Virus record (IMG/VR): IMGVR_UViG_3300045988_070658 | Source of the DNA: a virus | DNA: 42,032 nucleotides | Reading direction: 5' to 3' (one strand) | In this document: positions 1 to 42,032 of the stretch, in pieces | Layout: each line of letters opens with the position of its first letter | Position numbering within the stretch: the first letter of the stretch is position 1 | The notes under the pieces: generated by a model | The model's database searches: none | Told to the model about the DNA's origin: nothing | What the model saw: the letters and a program-made list of their open reading frames with translations, nothing else | Position numbers and translations under genes: made by a program

Positions 1-119
1 CAGTGGTCTGGACGGTAAGCCCCAGCGGCTATGCAACGGTATCCGCTGGCAAGGTAACTGCCGCGAAGGCCGGCACCTGTACGGTGACCGCCACCGCAGG
101 CGGCAAGAGCGCCAGCTGC
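1..119. repeat. Terminal direct repeat, left copy (identical to 41914-42032)
   Basis: Base-by-base comparison gives 119/119 identity. It lies inside a coding sequence, so it is more likely a circular-assembly overlap than a physical genome end. Confidence 0.9.
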
Positions 120-704
120 GCGGTAACGGTGGAAGTAGTGGAGACAGCACAGCTGATCTACAGTCTGCCCGGCGAGACCGTGCTGACCCAGGGACTGGAC
201 ACCGGCCTGAAGCTGCTGGAGCACGCCTCCACCGAGACGCCGCAATACACGATCCTAGTGGATGCGAAAGCGGGGGACGACTTTAATGCAAACACATGGC
301 CTGCCTTCCTGCACTGCCTGACCGAGACCGGCGATACCGACAATCTGCCCGGCTTCAACTCCACCAGCAGCCCGCTGAACAATAAGACCGAGTTCGCCTA
401 CTACAACTACGGCGGCGTGACCCTGTCAGACAGCATCGAACACCTCAAGACCCGTACGCGGTATGCAGTGCAGATTGACGGCAGAAAATATCGCGGCGGC
501 AGTACCTACTGCCCGCTGACCGAGTGGAAAACCACAAACGGCACAATCATAGATGTGCCCCAGACCTTCCTGATCGGTGCGGCGCAGAGCGCGGACGGCA
601 GCAAAAAGCAGCAGTTCTGGTCTGGTACGCTGTACCAGTGCAAGGTGTATAAAGGCCTGCTGAGTGACGACAAGGTGAACGATTACATCGAGAAGGGGTG
701 GTAA
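3..704 (+). CDS. Tail fibre / receptor-binding protein, C-terminal part (continues ORF 40197..42032 across the circular junction)
   Basis: Codon phase of 40197.. maps onto phase of nt 3 through the 119-nt overlap. Encodes the end of an Ig-like Big_2 domain (..GKSASCAVTV) and then a beta-rich domain of about 200 aa that is paralogous to the one encoded at about 41200-41790. Stop at 702-704. Confidence 0.8.
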   Translation: MVWTVSPSGYATVSAGKVTAAKAGTCTVTATAGGKSASCAVTVEVVETAQLIYSLPGETVLTQGLDTGLKLLEHASTETPQYTILVDAKAGDDFNANTWPAFLHCLTETGDTDNLPGFNSTSSPLNNKTEFAYYNYGGVTLSDSIEHLKTRTRYAVQIDGRKYRGGSTYCPLTEWKTTNGTIIDVPQTFLIGAAQSADGSKKQQFWSGTLYQCKVYKGLLSDDKVNDYIEKGW

Positions 705-705
705 A

Positions 706-1383
706 ATGGAAGTGTTTGACATCAATGGTCAGATCATCAGCCCGCTGGCGGGAAAAACACTGTACGTTGCGGGTGACAGCATCGCCTACGGCAAGGGCAG
801 CGCAGGCGGCTACGGCAAATGTATCGCAGACAAGTACGGCATGACCCTGACCAATGAAGCGGTGGACGGCGCAACGCTGACCCCGAATATTACCGATAAG
901 GTATACGGCGGCACGCGCGGCTGCATCAGCACGGTGGCGACAAACTCCACAGCGCTTGCAAAGGCAGACTACATCCTGTTGGAGGGCGGCGTGAATGATG
1001 CCTGGAACAACGCCCCTGTGGGCACCCTGACCGATGGCTTTGCCGCTGCCTACGATGAAACGACCATGACCGGCGCACTGGAGAAGATGCTGGACGATCT
1101 GGCAACGAATCACAGCGACAAGCGCGTGGCCTATGTATTCCCGCACGGCGGGATGTTTGCAGGCAGCGAAAACTGGTACAAGACCTATAAGCCTGCCATC
1201 CTTGCGGCGCTGAAAAAATGGGGCGTGCCCTACGTTGACATTGCGGAGACCACCCCGCCTATGGGAAAACACGGCGTCAGCGAACTGGGCGATAAGTATA
1301 CCAGCGACGGCACCCACCCCAACGCAGCAGGCTACGAGCGGTTTTATGTAGAGCCTATCGCTGCGCTGCTGAAGCGGCTGTAA
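706..1383 (+). CDS. SGNH/GDSL-family hydrolase (putative tail-associated esterase)
   Basis: Block I GDSIAYG (Ser nucleophile), block III GGVNDAW, block V DGTHPN (Asp-x-x-His). ATG lies 1 nt after the fibre stop. Confidence 0.75.
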   Translation: MEVFDINGQIISPLAGKTLYVAGDSIAYGKGSAGGYGKCIADKYGMTLTNEAVDGATLTPNITDKVYGGTRGCISTVATNSTALAKADYILLEGGVNDAWNNAPVGTLTDGFAAAYDETTMTGALEKMLDDLATNHSDKRVAYVFPHGGMFAGSENWYKTYKPAILAALKKWGVPYVDIAETTPPMGKHGVSELGDKYTSDGTHPNAAGYERFYVEPIAALLKRL

Positions 1384-1402
1384 GGAAAGGACGTGAAGTG
1401 AG

Positions 1403-1813
1403 ATGATCAGACAGTATAGCCTTGCAAAGGACGGCAACCGCAAACTTGCACCGAGCTTCAATACGCGGGAGTTCCGCTGCCGGGATGGTACCGATACCAT
1501 CCTCGTGGACGAAGCTCTGACCGTGGTGCTCCAGTGCATCCGGGAGCATTTCGGCAAGGCGGTGACGATCACCAGCGGCTACCGCACCCCCGAACACAAC
1601 GCCGAGGTAGGCGGCTCCAAGAGCAGCCAGCACCTGCTGGGCAGGGCGGCAGACATCCGGGTGCAGGGCGTGAGCGTGGAGGACATAGCTGCCTATGCCG
1701 AAAGCCTGATGCCGGACTGGGGCGGCGTAGGCCGCTACCCTGTCAAGGCGGGCAGAGCCACCGGCTGGGTGCACGTGGATACCCGGCAGAATAAGAGCAG
1801 ATGGACGCTGTAA
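1403..1813 (+). CDS. Peptidase M15 family (YcbK-like zinc D-Ala-D-Ala carboxypeptidase) endolysin
   Basis: SGYRTPEHNAEVGGSKSSQHLLGRAADI ... GWVHVD matches the H-x6-D...H zinc site of Peptidase_M15. It lies next to the holins. Confidence 0.75.
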   Translation: MIRQYSLAKDGNRKLAPSFNTREFRCRDGTDTILVDEALTVVLQCIREHFGKAVTITSGYRTPEHNAEVGGSKSSQHLLGRAADIRVQGVSVEDIAAYAESLMPDWGGVGRYPVKAGRATGWVHVDTRQNKSRWTL

Positions 1814-1826
1814 GGAGGATAGCCAC

Positions 1827-2111
1827 ATGGCAAGCTGTTTGATTTCTGATGCACCCTATGCAGCTTGGCTCTCTGACGTACTCGCTACGCTGGAGGAGCA
1901 CAAGGTCACCAAGATCGCCGTAGCAGCGCCCCTGCCCGGCGGCGAGGTATTCACCGGCTATTTTGCCATGGGCACCATGGACAAGGCTCTGATGGCGACC
2001 AACATTCAGGCAGACGCCACCATGGACGCGATCTGCGCCAATGGCCCGCTGATCCAGCAGGCCTGGGAGGACGCCGAAGAAAATGAGGACGACCCCGAGG
2101 AAGAGGTGTGA
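1827..2111 (+). CDS. Hypothetical acidic protein (94 aa) in the lysis cassette
   Basis: AGGA RBS, tight spacing, C-terminal acidic tail EDAEENEDDPEEEV. No family recognised. Confidence 0.5.
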   Translation: MASCLISDAPYAAWLSDVLATLEEHKVTKIAVAAPLPGGEVFTGYFAMGTMDKALMATNIQADATMDAICANGPLIQQAWEDAEENEDDPEEEV

Positions 2112-2116
2112 CACCA

Positions 2117-2350
2117 ATGGAGAGCATCATCTCGGCCATCATCGCAGGGGCGGTGACCCTGATCGGCGTGCTGATCGCTAACGGAAAAAGCCAAGCGGTA
2201 ACCGAGTACAAGATCGAAGAACTGACCCGGGAGGTGCGCAGGCATAACAATTTTGCCGAGCGCGTCCCGGTGATGGAAGAACAGATGAAGGTGGTGAATC
2301 ACCGCCTTGCGGATCTGGAAACACACGAGCACGAAAGAGAAAGGATCTAA
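2117..2350 (+). CDS. Small membrane / coiled-coil lysis-associated protein (XhlA-like or holin accessory)
   Basis: N-terminal TM segment IISAIIAGAVTLIGVLIANG followed by a charged helix. ATG 2117 has better RBS spacing than GTG 2108 in the ORF track. Confidence 0.5.
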   Translation: MESIISAIIAGAVTLIGVLIANGKSQAVTEYKIEELTREVRRHNNFAERVPVMEEQMKVVNHRLADLETHEHERERI

Positions 2351-2352
2351 CT

Positions 2353-2619
2353 ATGAAGGCAAATACTTACAACGCACCCACTATCTCTGCAGGCACTATC
2401 GCCCGTACTGCTTGCCTGCTGCTGGCACTGGCCAATCAGGTGCTGAGCGCTCTGGGCAAGCCCGTGCTGCCCATCGAGAGCGCCACCGTGGAACAGCTGG
2501 TGACGGCGGGCATTACCACTGTCACCGCCCTTGTGGCGTGGTGGAAGAACAACTCCTTCACGCCCGCCGCGCTGGAAGCAGACAAGACCTTTGACCGCCT
2601 GAAGGCGCAGGGTAAGTAA
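2353..2619 (+). CDS. Holin, phage phi LC3-like family
   Basis: 88 aa with two hydrophobic segments and the characteristic ..ALVAWWKNNSFTPAA.. motif. Confidence 0.7.
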   Translation: MKANTYNAPTISAGTIARTACLLLALANQVLSALGKPVLPIESATVEQLVTAGITTVTALVAWWKNNSFTPAALEADKTFDRLKAQGK

Positions 2620-2767
2620 GACCGCTACACGACGCTGCAGCGCCATGTCCCCTGCCCGCCTCCTGGCAGTGCGTACCATGCAGGGGACGCCGTACAAAGG
2701 ACGCTGGTGTCTCCCCATTTGACTACTCCCGGAAGCCCATAGGGCGCAACCGCCGGGCGATCTGAAA

Positions 2768-2809
2768 AGGCCGCAGTTTCCATTCTGAGGAAGCTGCGGC
2801 CTGTTTTTA
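2768..2809 (+). terminator. Rho-independent terminator ending the late/lysis operon
   Basis: 14-bp stem 2768-2781 / 2789-2802 (one G-U), 7-nt loop, then GTTTTTA. Confidence 0.8.
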
Positions 2810-2853
2810 TGCAGAGCATTTATTACTAAAAGTCACGGTCACGCCTTGCTTTT

Positions 2854-2889
2854 CTGGATACAAAGCTGACTACAAAACTGACTACAAAA
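2854..2889 (+). repeat. Three tandem 12-mers (CTGGATACAAAG, CTGACTACAAAA x2), putative integrase arm-type sites
   Basis: Exact head-to-tail 12-bp register. Core (A/C)TACAA recurs at 3065-3070 and 3077-3082 on the other side of the att core, in the same orientation. Confidence 0.55.
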
Positions 2890-2941
2890 CGCCTGCAAAA
2901 CCGCGCATTATTGAGCAGTATCCGGCAGTATTGGAATCTCC

Positions 2942-2991
2942 GAGAAAAAGAAAAATCCGCGATGCATCGAAATTTTATCGATACATCGCGG
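2942..2991 (-). terminator. Terminator positioned to serve the reconstituted tRNA gene after integration
   Basis: On the minus strand, directly after ..CGCACCA. Hairpin arms 2957-2970 / 2978-2991 (13 of 14 bp) are followed by ATTTTTCTTTTTCTC. Confidence 0.6.
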
Positions 2992-2999
2992 ATAACTTC

Positions 3000-3022
3000 T
3001 GGTGCGAGGGAGGGGACTCGAA
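3000..3022 (-). other. attP core: 23-nt tRNA 3'-end fragment (TTCGAGTCCCCTCCCTCGCACCA)
   Basis: The minus strand reads T-loop, T-stem 3' strand, acceptor 3' strand, discriminator A and CCA. The sequence 5' of it cannot form the T-stem, so this is a fragment and not a gene. It is 72 nt from the integrase stop. Confidence 0.7.
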
Positions 3023-3062
3023 GCTCTGTCAGTTTACAAATTGCCGTTCTTTTTCAGAAAAG

Positions 3063-3083
3063 TGCTACAATTTTACTACAAAG
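3063..3083 (+). repeat. Two further (A/C)TACAA sites (GCTACAAT, ACTACAAAG) on the int-proximal arm
   Basis: Same core and orientation as the 2854-2889 repeats. They flank the att core. Confidence 0.45.
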
Positions 3084-3094
3084 GAGTCAAAAAG

Positions 3095-4252
3095 TCAAGG
3101 ATTTTTGCTGACATAAGCGTCCAACAGAGCCGTATATTTTTGCGTTTCGTCCTCCCGCAGATGCTGGTAAATGCGCCGGGTGGTCATGATATCCGCATGA
3201 CCCAGAAGCTGCTGCGCCACCATATCCGGCACACCTGCGTAGAACAGATTTGTGGCGAACAGATGCCGGAACTGATGCGCCGTAACCAGTGGCCGGAACT
3301 CCTGACGCTGTACAGTGCGCTCCGGGCGAAGCGATGTGCCTGGTATCTTCGCTTCTCTGGTGTAGCTCTCGCATAAACCGATGTCCCGGCAGTACATCGT
3401 CCAGCGGCGGCTATACTGGCTCTGCGTAAGGGGCTTATCTGTGCCGGACAGCACATAGTCCTCCGGGCGGTGGGCAGCCTTCCCTGCTTCCAGCAGAGGA
3501 CGCAGCGGGCTGAGGATCGGGACAGAGCGGTACGCTTTCTTTGTTTTCAGCAGTTCCTTATACGGCTGGTTACGGCTCCACGGCATGGCCTGCACCGGCG
3601 TGATGACCCCGGCATCCAGATCTACGTCCTTCCACTGCAAGCCGTTTGCTTCGCCCATGCGCAGCCCGGTGTATTCAAAGAGCCACGCCCAGAATCCGCA
3701 GCCCTCGGGGTGGGCGTTGATGATCTCCCGCTGTTCCTCGGTAGGCTCTTCCCTGCCGCCCTCCGGCAGCCCGGCGGGGAGCTTTGCCAGCGGCACAGGA
3801 TTCCCGGTGCCGTGGTACTCCGCGCACCAATAGGAGAACACGCAGGACAGCACGCTCTTTGCGTTTTTGACCGAGTGCTTGCTCTTGCCCTGCGTTTTCA
3901 GAAGCTCCAGATACCCCCGCACCGCTTGCGCGTCGATATCCTGCATCGGGGTATCCCCGAAGTACGCGCGCATGGGCGGGAAGTTCTTGCAGTAGGCGTT
4001 CACCGTACCGCGCCGCACCGGAGAAGCATCGCTCTTGATATACTCCTCATACGCCACCGACACCACCCGAAACGTGTAGCGCTTTTCCTTCGGGGTCATG
4101 GATTCGATTTTGTAGTCCAGCACGGCCTGCTGGTATTTACGCTCCGCCTCGGCTTTGGATCTGCCATAAAAGACCCTGGGCTTTGGCAGTCCGGCGCTCC
4201 GGTGGATGCACACCCGGCCATCCGGGCGCTTTGTCTTTTTCGTTTCAGCCAT
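3095..4252 (-). CDS. int: Tyrosine recombinase / phage integrase
   Basis: C-terminal catalytic region ..HQFRHLFATNLF..LLGHADIMTTRRIYQHL (R..HxxR..Y signature). Start chosen at ATG 4252 (MAETKKTK) with GGAGGTG RBS at 4259-4265. The ORF-track extension to 4294 overlaps a plus-strand promoter. Confidence 0.9.
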   Translation of the reverse strand: MAETKKTKRPDGRVCIHRSAGLPKPRVFYGRSKAEAERKYQQAVLDYKIESMTPKEKRYTFRVVSVAYEEYIKSDASPVRRGTVNAYCKNFPPMRAYFGDTPMQDIDAQAVRGYLELLKTQGKSKHSVKNAKSVLSCVFSYWCAEYHGTGNPVPLAKLPAGLPEGGREEPTEEQREIINAHPEGCGFWAWLFEYTGLRMGEANGLQWKDVDLDAGVITPVQAMPWSRNQPYKELLKTKKAYRSVPILSPLRPLLEAGKAAHRPEDYVLSGTDKPLTQSQYSRRWTMYCRDIGLCESYTREAKIPGTSLRPERTVQRQEFRPLVTAHQFRHLFATNLFYAGVPDMVAQQLLGHADIMTTRRIYQHLREDETQKYTALLDAYVSKNP

Positions 4253-4277
4253 AACAACACCTCCAAAAGGGTACACT

Positions 4278-4306
4278 TTGACAAGCCCGCCCAAATGAGG
4301 TATAAT
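4278..4306 (+). promoter_or_regulatory. Perfect consensus sigma70-type promoter TTGACA-N17-TATAAT, divergent from int
   Basis: TTGACA 4278-4283, 17-nt spacer, TATAAT 4301-4306. Confidence 0.7.
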
Positions 4307-4309
4307 CGC

Positions 4310-4393
4310 ATTGTTGGTGTGCGATGACCCCGCAAGGGTGAGCCGCTTATTTTACGCTCTCGGTGTTCCAGCACCGGGGGCGTTTTTGTTTTT
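4310..4393 (+). ncRNA. Putative small RNA of about 80 nt (promoter-to-terminator unit)
   Basis: Begins about 7 nt after the -10. Has a CCC-GCAA-GGG tetraloop hairpin at 4329-4338. Intrinsic terminator stem 4355-4365 / 4372-4382 (two G-U pairs) plus T5GT5 at 4383-4393. No credible ORF or RBS. Confidence 0.5.
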
Positions 4394-4420
4394 CAGGTCT
4401 GCTTGCCGCAGCATACCGCT

Positions 4421-4651
4421 GCAACAAAAGTTTAGTTGTTTTCAACATTTGTCCGTCTACAAACCTGCGCAACGCTTGTAGACACGAAAAAGTGAGTATC
4501 CGTGCAGGTTTTCGGGTTTCAACATACAGAACATACGAAATCTCTTATAAAGACCCTGAATAGAAGAAAAGAAGAGTATACACGCATAGGAACAGCTTTA
4601 TATTCTTCCCGTGAGGGATTTATAGGTTTTTCGTATGCTTTGTATGCTCGG
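4421..4651 (+). repeat. Structured AT-rich repeat element, copy A (231 nt)
   Basis: Collinear with 29338-29568. Hairpin 1 at 4455-4483. Long imperfect hairpin 4521-4648 with arms made of tandem 9-mers ACATACAGA/ACATACGAA and their complement. Confidence 0.85.
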
Positions 4652-4665
4652 CGTGGGACGGCAGA

Positions 4666-5508
4666 TCAGTAGACCTTCCGGCACTCGATCACCTTGCCCA
4701 GCACCCTGACCGGGACCTTTCGTGGGTCGTAGATCTGCGGCTGGTGGGCGGGGTTCAGGCTCCGGGGCGTCAAGATCACCAGTTCCCCTTCTCTGCGGAA
4801 GGTTTTCACCGTGGCTTCATCCCCATTGACCAGCACCACCGCGATCTCGCCGTTCTCCACCTCCGGCTGCTCCCGGACAAGGATCTGGTCGCCGTCATCC
4901 ATTCCGGCGGCGTTCATGCTATCGCCCCGGATATTCAGCCAGAAATAAACAGCGCCGTCCGTTTGCCGGATGGGGATGTACCCCTCGATATTCTCCTCGG
5001 CATACATGGGCAGTCCAGCCCGGACAGTACCCAGCAGCGGAGCGACCTGTGCCATAATGCACGGTGTAGCTCCCACTCGCTTCTTCCAGTCAGCGCCCTC
5101 GTGGTCCTCCACCACGGGGGCGTTTTTCTTTTTGTCCAGAGCATCCGCCTGCCGCATTTTGCAAGCTTCATCGGCCTGTTCCCGGTCGATCTCCTGCCAA
5201 GCCTGCCACGCCTTGGAGTAATCCCCACCACAGCTTTGCAGCACAGCGTCCCACCGGGGACCGTAGACATTGGCAAGCCGGGCGTCCGGGTCGCTGTCCC
5301 AATCGTAGGAATCATCGGTTTCGTCCAGAAGGTAGTCCAAGGACACCTCGAAATAATCAGCGAGCTTTTTCAGCTGGGCAGTCTGTGGTGTTCGCCCCAG
5401 ATTCTTCCAAGTGGACACCGTGCCCTTGCTGATACCGGCTTCTACCGCAACCGCCGAGGGACTTTTTCCTACGGACTTGCAGAGCTTGCGATACTTGTCA
5501 TAAAACAT
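4666..5508 (-). CDS. CI-like repressor (XRE HTH + LexA/S24 peptidase domain)
   Basis: N-terminal HTH ..SPSAVAVEAGISKGTVSTWKN.. and C-terminal S24 motifs GDSMNAAG .. GEIAVVLVNGDEATVKTF. A linker of about 100 aa separates them. Divergent from the cro-like gene. Confidence 0.85.
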   Translation of the reverse strand: MFYDKYRKLCKSVGKSPSAVAVEAGISKGTVSTWKNLGRTPQTAQLKKLADYFEVSLDYLLDETDDSYDWDSDPDARLANVYGPRWDAVLQSCGGDYSKAWQAWQEIDREQADEACKMRQADALDKKKNAPVVEDHEGADWKKRVGATPCIMAQVAPLLGTVRAGLPMYAEENIEGYIPIRQTDGAVYFWLNIRGDSMNAAGMDDGDQILVREQPEVENGEIAVVLVNGDEATVKTFRREGELVILTPRSLNPAHQPQIYDPRKVPVRVLGKVIECRKVY

Positions 5509-5705
5509 AGTTTACCTCCATAGACTTTGTGCAAATCGTCAAAGTTTAGCAAAGCGCACTCTCAGGGCTTGAAAAGTCTACGCAAATGAACTATACTACG
5601 CACAGCGGTTCACAAGAATAGACTTTCAACTCAATCTCGCAAGTTGAGTATACCACATTTGTTTATTTTTGTAAACAATTTTCGCAAAGAAAGGAGTACG
5701 TACGC
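5509..5705. promoter_or_regulatory. Immunity switch region with repeated operator-like half-sites TAGACTTT
   Basis: TAGACTTT at 5521-5528 and 5619-5626 (direct) and 5573-5580 (inverted). Palindrome TTGTTTA-N6-TAAACAA at about 5659-5678. Lies between divergent repressor genes. Confidence 0.55.
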
Positions 5706-5912
5706 GTGAACTTATCGTGGCAAGCAGAGGTCTGGGCTTTGATGAAGGATAACGGAATCAGCCGCAGCGACCTCGCCAAGGCCGCAGGTGTTACACCCGG
5801 GTACACCTCCATGGTGCTAAGCCGGAAGCGCAACCCGGCGGGTGCAGAAACGAAGTTCCGAGCAGCCCTTCAGACGCTGCTGGACGAGAAGGAGGAAACG
5901 CACGGTGAATGA
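5706..5912 (+). CDS. Cro-like HTH regulator
   Basis: GTG start 9 nt after AAGGAG. HTH ISRSDLAKAAGVTPGYTSMVLS. Divergent from cI. Confidence 0.7.
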   Translation: MNLSWQAEVWALMKDNGISRSDLAKAAGVTPGYTSMVLSRKRNPAGAETKFRAALQTLLDEKEETHGE

Positions 5913-6666
5913 GATCATGGTGTTCATCGACCACAATCAACTGGTCGTATCCAGCCGGGAGGTTGCCGCAAATTTCGGTAAAAATCACAAGGACACACTG
6001 GACAACATCCGCCAGATTTTGGCGGCGGAAAATCCCGCCACGAAATCCATGTTTCACGAGACATCATTTGAGAACCGGGGCAAGCGGTACCCGATGTACC
6101 TGATGAACCGGGACGGCTTCACGCTACTGGCGATGGGCTTCACGGGCAAGGCAGCGCTGGAATGGAAGATCAAGTACATCGCCGCATTCAACGCGATGGA
6201 GCAGCAGCTGAACCAGAGACAGCCCGACCTCTCTGAGCTTTCGCCGGAGCTGCGGTGCCTGATCCGGCTGGAACAGCGGCAGAAGCAGCAGGCGCAGGAG
6301 CTTGTCCGGCTGAACCAGAAGCTCGACCAGCTGCAGGGCACGGGGGCCTTTGGCACCGGCGGCTGGCGCAGGGAGAGCGCCCGGATCATTGCCCGTATCG
6401 CACAGGCCCGGGGTGGCGCGCAGTACGGCCCGAACGTCTATCAGGCGGCATACACCCTGCTGGAAGAGCGGGAGCATTGCAGCCTTACCGACCGGCTCGA
6501 AGCGCTCCGCAGCAAGCAGCGCCAGCAGGGCATGAGCAAGACCCGGGCAGGCCGATTGACCAAGATGGACGCCATCGCAGCCAGCCCGGAGTCGGTCGAG
6601 CACTGGCTGAAGATCCTGCACGAGATGGAAGCCCGGTACTGCACCGCTGCACCTGAGAAGGAGTAA
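5905..6666 (+). CDS. Rha-family phage regulatory protein / antirepressor-like
   Basis: N-terminal ..LVVSSREVAANFGKNHKDTLDNIRQI.. is typical of Phage_pRha. Start GTG 5905 (RBS AAGGAGGA 5889-5896) or ATG 5917. The ORF-track start at 5842 is probably upstream read-through. Confidence 0.7.
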   Translation: MNEIMVFIDHNQLVVSSREVAANFGKNHKDTLDNIRQILAAENPATKSMFHETSFENRGKRYPMYLMNRDGFTLLAMGFTGKAALEWKIKYIAAFNAMEQQLNQRQPDLSELSPELRCLIRLEQRQKQQAQELVRLNQKLDQLQGTGAFGTGGWRRESARIIARIAQARGGAQYGPNVYQAAYTLLEEREHCSLTDRLEALRSKQRQQGMSKTRAGRLTKMDAIAASPESVEHWLKILHEMEARYCTAAPEKE

Positions 6667-6672
6667 CCACCC

Positions 6673-6882
6673 ATGAAACGCCCGGAAGCCTGGCACGACG
6701 CTTACAGAGCCATCTACGGCAGCATCGGCTGCATCCGCCTGACCGTGACGCAGGCCGCCGCCCAGATGGGCACCACCCCAAAGCGGGTCACGCAGCAGTA
6801 CCCGTCCGGCTGGAGCGGTCAGGGGCGGGGCAAGACCATCCGGCTGGATACCCTGCTGGATCAAGAATTCAAACTTTACTGA
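6673..6882 (+). CDS. Small HTH protein, possible excisionase-like (MerR/Xis-type)
   Basis: LTVTQAAAQMGTTPKRVTQ followed by ..GKTIRLDTLLDQEF resembles HTH_17 excisionases. AAGGAG RBS. Confidence 0.4.
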   Translation: MKRPEAWHDAYRAIYGSIGCIRLTVTQAAAQMGTTPKRVTQQYPSGWSGQGRGKTIRLDTLLDQEFKLY

Positions 6883-6894
6883 GGAGGAACGCAC

Positions 6895-7122
6895 ATGGAC
6901 ACCAAGAAAAAGCACCCGGTGCTGAAGATCCAGCTCGGAGAGGACGGAAACCCCGAGGTCTACGCGCAGGGCACCCCAACCGAGCAGGCTGCACTTTGCA
7001 CCGCACTGGTCGCTGCGATCTGCATGGAATACCCCGACCCGGCGGGGGTGCTCATCAGCATGATGACGACCGCCGCAGACCTTATGGACAGAACGGAGGA
7101 AGTACACGATGAAGAAGCTTAA
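6895..7122 (+). CDS. Hypothetical protein (75 aa)
   Basis: GAGGAGGA RBS and compact operon context. No family recognised. Confidence 0.5.
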   Translation: MDTKKKHPVLKIQLGEDGNPEVYAQGTPTEQAALCTALVAAICMEYPDPAGVLISMMTTAADLMDRTEEVHDEEA

Positions 7123-7354
7123 TGCGGTCACTCTTGCCGGGTTTGCCCTGTGCGGCCTTCTGCTGACCATAAAAGCGCTGGACCTTGCCGAAGCGGGCAT
7201 CACCCTGCTGCTGATGGTCTGGGGCGGCTACGCCTACGGTGCTGCCGCAGCCCGCGCCCCGCTGGTATTGTACGCGGTGCTTGGTACAGTGGCTGCCCTT
7301 GGCCTGACCTTGTACGAGCTGCACCGCGAGAACCAGCAGAACAGGAGGGTATGA
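7109..7354 (+). CDS. Small integral membrane protein (81 aa, 2-3 TM)
   Basis: Hydrophobic stretches AVTLAGFALCGLLLTI, ITLLLMVWGGYAYGAA and LVLYAVLGTVAALGLTLY. GGAGGA RBS. Confidence 0.55.
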   Translation: MKKLNAVTLAGFALCGLLLTIKALDLAEAGITLLLMVWGGYAYGAAAARAPLVLYAVLGTVAALGLTLYELHRENQQNRRV

Positions 7355-7710
7355 TGTTCAACGATAAGCGCAGAGGAGATATCTGGTGGGCGCAGGACAC
7401 CACCCACAAACGCGAGGGCACCTACCTGATCCGGGGTGACCGACCGGTGGTGATCGTCAGCAGCGACAGCGTCAACTGCAACACGCGCATCGTTACGGTG
7501 GTTCCCCTGACCTCCAGCCCGGCGCAGCTGGCCCGTGGCGACGGCGCTTATGATCAGGTTCTTTTGACCGGCTACGGCGCACCGAGCATGGCATTGACCC
7601 GGCAGGTGCACGCAGTGGATGCTGACGATCTGACTGAGTATCGGGGCCATCTAGCCGACGTCGATATGCTCCGGCTGGATGCGGTCCTGCGCCAGGCCCT
7701 GGGGCTCTGA
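7351..7710 (+). CDS. PemK/MazF-family toxin-like protein
   Basis: RGDIWWAQ..G.YLIRGDRPVVIVSSD....RIVTVVPLTSS......LTRQVHAVDADDL..YRGHL...ML.LDAVLRQALGL follows the MazF/PemK fold pattern. ATG 7351 or 7354 after AGGAGGG. Confidence 0.7.
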   Translation: MMFNDKRRGDIWWAQDTTHKREGTYLIRGDRPVVIVSSDSVNCNTRIVTVVPLTSSPAQLARGDGAYDQVLLTGYGAPSMALTRQVHAVDADDLTEYRGHLADVDMLRLDAVLRQALGL

Positions 7711-7901
7711 TGGTACGCTGGTATACGGCGTACCTTCGGGAAACCGAGGAAGTCCTTGCCAGTGGGACCGCCACACAGGTAGCAGGTGCCCTGGGGCTGA
7801 CCATGGGCAGCTTCTACTGTGCGGTCAGTCGGAGCAAGAGCGGCGACAATCGGAAGTACGAGTTTGAAATCGAGGACCTGGAAGATGGGGACCTCGAGTA
7901 A
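7710..7901 (+). CDS. Small HTH protein with acidic C-terminal tail (candidate cognate antitoxin)
   Basis: ATG overlaps the toxin stop (TGATG). HTH-like GTATQVAGALGLTMGSFYCAVSR. Tail YEFEIEDLEDGDLE. Confidence 0.5.
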   Translation: MVRWYTAYLRETEEVLASGTATQVAGALGLTMGSFYCAVSRSKSGDNRKYEFEIEDLEDGDLE

Positions 7902-7911
7902 GGAGGGTACT

Positions 7912-8451
7912 ATGACATTTGACTTACACATTCACGGCGAAACGCCTGCCGAGTTGCTGGCAGCACTACAGCAGCTGAACGCCACCCCTGCACAGCCGTC
8001 TCAGAGCGAGCCTGTGCCGCAGCCGGAGAAGTCCAAGGCGCAGACCCCGGCAAAGCCGAAGCGCAGCGCACAGAAGCCCGCAGCCGCCCCTGCGGAGGAG
8101 CAGCAGGCAAACCCTACGATGACCGACACGCAGTCGGTCCCTGCCGCCCCTGCGGCCACTTCCAGTGCAGCTACCTCTGCGCCGTCCGCTTCGGACAACG
8201 CAGCATCTGCACCCACCGAAACCCCTGCTACCACTACTTCATCTGAGCCGGGCAAAGACCCCGCCACCGAGGATAAGATCCGCAGCCTTATCATGGTGCT
8301 GATGAAGCAGGGCAAGACGAAGGATTGCAAGGCGATCATTACCAGCGCTGGCGCTGCCAGCATCTCCGCCATCAAGCCTGAGAGCTACACCGCAGTGTGG
8401 GAGCAGCTGTGCAAGCTGAACGAAGAGGTGAATCAGAATGCCGCCGAGTAA
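7912..8451 (+). CDS. Hypothetical protein with long Pro/Ala/Ser/Thr-rich disordered centre
   Basis: ATG 7912 after AGGAGGG. About 110 aa of low-complexity PAST sequence lie between short structured ends. Confidence 0.55.
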   Translation: MTFDLHIHGETPAELLAALQQLNATPAQPSQSEPVPQPEKSKAQTPAKPKRSAQKPAAAPAEEQQANPTMTDTQSVPAAPAATSSAATSAPSASDNAASAPTETPATTTSSEPGKDPATEDKIRSLIMVLMKQGKTKDCKAIITSAGAASISAIKPESYTAVWEQLCKLNEEVNQNAAE

Positions 8452-9592
8452 GCACGCCCTGCTGGGCGCATCCAGCGCCGCCCGGTGGATCGCCTGCACG
8501 CCCAGCGCCAGAGCCACCGAAGGTCTGCCGGATCAGGAGAGCACCTACGCCGCAGAGGGCACCCGGGCACATGAGGTGTGCGAAAAAGCGCTCCGCTACA
8601 AGCTGGCAAAGTGGGAAGCGGGAAAGCCTTTTGACTTGCTGTCCGACTGGGCGCAACAGTCGATGCCGACAGAAATGTTCAATGCTGCCAACCAGTACGT
8701 CAGTTTCCTCCACGACCAGTGGGTCGGCTTCTCCTGCCGCCCGGGGGTATTCATCGAGCAGGAGGTGGACGTGAGCCGGTGGGTGCCCGGCGGCTTCGGC
8801 ACCTGCGACTGCCTGATGATCGGCGGCGGGCTGCTGCACATCATCGACTTCAAGTATGGGCAGGGCGTGCCGGTAAGCCCGGTGCGCAACCCCCAGCTCA
8901 TGTATTACGCCCTCGGTGCCTACGCCCTGTTTGACGGGCTGGAGAGCATAGACACAGTACGCATGAGCATCGTACAGCCCCGCATTCAGGAGGAGCCAGA
9001 AACGTGGGAGCTCCCGCTTTCCGATCTTCTGAGCTGGGCAAGAGAGGTCTTGCAGCCCGCCGCCGAGATGGCGTGGCGGGGCGAGGGCACATTCTGCCCC
9101 GGCGAGCACTGCCGCTTCTGCAAGGCGCATCCCGGCTGCCGGGGCTGGCAGGAAAAGTACGGCCCTCTGGCCGGGTTTGAGCCGCTGCCGCAGCCCGCTG
9201 CACTCTCCGACGAGGAGCTGGGCGAGTGGCTGCAAAAGGTCGAAGGACTGGTCGCCTACGCCCGTGAGCTGGAGGACTACGCCCAGACCGCCCTGCTGGA
9301 GGGGCGCACCCTGCCCGGCTGGAAGCTGGTGCAGGGGCGCAGCACCCGCAAGTGGACCGATCAGGATGCAGCCTTCCGGCAGATGGAAGCTGACGGTATC
9401 GACGAAGCCATGCTGTACACCCGCACCCCTATCTCCCTGACCGCCGCCGAAAAGATGCTCGGCAAAAAGAAATTCGCCGAGGTCATGTCGGCCTTTATCA
9501 CCCGGGCACCCGGCGCGCCCAAGCTGGCAAAGGACAGCGACCCGCGCCCTGCCTATGATCGTTTAGAGGGCTTCAAGCCCGAGGAGGACTAA
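8438..9592 (+). CDS. PD-(D/E)XK nuclease, DUF2800 / Cas4-like
   Basis: N-terminal ..HALLGASSAARWIACTPS.., D..DFKYG core, and C-terminal Cys cluster CPGEHCRFCKAHPGC. Canonical partner of DUF2815 and PolA in phage replication modules. Confidence 0.7.
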   Translation: MPPSKHALLGASSAARWIACTPSARATEGLPDQESTYAAEGTRAHEVCEKALRYKLAKWEAGKPFDLLSDWAQQSMPTEMFNAANQYVSFLHDQWVGFSCRPGVFIEQEVDVSRWVPGGFGTCDCLMIGGGLLHIIDFKYGQGVPVSPVRNPQLMYYALGAYALFDGLESIDTVRMSIVQPRIQEEPETWELPLSDLLSWAREVLQPAAEMAWRGEGTFCPGEHCRFCKAHPGCRGWQEKYGPLAGFEPLPQPAALSDEELGEWLQKVEGLVAYARELEDYAQTALLEGRTLPGWKLVQGRSTRKWTDQDAAFRQMEADGIDEAMLYTRTPISLTAAEKMLGKKKFAEVMSAFITRAPGAPKLAKDSDPRPAYDRLEGFKPEED

Positions 9593-9594
9593 CT

Positions 9595-10146
9595 ATGAAC
9601 GCAAACGAAATTATTATCCCCTGCCGTCTGTCTTACGCTAACATCTGGGAGCCCAAGCAAGTGAACGGCACCGGCGACCCCAAGTACAGCTGCTGCCTGC
9701 TCATCAAGAAGAGCGACACCGCCGCTGTGGCCAAGATCCGCGCCGTCATCGAAGCTATCAAGAAGGATCCCAAGGCGCTGGCAAAGTGGGGCGGCAAGCT
9801 GCCCCCGGAGAAGAGTTTCAAGTCTCCTCTGCGCGATGGTGACGAGGAGAAGGATGACGAGAACTACGCGGGCTGCTGGTTTCTGAATGCCAACGCCAAT
9901 GAGAACCGCCGCCCGCGCATCATCGACCGTGCCTGCAACGAGGTGCTGGATCAGGACGAGGTGTACAGCGGCTGCTATGCCAACGTCAAGATCGGCCTGT
10001 TCGCTTACAGCGCCAGCGGCAACAAGGGCATCGGCGCAGGGCTGGAGGTCATCCAGAAAGTCCGGGACGGCGAGCGTCTGTCCGGCGGCAACTCCACGGA
10101 CGGCTTCGAGGTGCTGGACGATGACGACGCCGACTTTCTGAACTAA
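9595..10146 (+). CDS. DUF2815-family protein (ssDNA-binding-like)
   Basis: Position between DUF2800 and PolA. N-terminal ..CRLSYANIWEPK.. and acidic tail LDDDDADFLN, typical of SSB-like proteins. Confidence 0.6.
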   Translation: MNANEIIIPCRLSYANIWEPKQVNGTGDPKYSCCLLIKKSDTAAVAKIRAVIEAIKKDPKALAKWGGKLPPEKSFKSPLRDGDEEKDDENYAGCWFLNANANENRRPRIIDRACNEVLDQDEVYSGCYANVKIGLFAYSASGNKGIGAGLEVIQKVRDGERLSGGNSTDGFEVLDDDDADFLN

Positions 10147-10158
10147 ACCGACTGACAC

Positions 10159-10194
10159 GCCGGGGGCCCCGCAAAGAGCCTCCGGCCTTTTTAT
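10159..10194 (+). terminator. Weak intrinsic terminator / attenuator
   Basis: 9-bp stem 10159-10167 / 10178-10186 (one G-U) followed by a T-tract starting at 10187. Confidence 0.45.
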
Positions 10195-10211
10195 CAGGAA
10201 AGGAGGACCCC

Positions 10212-12212
10212 GTGAAGAAGATCATCACGGTGGATATCGAAACCTACTCGCCGCAGGACATCGCCAAGGTGGGTGCCTACCGGTACGCGCAGGATCCGAA
10301 CTTCCAGATTCTGCTGCTGGGGTACATCACCGAGAACTCGGATACGCCCAGAGTGATAGACCTGACCAGCTGGCCGGACACGAAGCGCTTCCTGCGGGAG
10401 CAGCTGCCGTGGCTGCTGGACGACAGCTACACCAAGCGGGCGCACAATGCTGCCTTTGAGTGGTGGTGCCTGTCGGAAGCCATGGGGCTAAGCTGGGAGC
10501 AGCGGGTGCTCTGGCTCCAGCAATGGGAATGCAGCATGATCCATGCGCTTTACTGCGGCCTGCCTGCCCAGCTGGGTGCGCTCGGCGCAGCACTGAAGCA
10601 GCCGGAGGACGCGCTGAAAATGAAGGAAGGTAAAGCCCTGATCGGCTACTTCTGTAAGCCCTGCAAGCCCACCAAGACAAACGGCGGGCGCACCCGCAAC
10701 CTGCCGCAGCACGACCCCGCCAAGTGGAAGCTGTTCTGCAAGTACAACGGCATGGACGTGATCGCAGAGCGCGCCAACGACCGGCGTCTTGCACACTGGC
10801 CGGTGCCGGAGTACCTGATGCAGCAGTGGCGAGATGATGTGGAAATGAACGCGCGCGGCGTGGCGGTGGATTTGGAGTTTGTGAAGGCTGCGCTGGATAC
10901 GCTGAAGCAGAGTACCCTGCCGCTGAGCGCCGAACTCAAGACCCTGACAGGGCTGGCAAACCCCGGCAGCCGGGCACAGCTTCTGGGCTGGCTTGCAAAC
11001 CGGGGCTGCCCCATGGACAGCCTGAGCAAGGATGCCGTAGAGGAAGCGCTCCGGGGTGAACTGCCCAGCGATGTGCGCAGAGCGCTGGAACTGCGGCAGC
11101 AGCTGGGCAAAGCCAGCAACTCCAAGTACCAGACCATCGCCGACAGCGCAGGCGCAGACCACCGGGTGCGGGGCACCCTGCAGTTCTACGGTGCCAGCCG
11201 GACAGGACGATGGGCTGGGCGGCTGCTGCAGGTCCAGAACCTCCCCCGCACTTATCTGGATCAGCAGGCAGACTGGCGCGAGATCGTCAAGCTGCGGGAC
11301 GCAGAAGCGCTGGGGATGCTGACCGGCAACGTAGCAGATACCCTGAGCCAGCTGATCCGCACGGCGCTGGTGCCCGGCAAGGGGTACACCTTTATTGATG
11401 CGGACTTCTCCGCCATCGAAGCGCGGCTGATTGCTTGGCTGGCGGGAGAAGCGTGGGTGTTGGACGTTTTCCGCACCACGGGCAAGATCTACGAAGCCAC
11501 CGCAGCCCGCATCTTCGGTGTGCCGTTTGAAAGCATCGTCAAAGGCAGCCCGAACTACAAGTACCGGCAGCGCGGCAAAGTGGCAACGCTGGCGCTGGGC
11601 TATCAGGGCGGCGTGGGCGCGATGAAGCGCATGGGCGGCGATCAGCTGGGTCTGGACGATGCCGGACTGCAGGATATCGTGAACCGCTGGCGGAAGCAGA
11701 ACCCCCACATCTGCAAGCTCTGGCGGCAGATGCAGGACGCTGCCGTGCACACCATCCGTACCGGTAAAACCACTCAACCCAGAGCGGGCGTGGTCTTCCG
11801 CAAGGAAATGACCCCGGAATGCCCTTTTCCATTCCTGACCATGGAGCTGCCCAGCGGGCGCAAGCTTTTCTACGCCGACCCCGGCACCACGCCGGATGAC
11901 CGCATTACTTACAAGGAATGGGACAAAGGCGGCTGGCGAGAAGCCGAAACCTACGGCGGCAAGCTGACCGAGAACCTCACCCAAGCAGTAGGACGTGACT
12001 GTCTGGCTTTTGCACTGGACAACCTGCGGCGGGCAGGATACCGCGTGGTATTCCACGTCCACGACGAGGTGGTCATCGAACTGCCGGACACACGAGATCC
12101 AGAGCGCGCGCTGGCAGACGTGGTACGCATCATGAGCCAGCCTGCACCATGGGCACAGGGGCTGCCCCTGAATGCCGCAGGCTGGTACGGTGACTTTTTC
12201 ACGAAGGACTGA
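10212..12212 (+). CDS. Family A DNA polymerase with 3'-5' exonuclease domain
   Basis: Exo motifs VDIETYS, HNAAFEW and YNGMDV. Pol motif A DADFSAIEARL, motif B RQRGKVATLALGYQGG, motif C FHVHDEVV. GTG start after AGGAGGA. Confidence 0.9.
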   Translation: MKKIITVDIETYSPQDIAKVGAYRYAQDPNFQILLLGYITENSDTPRVIDLTSWPDTKRFLREQLPWLLDDSYTKRAHNAAFEWWCLSEAMGLSWEQRVLWLQQWECSMIHALYCGLPAQLGALGAALKQPEDALKMKEGKALIGYFCKPCKPTKTNGGRTRNLPQHDPAKWKLFCKYNGMDVIAERANDRRLAHWPVPEYLMQQWRDDVEMNARGVAVDLEFVKAALDTLKQSTLPLSAELKTLTGLANPGSRAQLLGWLANRGCPMDSLSKDAVEEALRGELPSDVRRALELRQQLGKASNSKYQTIADSAGADHRVRGTLQFYGASRTGRWAGRLLQVQNLPRTYLDQQADWREIVKLRDAEALGMLTGNVADTLSQLIRTALVPGKGYTFIDADFSAIEARLIAWLAGEAWVLDVFRTTGKIYEATAARIFGVPFESIVKGSPNYKYRQRGKVATLALGYQGGVGAMKRMGGDQLGLDDAGLQDIVNRWRKQNPHICKLWRQMQDAAVHTIRTGKTTQPRAGVVFRKEMTPECPFPFLTMELPSGRKLFYADPGTTPDDRITYKEWDKGGWREAETYGGKLTENLTQAVGRDCLAFALDNLRRAGYRVVFHVHDEVVIELPDTRDPERALADVVRIMSQPAPWAQGLPLNAAGWYGDFFTKD

Positions 12213-12493
12213 TGACGATGAAAGACACGACAGCAAAGGTTTCCACCATCCCCCCGGCTTGGTTTCAGTGCCCCTGTGGAGCGATGATACTGGTCCCGCC
12301 GGGCTGCACCAGTGATTCAGTTGGACTGACCAGATACCGTAAGAGCAAATACGCTCGTGACGGAGGTTGGTCAGTGGTCTGTACCCGCTGCGGCAGGGTC
12401 GGTGAACGCGGCCACACTCAGGCCGAAGCAAAGGCCAAGTGGGACGCAGGATTGTTTAAATACGGCCCGCTGAAGGAGGACAAAGACAAATGA
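12212..12493 (+). CDS. Zinc-ribbon protein, Lar-like (restriction alleviation family resemblance)
   Basis: CPCG ... CTRCG pairs followed by ..HTQAEAKAKWDAG.., which resembles the Lar family C-terminus. Confidence 0.4.
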   Translation: MTMKDTTAKVSTIPPAWFQCPCGAMILVPPGCTSDSVGLTRYRKSKYARDGGWSVVCTRCGRVGERGHTQAEAKAKWDAGLFKYGPLKEDKDK

Positions 12494-14895
12494 GCGCTAC
12501 ACCAATTGAGATCAGCGCGGGCGGCAGCCGGACGGCGACACACTGGTTCGCGGCATCGTTCGCGGACTGGAACAAACTCGCCAGCGAGCTGGGAAAGCTG
12601 ATGGACCGCAACTGCGGCACCGAGACCCACGCGGAGTACATGACCCTGCCCAAGACCGAACAGGACAAGCGCAAGGACGTGGGCGGTTTTGTGGGCGGCA
12701 GCCTGCGGGACGGAAGTCGTAAACGCGGATGCTGCACCGGGCGCAGCCTGATCACGCTGGACATGGACAACTGCGCCCCCGGCAGCACGGAGCAGTGGGT
12801 GGCTGCCATTAAGGCCATGGGCACCGCAGCGGTCTACTCCACCCGCAAGCACGATCCGGAGCACCCGCGTCTGCGGGCCATCTTCCCCACCGACCGCGTG
12901 ATGCAGCCGGAGGAGTACCAGCCCTGTGCCCGGATGCTGGCGCAGATGCTGGACCCCACCATGCAGGTGTTTGACCCGACCACCTTCGAGACCGAGCGCC
13001 TGATGTACTGGCCCAGCCGCAGCAGCGACAGCCAGTGGGTCTGCGAAGCCACCGAGGACGGCAGCCGGATCTGCGTGGACGACCTGCTGTGGCTCTACGC
13101 CGACTGGCACGATATGCGCCAGTGGCCTGCGTGCCCCGCTGAGACGGTCAAGCTGCCCGGCGGCAAACAGGCAGACCCCACCACAAAACCCGGCGTCGTG
13201 GGTGCTTTCTGCCGGACTTACGACGTGCCCGCAGCAATCGAGAAGTTTCTCCCCGGGGTGTACGTCGATGCAGGCGCAGGCCGTCTGACCTACGCCGCAG
13301 GCAGCACCACCGCAGGTGCGGTGCTTTACGACAACGACACCTTCATCTACAGCCACCACAGCACCGACCCCGCAGGCGGCAAGCTGCTCAACGCATGGGA
13401 TCTGGTGCGTATCCATAAGTTCGGCGATCAGGACGCAGACGCAGCCCCGGGCACGCCTACCGCCTCCCTGCCCAGCTGGCAGCAGATGCGGGCGCTGGCA
13501 GAGAGCGACAACCCCACAGCCACCCGGCTCCGGCAGGAAGCCGTAGACCACGCAATGGAGGGCTTCGAGCCACAACCGGACAGCCCTGAGGACCCGGACA
13601 AGTGGCAGGAAAAGCTCGACCGCACCCAGAAGGGAGCTATCGCCTGCACCATTCAGAACGCATGGGTGATCTTGGAGAACGACCCCGCTTTGAAAGGGCG
13701 CATCTGGTCGGACACCTTCTCGGAGCGGCTGCGGTGCAAAGGCCCCTTCCCTTGGAGCGACAAGGCGCAGGAGCGGGACTGGAGCGACGAGGACGATGCG
13801 GGCGTGCGCTGGTATCTGGAGACCATCTACCGCTTCAGCGGAGTCAACAAGGCCGCCGATGCGGTGGCGCTGACCGGTGGTCGCCACGCAAAAGACCCGG
13901 TGCGGGAATACCTGACCGGGCTTGTATGGGACGGCATCGAACGGCTGGACACACTGTTCATCGACTATCTGGGCGCAGAGGACAACAGCTACACCAGAGC
14001 GGTGACGAGGAAGATGTTCGTGGCAGCGGTAGCCCGGTGCTTCCGTCCGGGGTGCAAGTTCGACCAGATCTGCATCCTCAGCGGTAAACAGGGCATCGGC
14101 AAAAGCCTGCTGCTCTCCCGCATGGGCATGGACTGGTTCAACGACAGCATCACCAGCTTTGACGGCAAGGAAGCCCGCGAGAATCTGCGGGGCGTCTGGA
14201 TCGTAGAGCTGGGCGAAATGACCGCTTTCAGCCGCTCCGAGAGCGAAGCAGCCAAGCAGTTCCTGAGCCAAACCGAGGACAGATACCGCGCCGCTTATGG
14301 CCGCAGAACGGTGCAGTACCCCCGCCGGTGCGTGTTCTTCGGCACCTCCAACAGCGCCGATTTCCTCCGCGATGCCACCGGAAACCGCCGTTACTGGCCC
14401 ATAGATTGCAGTTTTGAGCGCCGGACAAAGGTAGTTCACGATGATCTGACCCCCGCAGAGGTGGGGCAACTGTGGGCTGAAGCCGTGGCAAGATTCAAGT
14501 CCGGGGAGGAACTGATCCTCCGGGACGAGCTGCAAAAAGTCGCCCTGGCCGAGCAGCAGGCGCACACCGAACGAGACCCATGGGAGGGCAGCATCACCGA
14601 TTTTCTGGACAAGACCATCCCGCTGGACTGGGGCAAGCGCAGCATCGACGAACGCATCTGCTGGTTGGAAAACGGCTCTTCCGATGGGGAGAGCACCACC
14701 CAGAAACGCATGACTATCTGCGCCAACGAGGTCTGGCGGGAGTGCATCGACCGCACCGGCAGAGACCCTGACCGGGTGCAGACCAAACGGATCAACGCCA
14801 TCCTGAACAGCCTCCCGGGGTGGGTGCCGGGCAAGTACCCGCAGCGGTGCGGGGCATACGGGATGCAGCGCATCTGGCGCAGGAAACCGGAGTAA
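12490..14895 (+). CDS. Primase / helicase (VirE-like, P4 alpha-type P-loop NTPase)
   Basis: 801 aa. N-terminal primase-like region with LITLDMDN acidic motif. Walker A SGKQGIGKS and Walker B-like VWIVELGE. Typical partner of DUF2800, DUF2815 and PolA. Confidence 0.8.
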   Translation: MSATPIEISAGGSRTATHWFAASFADWNKLASELGKLMDRNCGTETHAEYMTLPKTEQDKRKDVGGFVGGSLRDGSRKRGCCTGRSLITLDMDNCAPGSTEQWVAAIKAMGTAAVYSTRKHDPEHPRLRAIFPTDRVMQPEEYQPCARMLAQMLDPTMQVFDPTTFETERLMYWPSRSSDSQWVCEATEDGSRICVDDLLWLYADWHDMRQWPACPAETVKLPGGKQADPTTKPGVVGAFCRTYDVPAAIEKFLPGVYVDAGAGRLTYAAGSTTAGAVLYDNDTFIYSHHSTDPAGGKLLNAWDLVRIHKFGDQDADAAPGTPTASLPSWQQMRALAESDNPTATRLRQEAVDHAMEGFEPQPDSPEDPDKWQEKLDRTQKGAIACTIQNAWVILENDPALKGRIWSDTFSERLRCKGPFPWSDKAQERDWSDEDDAGVRWYLETIYRFSGVNKAADAVALTGGRHAKDPVREYLTGLVWDGIERLDTLFIDYLGAEDNSYTRAVTRKMFVAAVARCFRPGCKFDQICILSGKQGIGKSLLLSRMGMDWFNDSITSFDGKEARENLRGVWIVELGEMTAFSRSESEAAKQFLSQTEDRYRAAYGRRTVQYPRRCVFFGTSNSADFLRDATGNRRYWPIDCSFERRTKVVHDDLTPAEVGQLWAEAVARFKSGEELILRDELQKVALAEQQAHTERDPWEGSITDFLDKTIPLDWGKRSIDERICWLENGSSDGESTTQKRMTICANEVWRECIDRTGRDPDRVQTKRINAILNSLPGWVPGKYPQRCGAYGMQRIWRRKPE

Positions 14896-14904
14896 TTACC
14901 CGCC

Positions 14905-15274
14905 TGAAAACCAACATACAAAGCTTGCCGAAACCGGTTTGGTGAGCATACAGAACATACAAGCAAGGTCGGCATACAAAGCATACAAGAATTTCTGAAA
15001 ACTTTAAGAAACCCGAAGAAAACAAGTACCCCGAAAAAGCACCGAACATACAGAACATACAAGCAACATACAAAGACCGCAAGCGTTTGTATGCTCGAAA
15101 AAGTGAGGGCTGATGCGGGTTTTCAGGCTAAAACATACGAAACATACAATCTTTTTCTTCTTTAAGTGAAAAACAGAAGGATTTAAGATACACGCGCGTA
15201 TACGCGAGAGCCTTATATCCTTCACGTGAGGGTTTTATAGAGAAGCCGTATGTTTTGTATGTTTCGTATGTTTT
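14905..15274 (+). repeat. Iteron field plus structured repeat element copy B (core 15067-15274)
   Basis: Ten direct and four inverted 9-mers RCATACRRN in exact 9-bp register. Hairpin 1 at 15067-15093. Long hairpin 15130-15274. Palindrome AAACCGGTTT at 14931-14940. No credible ORF. Confidence 0.85.
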
Positions 15275-15300
15275 GCCCAGAGCAGAGAGGAGTAACTACT

Positions 15301-15633
15301 ATGACCAACAAACCACTGGAAAAGAGCATCGAGAACATTCTCCGGCAGGCGGTGGAGGATGACGGCGGGCTGTGCCTGAAATGGACCTGCCCCGGGCACA
15401 GGGGTGTGCCAGACCGCATGGTCATCTTCCCCGGCGGCATCATCGCCTTTGTGGAGCTCAAGCGCCCCGGGGCAAAGGTCAAGGCAGGCGGGCTGCAGAA
15501 CTGGTGGCGGCAGCGGCTGGCGGAGTTCGGATTTCCCTGCTACGAGATCAGCACCGCCGAGCAGGTGAAGCAGCTGGTGTTTCACCTGAGCACGGAGAGC
15601 TTCTACCGCATGACCGAAAATAGCGCCGACTGA
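15301..15633 (+). CDS. VRR-NUC domain nuclease
   Basis: ..GVPDRMVIFPGGIIAFVELKRPG.. (PD..E.K core). ATG 15301 after AGAGGAG. The ORF-track start at 15250 lies inside the repeat. Confidence 0.7.
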   Translation: MTNKPLEKSIENILRQAVEDDGGLCLKWTCPGHRGVPDRMVIFPGGIIAFVELKRPGAKVKAGGLQNWWRQRLAEFGFPCYEISTAEQVKQLVFHLSTESFYRMTENSAD

Positions 15634-15669
15634 CGCGCTGCCCTAAAAGAAACGGAGGTCAAAACCGCA

Positions 15670-17043
15670 ATGCAGCAATTTCACCCGCACCCATATCAGC
15701 AGGCAGGCATCGACGCCATTCTGGAAAAGCCCAGCGTTGCGCTCTGGATGGAGATGGGACTGGGCAAGACGGTGGTCACCCTGACCGCCATCGACCAGCT
15801 GATCTACGACCGACTGGAGATCAGCCGCGTCCTGATCGTAGCCCCGAAGAAGGTCGCAGAAGCAACATGGCAAGACGAAGCGCAGAAGTGGGAGCACCTG
15901 CAGCACCTGCGCATCTCCACCGTGCTGGGCACAGAGAAACAGCGTCTGACCGCGCTGGACGCACCGGCAGATATTTACATCATCAACCGGGAAAACATCC
16001 CGTGGCTGGTCAAGGCCCTTGGGCGGCGCTGGAACTTCGACATGGTAGTTCTGGACGAAGCATCCAGCTTCAAGAATCATGCCGCCCAGCGCTTCAAAGC
16101 CCTCAAGGCGGTGCGTCCCCGCATCCACAAGGTAGTCGAGCTCACCGGCACACCACGCCCCAACAGCCTGCTGGACCTCTGGGCGCAAATCTATCTGCTG
16201 GATCAGGGCGAGCGGCTGGGGCGGTACATCACCCACTACCGGCAGGCCTACTTCTGGCCAACCGAGTACAGCTATGAGCCCAAGGACGGAGCAGCTGAAG
16301 CCGTGCAGCAGGCCATTCAGGACATCGTGGTCAGCTTCAAGGCCGCCGACCACCTGACCTTGCCGGAGAAGATCATCGATGACATCCCGGTGGTATTGGA
16401 CAAGCCCGCAAAGACCGCCTACAAGAAGCTGGAGCGGGACTACCTGCTGGAGGTGGACGGCGAAGCCATCACCGCACAGCAGGCGGCGTCCCTCACCGGC
16501 AAGCTGCTCCAGCTGTGCAACGGCAGCCTGTACGACGAGGACGGCACCGTGCACCAGCTGCATCGGTGCAAGCTGGACGCGTTCGAAGAGCTCCTCGAAG
16601 CGCTGGACGGCCAGAGAGCCCTCGTGTTTTACAATTTTCGTTTTGACGAGGAACAGCTCACCCAGCTGTTGAAAACCCGCCACAGCACCCTCAGATTCGC
16701 CGTGCTGCGCACCGGGCAGGACGCCGCCGACTGGAACGCCGGGAAGCTGGACATTTTGCTGGCGCAGCCCGCCAGCTGTGCCTACGGGCTGAATCTCCAG
16801 CAGGGCGGTCACCACCTGATCTGGTACAGCTTGCCCTGGAGTCTGGAATTATACGCGCAGGGAGAAGCCCGGCTCTACCGGCAGGGGCAGACCCAGAGCG
16901 TCATCGTCCACCGGCTGATCGTCAAAGGCGGTGCGGACGAAATGGTGGTCAAGGCGCTGAGCCGCAAGGACACCGACCAGAACAGCCTGATGCAGGCGGT
17001 AAAGACCCGCATCCGGGCAGCGCAGGAAGATAACACCGACTAA
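15670..17043 (+). CDS. SNF2-family DEAD/DEAH-box helicase
   Basis: Motif I MEMGLGKT, motif II VLDEASSFKN, C-terminal helicase motifs ..AYGLNLQ.. and ..QGEARLYRQGQ... Confidence 0.85.
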   Translation: MQQFHPHPYQQAGIDAILEKPSVALWMEMGLGKTVVTLTAIDQLIYDRLEISRVLIVAPKKVAEATWQDEAQKWEHLQHLRISTVLGTEKQRLTALDAPADIYIINRENIPWLVKALGRRWNFDMVVLDEASSFKNHAAQRFKALKAVRPRIHKVVELTGTPRPNSLLDLWAQIYLLDQGERLGRYITHYRQAYFWPTEYSYEPKDGAAEAVQQAIQDIVVSFKAADHLTLPEKIIDDIPVVLDKPAKTAYKKLERDYLLEVDGEAITAQQAASLTGKLLQLCNGSLYDEDGTVHQLHRCKLDAFEELLEALDGQRALVFYNFRFDEEQLTQLLKTRHSTLRFAVLRTGQDAADWNAGKLDILLAQPASCAYGLNLQQGGHHLIWYSLPWSLELYAQGEARLYRQGQTQSVIVHRLIVKGGADEMVVKALSRKDTDQNSLMQAVKTRIRAAQEDNTD

Positions 17044-17091
17044 GACCAGCAGCAAAAGCTGGTATCACCCAAAACAGAAGGGAGAAATCAA

Positions 17092-17322
17092 GTGAGCATC
17101 CGAGCATTCCGCCGCCTCTCCCGTGCCGAGCGACGCGGCTTCATCCAAACCATCAAAGACCCGCTGACCCGCCGGGTCTTTGAGATCGTATTTCTGGGCC
17201 CGGGCAAGGTCAGCTGGCGCAAGGCGGCGCTGCTTTACGGCGGCGGCATTTCCCCGGAGACCCTGCGGGTCTGGGTCTGGAAAGAGCTGCACCGGGCTGA
17301 GAGCCCCACAGCGCCACTGTGA
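17092..17322 (+). CDS. Small sigma-70 region-4-like HTH protein (candidate middle/late transcription factor)
   Basis: LTRRVFEIVFLGPGKVSWRKAALLYGGGISPETLRVWVWKELHR follows the sigma70_r4 pattern. GTG start after GGGAGA. Confidence 0.45.
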   Translation: MSIRAFRRLSRAERRGFIQTIKDPLTRRVFEIVFLGPGKVSWRKAALLYGGGISPETLRVWVWKELHRAESPTAPL

Positions 17323-17404
17323 GCACCAAGACCACACCGGCAGCAAGTTCCACGCCGGAGCAGCAAACGCCGCACACAGAGCCCCGCAGCCGCCCGCTGT
17401 GCAA

Positions 17405-17440
17405 TTCGTAACGTTTTAGCCCCAAAACCCATGCTATGCT
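17405..17440 (+). promoter_or_regulatory. Conserved promoter-like motif, site 1 (TTCGTAACGTTTT-N17-TATGCT, TGC extended -10)
   Basis: Aligns with sites at 19212, 20353 and 29573. Lies 30 nt upstream of the DUF4417 start. Confidence 0.55.
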
Positions 17441-17469
17441 TTCCGGGATAACAACTACGGAGGCAGGGC

Positions 17470-18144
17470 ATGGGTTTTTCAAATGAGCGGATGAGGACAG
17501 GACAGCTGGTCAACTGGTTTCTACTGGAGGGCTTGGAGCTGACCCCGGCGGGCAACCCCGTCACCAAACCGCTGCCGCTGCCCTTCGGCGTAGACCACCT
17601 CATCGGATTCAACGAGCTGCTGACCTGCAAGCACCCGGAGAATGCAGGCGTGCACTTCTTCCTCGATGACTACCAGTTCGAGCGATTCTGGCGACAGCCG
17701 CAGCGCTACCTCAACGCCCTGTCCCGGTTCCCGCTGGTGCTGGGGCCGGACTTCTCGCTTTACACCGACTTCCCTGCCCCGCTCCAGCGCTGGAATCACT
17801 ACCGGAACCAGCTGCTGACAGCATGGCTCCAGCAGCACGGAGTGCACGCCATCCCAGCAGCCAGCTGGTCGGACGAGGACAGCTTCCGCTGGTGTTTTGA
17901 CGGCATCAGTCCCGGTGGAGCCGTAGCCGTAAGCACCGTGGGCTGTCTTGTCCACAAGGACGCACAGGAGGGGCTGGCGCAGGGGCTGGAAGAGCTGATC
18001 CGACAGACCCGCCCGGCCGAACTGCTGGTCTATGGCAAGCTGCCGCAGCAGGCAGCAGTGCTCCTGCGCAGCAATGGTATTCCGTGGCAGGCATTCCCGC
18101 ATAGCATGGCGGCTCGCGTCAGAGCCAGAGAGGAGACGCTGTAA
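17470..18144 (+). CDS. DUF4417-family protein
   Basis: ..VHFFLDDYQFERFWRQPQRY...LGPDFSLYTDFP...RWNHYRNQLL..WLQQHGVHAIPAASW.. matches my recollection of the DUF4417 signature. Function unknown. Confidence 0.55.
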   Translation: MGFSNERMRTGQLVNWFLLEGLELTPAGNPVTKPLPLPFGVDHLIGFNELLTCKHPENAGVHFFLDDYQFERFWRQPQRYLNALSRFPLVLGPDFSLYTDFPAPLQRWNHYRNQLLTAWLQQHGVHAIPAASWSDEDSFRWCFDGISPGGAVAVSTVGCLVHKDAQEGLAQGLEELIRQTRPAELLVYGKLPQQAAVLLRSNGIPWQAFPHSMAARVRAREETL

Positions 18145-18956
18145 TGGGCGGCAGAGGAAGCAGTATGAAAGGCTCCCAAGGCATGGGAGGCGGCGCAGGA
18201 GCGCCCGCAGCAGCCGCACAGGCAATGCCCGCGATCCAAACAGCATCGGCAGCTCAGGCAGCGCCTCAGCAGGCAGGACCGCCCACCGGAGCGAACGGCT
18301 TCGGACACCTGACCCCGCAGCAGGTCTCCGCAATGGAGAGCGCTGCGCAGCGGCAGATGATGCGTGACCCGGCGCTGGCTGCAGGCGTGACCGACTACAT
18401 CAACCCCGTGATGCAGAGCAACGGCAAGGCACTGAGCCAGAACGCCAACTGGGCAGCCGCCAATAAGCTGCCATTGACCGCACGGCAGCAGGCCATGATG
18501 GACGCAGTGGACAAGCTGGCAAAGCCCATCGGGCAGGAGACCACCCTGTACCGCGCCGACCACGACGACTTCATCAAGCGGCTGGGTGTCAAGAACTACG
18601 GCAGTATGAGCGACAGCCAGCTGCGCAAGGCGCTGGTGGGCAAGACTTGGACGAACGACTGCCTGGAATCCACGGCCTACGATAGCCGTGACAACCCTTT
18701 CTGGCCGCAGCCGAACGGACACGGAACTGGCAAGCACGGTCAGGGCGGCATCCGCTCCGGCAACCGTGAGATCCTGATCCGGTATCACACCGCCAAGAGC
18801 GCCCGGGCGGCGTTCATCCAGCCCAGTCAGTCCGAAGCCGTTCTGGCAGTAGGCACCCACCACAAGATCACCGGTGTCCGGGCTACCCGCACTGGCCCTT
18901 CCCGCACCTATCTGACTGGCATGAAAGTGATTGAACTGGAAATTGAAGTGTGGTAA
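18144..18956 (+). CDS. ADP-ribosyltransferase-like protein 1 (R-S-E class, Gly-rich N-terminus MGGRGSS)
   Basis: ..DYINPV..(helical region)..TTLYRAD (Arg), about 40 aa, LESTAYDS (S-T-x), about 55 aa, IQPSQSEAVLAVG (Q-x-E). This order and spacing fit C3/VIP2-type ARTs. ATG overlaps the DUF4417 stop (TAATG). Confidence 0.6.
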   Translation: MGGRGSSMKGSQGMGGGAGAPAAAAQAMPAIQTASAAQAAPQQAGPPTGANGFGHLTPQQVSAMESAAQRQMMRDPALAAGVTDYINPVMQSNGKALSQNANWAAANKLPLTARQQAMMDAVDKLAKPIGQETTLYRADHDDFIKRLGVKNYGSMSDSQLRKALVGKTWTNDCLESTAYDSRDNPFWPQPNGHGTGKHGQGGIRSGNREILIRYHTAKSARAAFIQPSQSEAVLAVGTHHKITGVRATRTGPSRTYLTGMKVIELEIEVW

Positions 18957-18979
18957 AATCAATCTGGAGGTATCTCACT

Positions 18980-19210
18980 ATGGCAGCAAAGAAAGACCCT
19001 TATGCCAAGTTCCGCAAGCTCAAGCAGCACCCGGACTATGACAAAATGACCCCCGCAGAGCGCCGCTTATACGGCGAGTATCTGCAATCGGATGAGCAGA
19101 AGTTCCGCCCCCTCGACACCCCGGCTTCCCCCTACCCCTTCCCTAATCTGGGCATGGAGAAGCCCGCCAGCAAGAAGAAAACCACCAAGGCAAAACCCAA
19201 GAAAAAGTAA
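18980..19210 (+). CDS. Small protein with Lys-rich C-terminal tail, paralog 1
   Basis: ATG 18980 after GGAGG. Ends ..SPYPFPNLGMEKPASKKKTTKAKPKKK. Paralogous tail to 20100..20351. Confidence 0.6.
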   Translation: MAAKKDPYAKFRKLKQHPDYDKMTPAERRLYGEYLQSDEQKFRPLDTPASPYPFPNLGMEKPASKKKTTKAKPKKK

Positions 19211-19211
19211 G

Positions 19212-19246
19212 TCATAACGTTTTGCACCTGCTTTCCGTGTTACCCT
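19212..19246 (+). promoter_or_regulatory. Conserved promoter-like motif, site 2 (TCATAACGTTTT-N17-TACCCT, TGT extended -10)
   Basis: Starts 2 nt after the stop of 18980..19210. Lies 35 nt upstream of ART-like gene 2. Confidence 0.45.
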
Positions 19247-19280
19247 TGACCGAGAAATTCACGGCCAAGGGAGGATTCAC

Positions 19281-20087
19281 ATGGGAGGCAGAGGCGGAAG
19301 CATGGGCGGCAGCCACGGCATGGGTGGAGGCGGCAGCGCAGGCGGGGTGGCAAAGGCCGCCGCACCGGCAGCGCCCCAGACCCGCCAGCAGCAGCTGCTG
19401 GCACAGATCAAGGGCAACCCCACAACCCTGATGCAGATGAGCGATCAGGACGCGTTGGATACGGTCAAGGCGATTGCAGCACAGTCTATCGCAACGGATG
19501 GCACCCAGAATGACACCTTCTGTCAACGATGGTTGAATGCCACCGGACTGGCAAACGAGATGCCCGAGGTTCTGGATGATGTGGCTTTCGGCAAGGCCCG
19601 CCGCAAAGCAGGCGCGAACAAACTGTACCACAGCGATAAGTCCACCGACGGAACCTCGGCTTCTGCCGTAAAAACTCTGAAGCAATTGCAAACAGGCAGT
19701 ACGGCGTATGCCTCGTTTGGCACTCATGGAAGCGGTACTTATCTCGATACCAGTGCTGTCAGCAATGCGAGGTACTATGCAGGAGCAAATGGTTCTCAGG
19801 TCAAGCTATTCCTGAACAGAAATGCAAAGGTCGCAACCTTTTCTGAACTGTTTCAGGCGCAGACCGACTTCCAGAACAAGCACCCGAAAACATACAAGTA
19901 CCTCATGGGCAACCACACCGGTACGCAGTGGGGAGCCAGTGAATTAAAAACCATCTGGCTGACAAGTTCCGGGTACAATGTATACGATGCCGGGCAATAC
20001 AAGGTTGCATATAGCCGTAAAGCCTTAACCATCTGCAAGACAGTTAAGAGCAGACAGCAGGTTGTGCACGGGGGAATCGACTGGTAA
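19281..20087 (+). CDS. ADP-ribosyltransferase-like protein 2 (diverged paralog, MGGRGGS N-terminus)
   Basis: Same Gly-rich N-terminus and length as 18144..18956. NKLYHSD replaces TLYRAD (Arg to His), GSTAYAS is retained, and the Q-x-E region has degenerated to ..FSELF... Confidence 0.5.
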   Translation: MGGRGGSMGGSHGMGGGGSAGGVAKAAAPAAPQTRQQQLLAQIKGNPTTLMQMSDQDALDTVKAIAAQSIATDGTQNDTFCQRWLNATGLANEMPEVLDDVAFGKARRKAGANKLYHSDKSTDGTSASAVKTLKQLQTGSTAYASFGTHGSGTYLDTSAVSNARYYAGANGSQVKLFLNRNAKVATFSELFQAQTDFQNKHPKTYKYLMGNHTGTQWGASELKTIWLTSSGYNVYDAGQYKVAYSRKALTICKTVKSRQQVVHGGIDW

Positions 20088-20099
20088 AGGAGTTCAAGC

Positions 20100-20351
20100 A
20101 TGAAGAAGATTGAAAAGGCTACGCTGAATGCAGAAGCGCTGATTCAGGCCCGTATTGAACAGCTTAAGAAACAGGGCATGACCCCTAGAAACGCTAACGA
20201 GTGTGCCCCCATGGAATGGGATGCGCACACTGGCCGCATTGAAAAACGTGATCTTCCGGACAACTGGAAGGACCCCTATCCGGCTCTGGAAAAGGCTCTC
20301 AAAGCATCCAAGGCGAAGCCCAAGACCACCAAGGCGAAGGCCAAAAAGTAA
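20100..20351 (+). CDS. Small protein with Lys-rich C-terminal tail, paralog 2
   Basis: AAGGAG RBS. Ends ..DPYPALEKALKASKAKPKTTKAKAKK. Confidence 0.6.
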   Translation: MKKIEKATLNAEALIQARIEQLKKQGMTPRNANECAPMEWDAHTGRIEKRDLPDNWKDPYPALEKALKASKAKPKTTKAKAKK

Positions 20352-20352
20352 C

Positions 20353-20387
20353 TCATAACGTTTTTACCCTAGGCTCTCTGGTACAAT
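20353..20387 (+). promoter_or_regulatory. Conserved promoter-like motif, site 3 (TCATAACGTTTT-N17-TACAAT, TGG extended -10)
   Basis: Starts 2 nt after the stop of 20100..20351. Overlaps a hairpin (see terminator 20372-20408). Lies upstream of the ParB-methyltransferase gene. Confidence 0.45.
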
Positions 20388-20408
20388 TGCCAGAGAGCCT
20401 ATTTTATT
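20372..20408 (+). terminator. Hairpin plus T-rich tract (terminator-like) overlapping motif site 3
   Basis: GGCTCTCTGG (20372-20381) / CCAGAGAGCC (20390-20399), followed by TATTTTATT. Confidence 0.5.
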
Positions 20409-20423
20409 GCCCGGAGGGATTGC

Positions 20424-21689
20424 ATGGAGCGTGTGAAACACCAAATCGAGTACAAACGGCTGGACGAGATCCGCCCCTATGACAACAACCCCCGGCGCAA
20501 TGACGAGGCCGCCAAAGCCGTGGCCAACAGCATCCGGGAGTTTGGCTTCCAGTCCCCTATAATCGTGGACAGGGATGGCGTGATCATCGCCGGGCACACC
20601 CGGTACAAGGCCGCCCGGCGGCTGAAACTGCAGGAGGTGCCGGTCATCGTGGCGGCAGAGCTGGACCCGGAGAAGGTCAAGGCTCTGCGCATCGCAGACA
20701 ACTCCACCGGCGAGGTGGCACAGTGGGACTTGCAGCTTCTGGTGCAGGAGCTGACCGGCATCGACTATGACATGACCGACTTCGGCCTGAATCTCCAGAT
20801 CAAGATCGACGAGGAAGTCAAAGAGGACGACTTCACCGCAGAGCCCCCGGAGCAGCCCATCACCCAGCGGGGTGACATCTGGCTGCTGGGCGACCACCGG
20901 GTCATGTGCGGCGACAGCACCAGCCCGCAGGACGTGGAGCAGCTCATGGACGGCCAGCTGGCCGATCTGCTGCTCACCGACCCGCCCTATAACGTGAACT
21001 ATCAGGGCTCGAACGGCAAGAAGATCGAGAACGACAACATGGCAGAGAGCCAGTTCCGGCAGTTCCTGCTTCAGGCATACTGCCGGGCTTTCGATGCCTG
21101 CCGCACCGGGGCCAGCGCGTACATTTTCCACGCAGACACGGAGGGCGAAGCATTCCGGGCGATGTTCCGGGAGGCGGGCTGGGGGCTGCATGGGTGTCTG
21201 GTCTGGGTCAAGAACAGCCTTGTTCTCGGCCACAGCGACTACCAGTGGCAGCACGAGCCCTGCCTGTATGGCTGGAAGCCCGGCGCAAACCATTACTTCA
21301 TCAACGACCGCAGCCAGACCACTGTCATAGATGACGCAAAGCCCGAGGATCTGCGCAAGATGAAGAAGGACGAGCTGCTGGAATGGGCGGTCAAGGCGCA
21401 GGAGCTGCTGACCCAGAAACCCAGCAGCGTCATCCGCTGCGATAAGCCGCCCCGCAATGCAGAGCACCCCACCATGAAGCCAGTGGTGCTCTGCGGCAGG
21501 CTGATCAAAAACAGTTCCATGCCCGGGCAGGCCGTGCTGGATCTGTTCGGCGGCAGCGGTTCTACGCTGATTGCCTGCGAACAGCTGAGCCGGAAGTGCT
21601 ACACCATGGAGTACGACCCGCGCTATGTGGACGTGATCGTTAAACGCTGGGAGGACTTCACCGGCGAAAAAGCAGTCCGCCTGAAATAA
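20424..21689 (+). CDS. ParB-like nuclease domain fused to a DNA methyltransferase (N6-A/N4-C type)
   Basis: N-terminal ParB/Srx-like ..IRPYDNNPRRND...GFQSPIIVDRDGVIIAGHTRYKAA... MTase motif IV LLLTDPPYNV and motif I LDLFGGSGSTLIA. Confidence 0.85.
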   Translation: MERVKHQIEYKRLDEIRPYDNNPRRNDEAAKAVANSIREFGFQSPIIVDRDGVIIAGHTRYKAARRLKLQEVPVIVAAELDPEKVKALRIADNSTGEVAQWDLQLLVQELTGIDYDMTDFGLNLQIKIDEEVKEDDFTAEPPEQPITQRGDIWLLGDHRVMCGDSTSPQDVEQLMDGQLADLLLTDPPYNVNYQGSNGKKIENDNMAESQFRQFLLQAYCRAFDACRTGASAYIFHADTEGEAFRAMFREAGWGLHGCLVWVKNSLVLGHSDYQWQHEPCLYGWKPGANHYFINDRSQTTVIDDAKPEDLRKMKKDELLEWAVKAQELLTQKPSSVIRCDKPPRNAEHPTMKPVVLCGRLIKNSSMPGQAVLDLFGGSGSTLIACEQLSRKCYTMEYDPRYVDVIVKRWEDFTGEKAVRLK

Positions 21690-21749
21690 CCATTCCCCCG
21701 CCGAGGCGGGTCTCACTACTCCTTTCCTGCCCCGGCTTTTATCTTAGCC

Positions 21750-21820
21750 AAAACGGCACGCACTCGGGTCATCCTCCGCCCGCAGGGTTCCTCCAGAGTG
21801 GAACCAGTGCGTGCCGTTTT
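21750..21820 (+). promoter_or_regulatory. 71-nt Y-shaped inverted-repeat structure upstream of terS (terminator, attenuator or pac-related)
   Basis: Perfect 15-bp outer arms AAAACGGCACGCACT (21750-21764) / AGTGCGTGCCGTTTT (21806-21820) enclose two small hairpins (21765-21782 and 21786-21805). Confidence 0.5.
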
Positions 21821-21840
21821 CTTATACCGGAGGTGAAACC

Positions 21841-22251
21841 TTGGCGCGAGAATCTCAAATCAGCAAATGGAACAGCCCCAGCGGCCTGCTGCGTTTGCAG
21901 CGGCTGGCCATGCACGGTCTGACGCAGGCAGAGATCTGCGAGCAGATCGGCGTACCGACCCGCACTTTCCGGCGCTGGTGCACCCAAGACCCACGGATTG
22001 CCAACGCAGTCAGCGTGGGCGCAGAAGCCGCGCTGGCCAGCGTGGAGAACGCCCTGTTCAAGAAAGCCCAGAGCGGCGATCTTGGCGCGATGTGCTTCTA
22101 CCTGAAAAACCGTGACCCGGAGCACTGGTCAGAGCACCCGGAGCTGCGCGGCTACGACGGAAAGGTGGTGTTTGTGGATGACATACCAAAGACGGAGACC
22201 CCCAAATCTTCTCAAGCAGCAGCTGCGACTGAGCAGCCTGATCATCCCTGA
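21841..22251 (+). CDS. terS: Terminase small subunit
   Basis: HTH GLTQAEICEQIGVPTRTFRRW. Lies directly upstream of and overlapping terL. TTG 21841 lies 5 nt after GGAGGTG. The ORF-track GTG 21811 lies inside the hairpin arm. Confidence 0.65.
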   Translation: MARESQISKWNSPSGLLRLQRLAMHGLTQAEICEQIGVPTRTFRRWCTQDPRIANAVSVGAEAALASVENALFKKAQSGDLGAMCFYLKNRDPEHWSEHPELRGYDGKVVFVDDIPKTETPKSSQAAAATEQPDHP

Positions 22252-23470
22252 GTATTACGCCGCCCACACGGCCATCTGGTCGGGGGAGTATAACGAGTAT
22301 CTGGGCGATGGCGGGCGTGGCTCGCTCAAGTCCACCTTTGCAGCCACCGAGGTGGTGCTGCTTATTATGCGGGTGCCGAACATCCACGCTGTCGTCCTGC
22401 GCAAGGTCGGCAACACCATCGCCACCAGCGTCTGGCCGGAGTATAACCGGGTCATTGACCGCATGGGCATCCGGCACCTGTGGAAGCAGACCAAAAAGCC
22501 GTACACCCTGACCTATATCCCCACCGGGCAGACCATCCAGTTCTACGGTCTGGATGACCCCGGCAAGCTGAAATCCATCGCCGTGCCGTTTGGTTACTTC
22601 GGTGTGATGCACTTTGAAGAGTTCGACCAGTACGATGGACCGGAGGAGATCCGAAACGTGGAGCAGTCCGTGTTCCGTGGCGGTCCTTTCAGCTTTTCCT
22701 TTAAGACCTTCAACTCCCCCGCCATGGCGCGGCACTGGGTCAACCGGTACAAGCGGGAGCCGAAGCCCAAGCAGTTCCGGCACCACACCACCTACCTGAC
22801 TACCCCGCCGGAATGGCTGGGTCCCCGTTTCTTTGACGACGCAGAGACCCTGAAGCAGCGAGACCCGGTAGCCTACGCCCATGAGTATCTGGGCGAAGTG
22901 GTAGGCTGCGGCACTGCGGTATTTGAGAATCTGGAACTGCGCCCCATCACCAGTGAAGAGATCGCCGGATTTGACCGGCGTTACTATGGGCTGGACTTCG
23001 GCTGGTACCCAGACCCGAACCACTTCGGCGGCATGGCTTACCTGCACGCGCAAAAGACCCTATACATCTTCGAGGAGCACCGCGCCCAAAAGGAAACTGA
23101 TGCCCAGCTGGCAGAAGCACTGAAACGGCATCTGAACGAAGAGATCATCGCAGACAGCGCGGGGAACCGTTCAATCGCTACACTGCGGGATCTGGGCTTC
23201 TACCGGCTGCGGGGCTGCCGGAAGTACGCCGCTCACGGCGGCACCTCCGTCACCGACGGCATGAAGTGGCTGCAAAGCCGTACAAAGATCGTTATAGACC
23301 CCCAGCGCTGTCCTTGGACAGCCCGGGAGTTTTCTGAGTATGAATATGCCATCGACAAAAAGACCGGCGAGGTGATGCCCGGGTATGTCGATGCCGCAAA
23401 CCACAGCATCGACATGACCAGATACGCCATGGAGGATGTCTGGCAAAAGAGAGGTGTACAGAACGCATGA
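22178..23470 (+). CDS. terL: Terminase large subunit (PBSX/Terminase_3-like)
   Basis: About 430 aa. Walker A-like LGDGGRGSLKS near the N-terminus. C-terminal nuclease region with acidic residues. ATG 22178 chosen within the longer ORF. Confidence 0.8.
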   Translation: MTYQRRRPPNLLKQQLRLSSLIIPEYYAAHTAIWSGEYNEYLGDGGRGSLKSTFAATEVVLLIMRVPNIHAVVLRKVGNTIATSVWPEYNRVIDRMGIRHLWKQTKKPYTLTYIPTGQTIQFYGLDDPGKLKSIAVPFGYFGVMHFEEFDQYDGPEEIRNVEQSVFRGGPFSFSFKTFNSPAMARHWVNRYKREPKPKQFRHHTTYLTTPPEWLGPRFFDDAETLKQRDPVAYAHEYLGEVVGCGTAVFENLELRPITSEEIAGFDRRYYGLDFGWYPDPNHFGGMAYLHAQKTLYIFEEHRAQKETDAQLAEALKRHLNEEIIADSAGNRSIATLRDLGFYRLRGCRKYAAHGGTSVTDGMKWLQSRTKIVIDPQRCPWTAREFSEYEYAIDKKTGEVMPGYVDAANHSIDMTRYAMEDVWQKRGVQNA

Positions 23471-24990
23471 TAAACCACGCAGATATCGAAAATATCATCG
23501 GCTGCAAGACCCTTGTGACCGACCGGATGCAGCGCGCCATAGAAGAGTGGTACGATGCAGCCATCGAAGGTCTGCCGCTGGACAAAAACCCGGAGACACT
23601 GACGCTCGATCTGCCCGCCCTGATCTGTGCCGAGCTGGCGCGTCTGACCACGCTGGAACTGGAGGTCACGGTGGAGGGCAGCGCCCGGGCAGACTGGATC
23701 AACGCCCAGCTGCAGCGGGTCATTACGCCCCGCAGACGGCGCATCTTCACGGTGGCGCTGGCGCTGGGCAGCGGCATCTGGAAGCCCTACCAGAGCGGCA
23801 GCAAGCTGGGGGTCACCTTCTGCAATGCATCCCGGTATTTCCCCGTAGCCCACGACGTAGAGGACAACCTGACCGAGGGCGTGTTCATCGACACCATTCA
23901 GGATGACGAGAACTACTACCACCGGCTGGAGTGGATGCACGTTCTGGAACGCCGACAGGATCTGCGGGATGCTGAACTGGAGCAGCTGGAGGACTACGAC
24001 CTCGCAGCACCTACACAGTTTCCCTGCATCAAGGTGGTAAACCTCGTCTTCCGCAGCGCAACACAGGACAGTCTGGGCAGCCCGGAGGATCTGAGCATCC
24101 GCCCGGAGTGGGACGAGATCCAGCCTGTCGCATATCTGACCGGGCTGGAAAAGCTCCCGGTCGGCTATTTTGTGACCCCCATTGTCAACAGCATTGAGCC
24201 AGACAGCGAACTGGGCGCGGCCATGTTCGAGCCTGCCCGGAAGCAGATCATCGATGCAGACGAGCAGTACACCCGGCTGGACTGGGAGTACGAGGGCGGC
24301 GAATTGGCCGTGGATACAGACGAGAAGTTTCTCAAGCCCAGTGCCGCCGGGCAGCAGCTGTCCAAGGCTGAAGCGCTGCGGCAATACGGCGTTCCGCCCG
24401 AAGCTATCGACAGCACCGCACCACACCACCGGGAGCGGCTGTTCCATGGCATCAACGTCAACACCGGCATCGTGGACGGTCAGCCTTTCTATCAGGTGTA
24501 CGCGCCCGCACTGCGAGACGGCAGCTATCTGTCCGGTCTGAACCAGTATCTGCGCAACGTAGAGAGCCATGCCGGGCTGAGTTTCGGCGTTCTGTCGCAG
24601 GTGGCAGACGTAGAAAAGACTGCCACCGAGATCGTAAACAGCAAACAGAAGCTGTACGCCACTGTTTCCGACCTTCAGGCAGCGCTGGAGGACGCCCTGC
24701 GCGGGTTGATCGACGCCCTGAACTATTGGGCAGACCATGTGCAGGACGCACCCGGCAGGGGCAGCGTGAGCGTTGCGTTCAAGTGGGACGACAGCATCAT
24801 TCTTGACCGCCTGACCGAGATGTCCCAGTGGCAGCAGGAGGTCGGGCTGGGTCTGCGCAGCAAGGCAGAGTACCGCCAGCACTTCTTCGGCGAGGATGAA
24901 AAGACCGCTACACTGGCGGTGCAGGCCATCCAGCGGGAGAACGGCGCTGTGGACATCCTGAAGGGAGTGATCGACAATGGCGACGGCTAA
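23467..24990 (+). CDS. Portal protein
   Basis: 507 aa. ATGA overlap with the terL stop. Canonical position and size. Confidence 0.75.
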   Translation: MINHADIENIIGCKTLVTDRMQRAIEEWYDAAIEGLPLDKNPETLTLDLPALICAELARLTTLELEVTVEGSARADWINAQLQRVITPRRRRIFTVALALGSGIWKPYQSGSKLGVTFCNASRYFPVAHDVEDNLTEGVFIDTIQDDENYYHRLEWMHVLERRQDLRDAELEQLEDYDLAAPTQFPCIKVVNLVFRSATQDSLGSPEDLSIRPEWDEIQPVAYLTGLEKLPVGYFVTPIVNSIEPDSELGAAMFEPARKQIIDADEQYTRLDWEYEGGELAVDTDEKFLKPSAAGQQLSKAEALRQYGVPPEAIDSTAPHHRERLFHGINVNTGIVDGQPFYQVYAPALRDGSYLSGLNQYLRNVESHAGLSFGVLSQVADVEKTATEIVNSKQKLYATVSDLQAALEDALRGLIDALNYWADHVQDAPGRGSVSVAFKWDDSIILDRLTEMSQWQQEVGLGLRSKAEYRQHFFGEDEKTATLAVQAIQRENGAVDILKGVIDNGDG

Positions 24991-25171
24991 GGCGCTCCAA
25001 GCAGAACGCATGAACAAGGCCGCTGACCGGCTGGACTGGCTGATGGCGAACGCCCGCGTCCTGCGCAGCCCGGCACTATGGGAAAAGTACCACGAAGCGG
25101 TGCGCATGGCCGGGCTTCTGGGCTTCACGGTGACCCAGACAGGCGGCAAGCATGAGGTGCGCCCATGCTGA
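24977..25171 (+). CDS. Hypothetical protein (64 aa)
   Basis: Overlapping start and stop with its neighbours in the packaging operon. Confidence 0.45.
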   Translation: MATAKALQAERMNKAADRLDWLMANARVLRSPALWEKYHEAVRMAGLLGFTVTQTGGKHEVRPC

Positions 25172-26373
25172 CCCCGGACGAGGTCAACGGCTACGCCGGA
25201 CTGATGGCCGCTCCATGGGACGAGCTGGAGGAGCGCATCCTGCGGGACATGGTGCGCCGGATCATCAAAGCGGGCGGCATCACCTCCACCGCAGAGTGGC
25301 AGAGCTTCCGTGCGCAGGCGCTGGGCGCAAGCCGGGCATACCTGCTGCGGCAGATGCAGGCCATCGTGCAGGAGCTGAGCCCGCAGGAAGCTGTTGTATT
25401 TGCCCATGCAATGAAGCAGGCATACACCAAGGACGCAGCCGATGCAGCCGCAGCAGGCCGCGCTTTGCAGCCCTTGGGCGAGAGCGAAGAAGCGCAGCAG
25501 CTGTTGGAAAGCGGCTACCGACGCACCATGAACACCCTGTACAACCTGACCCAGACCCGCGCTGTGATGGGCAACCAGAACATGGTGGAGACCACCCAGC
25601 GGCAGCTGGCCTATTATCTGGATATGGCGCACATGGATGCAGCCAGCGGTGCCTTCAGCTCCGACGCCGCCGCCCGCCGGGCGCTCAACGAACTGGCAGC
25701 CAAGGGCGTGGGGGCTATCACCTACCCCAGCGGGCATACCGATACGCTGGACGTGGTGGTCCTGCGCGCCACGCGGACAGGCATCAACCAGACCGCCGGA
25801 GAGATCACCCGGTTTAATGCAGACCGGCTGGAGTGCGACCTGATGGAACTGGACGCCCATGTGGGTGCGCGCACCGGAGATGGCGGACAAAACCTGACCA
25901 ACCACAGCTGGTGGCAGGGACAGATCGTCAGCCGCAGCGGGCAGCACGGGTACCTGTCCCTGAGCGACATCGGCTACGGCGATGTGCGCGGCTTTATGGG
26001 TGCTAACTGCGCCCACAACTGGAGTATGTACTGGGAGGGTGCCAGCAAACGCAGCTACACTGCCGACCGGCTGGCTGCTATCAATGCTGCGACTGTCACC
26101 TATAACGGCAAAGAACTGGGACGATACAAAGCCACCCAGATGCAGCGTGCGCAGGAGCGCCGGATACGCGCCGACAAGCGGGCTTTTCTGGTGGCAAAGG
26201 AAAGTGGCCAAAAGGATGCCGAAAAGGCCGCAGCGGCAAAGCTGGCGACCTCCCGCGCAAAGATGAAGGACTTCCTCCACCAGACCGGGCTGCATCAGTA
26301 CCAGCTGCGGGAGAGCGTGCCCGGCTTTGGACGCAGTGAAGCAGCCAGCGCAGCAGCACAAGCGAGAAAATGA
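25165..26373 (+). CDS. Head morphogenesis / minor capsid protein (SPP1 gp7 / Mu F-like)
   Basis: Follows the portal gene. N-terminal ..PWDELEERILRDMVRRI.. and central ..HSWWQGQIV...GANCAHNW.. resemble the Phage_Mu_F / minor capsid 2 families. Confidence 0.7.
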   Translation: MLTPDEVNGYAGLMAAPWDELEERILRDMVRRIIKAGGITSTAEWQSFRAQALGASRAYLLRQMQAIVQELSPQEAVVFAHAMKQAYTKDAADAAAAGRALQPLGESEEAQQLLESGYRRTMNTLYNLTQTRAVMGNQNMVETTQRQLAYYLDMAHMDAASGAFSSDAAARRALNELAAKGVGAITYPSGHTDTLDVVVLRATRTGINQTAGEITRFNADRLECDLMELDAHVGARTGDGGQNLTNHSWWQGQIVSRSGQHGYLSLSDIGYGDVRGFMGANCAHNWSMYWEGASKRSYTADRLAAINAATVTYNGKELGRYKATQMQRAQERRIRADKRAFLVAKESGQKDAEKAAAAKLATSRAKMKDFLHQTGLHQYQLRESVPGFGRSEAASAAAQARK

Positions 26374-26380
26374 GCCGTGC

Positions 26381-26409
26381 TGGACTTCCTGAATGGGCTG
26401 TGCTATAAT
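26381..26409 (+). promoter_or_regulatory. Sigma70-type promoter with extended -10 (TGGACT-N17(..TGC)-TATAAT) for the lipoprotein moron
   Basis: TATAAT 26404-26409 preceded by TGC. -35 TGGACT at 26381-26386. Confidence 0.6.
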
Positions 26410-26437
26410 TCAGGCCAGAATAAAGGAGGTTTCATCT

Positions 26438-26947
26438 ATGAAAATCAAGAACTTTGTCCGGGCGGGTATTGTCCTGCTCGCGCTGGCATTCAGCTTGACG
26501 GCCTGCGGCGGCAGCGCTTCCAGCACTGCAAGCAGCGTAGCATCCAGTGCCCCAGTCAGTTCTGTAAGCGAGAGCGTTACACCGGAGACGGACTCTACCA
26601 GCGCAGAGTCCTCGCCCTTGGATGGTGTCAATTTCAGCGTGACTAAAGTTCGGAATGATGCCACTGGAAACTGGCGTATCTCCTGCATCGCCGAGAATCT
26701 CGACATGAGCGAGTATGCCTTGGACTACTACAAACAGTATTTCACGGGTGACAGCGAGATTCACTTCATCGTCAATTTCAACTACAACACCACCACAAAA
26801 ATCATGGTGATGGGCGGTGATCTGGACGTGACCGTTCAGGAGTACGTAGCCAAGGAAGAGCACGACGCAAAGGTGCTGGGCAGCGGAACTGTACTGGCCG
26901 AATATTTTGTAAACATCGAAACTGGCGAGATCGAGAAGGTCCGGTAA
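26438..26947 (+). CDS. Secreted lipoprotein (moron; possible superinfection exclusion)
   Basis: Signal peptide MKIKNFVRAGIVLLALAFSLTAC with lipobox L-T-A-C. AAGGAGG RBS. Own promoter and terminator. Confidence 0.75.
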   Translation: MKIKNFVRAGIVLLALAFSLTACGGSASSTASSVASSAPVSSVSESVTPETDSTSAESSPLDGVNFSVTKVRNDATGNWRISCIAENLDMSEYALDYYKQYFTGDSEIHFIVNFNYNTTTKIMVMGGDLDVTVQEYVAKEEHDAKVLGSGTVLAEYFVNIETGEIEKVR

Positions 26948-26956
26948 ACATACAGC

Positions 26957-26999
26957 GAAAACGCCCTGAAGGAATACACCTTCAGGGCGTTTTTTTTTT
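26957..26999. terminator. Bidirectional rho-independent terminator
   Basis: 12-bp stem 26961-26972 / 26979-26990, A-run on the 5' side and nine T on the 3' side. Sits between convergent genes. Confidence 0.85.
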
Positions 27000-27009
27000 A
27001 TTGAGTAAT

Positions 27010-27291
27010 TCAATTGAAGTGCTCCAGCAGTTCATCCACAAAAGCCTTTGCCGCCGGGGTCAGTGGGCGGGTGCACCAGCCACGGTCAAAGCAGGCAACC
27101 TCCTGCCAGTAGCGAACCTCACCGGGAGGTAGCTCAGCGATCCAGAGCTTTGAGACCCTGCCACCGTTAATACCGAACTGGCTGCCAGTTGCGTAAACCT
27201 TGGCTTCCCACCGGAACACGTGCCCGTTTCGCTCGGTCTGGCCTTCATGCCAGAGCTGACCGCCCATCTCTGCACGGAATCCACGCATCAC
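27010..27291 (-). CDS. Hypothetical protein (93 aa), last gene of the minus-strand operon
   Basis: Overlapping start and stop with the upstream gene. No family recognised. Confidence 0.55.
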   Translation of the reverse strand: MMRGFRAEMGGQLWHEGQTERNGHVFRWEAKVYATGSQFGINGGRVSKLWIAELPPGEVRYWQEVACFDRGWCTRPLTPAAKAFVDELLEHFN

Positions 27292-27554
27292 TGATCACCC
27301 CCGCCGTAGTCCACCACATAGCCGTTGTACACGAAGTTCTCTGCCGCCATGGCAGCGTCGAGGATCCGGTTTGCATACTCGGCAGCTTCCGCCGGGCTCT
27401 TGATCCCGAGAGAGCCCCACTGGACTCCCAGCTTCACCGGTGTGCCCTGCCGGGCAAAGTTGGTGTTGAAAATCCGAATGCAGTCCCACTCAGTGAACTG
27501 CGCCTGAAGCGCACCCAGCGCCTCGTTGTACACCTTCCAGTTGACCGTCTTCAT
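27288..27554 (-). CDS. Hypothetical protein (88 aa)
   Basis: GAGGAGGGG RBS on the minus strand. No family recognised. Confidence 0.55.
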   Translation of the reverse strand: MKTVNWKVYNEALGALQAQFTEWDCIRIFNTNFARQGTPVKLGVQWGSLGIKSPAEAAEYANRILDAAMAAENFVYNGYVVDYGGGDQ

Positions 27555-27567
27555 AGATTACCCCTCC

Positions 27568-27789
27568 TCAATTTGCCTTAATCAGAATGCCCTTGTCCAA
27601 TGCGAACCACACACCATCGTCCTTCTGCACGGTCTTGCAGCCCTGTGCCCGGAGCAGCTCCCGCATCTTCGACAGCTGGTGCTCAGTGCACTGCATCCAG
27701 AAGAACCCGGCATAGTTAAACCACTCGTTGCTCTGGATGTTCACAGTGCGGGCATTCTCAAAAATGCGGTTGAAGGTGCTGGTTTTCAT
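27568..27789 (-). CDS. Hypothetical protein (73 aa)
   Basis: AAGGAGGA RBS on the minus strand. No family recognised. Confidence 0.55.
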   Translation of the reverse strand: MKTSTFNRIFENARTVNIQSNEWFNYAGFFWMQCTEHQLSKMRELLRAQGCKTVQKDDGVWFALDKGILIKAN

Positions 27790-27809
27790 GATTTTGTCCT
27801 CCTTTTTGA

Positions 27810-28214
27810 TTACACATCAAAGCTGACCGAATGATATGCGAACCAGTGCCCACAGCGGCGGTGCAGCTTGTACCAGTTTGTGAAACGCTGACCGGAACAG
27901 TCATAGGGTGTGGGGCGAAACTCATAGTAGCGATTTGCCTGGAACCACTCGGCGGCATCGTCCTCATTGACCTTGTCCAGCTCGTCCGGGAGCCGCACCA
28001 GCTCAATGTAGCCATTAATGCCGTGCTCTTCGATAATGCGGCTGTCAGGTGCCGGGCGGTGGGTGAACTCCCGGATTTCGCGCTTGACATCGGCGATGTG
28101 CCTGTCCCGGCGAGCTACGTTCTCCACCGGAACAGTGACTTCTCTCAGGGTACGAACGAAACTGTAGGCTGCCCGCAGGCTTGCCATATCATTGATATTG
28201 AACACGATCACCAT
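27810..28214 (-). CDS. Hypothetical protein (134 aa)
   Basis: Start ATG 28214 (MVIVFNI..) overlaps the upstream stop. The ORF-track extension to 28355 overlaps the upstream gene. No family recognised. Confidence 0.5.
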   Translation of the reverse strand: MVIVFNINDMASLRAAYSFVRTLREVTVPVENVARRDRHIADVKREIREFTHRPAPDSRIIEEHGINGYIELVRLPDELDKVNEDDAAEWFQANRYYEFRPTPYDCSGQRFTNWYKLHRRCGHWFAYHSVSFDV

Positions 28215-28438
28215 TCCCCCTTCATGGCTGCCTGGGCGATTGCCCGCTCTTCCTTCTCCTGATCCAGCGCCTGTGCAAAAGCATCCAGCGCGCTGGCCCT
28301 CGTGATCGGACCGAACTCCTTCACAAAGTAGGCGAAGGTGCGCTCGTCCCAGCATTCGACATAGCCATCGCCGCCCTTATCGTAGTTCTCGCGGGCCAGC
28401 TTCATGAACTGGTCGTAGGTCAATGCACGTTCTTTCAT
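28208..28438 (-). CDS. Hypothetical protein (76 aa)
   Basis: AAGGAGGACTGAACC ATG context on the minus strand. Confidence 0.55.
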   Translation of the reverse strand: MKERALTYDQFMKLARENYDKGGDGYVECWDERTFAYFVKEFGPITRASALDAFAQALDQEKEERAIAQAAMKGEW

Positions 28439-28441
28439 GGT

Positions 28442-28693
28442 TCAGTCCTCCTTGTTCGTGTACTCGTCGGTGTCCCGGCTGGATTCGCCCATCAGAAACA
28501 CCCGGTGCTTGCCCTTGGCATCCCGTACCCAGTCGCCACCAAGAGCGGTGAGGGCGAAGATCATCCCTTGGTACTGACCCTCGGCGCACAGCCGGGTCGG
28601 CTCCGGCAGGTCCTCCCGGTGCATGACGCACCACTGAGAGTCCATATTGAACGCCAGCGTCCCCAGATGGCCGCGCAGTTCCTTCTTCTTCAT
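28442..28693 (-). CDS. Hypothetical protein (83 aa)
   Basis: AAGGAGGACTAAACC ATG context on the minus strand. Confidence 0.55.
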   Translation of the reverse strand: MKKKELRGHLGTLAFNMDSQWCVMHREDLPEPTRLCAEGQYQGMIFALTALGGDWVRDAKGKHRVFLMGESSRDTDEYTNKED

Positions 28694-28706
28694 GGTTTAG
28701 TCCTCC

Positions 28707-28865
28707 TTAGTTGCCAGCGTAGGCCAGAATGCCTACGAAGTTATCCTGATCGACCATACGGAGTGCGAAGCGCTCCAGCGCCGCCTGGGTTTTGAACACC
28801 CGACGCTTAGTCACGATCTTGTCGTGGCTGCCGACCACCTGATACACAATCTCCAATTTAACCAT
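28707..28865 (-). CDS. Hypothetical protein (52 aa, below the ORF-track cutoff), first gene of the operon
   Basis: My own translation: MVKLEIVYQVVGSHDKIVTKRRVFKTQAALERFALRMVDQDNFVGILAYAGN. GGAGGA RBS 8 nt upstream of the ATG. Confidence 0.45.
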   Translation of the reverse strand: MVKLEIVYQVVGSHDKIVTKRRVFKTQAALERFALRMVDQDNFVGILAYAGN

Positions 28866-28915
28866 TTTTCGTTTTCCTCCGTTATTTTTTATCCCGGGAC
28901 TCTTCCGGTAGCCGT

Positions 28916-28944
28916 ATATTACCTCTGCGTAGAAACAAAGTCAA
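28916..28944 (-). promoter_or_regulatory. Sigma70-type promoter TTGACT-N17-TAATAT driving the seven-gene minus-strand operon
   Basis: The reverse complement of 28939-28944 is TTGACT and that of 28916-28921 is TAATAT, with a 17-nt spacer. Confidence 0.6.
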
Positions 28945-28980
28945 GTTGTTTTTGATTTGTTTTTCAATTTCTTTTAGTTG

Positions 28981-29009
28981 TTGACTTTTGCCCTGGCAAG
29001 TCGTATCCT
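28981..29009 (+). promoter_or_regulatory. Sigma70-type promoter TTGACT-N17-TATCCT for the divergent HTH gene
   Basis: TTGACT 28981-28986, 17-nt spacer, TATCCT 29004-29009. About 25 nt upstream of ATG 29034. Confidence 0.5.
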
Positions 29010-29033
29010 TGTGGCAGAAAGGAGCGATTTAAA

Positions 29034-29261
29034 ATGACCACATCCTCAAGGATCAAAGCCCTGTTAGAGCTGACCAGCACCGAACAGACAGCCTTCGCCG
29101 CAGCGTTCGGCATGACCACCCCGCAGGCCATGAATAACAAGCTGCGGCGGGACAGCTGGTCGGCAAAAGACCTCGCCAAAGCCGCCACGATCTGCGGTGC
29201 GCAGCTGGCATTCCTTCTGCCGGACGGCTCCCGGCTCATCATCAGCCCGGAAGAGGAATAA
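29034..29261 (+). CDS. XRE/Cro-type HTH regulator (75 aa), divergent from the small-gene operon
   Basis: ..TSTEQTAFAAAFGMTTPQAMNNKLRR.. is an HTH. AAGGAG RBS. Own promoter and terminator. Confidence 0.65.
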   Translation: MTTSSRIKALLELTSTEQTAFAAAFGMTTPQAMNNKLRRDSWSAKDLAKAATICGAQLAFLLPDGSRLIISPEEE

Positions 29262-29276
29262 CCGCTACACGGCAAA

Positions 29277-29324
29277 GAAGCCCCGCCCCACGGAGAACGA
29301 GCCTCCCGGGGCGGGGCTTCTTTT
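29277..29324 (+). terminator. Strong rho-independent terminator
   Basis: 13-bp GC-rich stem GAAGCCCCGCCCC (29277-29289) / GGGGCGGGGCTTC (29308-29320), followed by TTTT. Confidence 0.8.
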
Positions 29325-29337
29325 GCAACATACGAAA

Positions 29338-29568
29338 GCAACAAAAATTTAGTTGATTGCAACATTTATCAACATACAAACCCGTCTCGGTTTGTATGCA
29401 GCCAAAAACCTAGGCGTGATGCGGCTTTTTGCCACCTAACATACAGAACATACGAAATCTCTTATAAAGACCCTGAACAGAAGAAAATAAGAATACACGC
29501 GTATAGGAATAGCCTTATACCCTTCGCGTGAGGGATTTATAGGGTTTTCGTATGCTTTGTATGCTCGG
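29338..29568 (+). repeat. Structured AT-rich repeat element, copy C (231 nt)
   Basis: Collinear with copy A. Hairpin 1 at 29373-29398. Long hairpin 29438-29565. An extra iteron lies at about 29327. Confidence 0.85.
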
Positions 29569-29572
29569 AAAT

Positions 29573-29607
29573 TCATAACGTTTTTTGCCCGAAGGCTGTG
29601 GTACGAT
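29573..29607 (+). promoter_or_regulatory. Conserved promoter-like motif, site 4 (TCATAACGTTTT-N17-TACGAT, TGG extended -10) upstream of the scaffold and capsid genes
   Basis: Same 12-mer, spacing and TGn-TAnnnT as sites 1-3. Lies 100 nt upstream of ATG 29707. Confidence 0.55.
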
Positions 29608-29706
29608 AACACACAGATCACACCACGCACCCGGTGTCAGAGAGGTGCAGGGCCACGCGCACGGCAGCGCGTCAACAATGCTGTAGGCCCACCGGGAGGT
29701 AACACA

Positions 29707-30336
29707 ATGAAACGTGAGGATTTGAGAGCCATCGAGGGTCTGACCGAAGAGCAGATCAACGAGATCATGCGCCTGCATGGTCAGGATGCAGCCGCTCATC
29801 AGGCCACTGTACAGGGTCTGCAGGCGCAGCTGACCACCGCACAGCAGGGTCTGGCAGCCTTTGAGGGCGTAGATGTCAACGATCTGCGCAGTCAGATCAG
29901 TGACCTGACGAACCAGCTGACGCAGCAGGCTGCGGAGTTTGCCTTCACCGGCGTGCTCCGCGCTGCTGCTCACGAAGCGGGCGCACTGGACGAAGAGGAT
30001 GCTATCACGCTGCTGCCGAACAGAGCTACACTGCGCGACAGCAAGAATCAGGCTGAGGATGTCAAAAACGCCTTCGCCGCACTCAAAACTCACAAGCCGT
30101 ATCTTTTCCAGCAGGGCTCCCCCGCCCCGCAGGATAGCGGCACAGACCCGCAGCCGGGCAACGAACCGCAGGGCAACCCCATCATCGTCCCGAAGCCCCG
30201 TAGTCAGGGTGGCAGTGCACAGCCGTCCCTGCAGGAGTTTCTCCAGATGAGCGGCGCAGAGCGCATGGCGCTGCGTACCCGCAACCCGGCACTTTTCCAG
30301 CAGCTCTCGGCACAGATCCGGGCTGCACGACACTAA
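29707..30336 (+). CDS. Scaffolding protein
   Basis: ATG 29707 after GGGAGG. Coiled-coil Q/A/L-rich 209 aa. Lies immediately upstream of the major capsid gene. Confidence 0.7.
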   Translation: MKREDLRAIEGLTEEQINEIMRLHGQDAAAHQATVQGLQAQLTTAQQGLAAFEGVDVNDLRSQISDLTNQLTQQAAEFAFTGVLRAAAHEAGALDEEDAITLLPNRATLRDSKNQAEDVKNAFAALKTHKPYLFQQGSPAPQDSGTDPQPGNEPQGNPIIVPKPRSQGGSAQPSLQEFLQMSGAERMALRTRNPALFQQLSAQIRAARH

Positions 30337-30351
30337 CGAGGTAACAATTCT

Positions 30352-31347
30352 ATGGCCATTACCGGCACTTTTGGCGGCTTCCCGTTTGACCCCGAGGTCT
30401 ATCAGGGCTTTGTGGATCAGGAAGCCACTTTCTCCGATCCCATCCTCGCCTCCGGCATTCTGGCAACCGACCAGAGCCTGGCCGCTTCGCTGGACAACGG
30501 CGGCGTGATGGGTACCATCCGTTTCTATAACCCGCTGGATCCTGACACCGATGCTCCGCTGGTGCGTGACGGCGTGACCGATAACGTCCCCACCGAGATC
30601 GCAGGCGGTAAGCAGTCCTGGATCCGTATTGACCGCATGAAGGCTTGGAAGGCGCTCGAGCTGACCCGTGAGCTGACCTCTGCTGACCCCATGGCGGCTG
30701 TAGCGCGCAACACTGGCCGCTACTGGCGTATGTACAAGCAGGGTCTGCTGGTCAAGCTGGTCAACGCCGTTCTGGGCGTTTCCGGTCTGGAAAACCATGT
30801 TCTGACGGTCAAGAGCGGCGGCGTTACCGCCAACCAGCTGATCGACGTGCAGCAGGCAGCACTGGGCGATATGTCCGGCAAGTTCGGCCTCCTGGTGGTC
30901 CACTCCAAGATCATGGCTGAGTACAAGAAGATGGGCCTGCTGAACTACAACAAGTACACCATCACCAACGTGCTCCAGAAGGAAGTCAGCCTGCCCACCA
31001 TCAACGGTCTTGTGGTCATCGAGAATGACCGTGGCACCGATGACGGCACCAATTACAACAGCTTCCTGCTGGGTCAGGGCTCCGTGCTGACCGCTAACCC
31101 CAAGGTCATCACCCCGGACTCCACCGAGTACGATGCAGCCAAGGCAGGCGGCACCGATATCCTGTACAACAACCGCTCCTTCATCCTGCATCCCAACGGC
31201 ATCTCTTTTGATGCTGACAGCATCCAGAAGGAGACCCCCACGGACGAGGAGTTCACCAATGCAGCCAACTGGAAGCTGAAGTTCGACCATAAGAACGTCC
31301 GTATGGGCAAGATCAGTATCCCCAAGGCCAACTTTACTGAGGGCTAA
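30352..31347 (+). CDS. Major capsid protein
   Basis: 331 aa. Position after the scaffold gene. N-terminal MAITGTFGGFPFDPEVYQGF.. resembles E-type capsid proteins. Confidence 0.75.
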   Translation: MAITGTFGGFPFDPEVYQGFVDQEATFSDPILASGILATDQSLAASLDNGGVMGTIRFYNPLDPDTDAPLVRDGVTDNVPTEIAGGKQSWIRIDRMKAWKALELTRELTSADPMAAVARNTGRYWRMYKQGLLVKLVNAVLGVSGLENHVLTVKSGGVTANQLIDVQQAALGDMSGKFGLLVVHSKIMAEYKKMGLLNYNKYTITNVLQKEVSLPTINGLVVIENDRGTDDGTNYNSFLLGQGSVLTANPKVITPDSTEYDAAKAGGTDILYNNRSFILHPNGISFDADSIQKETPTDEEFTNAANWKLKFDHKNVRMGKISIPKANFTEG

Positions 31348-31350
31348 ACC

Positions 31351-31746
31351 ATGGACAACTGGCTGACCTACAAAGAATATGCCAGCCGGTACCCCGAGGA
31401 TGCGCTGTCCGAGACCAGCTTCCCACAGCTTGCCGGTGACGCCGCGCTGTTCATTCTCAGCGCGACCCGCTGGACTGCCGTTCTGGCCGACACCGAGGAG
31501 CAGACCGGCGCGCTCCGGGATTGTCAGGCAAGGCTGGTGCATCTGGCCGCCGGGCTTGGCACGGACTGGGACGGTGTAACAAGCGTGAGCAACCACGGTT
31601 ACACCGAAAGCTACGCAACCGGGATGGACAAGCAGGCGTATCTGGGTGCACAGCAGCTGCGGATCGTAGAGCAGACCCTCTCCGCCCCCGCCACCCGCTG
31701 GATGCTGTATCGGGGCGCAAGCTACCGCCCGCCCCGCAGACGCTGA
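31351..31746 (+). CDS. Head-tail connector (gp6-like)
   Basis: Synteny directly after the capsid gene. 131 aa. Confidence 0.55.
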   Translation: MDNWLTYKEYASRYPEDALSETSFPQLAGDAALFILSATRWTAVLADTEEQTGALRDCQARLVHLAAGLGTDWDGVTSVSNHGYTESYATGMDKQAYLGAQQLRIVEQTLSAPATRWMLYRGASYRPPRRR

Positions 31747-31757
31747 GGGAGGACACT

Positions 31758-32171
31758 ATGCGAAAACCGCTTCTCGCAAACGCGAGTGTCACCCTTACGC
31801 ACTGCATCCGGCAGGGCACCAGCAGCAACAGCTACACGGTTATGCTGTCTGGCGTGAGCTGCCGCGAGGTATCCTGTGTTCGCACCGGCTCCGGCAATGG
31901 CTTTGCCCCGAATAACACCACCCAGATCTGCATTTTTGTGGGGCACACCACTGTAGCCCCGCAGAGCGGCGCAGGAGCGCCCGTAGATGCAGCAAGCACA
32001 TTCCTCACCCCGGCGGCATTCAAAGCCGCAGAGGACGCGCAGCGCGTCTCCTGTTGGACGCTGGCACCAGAGGACAAGGTGCAACTACCCAGCGGACGCA
32101 CCGGCGTTGTGACCAGTGTGCAGGACAACCGCACCGGGCGCTGCCCGCATTGGTATGTGGAGGTAACCTGA
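31758..32171 (+). CDS. Head closure / head-tail adaptor protein
   Basis: ATG 31758 after GGGAGGA. Synteny. Confidence 0.5.
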   Translation: MRKPLLANASVTLTHCIRQGTSSNSYTVMLSGVSCREVSCVRTGSGNGFAPNNTTQICIFVGHTTVAPQSGAGAPVDAASTFLTPAAFKAAEDAQRVSCWTLAPEDKVQLPSGRTGVVTSVQDNRTGRCPHWYVEVT

Positions 32172-32527
32172 TGGCCGAGCCTATCAAGCTGGGCATCCAG
32201 TGGTCGCCGGACTTCCAGTCCCGTACCGAAGCAGGCTTTAAACGCCTGCAAAAAGAAGCAGACGGCGAGTTTCTCCGACTGGTGACCCCTTATGTTCCCA
32301 AGCGCACCGGTGCACTGGCAGGCAGCGCCAAGATCAGCACCGTGCTGGGCAGCGGCGAGATCCGGCACACCACGCCCTATGCAGCAGCCCAGTATTACCG
32401 GCTCCCCTGCGGGCAGGGCGTCCGGGAGGACGGGCGCGGCCCCTACTGGGGCGAGCGCTGCGTCAATGACCACCGGGAGGAATTCATCTCCTTTGTCAAG
32501 ACCCGCGCCAAGGAGGTAACCAAGTGA
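32171..32527 (+). CDS. Tail completion / neck protein (HK97 gp10-like)
   Basis: ATG 32171 overlaps the upstream stop (TGATG). ..LVTPYVPKRTGAL.. is typical of this family. Confidence 0.5.
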   Translation: MAEPIKLGIQWSPDFQSRTEAGFKRLQKEADGEFLRLVTPYVPKRTGALAGSAKISTVLGSGEIRHTTPYAAAQYYRLPCGQGVREDGRGPYWGERCVNDHREEFISFVKTRAKEVTK

Positions 32528-32967
32528 ATGACACTGCCGATATTCAGGCTATGCTCAACTGGCTGGCTACCTGTCCCCTGACCAACGCACTGGGGGACGG
32601 GGATGTGGCCTTCTCCATTGAGTATCTGGGCGCAGAGCCTGTGCAGTTCTCACTGGAAGCTACACCGGCTGCACCTGTGCTGGAGCAGTTTTTCCTGGGC
32701 AGCCGCAGAGCCCGCAACTATGTGCTCGCTTCCCGGATGTCTTACACATCGGAGGTCGTGCAGCAAGCGGCAAACTGTTCGTTCTGGGACGAGTTTGCAG
32801 CTTGGGTGGAACGCAAGTCCGCAGCCCGGGAGCTGCCGGAGCTGGCACCCGGAAAGCGCGCGGAAAAGGTCATCTGCCTTTCCCCGGGTTACCTTATGAG
32901 CCAAGATACCGACAGCTGTCGGTTTCAGATCCAACTTCAACTCCAGTACTATCAGGAAGGGAGATAA
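32524..32967 (+). CDS. Tail terminator / neck protein
   Basis: GTG start after AAGGAGG. Synteny. Confidence 0.45.
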   Translation: MNDTADIQAMLNWLATCPLTNALGDGDVAFSIEYLGAEPVQFSLEATPAAPVLEQFFLGSRRARNYVLASRMSYTSEVVQQAANCSFWDEFAAWVERKSAARELPELAPGKRAEKVICLSPGYLMSQDTDSCRFQIQLQLQYYQEGR

Positions 32968-32969
32968 CT

Positions 32970-33494
32970 ATGACCATTGCTGAGACCCTCGCGCAGCTGG
33001 CAGCCCAGAAGGGCATCACCCCCAGCGCCGACTATAAGGGCATCGAGGAAGCCGATGACTTCATCTTTGCCATCCAGACCGACAAGGCGACCCAGACCGA
33101 AAAGGCCAAGTGGATCGTCTGCGCCGATCACGTCAAGGAGCACTCCGGTGCCCTGAACGCCACTACCACGGACGATACCTTCATCCGCACCGGTCCTGTT
33201 ACCACCAAGGGCAGCGTACAGCGCACCCTGTCGGTCAACGGCAACCGCTGTGTGGGTGACGCCTTTCAGGATTTTGTCCTGAGCCACGCGATCAAGTACG
33301 GCTCCGGCCAGAACGTCATCGTGCCGTATCTGTACTTCAGCGTACGCACCGGCAAGGGCGAATGCGGCACTGCATCCCTGATCGTCACGTCTGACGCAGG
33401 CGGCACTGCTGGTGCAGCAGCCACCTTTGCCATGGACGTCAAGGCCGTCGGCGTGCCGGAAGCCTACGACTACACCGCCGAGAACCACGGCTAA
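32970..33494 (+). CDS. Major tail protein
   Basis: ATG 32970 after GGAAGGGAG. 174 aa. Followed by a terminator-like attenuator and then the chaperone genes. Confidence 0.6.
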   Translation: MTIAETLAQLAAQKGITPSADYKGIEEADDFIFAIQTDKATQTEKAKWIVCADHVKEHSGALNATTTDDTFIRTGPVTTKGSVQRTLSVNGNRCVGDAFQDFVLSHAIKYGSGQNVIVPYLYFSVRTGKGECGTASLIVTSDAGGTAGAAATFAMDVKAVGVPEAYDYTAENHG

Positions 33495-33515
33495 GTCCGC
33501 TGTACAAACCGATAA

Positions 33516-33550
33516 CGCCCCTGTCAGCTTTTGGCGGGGGCGCATTTTAT
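33516..33550 (+). terminator. Attenuator-type hairpin after the major tail gene
   Basis: CGCCCC (33516-33521) / GGGGCG (33537-33542) followed by CATTTTAT. Confidence 0.4.
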
Positions 33551-33564
33551 AGGAGGTAGATCAC

Positions 33565-34032
33565 ATGATCATCTGCAATCTGGAGTTTGAGTTTTCCGCG
33601 CTGAACGCGGACGACATCGACCGCATGGAAGCTGCGTCCAAGCAGCAGATCAGCCGTGCCAAGGCCGAAGCGAAGCGGCTGGAGCAGGAGAACGCAAGCT
33701 ATTCGGACATTCTGCGCAGCCAGTGCCGTGTGCTGATGGACTACTTTGACAAGGTGCTGGGCGATGGTGCATCGCAGCGTCTTGGTCTGACCGGCAGCGA
33801 TCTGGGCAAGTGCACGCAGGTTGCAACCGAGTTCAAAGCCGCGATCGAAGCCGAAAAGGCCACCGCACAGGCTGCCATTACCGTACAGCCGGTGCAGGGC
33901 AACCGTGCGCAGCGCCGTGCCGAGAACAAGCACAAGCATAAGCCCTCGGTGAGCTATCCGGCAGCGCAGCCGGACAAGGCCGCGCGCCGCAAGCAGCTGC
34001 TGGCAGAGCTGGCAGCGCTGGAAAATGGCTGA
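33565..34032 (+). CDS. Tail assembly chaperone
   Basis: Position between the major tail and tape measure genes. AGGAGG RBS. Confidence 0.55.
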   Translation: MIICNLEFEFSALNADDIDRMEAASKQQISRAKAEAKRLEQENASYSDILRSQCRVLMDYFDKVLGDGASQRLGLTGSDLGKCTQVATEFKAAIEAEKATAQAAITVQPVQGNRAQRRAENKHKHKPSVSYPAAQPDKAARRKQLLAELAALENG

Positions 34033-34630
34033 TCTGCTGCTGGACGCCCTCCCGGAGACCATGTGGGAGGGGCGCAAAATCAACTCTGACTTCCGGCCTA
34101 TGGTATGGCTGGCAAACCAGTATCTGCGGGGCGCTGCCGAAAAAGACCCTCTCGGCTTCACGCTGGGAGCATTCCAGCGCTTTTACGGGGAAGAGATCCC
34201 CGCACCGCAGTCTGCGGATGCCTTCCAGTCGATGCTCCGCTTCTACGCTGGCGGCGAAGCAGCTACACCGGAAGCTCGGCGCAGCACTGCTGCCGGAAGC
34301 TGCGATGCGGTCGCCTTTGACTATGCGTCTGACGCTTCCTATATCGTGGCGGCCTTTCAGCAGGCTTATGGCATCGACCTGACCCGTGAGAAGGTGCACT
34401 GGTGGCGCTTCCGGGCGCTGTTTCTCGGCCTGCCGGAGGACACCCTGATGCACAAGATCATGCACTGGCGCACCGCAGACCTGACCGCAATGTCCCCGGA
34501 GGAGCGCCGCTTCTATGAGGAGCGGCGGGAGCTCTTCGCCCTCCCGCAGGGGCTGAAAGGGGGTGCACCGCGTGCCGTATCCGTTGCCGAACACGACGCA
34601 GCCTTCCTCGCGCGGTTCCAGCAGCGTTGA
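34025..34630 (+). CDS. Gp15-like tail assembly protein
   Basis: N-terminal ..DALPETMWEGRKINSDFRPMVWL.. resembles the phage Gp15 family. Own ATG overlaps the upstream stop. Confidence 0.5.
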   Translation: MADLLLDALPETMWEGRKINSDFRPMVWLANQYLRGAAEKDPLGFTLGAFQRFYGEEIPAPQSADAFQSMLRFYAGGEAATPEARRSTAAGSCDAVAFDYASDASYIVAAFQQAYGIDLTREKVHWWRFRALFLGLPEDTLMHKIMHWRTADLTAMSPEERRFYEERRELFALPQGLKGGAPRAVSVAEHDAAFLARFQQR

Positions 34631-34763
34631 CCGTGCGCCGCTCCCCTGCCCCTACTGCGGCAAGGCGCTGCCGGTTTGGGCAGCGCCTGAAGCCACTGCT
34701 ATGGGCGTGTGGGTCAAATGCAAAAACCCGGCCTGCCGCCGGGAAATAGAGATCAAAATTTAA
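34572..34763 (+). CDS. Small zinc-ribbon protein (Com-like)
   Basis: CPYCGK-(21 aa)-CKNPAC..EIEIKI. The only in-frame starts (GTG 34563, GTG 34572, TTG 34584) lie inside the end of the Gp15-like gene. Confidence 0.35.
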   Translation: MPYPLPNTTQPSSRGSSSVDRAPLPCPYCGKALPVWAAPEATAMGVWVKCKNPACRREIEIKI

Positions 34764-34811
34764 GCAGCCTGTGCCTTTGTGCCCGCGCTCTTTTCAAGAG
34801 AGGTGGACACA

Positions 34812-37800
34812 TTGGCAGATTACAGCATTACCGGCGACACCCGGCTGGACACTAGCGGCTTTACCAAGGGCATAAGTTCCATGACGGTGGCCGCCGGAAA
34901 CCTGATTTCTGATCTTGCCAAAGCCGCTGGCAGCAAGCTGGCAGGGCTGGCGCAGTCCTCGGTCGGCGTAGGCATGAGCTTTGACGCATCTATGTCTCAG
35001 GTGGCGGCTACGATGGGCACCACCGTGGATCAGATCCAGAGCCTGACCGACACCGCCAAGGAGATGGGCAGCACTACCAAGTTCACCGCTACACAGGCAG
35101 CGGACGCGCTGAATTATCTGGCGCTGGCAGGCTACGATGCAAACAAGGCCGCCGAGGTCTTGCCCAGCGTGCTGAACCTTGCTGCTGCAGGCGGCATGGA
35201 TCTGGCCTATGCGTCTGATCTGGTCACCGATGCCATGGCTTCGCTGAACATCGAAGCCAACAAGCAGAACGTAGACGAGTTCGGCAATAAACTGGCTATG
35301 GCTGCCAGTAAGGCAAACGCCAACGTTTCCCAGCTGGGTGAAGCCATCCTGACGGTCGGCGGCACCGCAGCCAACCTGAAGGGCGGCACCACAGAGCTGA
35401 CAACCGCCCTCGGCCTGCTGGCCAACGTGGGCATCAAGGGCGCAGAGGGCGGCACTCACCTGCGCAACATCATCCTGTCGCTGCAGTCCCCCACCAAGGA
35501 CGCCCGGGAGGTCATGGAGCAGCTGGGGCTGGAGGTCTACGACGCCCAAGGCAATATGCGCCAGCTGGACGATATCCTCACCGACCTGAACACGGTCATG
35601 GACGGCATGACGCAGGGCGACAAGGACGGCATCATCAATGCGCTGTTCAATAAGACCGACCTCGCCGCCGTCAACGGTCTGCTGGCAGCGCAGGGTGAGC
35701 AGTGGGAAACTCTGGCCACCCAGATCGACAACGCCGGTGACGCTATGGGTCAGATGGCAGACACCCAGCTGGACAACCTGCAGGGTGCTGTCACCATCAT
35801 GCAGTCCGCGCTGGAAGGCTTGCAGCTGGCGATCTACGACAAGATGGAGCCCGCACTGAAGGTGCTGGCGCAGGGAGCAACGGAGACGATCTCCACCCTG
35901 ACCACCATTCTGTCGCAGGACGGTCCTGCTGCCATGCTGGATGCTGCTGTGACCATCATAGGCAGTCTGGTGAACGGCATCACGCAGAAGATCCCGATGG
36001 TCATGAGCGCCGCCACCGGCATCATCATCAAGCTGACCCAGTATCTGGGCGACCACGCGGATGATCTTTTTGACGCCGGCATTAAGATTCTGGAGAACCT
36101 GATCGTAGGCATCCAGAACAATCTGCCTGCGCTGATCACCGCGGCAGCGCAGCTGCTGGCGAAGTTCGCCGCGGCGCTGATCTCGCATCTGCCGGATCTG
36201 CTCAAGTGCGGCGCATCGCTGCTGCAGGCCATTGTGGAAGGCATCCTGCTCGGCATCGCAAACCTTGGAGAAGCTGCCATTGCCTGCGTTGCCAAGATCG
36301 TGGGCGTCTGGGACGGCAACTACACCGAATGGGGCAACATCGGCACCAACATCGTCTTAGGTATCAAGAACGGTATCATCGGTGCATGGGACGGCCTTGT
36401 GTCCGGCGTCAAGTCCAAGGTAGCGGGCATGGTGGATTCCGTCAAGAACCTCCTCGGCATCCACTCGCCCTCCAAGGTCTTTGACGAGATTGGCATGAAT
36501 ATCTGCAAGGGTCTTGCACAGGGTCTGACCACCAACGAGAAGCTGGCGAAGGACGCCGCAGCACAGGTTGTGGCATCTGTCACCAACACTGCAACGACCC
36601 TTGCGGATGGCATCGAGACGGTCACCCAGAGCGTGACCGAGACCCTGAAGGACGGCACCACCCAGCAGAAGCAGACCATCACCGCCACCGGCACCGAGAT
36701 CATCGACGGCGTAGAGCGCACGGTCAAGACCATGACCACCATCGCCGCTGACGGCACCAAGACCGTCAGCAAGACCATCGAGGACGCCGGGCCGCAGTTC
36801 TCCAGTGCAGCCGAGTTACTGACCCACCAGTTCACGGAAAAGCTCGATTCCAGCTGGGAGCAGATCAATAAGTCCATCCAGAGCGATGTCGTGGGCAGCA
36901 TCAAGACCCTGCTCCAAGCGATCAAGGACGGCGATCTGGAAAGCATCGCCACATGGTCTGCCGCCTACTTCTGGAACGCCTGCACAAAGGAGCAGCGCAC
37001 CCAGATCCAGACCTTCGCCATGGACGCCCTGAGCAGGCTGTCCGGCTCGCTGTCCGGCGTGTTCAAAAACCTTGCCAGTCTGGCGGCAGGGTTTGTCGGG
37101 CAGTTCGTGCCTGCCGCAGCGGCGGCTACCGGTGCGCAGGAAGGTCTGAACATCGCCATGGATGCAAACCCCATCCTGCTGGTGGTCTCCCTGATCGGGA
37201 TGCTGGTGGGCGCACTGGGCAGCTTTATCTCCACCAACAAGAGCGCATCCAGCAGCGTCAAGTCTATCTGGGGCGGTATCGGGGACTTTATGTCCTACAT
37301 TTTCGAGGGTCTGCTGCGCGTTTATGGCGCGTATCTGCAGGGCTTTGTCAACATCATCAACGGCCTGATCGCTGTTTATAATTCCGTTGCATGGCTCTGG
37401 GATGGCAAAATTGACCCCGTGTCCAACATCGCCTTTGACTACGCCGATAAGATCCGCAAGGACCGGGAAGAGCGGAAAGCGGCAGAAAAGGCCGAAGCTG
37501 AAAATGCAAAGGCGCAGGCACAGCTGGACGCCCAGTACGCAGCACAGTCCGGCACGGCTGAAAAGAAGCAGCTGGACGCAAAGTACAACAAAAAGCTGGC
37601 GGAGCTGGAAAAGGCAAAGCTGACCAAGGACGACCCCGGGATGCTGGAAGCCGAAAAGAAGGTGCTGGCCGCAGGGTATGAGCAGGATCTGGCAGACCTC
37701 GAAAAGAAGGTGCTGGATGCCCAGTACAAGCTTGCATCCGCGCAGCTGGAACAGAAAACCGCCACCGATGCCGCCCGGCTGGCAGAACTGGAAAAGCAGA

Positions 37801-38285
37801 TCAACGAAGCCCAGAACGTCATCCAGATGTCGGATCTGGAAAAGCAGCTGCTGGGCGTGGAATACCAGAAGTCCCTCGCGGAGCTGATCGCCAAGTACCA
37901 GCCCAAAAAGGACAGCACCAGCTCCTCCGGCAACGGCAGCACCGGTGGCTCTTCCGGCACTTCCGGCTCCGGCACCCCTGTGCCCGCGCCGGACACCCGC
38001 CATGACGAGGTGATCGCTGCCAACACCGCCGCCCTGCAGGAAGCTAACAAAAAACTGTCCGAAATGGTGCGGCAGGCCAATGCGCTGGTGCTGAGCGACA
38101 ACATGAAGGTCAGCAGCCGCGTGGCTGCTTCCGGCACCGCTCAGGTGGCAGCAGCAGCCAACAACTACCACCGGGAGGGCGATACCACGGTCAACCAGTA
38201 CATCTACAGCAAAGCCCAGAGCGCCGCCGACCTTGCCCGGGAGACCCGCTGGGAAGCGGATCGTGCCAAGGCACGGAAAACCTGA
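34812..38285 (+). CDS. Tape measure protein
   Basis: About 1157 aa. TTG 34812 (LADYSITGD..) lies 6 nt after GAGAGGTGG. Has a conserved TMP N-terminal region, hydrophobic segments and a C-terminal coiled-coil with repeated ..EKK.LDA.Y.. units. Confidence 0.85.
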   Translation: MADYSITGDTRLDTSGFTKGISSMTVAAGNLISDLAKAAGSKLAGLAQSSVGVGMSFDASMSQVAATMGTTVDQIQSLTDTAKEMGSTTKFTATQAADALNYLALAGYDANKAAEVLPSVLNLAAAGGMDLAYASDLVTDAMASLNIEANKQNVDEFGNKLAMAASKANANVSQLGEAILTVGGTAANLKGGTTELTTALGLLANVGIKGAEGGTHLRNIILSLQSPTKDAREVMEQLGLEVYDAQGNMRQLDDILTDLNTVMDGMTQGDKDGIINALFNKTDLAAVNGLLAAQGEQWETLATQIDNAGDAMGQMADTQLDNLQGAVTIMQSALEGLQLAIYDKMEPALKVLAQGATETISTLTTILSQDGPAAMLDAAVTIIGSLVNGITQKIPMVMSAATGIIIKLTQYLGDHADDLFDAGIKILENLIVGIQNNLPALITAAAQLLAKFAAALISHLPDLLKCGASLLQAIVEGILLGIANLGEAAIACVAKIVGVWDGNYTEWGNIGTNIVLGIKNGIIGAWDGLVSGVKSKVAGMVDSVKNLLGIHSPSKVFDEIGMNICKGLAQGLTTNEKLAKDAAAQVVASVTNTATTLADGIETVTQSVTETLKDGTTQQKQTITATGTEIIDGVERTVKTMTTIAADGTKTVSKTIEDAGPQFSSAAELLTHQFTEKLDSSWEQINKSIQSDVVGSIKTLLQAIKDGDLESIATWSAAYFWNACTKEQRTQIQTFAMDALSRLSGSLSGVFKNLASLAAGFVGQFVPAAAAATGAQEGLNIAMDANPILLVVSLIGMLVGALGSFISTNKSASSSVKSIWGGIGDFMSYIFEGLLRVYGAYLQGFVNIINGLIAVYNSVAWLWDGKIDPVSNIAFDYADKIRKDREERKAAEKAEAENAKAQAQLDAQYAAQSGTAEKKQLDAKYNKKLAELEKAKLTKDDPGMLEAEKKVLAAGYEQDLADLEKKVLDAQYKLASAQLEQKTATDAARLAELEKQINEAQNVIQMSDLEKQLLGVEYQKSLAELIAKYQPKKDSTSSSGNGSTGGSSGTSGSGTPVPAPDTRHDEVIAANTAALQEANKKLSEMVRQANALVLSDNMKVSSRVAASGTAQVAAAANNYHREGDTTVNQYIYSKAQSAADLARETRWEADRAKARKT

Positions 38286-38300
38286 AAGGAGGAATGACCT

Positions 38301-39188
38301 ATGCGGAACGACAAGCTGGTGCTCCGTACCGATGCGGGGGATTTCCTCTACGCTGGCTGGGACTACGGCGCACCCTATTCTCTCGACCCGCTGAACGGCG
38401 TCTCCGTTGACCTGAAAACCGCCCAGAGCGTAAACCAGATCGGCACCACCGTGGAGCAGCAAAGCGTCGCGGGCGTATACCGGGAGCTGATCATCGACTT
38501 CTGGAGAACAGACGGAGAAGCGCAGGCCAAAAAGTTTCTGGATGCACTGCCTTATTTTACCAAGGGGACTATGTACCTCGGAGACAAATGGTTTTGCCGT
38601 TTCGTGCTCTCCAAGACCCCCTACACAAAGCAGCTTGAGCCATACCCCCGGCTGGACATCATGCTGTACTGCGAAAAGCCCTTCTGGTACGACCTGAACC
38701 GGCAGAGTTATCTGCTGGGCGGGCTGGGCTTTAGTTTCCCGGCAAATTACAGCGTGCACCAGTATCGGAGCAGGACAAATGAAAGCACGAACTGCAAAAA
38801 CCCCGGCAGCCTGCCGGTAGGCTTTACCGCCACCCTGAGCTGCTCTGAGATCGTGAAAAATCCCTGCATCCGGGATGTCGCGCACGACACTTTCATCGGG
38901 CTGACCGGCTTTACCATGCAGCCGGGCACGACCGTGGAGTTTTACCAGACCGAGACCGGTCGTCTGGCAGTAAAACAAACTGTGGCAAATAAGGACAATC
39001 CCACCCAGCCAGAAGAGAAGAACATTTTCTCCTATCTGGACGAGGACAGCACCCTGACCGAACTGCGTGCGGGCGACAACTGGCTGCTGCTCAGTGCCGA
39101 CGCCGGAGAGACCGCCCTGCAGGCCGAGATCAGCTTTTACCCGATGTACGCGGGCATTCTCCCGGAGGTGATATCCAATGCGACTTGA
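38301..39188 (+). CDS. Distal tail protein (Dit-like)
   Basis: Immediately downstream of the tape measure gene. 295 aa. Confidence 0.6.
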   Translation: MRNDKLVLRTDAGDFLYAGWDYGAPYSLDPLNGVSVDLKTAQSVNQIGTTVEQQSVAGVYRELIIDFWRTDGEAQAKKFLDALPYFTKGTMYLGDKWFCRFVLSKTPYTKQLEPYPRLDIMLYCEKPFWYDLNRQSYLLGGLGFSFPANYSVHQYRSRTNESTNCKNPGSLPVGFTATLSCSEIVKNPCIRDVAHDTFIGLTGFTMQPGTTVEFYQTETGRLAVKQTVANKDNPTQPEEKNIFSYLDEDSTLTELRAGDNWLLLSADAGETALQAEISFYPMYAGILPEVISNAT

Positions 39189-40185
39189 CGTGCTGGACGC
39201 CCAAAAGCTGGAGCGTCAGGGCTGTGTGGACGCATGGGTCAGCCTATACTGGGACGAGCCTTACAACACCGAGGGCAGCTTTACACTGGAGGTACGCCCC
39301 ACCGCTGAAAACCTTGCCCTGCTGCAGGAGGGCTGCTGGGTCAAGCGCAGTGACCGTCAGATGCCCATGCGCATCTGCCACCGTACCAACGCCAACGAGG
39401 ACAAAAACCTCGTCTGCACCGGCAGCCCCGCAACGTGGATCCTGACCAAGCGGGTCAGCACCGCCATCGTCAAAGCAGAAAATGCCGAGGTCGCCATGCG
39501 CCGCCTTGTGGCAGAGATGGAGCCGTGGCCACGGCTGGAGCTGGGCGAGCTTGTGGGCTTTGATACCACCTACACCCAGCAGACCTCCGGTGGTGCCATC
39601 ATGGACTACATGACCACCATCGGCGCAGCCTGTGATCTGGGCTTCCGCATCGTGCTGGCGGGCAAGAACGACCAGAAGAAGCTGCGGTTTGAGGTCTACC
39701 GCCCTACGGCAGACCCCAACAACCGTTACTCGAGCAGGTGGGGCACTCTGCGGGACGCTTCGTGGGCTTTTGGCGATTCTGACTACTGCAACGTAGCCGT
39801 GGTGCAAGGCGCTGGAGAGGGCACTGCACGCGCCACTGTGACGGTCGGTCTGACCGATGCTGCCGGAGCCGAGCGCCGGGAGATGTATGTGGATGCCCGC
39901 GATCTGCAACCCGATGAAGAGTCCGGCGAGACCACAGCCAGCACCGCCTATCTGGAGCGGCTGATGGCGCGCGGCCTGAACAAGCTGCTGGAACAGACTC
40001 GCACCGGCAGCATCGAAGTCGAGCTCGAGGACAACGCGCTGGAGCCCGGAGACGTCGCAGTCTGCTCGCTGCCCGAGCTGGGCTACAAGGCTACGGTACG
40101 GGTGGCCAACATCATCACGCAAAGTCAGATGGACGGTACCACCCGCACGGTGCGGCTGGGCACACCGGTCTGGAAAAAGATCTAG
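39178..40185 (+). CDS. Tail tip protein, Siphovirus Gp37-like
   Basis: N-terminal MRLDVLDAQ....VDAWVSLYWDEPYNTEGSFTLEV.. resembles the ReqiPepy6 Gp37-like family. Synteny after Dit. Confidence 0.55.
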   Translation: MRLDVLDAQKLERQGCVDAWVSLYWDEPYNTEGSFTLEVRPTAENLALLQEGCWVKRSDRQMPMRICHRTNANEDKNLVCTGSPATWILTKRVSTAIVKAENAEVAMRRLVAEMEPWPRLELGELVGFDTTYTQQTSGGAIMDYMTTIGAACDLGFRIVLAGKNDQKKLRFEVYRPTADPNNRYSSRWGTLRDASWAFGDSDYCNVAVVQGAGEGTARATVTVGLTDAAGAERREMYVDARDLQPDEESGETTASTAYLERLMARGLNKLLEQTRTGSIEVELEDNALEPGDVAVCSLPELGYKATVRVANIITQSQMDGTTRTVRLGTPVWKKI

Positions 40186-40196
40186 GAGGGATACAT

Positions 40197-42032
40197 TTGA
40201 GCAGCGATATCGTAACTTACCCGCTGAATGGCATCACCTATACGGCAGAAGAAGCCGCCGGGTATCACTCGGCCAGAACTTCGGGCGTCTACTGCCTTGA
40301 CGAGGATTTCAAAGTCAGTCTCTCGAGCGGCGGCAAATCGGTACGGATCAGCTCTGGCAGAGCATGGGTGCACCCCAGCCGCTTTACCGGCTACAGCATC
40401 ATTATGCAATGGCCTGTCACACTGGCTTTGTCGACGCCCACACTTTTGTGCTCTCGCGTCGACCGCGTGGTGCTCCGGTTTGACAGGCGCGCCCGCCGCT
40501 CCTATCTGACAGTGCTGAAGGGCACGGAGATCTTCGGTGGTACCCCCAGCAGCTCTGCAGCGCCCCAGATCACCCGCAACGAATACGTATACGACCTGTG
40601 TCTGGCAGAGATCCGGTATTTCGCCGGTACGAATATCATCCCAAGTCTCATAGACACCCGAGGCGATGAGTCTCTCTGCGGCCTGATGCGCGACGGCGTG
40701 ACCCGCATCCCGGAGCTGACCATCGGCACTGTGACCACAGGCGAGACCGCCAGTGCCACCATCAAAAACGGCGTGCTGAGCCTTGTGCTGCCGAACGGCA
40801 ACGGCGGCAGCAGCACCGGCGGCTCCGGCCTGAGCGAGACCAGCAAGACCCTGCTGCTGTCCCTTTTGGAAAACGCCGCCTACACCAGCCCCTCCATGCA
40901 GGCGCAGCTGAACGCCCTGCGCACCGAGTGGAGCAGCAGCGGCGGTGGCAGTGACGAGATCCCGGTACAGAGCGTAAGCCTGAGCAGCAGCGCCCTGACC
41001 CTGAACGAGGGCGAGAGCAAGACCCTGACCGCCACCGTGCTGCCTGCGGACGCCACCAATAAAAGTGTCATCTGGACGGTGACCCCAACCGGCATTGCCA
41101 CCGTGGTAAATGGCACTGTGACGGCCAGCAAGGCGGGCGGCTGCACCGTTACGGCTATGGCAGGCGGTAAGAGCGCCAGCTGCACCGTGACGGTCAAGGC
41201 CGCAGCAGCAGAAGCCGAAGCAACCCTGCTGTACACTCTGTCGTCCGCAACCACCACGTCCTCGGCAGACAAGACCTGTCTGGATACCGGGCTGCAGCTG
41301 CTGGCAAAGGCATCCACCGAGACCCCGCAGTACACCATTTTGTGGGAAGCGCAGGTAGCCGATAATGCAGACGCAAGCACGTGGCCGAACATGATCAACT
41401 GCCAGACCGAGAAGGGCAACTTTACTGATATGCCGGGCTTTAACGGCAACCTGAACCCGAACACCGGCACGCTCGATTTTGCCTATTATAAATATTCCTT
41501 TGACGATGCACGTCTGTGCGATACACTGGAGCACGCAAAAACCAAGACGCGCTATGCCGTTCAGCTGAACGGAGCACAGTATCGTGTCGGCAGCACCCAT
41601 TGTACCTTGAGCGGATGGAAAAAGACCGGCGATACGGTCAAGGATGTGCCGGAAACGCTTATCTTTGGCGCAGCCTACACCGCAACGGGCGAGCACACCC
41701 GCTTTCTGGACTGTACCATCTCCCAGTGCATGGTGTACAAGGGTCTGCTGAGCGACAGCAAGCTCCAGTCGTACATCAATGGCGAGTGGGGCAACGATGC
41801 GGAGACAGTCCCGGTGCAGAGCGTCAGCCTGAGCCAGTCTGCCCTGACCCTGAAAAGGGGCGGCAGCGCTACACTGACTGCTACTGTGCTGCCTGCGGAT
41901 GCCACCAACCGTGCAGTGGTCTGGACGGTAAGCCCCAGCGGCTATGCAACGGTATCCGCTGGCAAGGTAACTGCCGCGAAGGCCGGCACCTGTACGGTGA
42001 CCGCCACCGCAGGCGGCAAGAGCGCCAGCTGC
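40197..42032 (+). CDS. Tail fibre / receptor-binding protein, N-terminal 611 codons (open at the window end, continues at nt 120)
   Basis: Absent from the ORF track because there is no stop before the window end. TTG 40197 lies 6 nt after AGGAGGG. N-terminal anchor region of about 255 aa, then two tandem [Big_2 Ig-like + beta-rich domain of about 200 aa] modules (40962-41810, then 41811-42032 plus 120-701). Confidence 0.8.
   Translation, partial: MSSDIVTYPLNGITYTAEEAAGYHSARTSGVYCLDEDFKVSLSSGGKSVRISSGRAWVHPSRFTGYSIIMQWPVTLALSTPTLLCSRVDRVVLRFDRRARRSYLTVLKGTEIFGGTPSSSAAPQITRNEYVYDLCLAEIRYFAGTNIIPSLIDTRGDESLCGLMRDGVTRIPELTIGTVTTGETASATIKNGVLSLVLPNGNGGSSTGGSGLSETSKTLLLSLLENAAYTSPSMQAQLNALRTEWSSSGGGSDEIPVQSVSLSSSALTLNEGESKTLTATVLPADATNKSVIWTVTPTGIATVVNGTVTASKAGGCTVTAMAGGKSASCTVTVKAAAAEAEATLLYTLSSATTTSSADKTCLDTGLQLLAKASTETPQYTILWEAQVADNADASTWPNMINCQTEKGNFTDMPGFNGNLNPNTGTLDFAYYKYSFDDARLCDTLEHAKTKTRYAVQLNGAQYRVGSTHCTLSGWKKTGDTVKDVPETLIFGAAYTATGEHTRFLDCTISQCMVYKGLLSDSKLQSYINGEWGNDAETVPVQSVSLSQSALTLKRGGSATLTATVLPADATNRAVVWTVSPSGYATVSAGKVTAAKAGTCTVTATAGGKSASC
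41914..42032. repeat. Terminal direct repeat, right copy (identical to 1-119)
   Basis: Same evidence as the left copy. Confidence 0.9.

Follow-up and report, generated by a model that had tools for sequence, protein, structure and literature searches.

Among the closest described systems are the SaPI elements, in which the iterons directly follow rep and are bound by the winged-helix domain of Rep; two or more of them stand on either side of a central AT-rich region and point in opposite directions on the two sides (PMC9371898). In SaPI5, pri and rep are fused (PMC9371898). P4 has a multifunctional primase-helicase whose C-terminal winged-helix domain binds the repeats of the origin, and a further cluster of repeats at a distance, crr, has a cis-acting role (works cited in PMC4234260). 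The origin of the pRN1 ORF904 type is a large stem-loop located 3′ of a gene for a prim-pol/SF3 helicase/winged-helix protein and has also been noted in the Bordetella phages BIP-1/BPP-1 (PMC4234260). SPP1 uses two origins (oriL and oriR) with one initiator, and oriR was proposed to be an initiator-bound fork barrier that leads to recombination-dependent concatemer synthesis (PMC3485210).

The window analysed here, a stretch of 42,032 nucleotides from IMG/VR, is a complete circular 41.9-kb temperate Faecalibacterium phage. Its genome contains three co-oriented, AT-rich elements of about 250 nt each, designated copies A, B and C. The original prediction had described them as copies of a hairpin-rich element and had offered three readings without choosing among them, namely DNA-level iteron clusters for a phage replication protein, a structured RNA, and a MITE-like insert or module-boundary recombination sequence. 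We consider it likely that the elements are copies of a replication-origin cassette acting as double-stranded DNA, with 9-bp-spaced iterons predicted to serve the phage's own primase-helicase.

Each cassette starts with an inverted iteron pair, followed by a conserved A-run/T-run box, two direct iterons, an AT-rich spacer of about 95 bp that includes the conserved core CGTGAGGGATTTATAGG, and two or three inverted iterons. We take the 9-bp-spaced repeats to be iterons. All coordinates and quoted sequences given earlier for the elements were verified against the window. Copies A (4421-4651) and C (29338-29568) are collinear, with 91% identity by blastn between 4521-4651 and 29438-29568, and copy B (15036-15279), preceded by a repeat array that starts at 14913, has diverged further with its parts in the same order. 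The arms of hairpin 1 also read as claimed, with CATACAA arms in B and C and the arms listed below in A. The proposed extent of 231 nt holds for the collinearity and falls short at the left end, where the cassette is about 12 nt longer. By analogy to C, the left end of A is placed approximately near 4409, where a near-iteron CATACCG is located. All three copies are on one strand, with A amid minus-strand genes. The features, in positions of the window, are as follows.

4409-4651 (left end approximate), plus strand: copy A, accessory origin-like cassette (nhmmer 199 bits at 4422-4659)
4455-4483, unstranded: hairpin 1 of copy A, two inverted iterons (GTCTACAA / TTGTAGAC) of the GWCTAC type, the rest of the genome using the CATAC type
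4485-4515, plus strand: A-run/T-run box of copy A (CGAAAAAGTGAG..TGCAGGTTTTCGG), conserved across iteron classes
4520-4539, plus strand: left iteron pair of copy A, two direct CATACRR 9 bp apart (4523-4529 and 4532-4538)
4540-4628, plus strand: AT-rich spacer of copy A with purine box GAAGAAAAGAAG and conserved core CCGTGAGGGATTTATAGG, proposed unwinding region
4629-4648, minus strand: right iteron pair of copy A (4631-4637 and 4640-4646), inverted relative to the left pair
12490-14895, plus strand: primase-helicase gene, 801 aa, residues 370-722 being a SaPI-Rep/VapE-type helicase
about 14590-14892, plus strand: C-terminal domain of the primase-helicase (residues about 700-801), proposed iteron reader
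14913-15062, plus strand: upstream array of copy B, seven direct CATACRR iterons, six of them as three 9-bp-spaced pairs, with a purine box at 15015-15026
15067-15274, plus strand: core of copy B, proposed primary replication origin (nhmmer 198 bits)
15067-15093, within the B core: inverted iterons (hairpin 1)
15096-15127, within the B core: A/T box
15134-15149, within the B core: left iteron pair
15150-15243, within the B core: AT-rich core
15246-15270, within the B core: three inverted iterons
29326-29574, plus strand: copy C, accessory origin-like cassette (nhmmer 177 bits)
29329-29335, within copy C: boundary iteron
29373-29398, within copy C: hairpin 1
29401-29433, within copy C: A/T box
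29440-29455, within copy C: left iteron pair
29456-29545, within copy C: core
29548-29563, within copy C: right iteron pair

The clustering of the repeats in these elements is not due to chance. CATACRR occurs 32 times in the genome against 11.3 ± 3.2 expected occurrences, a number reached by none of 100 shuffles, and 25 of the 32 fall within the three elements. The motif GAAGRAWWNAAG has five matches (0.09 expected), all inside the elements, and the three matches of the A-run/T-run box (0 expected) are likewise restricted to them. E-values of the three copies in nhmmer range from 1e-52 to 2e-59. The GC content at 15001-15300 is 0.41 as compared to about 0.60 genome-wide. A blastn search of 50,697 GenBank phage records with copy A returned no match. 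In IMG/VR, a pattern search with AACATACRRAACATACRA produced mostly chance hits; the core pattern TTCNCGTGAGGGNTTTATAG, used instead, retrieved orthologous elements only.

Position and orientation of the elements are fixed across relatives. All 106 profile matches of at least 35 bits were at the three orthologous positions and co-oriented with the primase and capsid genes. A scan that ignored iteron class added 46 matches, and all of those with identifiable neighbours were at the same three positions in the same relative orientation. Copy A is located between the integrase and cI-type repressor genes, both on the minus strand. In 21 related loci an orthologous copy lies between int and cI and has the orientation of the primase gene in every case, and A is missing in a relative (L173) whose lysogeny module differs. 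Copy C lies between a bidirectional terminator and the scaffold/capsid operon, and 43 orthologous copies upstream of the scaffold gene are all co-oriented. It is cleanly absent in L253 and L255, and comparison of these empty sites with filled ones sets its limits at about 29326-29574. Copy B is immediately downstream of the primase-helicase gene, the stop codon being at 14895 and the first iteron starting from 14915. Each of the 76 relatives examined, with protein identities as low as 40%, has an iteron cluster with the layout of B between primase-helicase and VRR-NUC, as does the cultured Acutalibacter phage Fontainebleau. The upstream array of B is present in relatives, too. Distant relatives and Fontainebleau have only the B cluster. 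From this distribution, B is predicted to be the ancestral and universal origin, and A and C are secondary copies confined to one Faecalibacterium-phage sublineage.

The iterons themselves differ between lineages. CATACAR, GWCTACAA, GTCAAC and ACAAACRG types are joined by at least six more in distant relatives, so that the primase/VRR-NUC intergenic region has at least ten repeat types across the family at constant architecture. Within a class, the iteron segments are the best conserved parts (identity 0.91 and 0.84 in B copies versus 0.69 in the inner region), whereas a comparison of CATAC with GTCAAC copies shows them as the worst conserved (0.35-0.36 versus 0.56-0.62). The coarse repeat class (xxTAC, GTCAAC or CAAAC) is equal in A, B and C in the 37 genomes with at least two copies. 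At the same time, the A- and C-specific inner sequence stays orthologous across iteron classes, and the combination of both observations points to a phage-specific factor acting in trans. The agreement within a genome is coarse only, because some repeats in the A and C copies of CATAC-class phages are of the GWCTAC type, hairpin 1 of copy A in the window among them, and because L133 and contig 29857_397 contain a GTCTAC-type A alongside a CATAC-type B. In relatives, the two arms of hairpin 1 may also differ in type (CATACAA versus TTGTAGTC) and are then non-complementary. Thus, they behave like binding sites and not like a stem. The A-run/T-run box is still recognisable in Acutalibacter phage Fontainebleau. 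The conserved non-iteron boxes have no counterpart in the SaPI origin description.

The most likely reader of the iterons, as suggested by homology and divergence, is the C-terminal domain of the phage's own primase-helicase. This protein matches phrog_256 end to end, contains a VapE-like domain (Pfam, 9.7e-83) and aligns over residues 370-722 with SaPI1 Rep (PDB 7PDS, phmmer E 4.7e-83). Its label as a primase comes from PHROG annotations only; Pfam and NCBIfam gave no hit for an N-terminal primase domain. In the AF2 model of residues 600-801, residues about 700-801 have pLDDT values mostly above 90, and the last ~60 residues adopt a helix-helix-strand-strand order. By Foldseek, this model matched 7PDS along its entire length (probability 1.0, TMq 0.63), followed by weak matches to IRF and forkhead winged-helix domains. 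Altogether 1112 GenBank phage records match the primase-helicase; in 335 the match covers 80% or more of the protein.

Between iteron classes, the C-terminal domain is the most divergent segment of the protein. A clean example is a pair of relatives, L138 and L139, whose DNA is about 91% identical on both sides of a divergent stretch and only 53-75% identical over the last ~360 nt of the primase-helicase gene and the origin. Residues 1-700 of the two proteins are 97% identical as compared to 66% in the C-terminal domain, and the iterons are GGTAACA versus GTTACAAA. L179 and L181, which have a common iteron, show a C-terminal domain as conserved as the remainder of the protein (82% versus 84%). 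Against a link between domain and iteron, L169 and L181 both have GTCAAC-type iterons, with C-terminal domains that are only 31% identical. As the link to the C-terminal domain is drawn from homology and from co-divergence with the physically adjacent copy B, genetic linkage could contribute to it. None of VRR-NUC, cI and cro, considered as specificity determinants, tracks iteron class. The product of a small variable ORF just upstream of the primase-helicase gene (12212-12493), which has no family match, may be the iteron binder instead.

Of the three original readings, the first, iteron clusters that serve a phage replication protein at the DNA level, is supported by repeats that are lineage-specific yet genome-consistent, by the adjacent SaPI-Rep homologue with a C-terminal region modelled like that of Rep, and by the SaPI origin layout of B. 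By analogy to the SaPI model, C-terminal domains would dock on the oppositely oriented iterons, a hexamer would assemble on each side and the AT-rich spacer would melt. Priming by the N-terminal primase domain and extension by the phage family-A polymerase would follow. We infer initiation at B along these lines.

Several further features resemble SaPI as described in PMC9371898. Primase and helicase are fused as in the SaPI5 PriRep, and the iteron sequence appears to be specific to the element. B is immediately 3′ of the initiator gene, whereas A and C are not, being located 8 kb upstream and 14 kb downstream, respectively. Iterons flank about 95 bp of AT-rich DNA, with two direct and two inverted iterons in A, two and three plus the upstream array in B, and two and two in C. 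In contrast to SaPI with its single cassette, there are three per genome here, and the element belongs to a complete tailed phage, which encodes a family-A polymerase of its own, and not to a satellite. The additional conserved boxes and the polar, asymmetric layout are further differences, both unmentioned in the excerpts of PMC9371898.

As in SPP1, more than one origin copy is present per genome, and the three cassettes share iterons and core sequence. The phage also resembles SPP1 in encoding an exonuclease, an annealing protein and a junction-type nuclease. It differs in having three copies instead of two. In SPP1, origin binding is the task of a separate protein, the initiator G38P, which depends on a loader and on a helicase of the DnaB type. 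The likeness to P4 consists in a primase-helicase with a C-terminal winged-helix domain and in a distant repeat cluster besides the origin; the P4 primase, however, is of the Toprim type, and crr is a repeat cluster, not a full origin copy. The pRN1 origin, too, is directly downstream of the replication-protein gene, with a stem-loop of about 100 nt (PMC4234260). However, it has no iterons and requires an intact stem, whereas the hairpin potential of the phage elements is mainly due to inverted iterons and does not amount to a conserved fold.

One origin beside the primase-helicase would be expected, and two further co-oriented copies elsewhere are unusual. A and C are dispensable in some relatives. 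Since their iterons change together with those of B, they appear to have been kept functional as putative targets of the same protein. Our preferred reading is that A and C fire as auxiliary origins. Alternatively, by analogy to SPP1, they might, when bound by the initiator, be polar sites at which forks stall and the switch to concatemer synthesis is set off. Tentatively, we suggest that three co-oriented cassettes, each matched to the phage's own initiator, constitute a multi-origin system, or an origin with programmed barriers, for a self-loading primase-helicase of the SaPI-Rep type. The C-terminal domain and the cassettes would change specificity together, and the non-iteron boxes might represent an undescribed second recognition step, such as primase start-site selection or binding of a host factor.

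With this assignment, a large family of phages of gut Clostridia would gain a replication origin and, with it, a likely code for DNA recognition by the initiator. Acutalibacter phage Fontainebleau, the one cultured relative inspected, has no annotated origin. With at least ten iteron types and diverged C-terminal domains, including a clean swap of domain and origin, the family could be mined for the DNA-reading rules of Rep-type winged-helix domains. The triplicated, strictly co-oriented cassette makes a secondary-origin role, either as initiation sites or as theta-to-sigma fork barriers, testable in a Faecalibacterium prophage. Moreover, the cassette is a compact marker of this phage group in metagenomes, and B plus the helicase gene may serve Faecalibacterium genetics as a minimal replicon.

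Phage-specific repeat types are also a property of operators. It is conceivable, albeit unlikely, that the elements are operator or promoter sets whose repeats are bound by a phage-specific transcription factor and not by the helicase, and that this factor switches on or insulates the operons after B (nuclease/helicase) and C (capsid), as well as a transcript antisense to cI at A. B and C are directly upstream of plus-strand operons, the B core abutting the ribosome-binding site of the VRR-NUC gene. A conserved TATAG/TATAA-like box is located just ahead of the right-hand repeats, and a plus-strand transcript from A would be antisense to cI. However, the copies have no sigma-70-type promoter in common, with only a 9/12 match in A and none in B and C. 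Phages without C keep the conserved downstream sequence (GCTGTGGTACGATA...), which indicates that the capsid operon is independent of C. The immunity genes cI and cro vary independently of repeat class, and the one universal copy is in every case located behind the helicase gene. Divergence of the repeats goes along with divergence of the C-terminal domain that this gene encodes.

It is even less probable that B is the origin and that A and C are inert leftovers of duplication without present function. A and C are missing in some relatives and in all distant ones, and mixed repeat types are commoner in them than in B. Nevertheless, they have been retained with full architecture and in invariant orientation in dozens of diverged genomes, and their non-iteron boxes are conserved as in B. 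Their iterons have been replaced in step with those of B in the GTCAAC, CAAAC and GACTAC lineages, although the surrounding sequence is orthologous.

It is very improbable that the element is a mobile insert of the MITE kind or a recombination sequence by which module boundaries are marked and created. The copies are located between functional modules and have inverted repeats at their ends. Relatives either have C or lack it, with clean limits, A is missing together with a change of the lysogeny module, and both are found in some relatives and not in others. Against mobility, the more than 150 copies are all at three orthologous sites, never elsewhere and never inverted. No target-site duplication is visible when empty and filled sites of C are compared, no transposase is associated with the elements, and what would be the terminal repeats varies with the helicase's C-terminal domain. 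Breakpoints of blastn homology are not enriched at the elements, with 6 at A, 7 at B and 15 at C out of 898 and about 9.6 expected per window of that size.

A structured plus-strand RNA, be it a cis-regulatory leader or a small RNA with the hairpins as functional unit, is the least credible reading and already largely refuted by computation. All copies are on one strand, each copy in the window folds better than its own shuffles (z -3.4, -5.3 and -6.0), and some arm changes within the genome look compensatory. The earlier statement that the inner stems stay complementary is correct for the window's own copies and does not extend to relatives, where the window's hairpin pairs are Watson-Crick in 45-59% of cells, as compared to 28-49% Watson-Crick plus G-T in slid controls, and where the hairpin-1 arms of several phages are non-complementary. 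RNAalifold returned 0 pairs and 0 kcal/mol on 96 copies and again on 27 copies. G-T oppositions had been put forward as a plus-strand RNA signal. In relatives they are about as frequent (0.06-0.15) as A-C oppositions (0.07-0.15) and thus reveal no plus-strand bias. For the inner region, mean z values are -0.6 to -1.8 (plus strand) and -1.4 to -2.4 (minus strand). No conserved promoter was found, and Rfam gave no match at gathering scores for the whole window and none below E 0.1 for the three regions. The plus-strand terminators reported ahead of A (4354-4393) and C (about 29277-29324) are present. Copy A, amid minus-strand genes, is just downstream of the former, which is part of a small transcription unit of its own, with a promoter at 4278-4306, and not of the element. 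An RNA of ~80 nt is predicted at 4313-4393.

The DnaA box TTATNCACA, allowing up to one mismatch, has 12 matches in the genome against 14.6 expected, with one within copy C (29366-29374), and is therefore not enriched in the elements. GC skew is an unreliable guide to the origin in phages. The cumulative skew has a local maximum at B, where the signature of a bacterial origin would be a minimum, and is confounded by gene content. Around the 41.9-kb circle, the cassettes are spaced by 10.6, 14.3 and 17.0 kb.

The AT-rich element is real and functional, and the most fitting classification for it is a Rep/PriRep-type iteron origin, which the genome carries in three co-oriented copies (A, B and C). 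Because the first 119 nt of the window (1-119) are identical to the last 119 nt (41914-42032), the assembly is complete and closes into a circle of 41,913 bp, the junction of which is spanned by genes; round this circle the copies are spaced by 10.6, 14.3 and 17.0 kb. The phage is temperate and siphovirus-like, and its nearest genomic relatives are Faecalibacterium MAG contigs. Beside terminase, portal, scaffold, capsid, tail and lysis genes it encodes an exonuclease, a Gp2.5-like annealing protein, a family-A DNA polymerase, a VRR-NUC-like nuclease and a SNF2 helicase. Features bearing on the elements are:

3095-4294, minus strand, integrase
4278-4306, plus strand, sigma-70 promoter with perfect consensus TTGACA-17-TATAAT (12/12)
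4354-4393, plus strand, intrinsic terminator after this promoter
about 4409-4651, copy A
4666-5508, minus strand, cI-type S24 repressor
12490-14895, plus strand, primase-helicase (801 aa)
15067-15274, core of copy B, with an upstream array from 14913
29326-29574, copy C

All positions and sequences quoted for the copies in the original prediction were found in the window, and comparison of the copies bore out that A and C are collinear and that the more diverged B keeps the parts in the same order. The motif CATACRR has 32 matches in the window (11.3 ± 3.2 expected), 25 of which fall inside the elements, and a profile made from the copies recovers them at E values of 1e-52 to 2e-59. The parts always follow one order. 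A pair of inverted repeats comes first, followed by an A-run/T-run box and by two direct repeats spaced 9 bp; next is an AT-rich stretch of about 95 bp that holds a conserved core, and the element closes with two or three repeats in inverted orientation. Three non-iteron parts are kept across iteron classes: a box reading AAAAAGTGAG-N6-TGCGG-N-TTTTC, a purine box (GAAGRAWWNAAG) and the core sequence CGTGAGGGATTTATAGG. Outside the elements the genome holds no copy of the first or the second. These conserved boxes point to a second recognition event, in which the primase domain or a host factor may take part. The left ends of A (4421-4450) and C (29338-29367) hold CAAC/GTTG dyads (GCAACAAAAGTTTAGTTGTTTTCAAC). 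Some relatives have AGTTGAC here, the GTCAAC-class iteron, and the dyads may have been left behind by a former type of iteron.

In related phages the element recurs at the same three places and in one orientation. A search of IMG/VR with the conserved core pattern gave 16 loci, a set enlarged by about 140 through primase-helicase and capsid protein searches. At a cut-off of 35 bits the profile matched 106 times, with 21 hits at position A, 42 at B and 43 at C, and every hit runs in the direction of the primase and capsid genes. Scanning for the A-run/T-run box, a criterion independent of repeat type, added 46 genuine copies, and each one with identifiable neighbours sits at one of the three known positions. 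Random insertion is thus excluded. In relatives whose primase-helicase is 40-52% identical, the ±10 kb examined contained just one iteron cluster, at the B position. Fontainebleau, a cultured Acutalibacter phage whose record annotates no origin, likewise has one cluster in its whole genome, with GGTAACGA repeats and the same box order. Copies A and C are confined to the Faecalibacterium sublineage, where identity is 60% or more; two related loci (L253, L255) cleanly lack C, and a third (L173), whose integrase and immunity module differ, lacks A. By this distribution, B is ancestral and A and C are accessory.

The DNA-level iteron reading, one of those originally offered, is favoured by a constant architecture in which the repeats vary by lineage. 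Repeat types are CATACAR, GCATACA, GTCTACAA/GACTACAA, GTCAAC and ACAAACRG and, in more distant relatives, GGTTGAC, GTAAACA, GGTAACA, GTTACAAA, CGTTACC, GTCCACAAG and GGTAACAA. The repeat segments are the most conserved part of the element within a class and the least conserved between classes. Coarse repeat class agrees among copies in all 37 genomes having at least two, and the inner sequence particular to A and C is orthologous across classes. Together, these two observations argue for a phage-encoded trans-acting factor, the specificity of which co-evolves with its sites. Agreement is looser at the fine level: some GWCTAC-type repeats occur in A and C copies of CATAC-class phages, among them those of hairpin 1 in copy A of the window, and two genomes combine a GTCTAC-type A with a CATAC-type B. 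TACAA is common to the CATAC and GTCTAC/GWCTAC types. GTCAAC-class phages (L169 11433-11690; L172) have an extra small Cys-rich ORF of about 85 aa inserted after the stop codon of the primase-helicase gene, ahead of the origin.

We infer that the primase-helicase is the likely binder of the iterons. Its residues 370-722 match SaPI1 Rep (PDB 7PDS, described in PMC9371898) at E 4.7e-83, and an AlphaFold model of residues 600-801, with pLDDT mostly >90 over roughly the last 100 residues, aligned to 7PDS over its whole length (Foldseek probability 1.0, TMq 0.63); weaker matches were winged-helix DNA-binding domains. According to the available text of PMC9371898, the C-terminal winged-helix domain of SaPI Rep recognises iterons directly downstream of rep, the origin centre is an AT-rich region with at least two iterons per side in opposite directions, two hexamers are probably loaded, one per side, and primase and Rep are fused in SaPI5. 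Copy B matches every feature of the origin as described there. That text holds no counterpart to any of the three conserved non-iteron boxes. Within the protein, divergence between classes is greatest over the C-terminal ~100 residues. Two related loci, L138 and L139, are about 91% identical in DNA on both flanks, and identity falls to 53-75% only over the origin and the final ~360 nt of the primase-helicase gene; residues 1-700 are 97% identical, the C-terminal domain 66%, and one locus has GGTAACA iterons where its partner has GTTACAAA. The difference (L138 5460-6243 against L139) looks as if a cassette made up of C-terminal domain and origin had been exchanged. Conversely, L179 and L181 have one iteron type in common and equally conserved C-terminal domains. 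As the C-terminal domain physically adjoins B, genetic linkage could contribute to the correlation. The sources of the L138/L139 pair are an Anaerovoracaceae MAG for one and a Ruminococcus albus KH2T6 contig for the other.

Copy B is very probably the origin bound by the primase-helicase, and the same protein probably binds A and C. As A and C have the minimal architecture given for SaPI origins, replication could start from them. Another possibility is a role like that of SPP1 oriR, a second origin at which the bound initiator is proposed to stall forks and lead to recombination-dependent concatemer synthesis (PMC3485210); the exonuclease, annealing protein and junction-type nuclease of this phage match such a scheme. 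Strict co-orientation fits a polar function and favours neither origin firing nor a fork barrier.

A structured RNA had also been proposed, and all three copies do fold better than their own shuffles (z −3.4, −5.3, −6.0). We rejected this reading on fold, pairing, strand symmetry, promoter and Rfam evidence. RNAalifold predicted zero pairs on 96 unique copies and on 27 diverse A/C copies. The window's hairpin pairs, projected onto relatives, were Watson-Crick in only 45-59% of cells (slid controls, counting Watson-Crick plus G-T, 28-49%). G-T and A-C oppositions were equally frequent, so that neither strand is favoured, and the inner region by itself folded weakly, the plus strand no better than the minus. 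In several phages the hairpin-1 arms belong to different repeat types and are therefore non-complementary. Neither a conserved promoter inside the elements nor an Rfam match to them was found. The long 'hairpin' is accordingly mainly a by-product of inverted binding sites. The reading as a MITE or module-boundary recombination sequence was dismissed, since copies occur at orthologous sites only, no target duplication was visible between empty and filled C sites, and homology breakpoints were not enriched at the elements.

The terminator originally noted before copy A is explained by the promoter-terminator unit at 4278-4393. Its predicted product is a plus-strand RNA of ~80 nt, which would diverge from the start of the integrase gene and be antisense to whatever transcript reads through from cI into int. 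The unit is kept in 11 of 12 relatives examined, L136 and L170 among them, and resembles ctRNA_pGA1 only weakly and below threshold (20 bits, E 0.11).

Several further features were observed. An ORF at 20424-21689 (+), directly preceding the small terminase subunit gene, fuses a ParB-like N-terminal domain to a DNA methyltransferase (phrog_498, 1e-160; phrog_620, 1.9e-48), and the early region encodes a MazF-like growth-inhibitor homologue at 7150-7710 (+) (phrog_1936, 2.7e-17). Diverged direct repeats of 74-82% identity (40953-41183 and 41804-42032; 47-130 and 41111-41194) are located in the region around the assembly junction and probably reflect an internally repetitive tail-fibre gene; a 504-aa minus-strand ORF in this region matched no family and may be spurious. 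At 26958-26993, where the head-gene block ends and the minus-strand accessory island follows, a near-perfect palindrome of 36 nt (89%) is possibly a bidirectional terminator. Right after copy C (29575-29640), the stretch GCTGTGGTACGATA(A/G)CA, which contains an extended -10-like TGGTACGAT, is conserved with or without C (L253, L255) and may be the real capsid-operon promoter.

Follow-up and report, generated by a model that had tools for sequence, protein, structure and literature searches.

The described systems nearest to the locus reported here are the pri-rep-ori unit of the Staphylococcus aureus pathogenicity islands (SaPIs), which it resembles in architecture, and the oriL/oriR pair of Bacillus phage SPP1, which it resembles in the dispersed arrangement of its sites. 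A SaPI origin is defined as lying directly downstream of rep, and as containing 6–12 iterons, an AT-rich centre and at least two iterons per side, those of one side being oriented opposite to those of the other (PMC9371898). The SaPI5 initiator, PriRep5, is a primase-helicase fusion, as is the protein described below. In replicons of this type, Rep recognises the iterons through a winged helix in its C-terminal domain and melts the cognate ori to which it binds, and the pri-rep-ori unit can replicate autonomously. The SCCmec helicases Cch and Cch2 are relatives of the SaPI system and are grouped among the closest known systems. A self-loading helicase homologous to PriRep5 is also encoded by a true phage, Enterococcus phage Abitsa (Efquatrovirus), as is the case here. 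In that phage, an AT-rich region surrounded by seven iterons of 10 bp was predicted where the origin would be expected (PMC13517437). Abitsa is lytic and has a single predicted origin; dispersed copies were not reported for it, and its description is without a covariation analysis.

In SPP1, oriL and oriR are bound by the same initiator and each combine initiator-binding repeats with an AT-rich unwinding element. One of the two regions is at the initiator gene, and the other lies among the late genes, between minor head gene 7 and scaffold gene 11, beside morons and bracketed by transcription signals (PMC6316719). According to the SPP1 model, the initiator bound at oriR acts as a fork barrier that leads to the switch from theta to sigma replication (PMC3485210). 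The present phage is SPP1-like in having distant regions with repeats and an AT-rich element, three in number compared with two in SPP1, and in that one of them adjoins the initiator gene. The two phages differ in that SPP1 is virulent and uses a separate gp38 origin-binding protein, a gp39 loader and a gp40 DnaB-type helicase, whereas the present phage is temperate, carries a third copy at int/cI, and encodes one self-loading SF3 primase-helicase.

Other replication systems share single traits with the locus. The satellite phage P4 carries the same short repeat at its origin and at a distant cis region, crr, which is required for replication and consists of two direct repeats of about 120 bp. 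The iteron origins of RepA/Pi/TrfA-type plasmids have iterons of 17–22 bp, a Rep protein with two winged-helix domains, DnaA boxes and DnaB loading. RSF1010 replicates with three separate proteins (RepA, RepB' and RepC) and 20-bp iterons. RepB' primes on the sites ssiA and ssiB (PMC8567376).

The window analysed here is the whole 42,032-nt viral sequence IMGVR_UViG_3300045988_070658. The SaPIs are satellite islands, whereas this DNA represents an entire temperate siphovirus with a clostridial host from the gut, and the phage is probably a temperate gut phage of the genus Faecalibacterium. Its replication module comprises a DUF2800 nuclease, an Enc34-type SSB, PolA, an AEP-SF3 primase-helicase, a VRR-NUC-like nuclease and SNF2. 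Judged from the sequence, the gap that follows the primase-helicase gene is very likely a SaPI-type replication origin of the phage. We further consider it likely that this locus (B) works as a SaPI-type origin with a self-loading helicase-initiator. Two remote loci (A and C) are copies of its core, most likely bound by the same protein. This type of origin is known; literature searches returned no description of a three-locus form of it.

The iteron field downstream of the primase-helicase gene

The primase-helicase-initiator of 801 residues is encoded on the plus strand at positions 12490–14895, and a gap of 405 nt (14896–15300) follows its gene. The motif RCATACRR has 28 matches in the window, compared with an expectation of 6.03 ± 2.46 from 100 dinucleotide-preserving shuffles of the window; the largest shuffle count was 14, and no shuffle reached 28. 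The three loci A, B and C hold 24 of the 28 matches. Half of all matches (14) are located in the gap, where the first iteron starts 19 nt past the stop codon of the primase-helicase gene. The GC content of the gap is 0.41 compared with 0.60 for the genome, in agreement with the first-pass annotation, which had described an AT-rich region in a GC-rich genome.

The same annotation had listed ten direct 9-mers and four inverted copies in the gap, and all of them were found. Eight of the direct 9-mers (starting at 14914, 14946, 14955, 14972, 14981, 15046, 15055 and 15066) and one inverted copy at 15086–15094 form an upstream field that extends from 14914 to 15094. The remaining two direct 9-mers start at 15133 and 15142. 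The cores of the inverted copies occupy positions 15087–15094, 15246–15253, 15255–15262 and 15264–15271; the starts given earlier for these sites are off by 1–2 nt, which is caused only by the choice of the 9-mer frame. The head-to-tail arrangement in 9-bp register is present at 14946/14955, 14972/14981, 15046/15055 and 15133/15142, and in the inverted triplet. Within the upstream field, the sites at 15066 and 15086 constitute an upstream inverted pair that is common to A and C.

The core of B is formed by a left iteron pair on the plus strand (15133–15150; ACATACGAA ACATACAAT), a spacer of 95 bp with a GC content of 0.39 (15151–15245), and a right arm on the minus strand (15246–15273) that consists of three inverted iterons in 9-bp register. 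The spacer begins with a purine-rich, AT-rich stretch, a candidate DNA-unwinding element, after which come the GC palindrome CGCGTATACGCG and the core CTTATATCCTTCACGTGAGGGTTTTATAG, the latter being conserved across iteron classes. The least stable 40-nt duplex window of the whole genome starts at 15150, in this spacer, and the spacers of B, A and C rank first, third and fourth in a genome-wide comparison of duplex stability in 40-nt windows. GC skew is too weak for marking an origin (|skew| ≤ 0.02), and the maximum of the raw cumulative curve at 15.6 kb vanishes on detrending. A perfect palindrome, AAACCGGTTT, to which attention had been drawn earlier, is present at 14931–14940, but relatives retain GCCGAAACCG only. 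It is therefore probably incidental, and was dropped as a functional element.

Locus B has the features by which a SaPI origin is defined, apart from the iteron count, which is 14 with the extra upstream field included. As in the SaPIs, the origin directly follows the gene, a position found in all relatives too, and iteron specificity differs between lineages. The iterons themselves differ, being 9 bp long and in strict 9-bp register here and 5–6 bp long in the SaPIs; further differences are the spacer element conserved across specificity classes and the presence of the origin core in three copies per genome. The combination of iterons, an AT-rich region and a dyad-symmetry element is shared with RSF1010 oriV. 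That plasmid has hairpin priming sites, whereas the inner dyad symmetry is not conserved in the present case. An iteron plasmid origin of the RepA/Pi/TrfA type was rejected, as the iterons measure 9 bp, the initiator is a helicase-primase, and the Pfam scans found no plasmid Rep family.

The primase-helicase and the iteron classes of its relatives

The 801-aa protein consists of an AEP primase domain (residues ~1–370), a VapE/SF3 helicase domain (residues ~370–722) and a Rep-type C-terminal domain (residues ~700–801). It has a helicase core homologous to that of SaPI1 Rep1 and a similar C-terminal fold. The protein matches the Pfam family VapE-like_dom with an E value of 9.7e-83, and residues 370–722 match SaPI1 Rep (PDB code 7PDS) with a phmmer E value of 4.7e-83. 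An AF2 model of residues 655–801 (pLDDT 87.8) was compared with known structures using Foldseek. The best matches are the Rep1 chains of 7PDS (E 4.5e-7, TM 0.66, ~160 columns), which are also the only ones at E ≤ 0.001; the weaker matches are winged-helix DNA-binding domains at E ≥ 0.08. The model of the N-terminal part (pLDDT 90.4) matches the S-2L PrimPol (6ZP9; E 7e-5) and, as second-best hit, RepB' (3H20; E 8e-3). No family was found in a Pfam search of the N-terminal 380 residues at E ≤ 5, and the assignment of this domain as an AEP primase is based on structure prediction and PHROG names.

Homologues were collected with the full-length protein, and more than 7,700 were scored; the C-terminal 162 residues alone gave only 10 fragments. 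In relatives with protein identities between 94% and about 36%, the primase-helicase gene is without exception followed by an iteron field, which keeps the layout of an iteron pair, an AT-rich spacer and an inverted set. Each lineage has its own 7–9-mer, and at least seven iteron sequences are in use, with CATAC, CTAC and TTGAC among the classes. In one relative with a rearranged gene order (L123), the field still follows the primase-helicase gene although VRR-NUC and SNF2 sit upstream of that gene. A scan of the collection with TGTCAACNNTGTCAAC was informative only for L132 and L123; among the matches listed, most are due to chance.

While the iterons change between lineages, the spacer sequence ...ATACGCG...GAGAG...TATAG remains constant, and a TATA(T)AG box is located 8–25 nt ahead of the right iterons in all lineages. 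This constant element probably serves a conserved partner. The candidates are RNA polymerase and the primase domain, the latter in analogy to the ssi sites of RSF1010.

An analysis of covariation among the 12 neighbouring proteins, within 4 kb of the primase-helicase gene, reveals that only the primase-helicase has columns separating all three iteron classes. These are columns 483, 701, 735, 785, 795 and 799, of which all except 483 fall in the C-terminal domain. At three of them the present protein has Q785, I795 and K799, compared with L, L or S, and N, respectively, in the CTAC class. PolA, VRR-NUC and SNF2 have zero class-separating columns, VRR-NUC being equally near the field, on its other side. 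Because the discriminating residues adjoin the iteron field, physical linkage adds to the association between residues and iterons. The repressor gene was considered as a source of the iteron-binding protein and was ruled out: cI variants (39% compared with 74–86% identity) occur with both classes and do not track them. The motif scan of the window found no 9-mers in the divergent region between cI and Rha.

The assignment of the gap as an origin, made in the first-pass annotation, is supported by the homology of the protein to the experimentally characterised SaPI1 Rep, by the layout that defines the SaPI origins, by a field that is conserved in position and variable in sequence, and by an iteron class that tracks residues of the C-terminal domain.

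Copies of the probable origin core at two remote loci

Paired 9-mers had also been noticed at two remote loci, and are present at 4522–4539/4631–4648 and at 29439–29456/29548–29565. The likeness goes beyond the 9-mers, a point that had been missed: alignment shows that A, B and C are paralogous modules of about 195–210 nt. Copies A and C share 91% identity across 131 nt.

Copy A is located between int and the stop codon of cI (4666). It comprises an upstream inverted pair (4455–4483; GTCTACAAAC ... GCTTGTAGAC), which belongs to the iteron class of another lineage (the CTAC class), and an origin-like core (4522–4648) with a left pair at 4522–4539, an AT-rich spacer of 91 nt at 4540–4630 (GC 0.35) and a right inverted pair at 4631–4648. 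A terminator-like hairpin with a T run lies directly upstream on the plus strand (4354–4393). Copy C has the same organization, with an upstream inverted pair at 29371–29400 (ACATACAAACC ... GGTTTGTATGC), a core at 29439–29565 that consists of a left pair (29439–29456), a spacer (29457–29547; GC 0.38) and a right pair (29548–29565), an additional single iteron at 29328–29335, and a similar terminator-like hairpin upstream at about 29275–29325. It has a minus-strand moron block plus a small gene on one side and the scaffold gene (29707) on the other. The order of a gp7-like protein (PF06152), the moron block, C and the scaffold (PF06810) matches the position of oriR in SPP1.

Both contexts are preserved in relatives. 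A-like copies occur in the same int|cI context, and C-like copies occupy the same moron|scaffold context in relatives of the CATAC, CTAC and TTGAC classes. The correspondence between these copies and the resident initiator was assessed in 20 A/C-type modules from 18 contigs of known iteron class. The left pair is fully cognate in 17 modules, combines a cognate iteron with a one-mismatch variant in two, is mixed in one, and is wholly foreign in none. The left pair thus tracks the resident class, in keeping with the earlier claim that the sites of A and C belong to the same protein as those of B. The right arms of such modules often mix iteron classes. In the Faecalibacterium prophage L214, the A copy is written wholly in a foreign class, which indicates that cognate binding at A is not always maintained.

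The copies are absent from more distant relatives, and a single locus is found in the Acutalibacter phage Fontainebleau and in a lineage of 52% identity. A and C are consequently not needed for replication by this primase-helicase family, and these single-locus cases rule out the extra core copies as a family-wide trait.

At the level of sequence, the cognate iterons at A and C recall P4; the foreign A copy of L214 and the single-locus relatives speak against a need for A and C in replication. The order of primase, SF3 helicase and C-terminal origin-binding domain in the P4 alpha protein is analogous to that of the present protein. The P4 ori/crr framing adopted in the first-pass annotation stands as an analogy and not as membership. 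P4 alpha was absent from the results of a PDB sequence search at E ≤ 1 and from the 50 best fold matches of each of the two domain models. In contrast to the tandem repeats of P4 crr, A and C are each a single complete copy of the origin core, and the loci number three here and two in P4.

Alternative readings and the proposed replication scheme

The three modules could instead be promoter/operator units, in which the constant core would be a promoter and the 9-mers would be operators for Rep or another regulator. The targets on the plus strand would be VRR-NUC to portal for B, scaffold to tail for C, and an RNA antisense to cI for A. This reading accommodates the common orientation of all three modules, the plus-strand terminator that precedes A and C each, the TATA(T)AG box found in all lineages, and a core that stays constant while the iterons change. 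B and C also immediately precede operons on the plus strand, and the scan ahead of the scaffold gene turned up no further promoter-like site. However, a sigma-70 scan was empty in B and C and gave only a 9/12 match in A, with a spacing that is not kept in B, and the TATAG box is without the conserved final T of a -10 element. The field of L123 follows the primase-helicase gene despite different downstream genes, transcription from module A would run into the 3' end of cI, and the extra direct iterons (eight to ten) and the extremely unstable duplex are typical origin features. We regard a promoter/operator function in place of an origin as unlikely, but the two roles could coexist. The origins of polyomaviruses and geminiviruses overlap promoters. 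The orientation shared by A, B and C and their conserved TATA-like core are features that a purely symmetric origin does not need.

The modules could also be structural elements, such as an RNA hairpin (small RNA, terminator or attenuator), a DNA cruciform or a MITE-like element, with 9-mers that covary for the sake of stem pairing. On either strand, each module does form a single long hairpin (z-scores from -5.4 to -8.9), and its two arms are inverted repeats that change together between lineages. The strong fold seen in the window is nevertheless not conserved across 30 related modules of the A/C type: pairing is found in just 61% of cells, and in 47–60% for the inner helices, which show almost no compensatory change, and right arms of mixed class often interrupt the iteron helix. 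The RNA or cruciform reading is rejected on this account as largely refuted. The eight extra upstream direct iterons of B cannot join the stem, no Rfam match was found in or near any module at E ≤ 1, and the copies always occupy the same two or three genomic contexts, unlike a mobile element. A purely structural role is thus very improbable. An Rfam search of the whole window at E ≤ 1 gave only a chance ctRNA match inside cI (E 0.78), and a tRNA scan found none.

The least probable reading, to which we attach almost no weight, takes the repeats as centromere-like partition sites bound by a ParB-domain protein encoded at 20424–21689, in line with its ParB_N domain and with inverted repeats dispersed over the genome (the plasmid prophage N15 has scattered partition sites), but ParB_N is here part of a fusion with an N6/N4 DNA methylase, in every lineage the densest array goes with the primase-helicase gene, and the presence of an integrase and of relatives inside long bacterial contigs (L215, 173 kb) indicates that the phage integrates rather than persisting as a plasmid. 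The methylase fused to ParB_N is 96% identical in relatives.

Under the preferred reading of B as a SaPI-type origin, the C-terminal domain of the primase-helicase would read the 9-bp iterons RCATACRRN, and the direct iterons of the upstream field would recruit the protein. The left two and the right three inverted iterons would then place helicase hexamers on both flanks of the AT-rich, purine-skewed spacer of 95 bp. The spacer is predicted to melt between the hexamers, after which the fused primase could begin synthesis. Modules A (4455–4648) and C (29371–29565) are most likely bound by the same protein, and might act as secondary origins or as initiator-bound sites similar to oriR of SPP1, with fork stalling and a theta-to-sigma switch.

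A more far-reaching scheme, which we put forward as a tentative and rather doubtful possibility, is replication from three sites. In this clade of temperate Faecalibacterium phages, a primary SaPI-type origin next to the initiator gene would be combined with two near-identical core copies, one in the lysogeny module and one at the boundary of the head genes. The extra copies could be added origins, or initiator-bound barriers or switches that affect the theta-to-sigma transition, late expression or cI silencing, and the mixed right arms could be readable by the initiator of a co-resident phage. If this is true, phages would share origins or interfere with each other through them.

Hardly any gut phage has a mapped origin of replication. 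The present analysis suggests a likely origin for a replication module (DUF2800, Enc34-type SSB, PolA, VapE, VRR-NUC and SNF2) that is very common in phages of Firmicutes. The pairing of at least seven iteron classes with variants of the same C-terminal domain constitutes a data set on how self-loading helicase-initiators read DNA, with residues 701, 735, 785, 795 and 799 as candidate specificity residues. Faecalibacterium is a difficult genus for genetic work, and the gene and the gap together (12490–15300) are a candidate for a minimal replicon on which vectors for it could be based. Should A and C prove functional, they would extend the oriL/oriR idea of SPP1 to an unrelated initiator family, and would provide a second, independent system in which to ask whether secondary origins with bound initiator control the switch to concatemeric replication.

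Genome organization and the primase-helicase

The first 119 nt of the window (1–119) are an exact direct repeat of its end (41914–42032), which indicates that the window is a circularly assembled phage genome of ~41.9 kb (about 41,913 bp) with 60% GC. By gene content, the phage is a temperate siphovirus. It encodes an integrase (3095–4294, minus strand), a cI-like S24 repressor (4666–5508, minus strand), Rha, a DUF2800 PD-(D/E)XK nuclease, an Enc34-type SSB, a family A DNA polymerase (PolA), an 801-aa VapE-domain protein, the primase-helicase (12490–14895), a VRR-NUC-like nuclease (15301–15633), a SNF2 helicase, and a ParB_N domain fused to an N6/N4 DNA methyltransferase (20424–21689, plus strand), a fusion shared at 96% identity with the Faecalibacterium prophages L214 and L215. 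The small and large terminase subunits, the portal, an SPP1 gp7-like minor capsid protein, and a scaffold gene (from 29707) followed by capsid and tail genes complete the set. Between the genes for the gp7-like minor capsid protein and the scaffold, a moron-like block (26393–29261) with five or six small genes on the minus strand (27010–28865) breaks the order of the head genes; the head genes of phage SPP1 are interrupted at the same point, by genes 8–10 plus oriR. Diverged direct repeats (40960–41059/41809–41908 and 41065–41183/41914–42032; 70–79% identity, 849 nt apart) span the assembly junction and probably reflect a domain duplicated within a gene close to it. A weak Rfam match to ctRNA_pGA1 inside the cI gene (5079–5135, plus strand; 24.7 bits, gathering score 45, E 0.78) is attributed to chance.

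Residues 370–722 of the primase-helicase match SaPI1 Rep (PDB code 7PDS) with an E value of 4.7e-83. The AlphaFold model of residues 655–801 (pLDDT 87.8) retrieves only six 7PDS chains at E ≤ 0.001 (~160 columns, E 4.5e-7, TM 0.66), beyond which come weaker hits to winged-helix DNA-binding domains. The model of residues 1–380 (pLDDT 90.4) matches AEP primase-polymerases, among them cyanophage S-2L PrimPol (E 7e-5) and RSF1010 RepB' (E 8e-3). The 7PDS match and the two model matches thus predict a single chain composed of an AEP primase, an SF3 helicase and a Rep-type C-terminal domain, the same three-part arrangement as in the fused PriRep5 of SaPI5. The nearest isolate or MAG-genome relatives of the protein belong to prophages in Faecalibacterium MAG contigs (86% identity), one of which sits within a 173-kb contig, and the nearest named phage is Acutalibacter phage Fontainebleau.

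The iteron field downstream of the primase-helicase gene

The first-pass annotation had placed a candidate origin in the AT-rich gap that follows the gene (locus B, 14896–15300). The gap measures 405 nt and has 41% GC versus 60% for the genome, and all 14 of the 9-mer sites (iterons, RCATACRRN) named at that stage are present in it; the four inverted sites lie 1–2 nt from the positions first given, an offset that stems only from the choice of 9-mer frame. RCATACRR matches the window 28 times against 6.03 ± 2.46 in shuffles, none of which reached 28, and 24 of these matches fall in three loci. The array, its enrichment and the gap are confirmed. The palindrome AAACCGGTTT, noted in the same gap, is also present, but is not kept in relatives.

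SaPI Rep proteins are self-loading helicase-initiators that recognize iterons through a C-terminal winged helix, and the SaPI ori lies immediately 3' of rep, with 6–12 iterons and an AT-rich centre flanked on each side by at least two iterons in opposite directions (PMC9371898). Each of these origin features is found at locus B except the iteron number, which is 14. Protein homology and origin architecture are thereby shared with the SaPI pri-rep-ori, whose iterons are 5–6 bp instead of 9 bp and whose core is not, as here, in three copies. Judged from its sequence, locus B is very likely a replication origin.

Relatives of the primase-helicase were compared at 77 viral and 13 genome loci. A low-GC gap with the same layout was found 3' of the gene in every locus examined, with a repeat that differs by lineage (AACATACAA; GACTACAAA/GTCTACAA; GGTTGACAA; GGTTACAAA; GTCCACAAG; CGTTACC/GGTAACGA; GGTAACAA; GTAAACA; AACAGAA). 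In Fontainebleau (L258, ON453893), a field unannotated in GenBank (12911–13200) carries seven copies of GGTAACGA between the 'DNA helicase' and 'endonuclease' genes, in the same 'pair / AT-rich spacer / inverted unit' layout. In the relative L123 (36% identity), VRR-NUC and SNF2 are encoded upstream of the gene and the field still follows the primase-helicase; it is associated with this gene and not with the promoter region of VRR-NUC. Covariation with three well-sampled iteron classes was analyzed for the products of twelve genes lying no more than 4 kb away. Alignment columns that distinguish all three classes occur in the primase-helicase alone (483, 701, 735, 785, 795 and 799, five of the six in the C-terminal domain), and PolA, VRR-NUC and SNF2 have none. 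Because VRR-NUC is as near to the field as the C-terminus, yet lacks such columns, linkage cannot by itself account for the association. Nor does cI track the iteron class, as its variants are found with either class.

Copies A and C and alternative readings

Two remote loci had initially been described as inverted 9-mer pairs. The pairs exist, but alignment of the three regions extends their homology well past the 9-mers, and A (4455–4648) and C (29371–29565) are copies of one whole module. The module begins with an inverted iteron pair with 11–13 nt between its units; the element AAAAAGTGAG..TGATGCGGGTTTT comes next, then a direct pair of iterons in 9-bp register. A 91–95-nt spacer separates this direct pair from a final set of inverted iterons, two or three in number. 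This spacer opens with a purine-rich, AT-rich stretch and closes with a GC-containing core that is conserved (..ACGCG..AGCCTTATAnCCTTCnCGTGAGGGWTTTATAG). A and C share 91% identity across 131 nt, all three modules have one orientation, and an extra upstream field of direct iterons is found in B only. The first, third and fourth least stable 40-nt windows genome-wide begin in the spacers of B, A and C, respectively. A spacer element, (C)ATATACGCG..GAGAG..TATA(T)AG (15185–15245), is kept at 36–45% initiator identity despite entirely different iterons, and recurs in L035, L037, L047, L050, L053, L059, L066, L123 and L257 (3380–3470); its partner may be the primase domain, RNA polymerase or a host factor.

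A search based on the A/C-type spacer returned 35 modules, each located either between int and cI or between a moron gene and the scaffold gene, and L132, a relative of the TTGAC class, has a C-like copy with TTGAC iterons. The left pair, compared in 20 modules from 18 contigs with known B-class, is fully cognate in 17, cognate with a one-mismatch variant in two, mixed in one and wholly foreign in none. The right arm matches less strictly: one or two GTAGTC (CTAC-class) units are found in about half the modules from genomes of the CATAC class, that of the window, and no CATAC units were seen in the right arms of CTAC-class genomes. Mixed right arms (L229, L256, L244, L239, L227, L079, L255 and L241) often alternate two or three classes, e.g., GTAGTCAAtGTATGcttGTAGTCAA, beside a purely cognate left pair; such arms may have been converted incompletely, or may tolerate or serve a second initiator. 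Two of the three Faecalibacterium MAG prophages have cognate left pairs, the exception being L214, with an A copy wholly of the CTAC class and a CATAC B. In the window, the upstream inverted pair of A (4455–4483; GTCTACAAAC/GCTTGTAGAC) is of the CTAC class and the rest of A of the resident CATAC class, an apparent trace of recombination between specificity classes, which seems to be frequent. The left-pair counts suggest that A and C are under selection to match the resident initiator; the mixed right arms and these two exceptions show that the match is not strict. The extra copies are absent in Fontainebleau, with seven of nine GGTAACG sites at one locus, and in a lineage of 52% identity. A and C are real, conserved and complete ori-like copies, probably bound by the same protein.

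It is rather improbable that the modules are instead promoter/operator units. Their common orientation, the terminators preceding A and C and the conserved TATA(T)AG box would suit such a role, but a scan found no sigma-70 consensus in B or C, transcription from A would run into the 3' end of cI, and in L123 the field goes with the initiator gene. The modules may serve as both origin and promoter. Upstream of A, a perfect sigma-70 promoter (4278–4306, plus strand; TTGACA, 17 nt, TATAAT; 12/12) is followed by a strong terminator (4354–4393, plus strand; 13-bp stem and T run). Together they would yield a ~80-nt plus-strand RNA, just upstream of and antisense to the integrase gene start; the relatives L214, L215 and L087 have a comparable terminator ahead of their A-like module. 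Partition sites are unlikely because the phage integrates. A structural RNA or cruciform fails despite very stable hairpins (z-scores −5.4 to −8.9), as only 61% of cells pair across 30 modules, the inner helices pair at 47–60% without compensatory change, the outer helix is broken by mixed right arms, and Rfam finds nothing at the modules.

Comparison with known replication systems

A SaPI5-like origin has been predicted in a true phage, Enterococcus phage Abitsa (PMC13517437), so that B alone is not new; Abitsa differs in being lytic and having a single origin (PMC13517437). The P4 ori/crr-like logic proposed at first survives as a functional analogy only, since the searches revealed no alpha homology and there is no crr-type tandem repeat. 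SPP1 has two origins bound by a single initiator (PMC6316719): one adjoins the initiator gene, and the other, oriR, is next to morons in the interval from gene 7 to scaffold gene 11, the position that copy C occupies here. The SPP1 initiator belongs to an unrelated family and has two sites, whereas a third copy lies here at the lysogeny module. We found no description of a three-locus arrangement in the open-access literature, and the finding is a variant of the known SaPI-type origin in three-locus form.

A model for SPP1 holds that the initiator, when bound at oriR, stalls forks and sets off concatemeric replication (PMC3485210); here, the same logic would operate with an SF3 initiator that is self-loading and unrelated to that of SPP1. 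The origin 3' of the gene appears to be family-wide, and could be annotated in the Fontainebleau GenBank record, while the three-copy arrangement seems special to the close Faecalibacterium-phage clade.

Follow-up and report, generated by a model that had tools for sequence, protein, structure and literature searches.

A conserved four-gene phage module with two different predicted ADP-ribosyltransferases, each followed by a Lys-tailed partner protein

When two neighboring gene pairs in a phage genome look alike, each with a large protein that begins in a Gly-rich leader and a small one that ends in a Lys-rich tail, should they be read as one cassette copied in tandem? The question is raised by a 42,032-nucleotide stretch of viral DNA (IMG/VR record IMGVR_UViG_3300045988_070658), hereafter the window. 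An earlier note on this DNA had described a tandem duplication of an ADP-ribosyltransferase (ART) gene and its small companion, with the second enzyme degraded. The four ORFs lie where they had been placed, all on the plus strand: L1 (18144-18956, 270 aa), S1 (76 aa), L2 (19281-20087, 268 aa), and S2 (83 aa; Table 1), each preceded by a Shine-Dalgarno sequence (GAGGAG, GGAGG, GGGAGG, and AGGAG, respectively). Both large proteins consist of a ~17-aa Gly/Arg/Ser leader, a disordered linker, and a catalytic domain, and the whole window holds only two leader-bearing ORFs and only two with a Lys-rich tail. Our analysis points to an old, conserved four-gene module with two different ARTs, both predicted to be NAD+-dependent. 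The enzymes are of known kinds; the conserved four-gene arrangement itself has not been described previously.

Table 1. Features of the module and its flanks (positions in the window; SD, Shine-Dalgarno sequence)
Feature	Position	Strand	Basis
DUF4417 gene	17470..18144	+	Pfam PF14386, E 3.6e-51
L1 leader, aa 1-17 (MGGRGSSMKGSQGMGGG)	18144..18194	+	hhalign, DNA repeat D3, AF2 pLDDT
L1 linker, aa 18-55, disordered, Ala/Pro/Gln-rich	18195..18308	+	Indels among relatives in alignment, low pLDDT
L1 catalytic domain, predicted C3/Vip2-type R-S-E ADP-ribosyltransferase	18309..18956	+	PF03496 relatives, conserved columns, AF2, Foldseek
L1 R137	18552-18554	+	Catalytic column
L1 S176-T177	18669-18674	+	Catalytic columns
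L1 Q229-S-E231	18828-18836	+	Catalytic columns
S1, 76-aa basic partner of L1, subtype S1a	18980..19210	+	SD GGAGG 9 nt upstream; subtype tracking
S1 Lys tail (KPASKKKTTKAKPKKK)	19160-19207	+	
S1-L2 spacer	19211..19280	+	Repeat D2, conserved across loci
L2 leader, aa 1-17 (MGGRGGSMGGSHGMGGG)	19281..19331	+	hhalign, DNA repeat, pLDDT
L2 domain, predicted divergent H-Y-[D/E] clade ART (PARP / ART-PolyVal / Tox-ART-HYD2-like)	19377..20087	+	AF2, Foldseek, Pfam scan, column census
L2 H117	19629-19631	+	Column census
L2 Y154	19740-19742	+	Column census
L2 S245-R246	20013-20018	+	Column census
S2, 83-aa basic partner of L2, subtype S2a	20100..20351	+	SD AGGAG; family search
S2 Lys tail (KASKAKPKTTKAKAKK)	20301-20348	+	
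Intrinsic terminator, 14-bp stem, 4-nt loop, T-run	20370..20408	+	Terminator scan, RNA fold
ParB_N - N6/N4 DNA methyltransferase fusion, outside module, then terminase genes	20424..21689	+	Pfam PF02195, PF01555

What, then, is repeated? The Gly-rich N-termini of the large proteins are indeed shared (MGGRGSSMKGSQGMGGG and MGGRGGSMGGSHGMGGG). BLASTP finds no similarity between L1 and L2 (E 0.19) or between S1 and S2 (E 12), and when the L1 and L2 family profiles are compared by hhalign, the alignment covers only residues 1-47, or 1-15 with a broader profile. The DNA repeats lie at the ends: the leader (D3; 18144-18195 versus 19281-19332, 52 nt, 75% identity), the tail (19178-19203 versus 20322-20347, 81%), and the 3' flank (D2; 19202-19255 versus 20343-20396, 72%), with the first ~45 nt of the S1-L2 spacer repeating DNA found 3' of S2. 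To judge from these comparisons, only the leader, the Lys tail, and the 3' flank repeat, and the gene pair as a whole has not been duplicated. A tandem duplication of a single cassette of ART and partner, followed by decay of the second copy (Arg to His, Q-x-E lost), would fit the architecture, leader, and tail common to both pairs, but it is extremely improbable: homology is undetectable beyond residues 1-47, and L2 has a large family of its own (289 matches at E<=1e-3) with conserved PARP-clade H/R-Y-Y-D motifs, is under purifying selection, and goes with its own partner family. To the depth of sequence and profile comparison, duplication is ruled out.

L1 is predicted, from its sequence and modeled fold, to be a C3/Vip2-type R-S-E ART with a Q-x-E motif. 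The motifs previously read as an R-S-E layout (TLYRAD, ESTAY, and QSEAVL) are present, and R-S-[Q-x-E] is intact. R137, S176/T177, Q229, and E231 vary little or not at all in the family alignment, and 12 of 22 aligned homologues match PF03496 (best E 8.4e-12). Foldseek of the AF2 model (pLDDT 78; residues 1-42 below 50) against the PDB bore out the proposed ART fold, with C3bot1 at the top (E 8e-11) and CDTa, iota Ia, Vip2, Certhrax, and Plx2a also matched; E values for C3bot1, CDTa, iota, and Vip2 run from 1e-8 to 1e-10. Identity to C3 in the structural matches is 13-17%, and DarT, pierisin, and Scabin are absent among the 50 PDB matches listed. A Q-x-E motif goes with non-arginine acceptors, which are Asn in C3 and guanine in the pierisin/Scabin group. 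The linker varies in length from relative to relative; the leader is Gly-rich and non-hydrophobic, and L1 and L2 have neither a signal peptide nor a secretion domain.

L2 belongs, by sequence and predicted structure, with the ARTs of the PARP/ART-PolyVal-like H-Y-D clade (as defined in PMC5512222), here in the form H-Y-S, and does not appear to be a degenerate copy of L1. Its family conserves [H/R]117, G150-x-G152-x-Y154, Y166, and [D]245-R246: the column census counts Y154 in 77/77, G-x-G in 76/77, His or Arg at 117 in 74/77 (Arg replaces His in half of the family), and Asp at 245 in 54/77, where the window's L2 (H117-Y154-S245) has Ser. In two printed alignments positions 117, 154, and 166 fall on the PARP/tankyrase H-Y-Y motif. 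Scanned member by member, the family recurrently matches only the Pfam families PARP (33/77) and ART-PolyVal (12/77), weakly and always below threshold, and all 60 of the PDB sequence matches listed (of 79) are PARPs or tankyrases. The AF2 model (pLDDT 84.7; residues 1-24 below 50) places H117 in strand 115-119 and Y154 in strand 153-156. Its PDB matches by Foldseek are all weak (PARP13, RES, PARP12, TNKS2, Tpt1, and DT), and those in BFVD are phage proteins (E down to 1e-10), a MuF fusion (3.8e-4), and ART-PolyVal (0.04).

The earlier mapping of this protein onto a decayed R-S-E site (STAY kept, Arg changed to His, Q-x-E degraded) is coincidental; other residues are conserved, and the clade is a different one. 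What is left of the suggestion that it is inactive or retargeted, once its descent from L1 is set aside, is that catalysis may be altered because the usual acidic residue is Ser245, and not for the reason first given. The L2 domain also occurs C-terminally in ~430-560-aa proteins elsewhere, two of which (~520-540 aa), when examined, lay in chromosomal toxin islands with a GNAT, one island also with Barstar. It is found as well in a 1715-aa MuF + Zeta polyvalent protein, and these occurrences point to a toxin-type module.

The partner proteins (~35-90 aa) appear to join an enzyme-specific N-terminal part to a Lys-rich, H1-like C-terminus common to both. S1 (pI 10.0), with the S1a core EQKFRPLDTPxxxxPFPNLGMEKP, gave zero matches in any library searched. 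The S2a core is MEWDAHTG...WKDPYxxLxK; subtypes S2a and S2b are homologous to each other, and the S2 family numbers 159 matches, of which the 120 listed span 51-93 aa. Both small proteins do end, as had been described, in PYP...KTTKAK(P/A)KK, and the tail is kept in 118 of the 120 S2 clusters listed (of 159 matches) and persists in clades whose enzymes share only ~20-35% identity. It is a conserved feature under selection. S proteins have a pI of ~10 (cores, 7.9-9.0), and the shortest have only 34-39 aa.

The module is found in SPP1-like temperate siphophages of Faecalibacterium and related gut Clostridia. The window comes from a gut phage of this (Faecalibacterium) type, whose integrase and CI repressor mark it as temperate and which has a separate Phage_min_cap2 protein, an SPP1-type portal, and TerL. 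The module is shown to form the last genes of a replication-side operon, coupled to the DUF4417 gene, whose stop overlaps the L1 start (TAATG at 18142-18146); a terminator ends this transcription unit ahead of the ParB-methylase and terminase genes. The DUF4417 gene is always directly 5' of the module (seen in loci L001, L005, L145, L146, and L148), and the neighbors act on DNA (SNF2, DUF4417, often ParB-fused, and the ParB-methylase). The terminator RNA folds at -27.7 kcal/mol (z -4.4; 0/200 shuffles equally stable), and a hairpin and T-run follow S2 in every clade, with unrelated sequences. The order DUF4417, L1, S1, L2, S2, intrinsic terminator, terminase recurs at ~60 loci with identity down to ~20-35%, and large and small genes were found together across many genomes.

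The pairs also co-vary. The S1 subtype follows the L1 subtype in 21/21 and 7/7 cases, S2a goes with an H-Y-S L2 in 16/16, and S2b with an H-Y-D L2 in 13/13, while the subtypes of pair 1 and pair 2 reassort in all four combinations. As L and S never separate while the pairs reassort, the subtype sequences argue that the L-S pairs are cognate. The leaders of L1 and L2 match each other within one genome, in five dialects, and the leader would seem to be a label common to L1 and L2; the tails, too, match within a genome. In two family members GGRG is immediately preceded by a cleavage motif of the L27/Prp type (MxLxLQFF). Of the earlier account, then, the ORFs, motifs, and tails stand, as do L1 as an ART, the co-occurrence, and the conserved tail; the tandem duplication, the copy-2 motif mapping, and L2 as a duplicate of L1 have to be given up. 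The roles it suggested, namely a host-takeover enzyme with a targeting subunit, a toxin with a neutralizer, and a modifier of DNA or a nucleoid protein, are all still in contention.

Among the closest known systems are the MuF polymorphic toxins of temperate phages, especially Bxa/Bsi of Bacteroides stercoris (Jamet 2017; Alexei 2024). Like the module, they have an ART effector that a prophage encodes in a gut bacterium, with an N-terminal part that stays constant, a toxin domain that can be exchanged at the C-terminus, and a small cognate ORF directly downstream; the L2 domain is itself present in a MuF polyvalent protein. Unlike them, the module has no MuF domain, the constant part being the ~17-aa disordered leader only, and it lies outside the head-morphogenesis operon with a terminator between. 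It has two fixed slots for two different ART clades and no ADP-ribosylhydrolase partner, its partners being basic with a common Lys tail. L1 matches C3, Vip2, and iota-CDTa (Pfam ADPrib_exo_Tox) in fold and in its R / S-T-x / Q-x-E catalytic layout, has the single-domain size of C3, and is phage-encoded like C3bot and T4 Alt/Mod; it differs from C3 in its low identity, the lack of a signal peptide, and the added leader and linker. T4 likewise has two adjacent ART genes (modA and modB), whereas the module's second ART is from another clade and not a paralogue.

With ART-PolyVal, Tox-ART-HYD2, and PARP, L2 has in common the strand-1 His and the G-x-G-x-Y-F-A...Y of strand 2 and the next helix; most of its relatives have the Asp before the last strand, and its domain turns up in polyvalent and MuF proteins of phages. 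It departs from all three in its sub-threshold Pfam matches, the Arg for His in half of the family, the window's Ser for Asp, and in standing alone (~265 aa with the leader) rather than within a giant protein. DarT-DarG, ParT-ParS, and RES-Xre also combine an ART-fold toxin with a small neutralizing or DNA-binding partner, and RES is a weak structural neighbor of L2; in the module, by contrast, the partner comes after the toxin and not before it, with no macro/HTH domain, independent promoter, or PADLOC match. The S tail is Lys/Ala/Pro/Thr-rich, low-complexity, and strongly basic over ~16-25 residues, like those of histone H1, Hc1, AlgP, and actinobacterial HupB, and T4 internal proteins are small, basic, and made alongside the injected ART Alt. 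Both resemblances are compositional and imply no homology, and the S tail is joined to variable, enzyme-specific mini-domains.

What might the module do? Our best, still tentative, explanation (probability about 0.4) follows the Bxa/Bsi paradigm, in which Bxa is toxic to its own producer and a small protein encoded next to it, Bsi, blocks it (PMC11699363). The module would encode two phage ART effectors that are likewise self-toxic, each with its cognate small partner bound to it. L1 and L2 would ADP-ribosylate host (bacterial) macromolecules during infection and, unchecked, would harm the producing cell; each S would use its variable part to bind and restrain the enzyme it belongs to, as Bsi does with Bxa, an ART of a gut prophage. 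The partner is probably anchored to nucleic acid by the invariant Lys tail, so that the enzyme-partner complex would be held there too, and leader and tail may be address labels read by one common putative receptor.

Several points count against this explanation. The window's own L1 is under threshold for every Pfam family, and its L2, with Ser245, might not be a transferase. The basic charge and shortness of S are unusual for active-site-blocking immunity proteins, and an immunity-only role leaves the strong tail conservation unexplained. The L-S linkage could partly reflect mere adjacency, L148, a distant relative, lacks any small ORF, and the ORFs downstream of L2-domain toxins elsewhere are unrelated and tail-less. 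Finally, the module belongs to the fixed core of these phages, with two enzyme types only, and is not a hypervariable accessory locus.

Possible, though on the unlikely side, is delivery by the virion, in which the ARTs would enter the procapsid via the leader and be injected along with the DNA, in the manner of T4 Alt, MuF toxins, and polyvalent proteins, the Lys-tailed proteins being co-packaged internal proteins or DNA-riding chaperones. A leader, a long flexible linker, and an enzyme resemble tethered cargo, the phage has the separate Phage_min_cap2 protein and SPP1-type portal, and the L2 fold recurs in MuF fusions, PolyVal proteins, and, weakly, a cyanophage pre-ejectosome protein, although that last match is poor (TM 0.30, rmsd 21). 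Phage ARTs adjoining terminase and portal genes have been predicted to be head-packaged (PMC9503650; PMC5512222), and the cleavage motif of the two family members is of a type that capsid, scaffold, and tail proteins are known to carry (PMC5744158). However, the conserved terminator separates the module from the packaging/head genes, L1 is translationally coupled to replication-side DUF4417, and this phage lacks a MuF fusion, a prohead protease, and the cleavage motif alike. Proteins attached to DNA, moreover, would not be expected to get through a terminase-driven portal. We also regard as unlikely that S is a targeting subunit and not an inhibitor, the H1-like tail and an RGG-like leader placing two-subunit ARTs on DNA or RNA, where they would modify nucleoid, RNAP, or ribosome proteins or nucleic acid mid-infection as a functional analogue of the adjacent T4 modA/modB. 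The pI of all four proteins (9.6-10.0), the retention of the tail across S2 clusters, the DNA-acting neighbors, the predicted co-transcription with replication genes, and the Q-x-E rather than E-x-E of L1 would suit such a role; the absence of known DNA- or RNA-targeting ARTs from the listed L1 matches does not, and strict subtype co-variation is compatible with it but not required.

A classical toxin-antitoxin, abortive-infection, or superinfection-exclusion module serving the lysogen is improbable. It is true that a small ORF directly follows each toxin-type domain in a temperate phage and that ART toxins occur in such systems (DarTG, ParST, and RES-Xre, with RES among the L2 structural matches), but the module has no promoter of its own and sits within a lytic operon, L1 overlapping the upstream lytic gene; PADLOC gave zero matches, searches for macro, Xre, and other known antitoxin domains found none, and even deeply diverged phages keep the module at one position in their core genome. 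That the enzymes are C3-like exotoxins against human gut epithelium, set free when the phage lyses its cell, as has been reported for Bxa, is very improbable, even though the best structural matches of L1 are Rho-modifying C3 exoenzymes and Bxa acts on epithelial cells (PMC11699363): identity to C3 is low, signal peptide and secretion domain are both absent, the leader being Gly-rich and non-hydrophobic, and the module is a conserved core phage feature with DNA-related neighbors.

One smaller feature of the locus lies between the pairs. The fold of the S1-L2 spacer is not stabler than shuffles (z -0.6); it contains an imperfect hairpin, conserved in sequence across loci, that adjoins the L2 Shine-Dalgarno sequence.

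The module is real and widespread, and part of it was misread in the earlier note. It comprises two large proteins, L1 and L2, both putative ADP-ribosyltransferases (ARTs), and their small basic partners, S1 and S2; L1 with S1 is referred to as pair 1, and L2 with S2 as pair 2. An ORF check confirmed all four genes on the plus strand where the earlier note had placed them, each with a Shine-Dalgarno sequence at the proper distance, and all four products are basic (pI 9.6-10.0). L1 and L2 begin with a common Gly/Arg/Ser-rich leader of about 17 residues, and S1 and S2 end in a common Lys-rich tail. Across the 42-kb window, the MGGRG start occurs on only these two large ORFs and the Lys-rich ending on only the two small ones, so composition does not account for the pattern. 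None of the four proteins has a significant direct match in Pfam, PHROGs, NCBIfam, PADLOC, or PDB sequences, and PADLOC models return nothing for any of them at E<=1.

Coordinates of the module and of the associated genes and signals in the window
Feature	Position	Strand	Remarks
Integrase	3095-4294	-	
CI-like HTH/S24 repressor	4666-5508	-	
DUF4417	17470-18144		stop overlaps L1 start (TAATG)
L1	18144-18956	+	270 aa
S1	18980-19210	+	76 aa
L2	19281-20087	+	268 aa
S2	20100-20351	+	83 aa
Intrinsic terminator	20370-20408	+	after S2; 14-bp stem
Phage_min_cap2 gene	25165-26373		separate from L1/L2

The two pairs had been described as a tandemly duplicated cassette. BLASTP of the L and S proteins and hhalign of the two L families do not bear this out, and duplication of whole genes was rejected; only the ends of the units repeat. 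By BLASTP, L1 is not similar to L2 (E 0.19), nor S1 to S2 (E 12). In profile-profile comparison the L1 and L2 families align over residues 1-47 only (probability 96.6), and with a broader L2 profile the alignment is confined to residues 1-15. DNA repeats between the two units are restricted to their ends, being the leader (52 nt, 75% identity), the Lys tail (26 nt, 81% identity), and the stop codon with its 3' flank (54 nt, 72% identity).

Reading L1 as an R-S-E ART, as the earlier note did, proved right, on conserved motifs, PF03496 (ADPrib_exo_Tox) in homologues, and Foldseek matches of the C3/Vip2 class. L1 homologues form 122 clusters, with E values down to 1e-173; some carry PF03496, and one is named ADP-ribosyltransferase in nr. 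The window L1 itself has no Pfam match at E<1, and PF03496 is matched by 12 of the 22 aligned homologues (best E 8.4e-12); the homologues that carry it match L1 at E 1e-15 to 1e-63. R137 in TLYRAD, the strand-1 aromatic-R that is the NAD+-binding Arg of R-S-E ARTs, is invariant among the 22 aligned relatives and falls in strand 133-139 of the AF2 model. The S-T-S-type motif of strand 2, S176-T177-A178 in ESTAY, lies within predicted strand 175-178, with S176 and T177 kept in at least 90% of the aligned relatives. Similarly, Q229-S-E231 corresponds to the [Q/E]-x-E with which strand 5 opens (ARTT loop); Q229 and E231 are kept in at least 90% of relatives, and a predicted strand (231-234) begins at E231.

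The AF2 model of L1 has a pLDDT of 78, with residues 1-42 disordered. In Foldseek it gives 141 PDB matches at E<=1e-3, and the best 50 of these 141 are all C3/Vip2-class ARTs, headed by C3bot1 (E 8e-11, target-normalised TM 0.64); CDTa, iota Ia, Vip2, Certhrax, and Plx2a are matched as well. On motifs and model together, L1 is a predicted C3/Vip2-type ART and a new member of the C3/Vip2/Alt R-S-E group. A variant was seen on one IMG/VR contig (locus L043, 5001-6246), in which L1 is cut at residue 203 and runs straight into L2 from about residue 53, so that S1 is lost together with the C-terminus of L1 and the leader of L2. Recombination or misassembly may have produced this deletion variant.

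For L2, the reading as a decayed duplicate of L1 does not hold, as its motifs are PARP/ART-PolyVal-like and define a separate family. A profile search of 1.84 billion representatives returned 289 relatives, from which a 77-member alignment was drawn for the column census and the Pfam scan. Position 117 (KLYHSD in the window, within strand 115-119 of the AF2 model) is R in 39/77 and H in 35/77; Y154 is present in all 77, G150 and G152 in 76, the second Tyr, Y166, which follows at the expected spacing of about 10-12 residues, in 75, and R246 in 73. Position 245 is D in 54/77, N in 14/77, S in 5/77, and T in 4/77. In the definition of Iyer et al. (PMC5512222), polyvalent-protein ARTs have H, Y, and D in strands 1, 2, and 5, respectively. 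The family fits this H-Y-D pattern and the window copy does not, since it is H-Y-S, with S245 instead of the acidic strand-5 residue. Its H-Y-S subclade is well conserved and has its own partner subtype, which makes altered chemistry of the window L2 a likelier explanation than decay.

The only recurrent Pfam matches in the L2 family are PARP (PF00644; 33/77, best E 1e-4) and ART-PolyVal (PF18760; 12/77, best 7e-4), all below the curated threshold; the window protein has neither, and the close L2 family (98 clusters) has no Pfam annotation. Against PDB sequences, the 60 listed of the 79 matches to the L2 profile are all PARPs or tankyrases. In two printed alignments, the [H/R] strand and the G-x-G-x-Y-F-A...Y stretch of the family align to the H-Y-Y motif of PARP12 and PARP3, where the counterpart reads G-K-G-x-Y-F-A...Y. 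The earlier note had proposed HHpred or Foldseek as a check of the ART fold in both large proteins. Foldseek supports it for L1, of the C3/Vip2 class; for L2 (model pLDDT 84.7) the PDB neighbours are weak but ART-fold-enriched, and of another clade, with PARP13 at E 0.034 followed by the RES NADase toxin, PARP12, TNKS2 (a tankyrase), Tpt1, and diphtheria toxin. BFVD yields, for this model, siphovirus proteins without characterisation (E 1e-10), an entry named "capsid maturation protease and MuF-like fusion" (E 3.8e-4), and ART-PolyVal proteins (0.04-0.4). Taken by motif and model, the L2 family is best described as a divergent branch of the H-Y-D clade (PARP / ART-PolyVal / Tox-ART-HYD2). A match of the model to a cyanophage A4 pre-ejectosome was distrusted (TM 0.30, rmsd 21); the cyanophage A4 paper describes helical bundles, a transglycosylase, and an M23 peptidase, and no ART.

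The L2 domain also occurs as the C-terminal part of proteins of about 430-560 aa, and inside a 1715-aa MuF + AAA + Zeta-toxin polyvalent protein. Because it sits at the C-terminus of larger proteins in chromosomal islands and within a MuF polyvalent protein, it behaves as a toxin module. Two of the larger proteins, of about 520-540 aa (P0249 and P0254; loci L069 and L070/L071), have a 269-aa GNAT as neighbour in bacterial chromosomal islands, and their N-terminal parts are not recognised; the L069 island also encodes a Barstar-family protein. In a further one (P0230, 543 aa) the N-terminus is a coiled coil resembling LXG, and 106-aa ORFs come after the gene. Such contexts look like polymorphic toxin loci that use an L2-type ART domain.

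The small proteins carry the tail that the earlier note had called histone-H1-like, and in S1 as in S2 Lys and Arg indeed account for 45% of the 20 C-terminal residues; judged from sequence, the likeness to H1 is one of composition only. Of 120 S2 clusters, 118 have K/R at 40% or more of their 15 C-terminal residues. The S2 homologue search returned only short hypothetical proteins of Caudoviricetes, unannotated and found in no further context, the best 120 of 159 being hypothetical phage proteins of 51-93 aa. A single S2 cluster occurs on 846 contigs, which shows the module to be common in gut metagenomes. Two S2 subtypes, S2a and S2b, are homologous, with W40, H43, G45, and P53 invariant and a common WKDPY motif. 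An H-Y-D L2 is accompanied by S2b in 13/13 cases and an H-Y-S L2 by S2a in 16/16; similarly, the S1 subtype follows the L1 subtype (21/21 and 7/7). All four combinations of pair 1 and pair 2 subtypes are present. This pattern of subtypes marks the L-S pairs as cognate and as the apparent unit of exchange. No convincing natural L-S fusion was seen; one candidate (P0117) was rejected as a frameshifted read-through.

Co-occurrence of the large and small genes, which the earlier note had proposed to survey, was borne out in approximately 60 loci (IMG/VR, ENA, and Logan). The recurring layout is DUF4417, an L1-type gene, a K-tailed small ORF, an L2-type gene, and a second K-tailed small ORF, followed sometimes by a ParB-methylase and then by terminase and portal. 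It is kept in a clade of only 30-35% identity (L001, L046-L063) and in the more distant L145 and L146, found via the L2 profile; in L146, S1 is an uncalled 34-aa ORF. The distant relative L148 is without L1 and the small ORFs. There (3159-5801) DUF4417 is again upstream, and the solitary L2-type protein is flanked by a DUF2513 protein and a 467-aa radical SAM enzyme. Close L2 relatives occur in Faecalibacterium MAGs and Eubacterium sp. CAG:38, and a genome scan with a narrow profile gave three loci, two in Faecalibacterium and one in Eubacterium sp. CAG:38. Faecalibacterium is among the most abundant human gut commensals. No match came from the GenBank phage collection, whether the region was searched by blastn or L1, L2, and a pair of distant L2 relatives by tblastn.

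Five leader dialects were seen across genomes: MGGRGSSM.., MSQGGASY.., MGGRGSNSG.., MGNTGQSSSN.. paired with MGDTGQGTSN.., and MAKGGRGGRR.. paired with MAKGNRGGQR... Leader identity is 0.63 within a genome and 0.46 between genomes (permutation p<1e-4). The within-genome match could stem from gene conversion acting on the repeated DNA ends, from co-adaptation of the leaders to a single receptor, or from both. We dropped MGGRGS as an N-myristoylation-like signal, as the MSQGG.. and MAKGG.. dialects are without the N-terminal Gly pattern. A scan for the 3' DNA box AARAARTAANTCRTAACGNTT returned the same phage group and chance matches only, and a leader-peptide scan of IMG/VR the same phage group only; there is thus no support for hypervariable cargo.

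DUF4417 is always directly upstream of L1 and translationally coupled to it, and may be a fifth component of the module. It is annotated as "nuclease" in PHROG 940. In L146 (1972-3168) it is fused to a ParB_N domain, and a 2025 preprint lists ParB-DUF4417 as a phage-enriched fusion. At the other end, the window terminator (-27.7 kcal/mol, z -4.4) was equalled in stability by 0/200 shuffles. A hairpin with a T-run always follows S2, in unrelated sequences across clades (also in L001, L047, L063, and L145). The module adjoins the terminase genes, yet this conserved terminator lies between. With a terminator after S2 in every clade, the module is the last part of a replication-side transcription unit and does not belong to the packaging operon. 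The S1-L2 spacer (19211-19280) is conserved in sequence across loci. Within it, an imperfect inverted repeat, CCCTTGACCG..CGGCCAAGGG, borders the L2 Shine-Dalgarno site; as a hairpin this repeat is no more stable than shuffles (z -0.6), and a stable fold was rejected.

We take L1 and L2 to be effectors that would act on bacterial macromolecules, each presumably bound by its own S protein. The reading ranked first, at a probability of roughly 0.4, is that each is a self-toxic effector whose cognate partner would neutralise it and carry a nucleic-acid-anchoring tail. It is ranked first on the experimentally tested precedent of Bxa, a self-toxic gut-prophage ART that a small neighbouring protein, Bsi, blocks (PMC11699363). 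A plain immunity role fits poorly with S proteins that are basic and at times tiny, with a strictly conserved tail, and with a module that is a fixed core feature. For these reasons we keep two further explanations in play. The stronger, itself doubtful, is that L1 and L2 are effectors packaged in the virion. Phage ARTs that adjoin terminase or lie in MuF/PolyVal proteins are predicted to be injected (PMC9503650, PMC5512222), and in two relatives GGRG is preceded by a Prp-type cleavage motif. The terminator, which is conserved, and the coupling of L1 to DUF4417 speak against packaging. The next, scarcely less likely, is that L and S together form nucleic-acid-tethered holoenzymes that act mid-infection.

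The relatives with the cleavage motif are P0281 and P0243, distant L2-family members that begin MRLDLQFFGGRGAS and MRINLRLFGGRGGG, that is, with a Firmicute L27/Prp-protease motif directly before the GGRG leader; the motif is absent from the window phage. It is known on the capsid and scaffold proteins of phage 80alpha (PMC5744158). Cleavage by Prp in these two proteins would expose an N-terminus equal to that left by Met removal in MGGRG proteins.

A classical toxin-antitoxin or abortive-infection system is unlikely, given the position inside a lytic operon, the missing promoter, and the negative PADLOC result, and so are eukaryote-directed exotoxins, for which an export signal is lacking. 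A further and more unusual reading, a long shot in our estimate, is a module of two nucleic-acid-directed ADP-ribosylating machines, in which each ART would be clamped on DNA or RNA by its H1-like partner and the genome-matched leaders and tails would read the polymer. The substrate would be nucleic acid, or Lys/Ser/Thr-rich tails and other nucleoid proteins. The former would imply phage DNA hypermodification, an anti-restriction mark, or a host shut-off mark, beside the DNA-marking ParB-methylase; the latter would be a bacterial-virus analogue of histone-tail ADP-ribosylation.

Among known systems, MuF polymorphic toxins likewise place a toxin before a small ORF in temperate phages, as here with S1 and S2, the integrase, and the CI repressor, and here the small ORF is kept across loci. 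In MuF systems an N-terminal MuF (Phage_Mu_F) is fused to the toxin, whereas L1 and L2 have no MuF match in Pfam. T4 Alt is a head-packaged ART of a late operon with a capsid-targeting sequence; here a terminator separates the module from the terminase genes, and the leader is common to L1 and L2. In the literature searched, we found no description of two ART clades in constant pairing that lack a MuF or polyvalent carrier, of a genome-matched mini-leader, of a common H1-like tail on otherwise unrelated cognate partners, or of constant DUF4417 coupling with a terminator before the packaging genes.

Known cases concern a single accessory toxin, whereas two ARTs of different clades are a core feature of these phages. 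The H-Y-D ART family now extends to stand-alone phage proteins and to [H/R]-Y-[D/N/S] variants, and the strictly cognate, swappable L-S pairs offer a ready specificity system for experiment. The interesting part of the finding is the roles of leader and tail, two unrecognised short labels that recur on otherwise unrelated proteins. Their reader, be it capsid, DNA, or ribosome, would once found show how effectors are routed by small phages that have no MuF or polyvalent carrier.

The window phage is a temperate siphophage with the gene order integrase, CI/S24 repressor, DUF2800, PolA, VapE, SNF2, DUF4417, and the module, followed by a ParB_N-N6/N4 methylase, TerS, TerL, an SPP1-type portal, Phage_min_cap2, and scaffold and capsid genes. 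The integrase and CI-like repressor on the minus strand (3095-5508) identify it as a temperate phage or prophage, which bears on any part that the ARTs may play in lysogeny. Inserted between the minor capsid and scaffold genes of the head module is an island (26393-29500) with GC lowered to 0.55 and a negative GC skew. It contains opposite-strand ORFs that have no Pfam match and a lipoprotein-like ORF (26393-26947) in which an internal Met is followed by a KIKNF..LALAFSLTAC lipobox. This island is probably a moron or accessory cargo.
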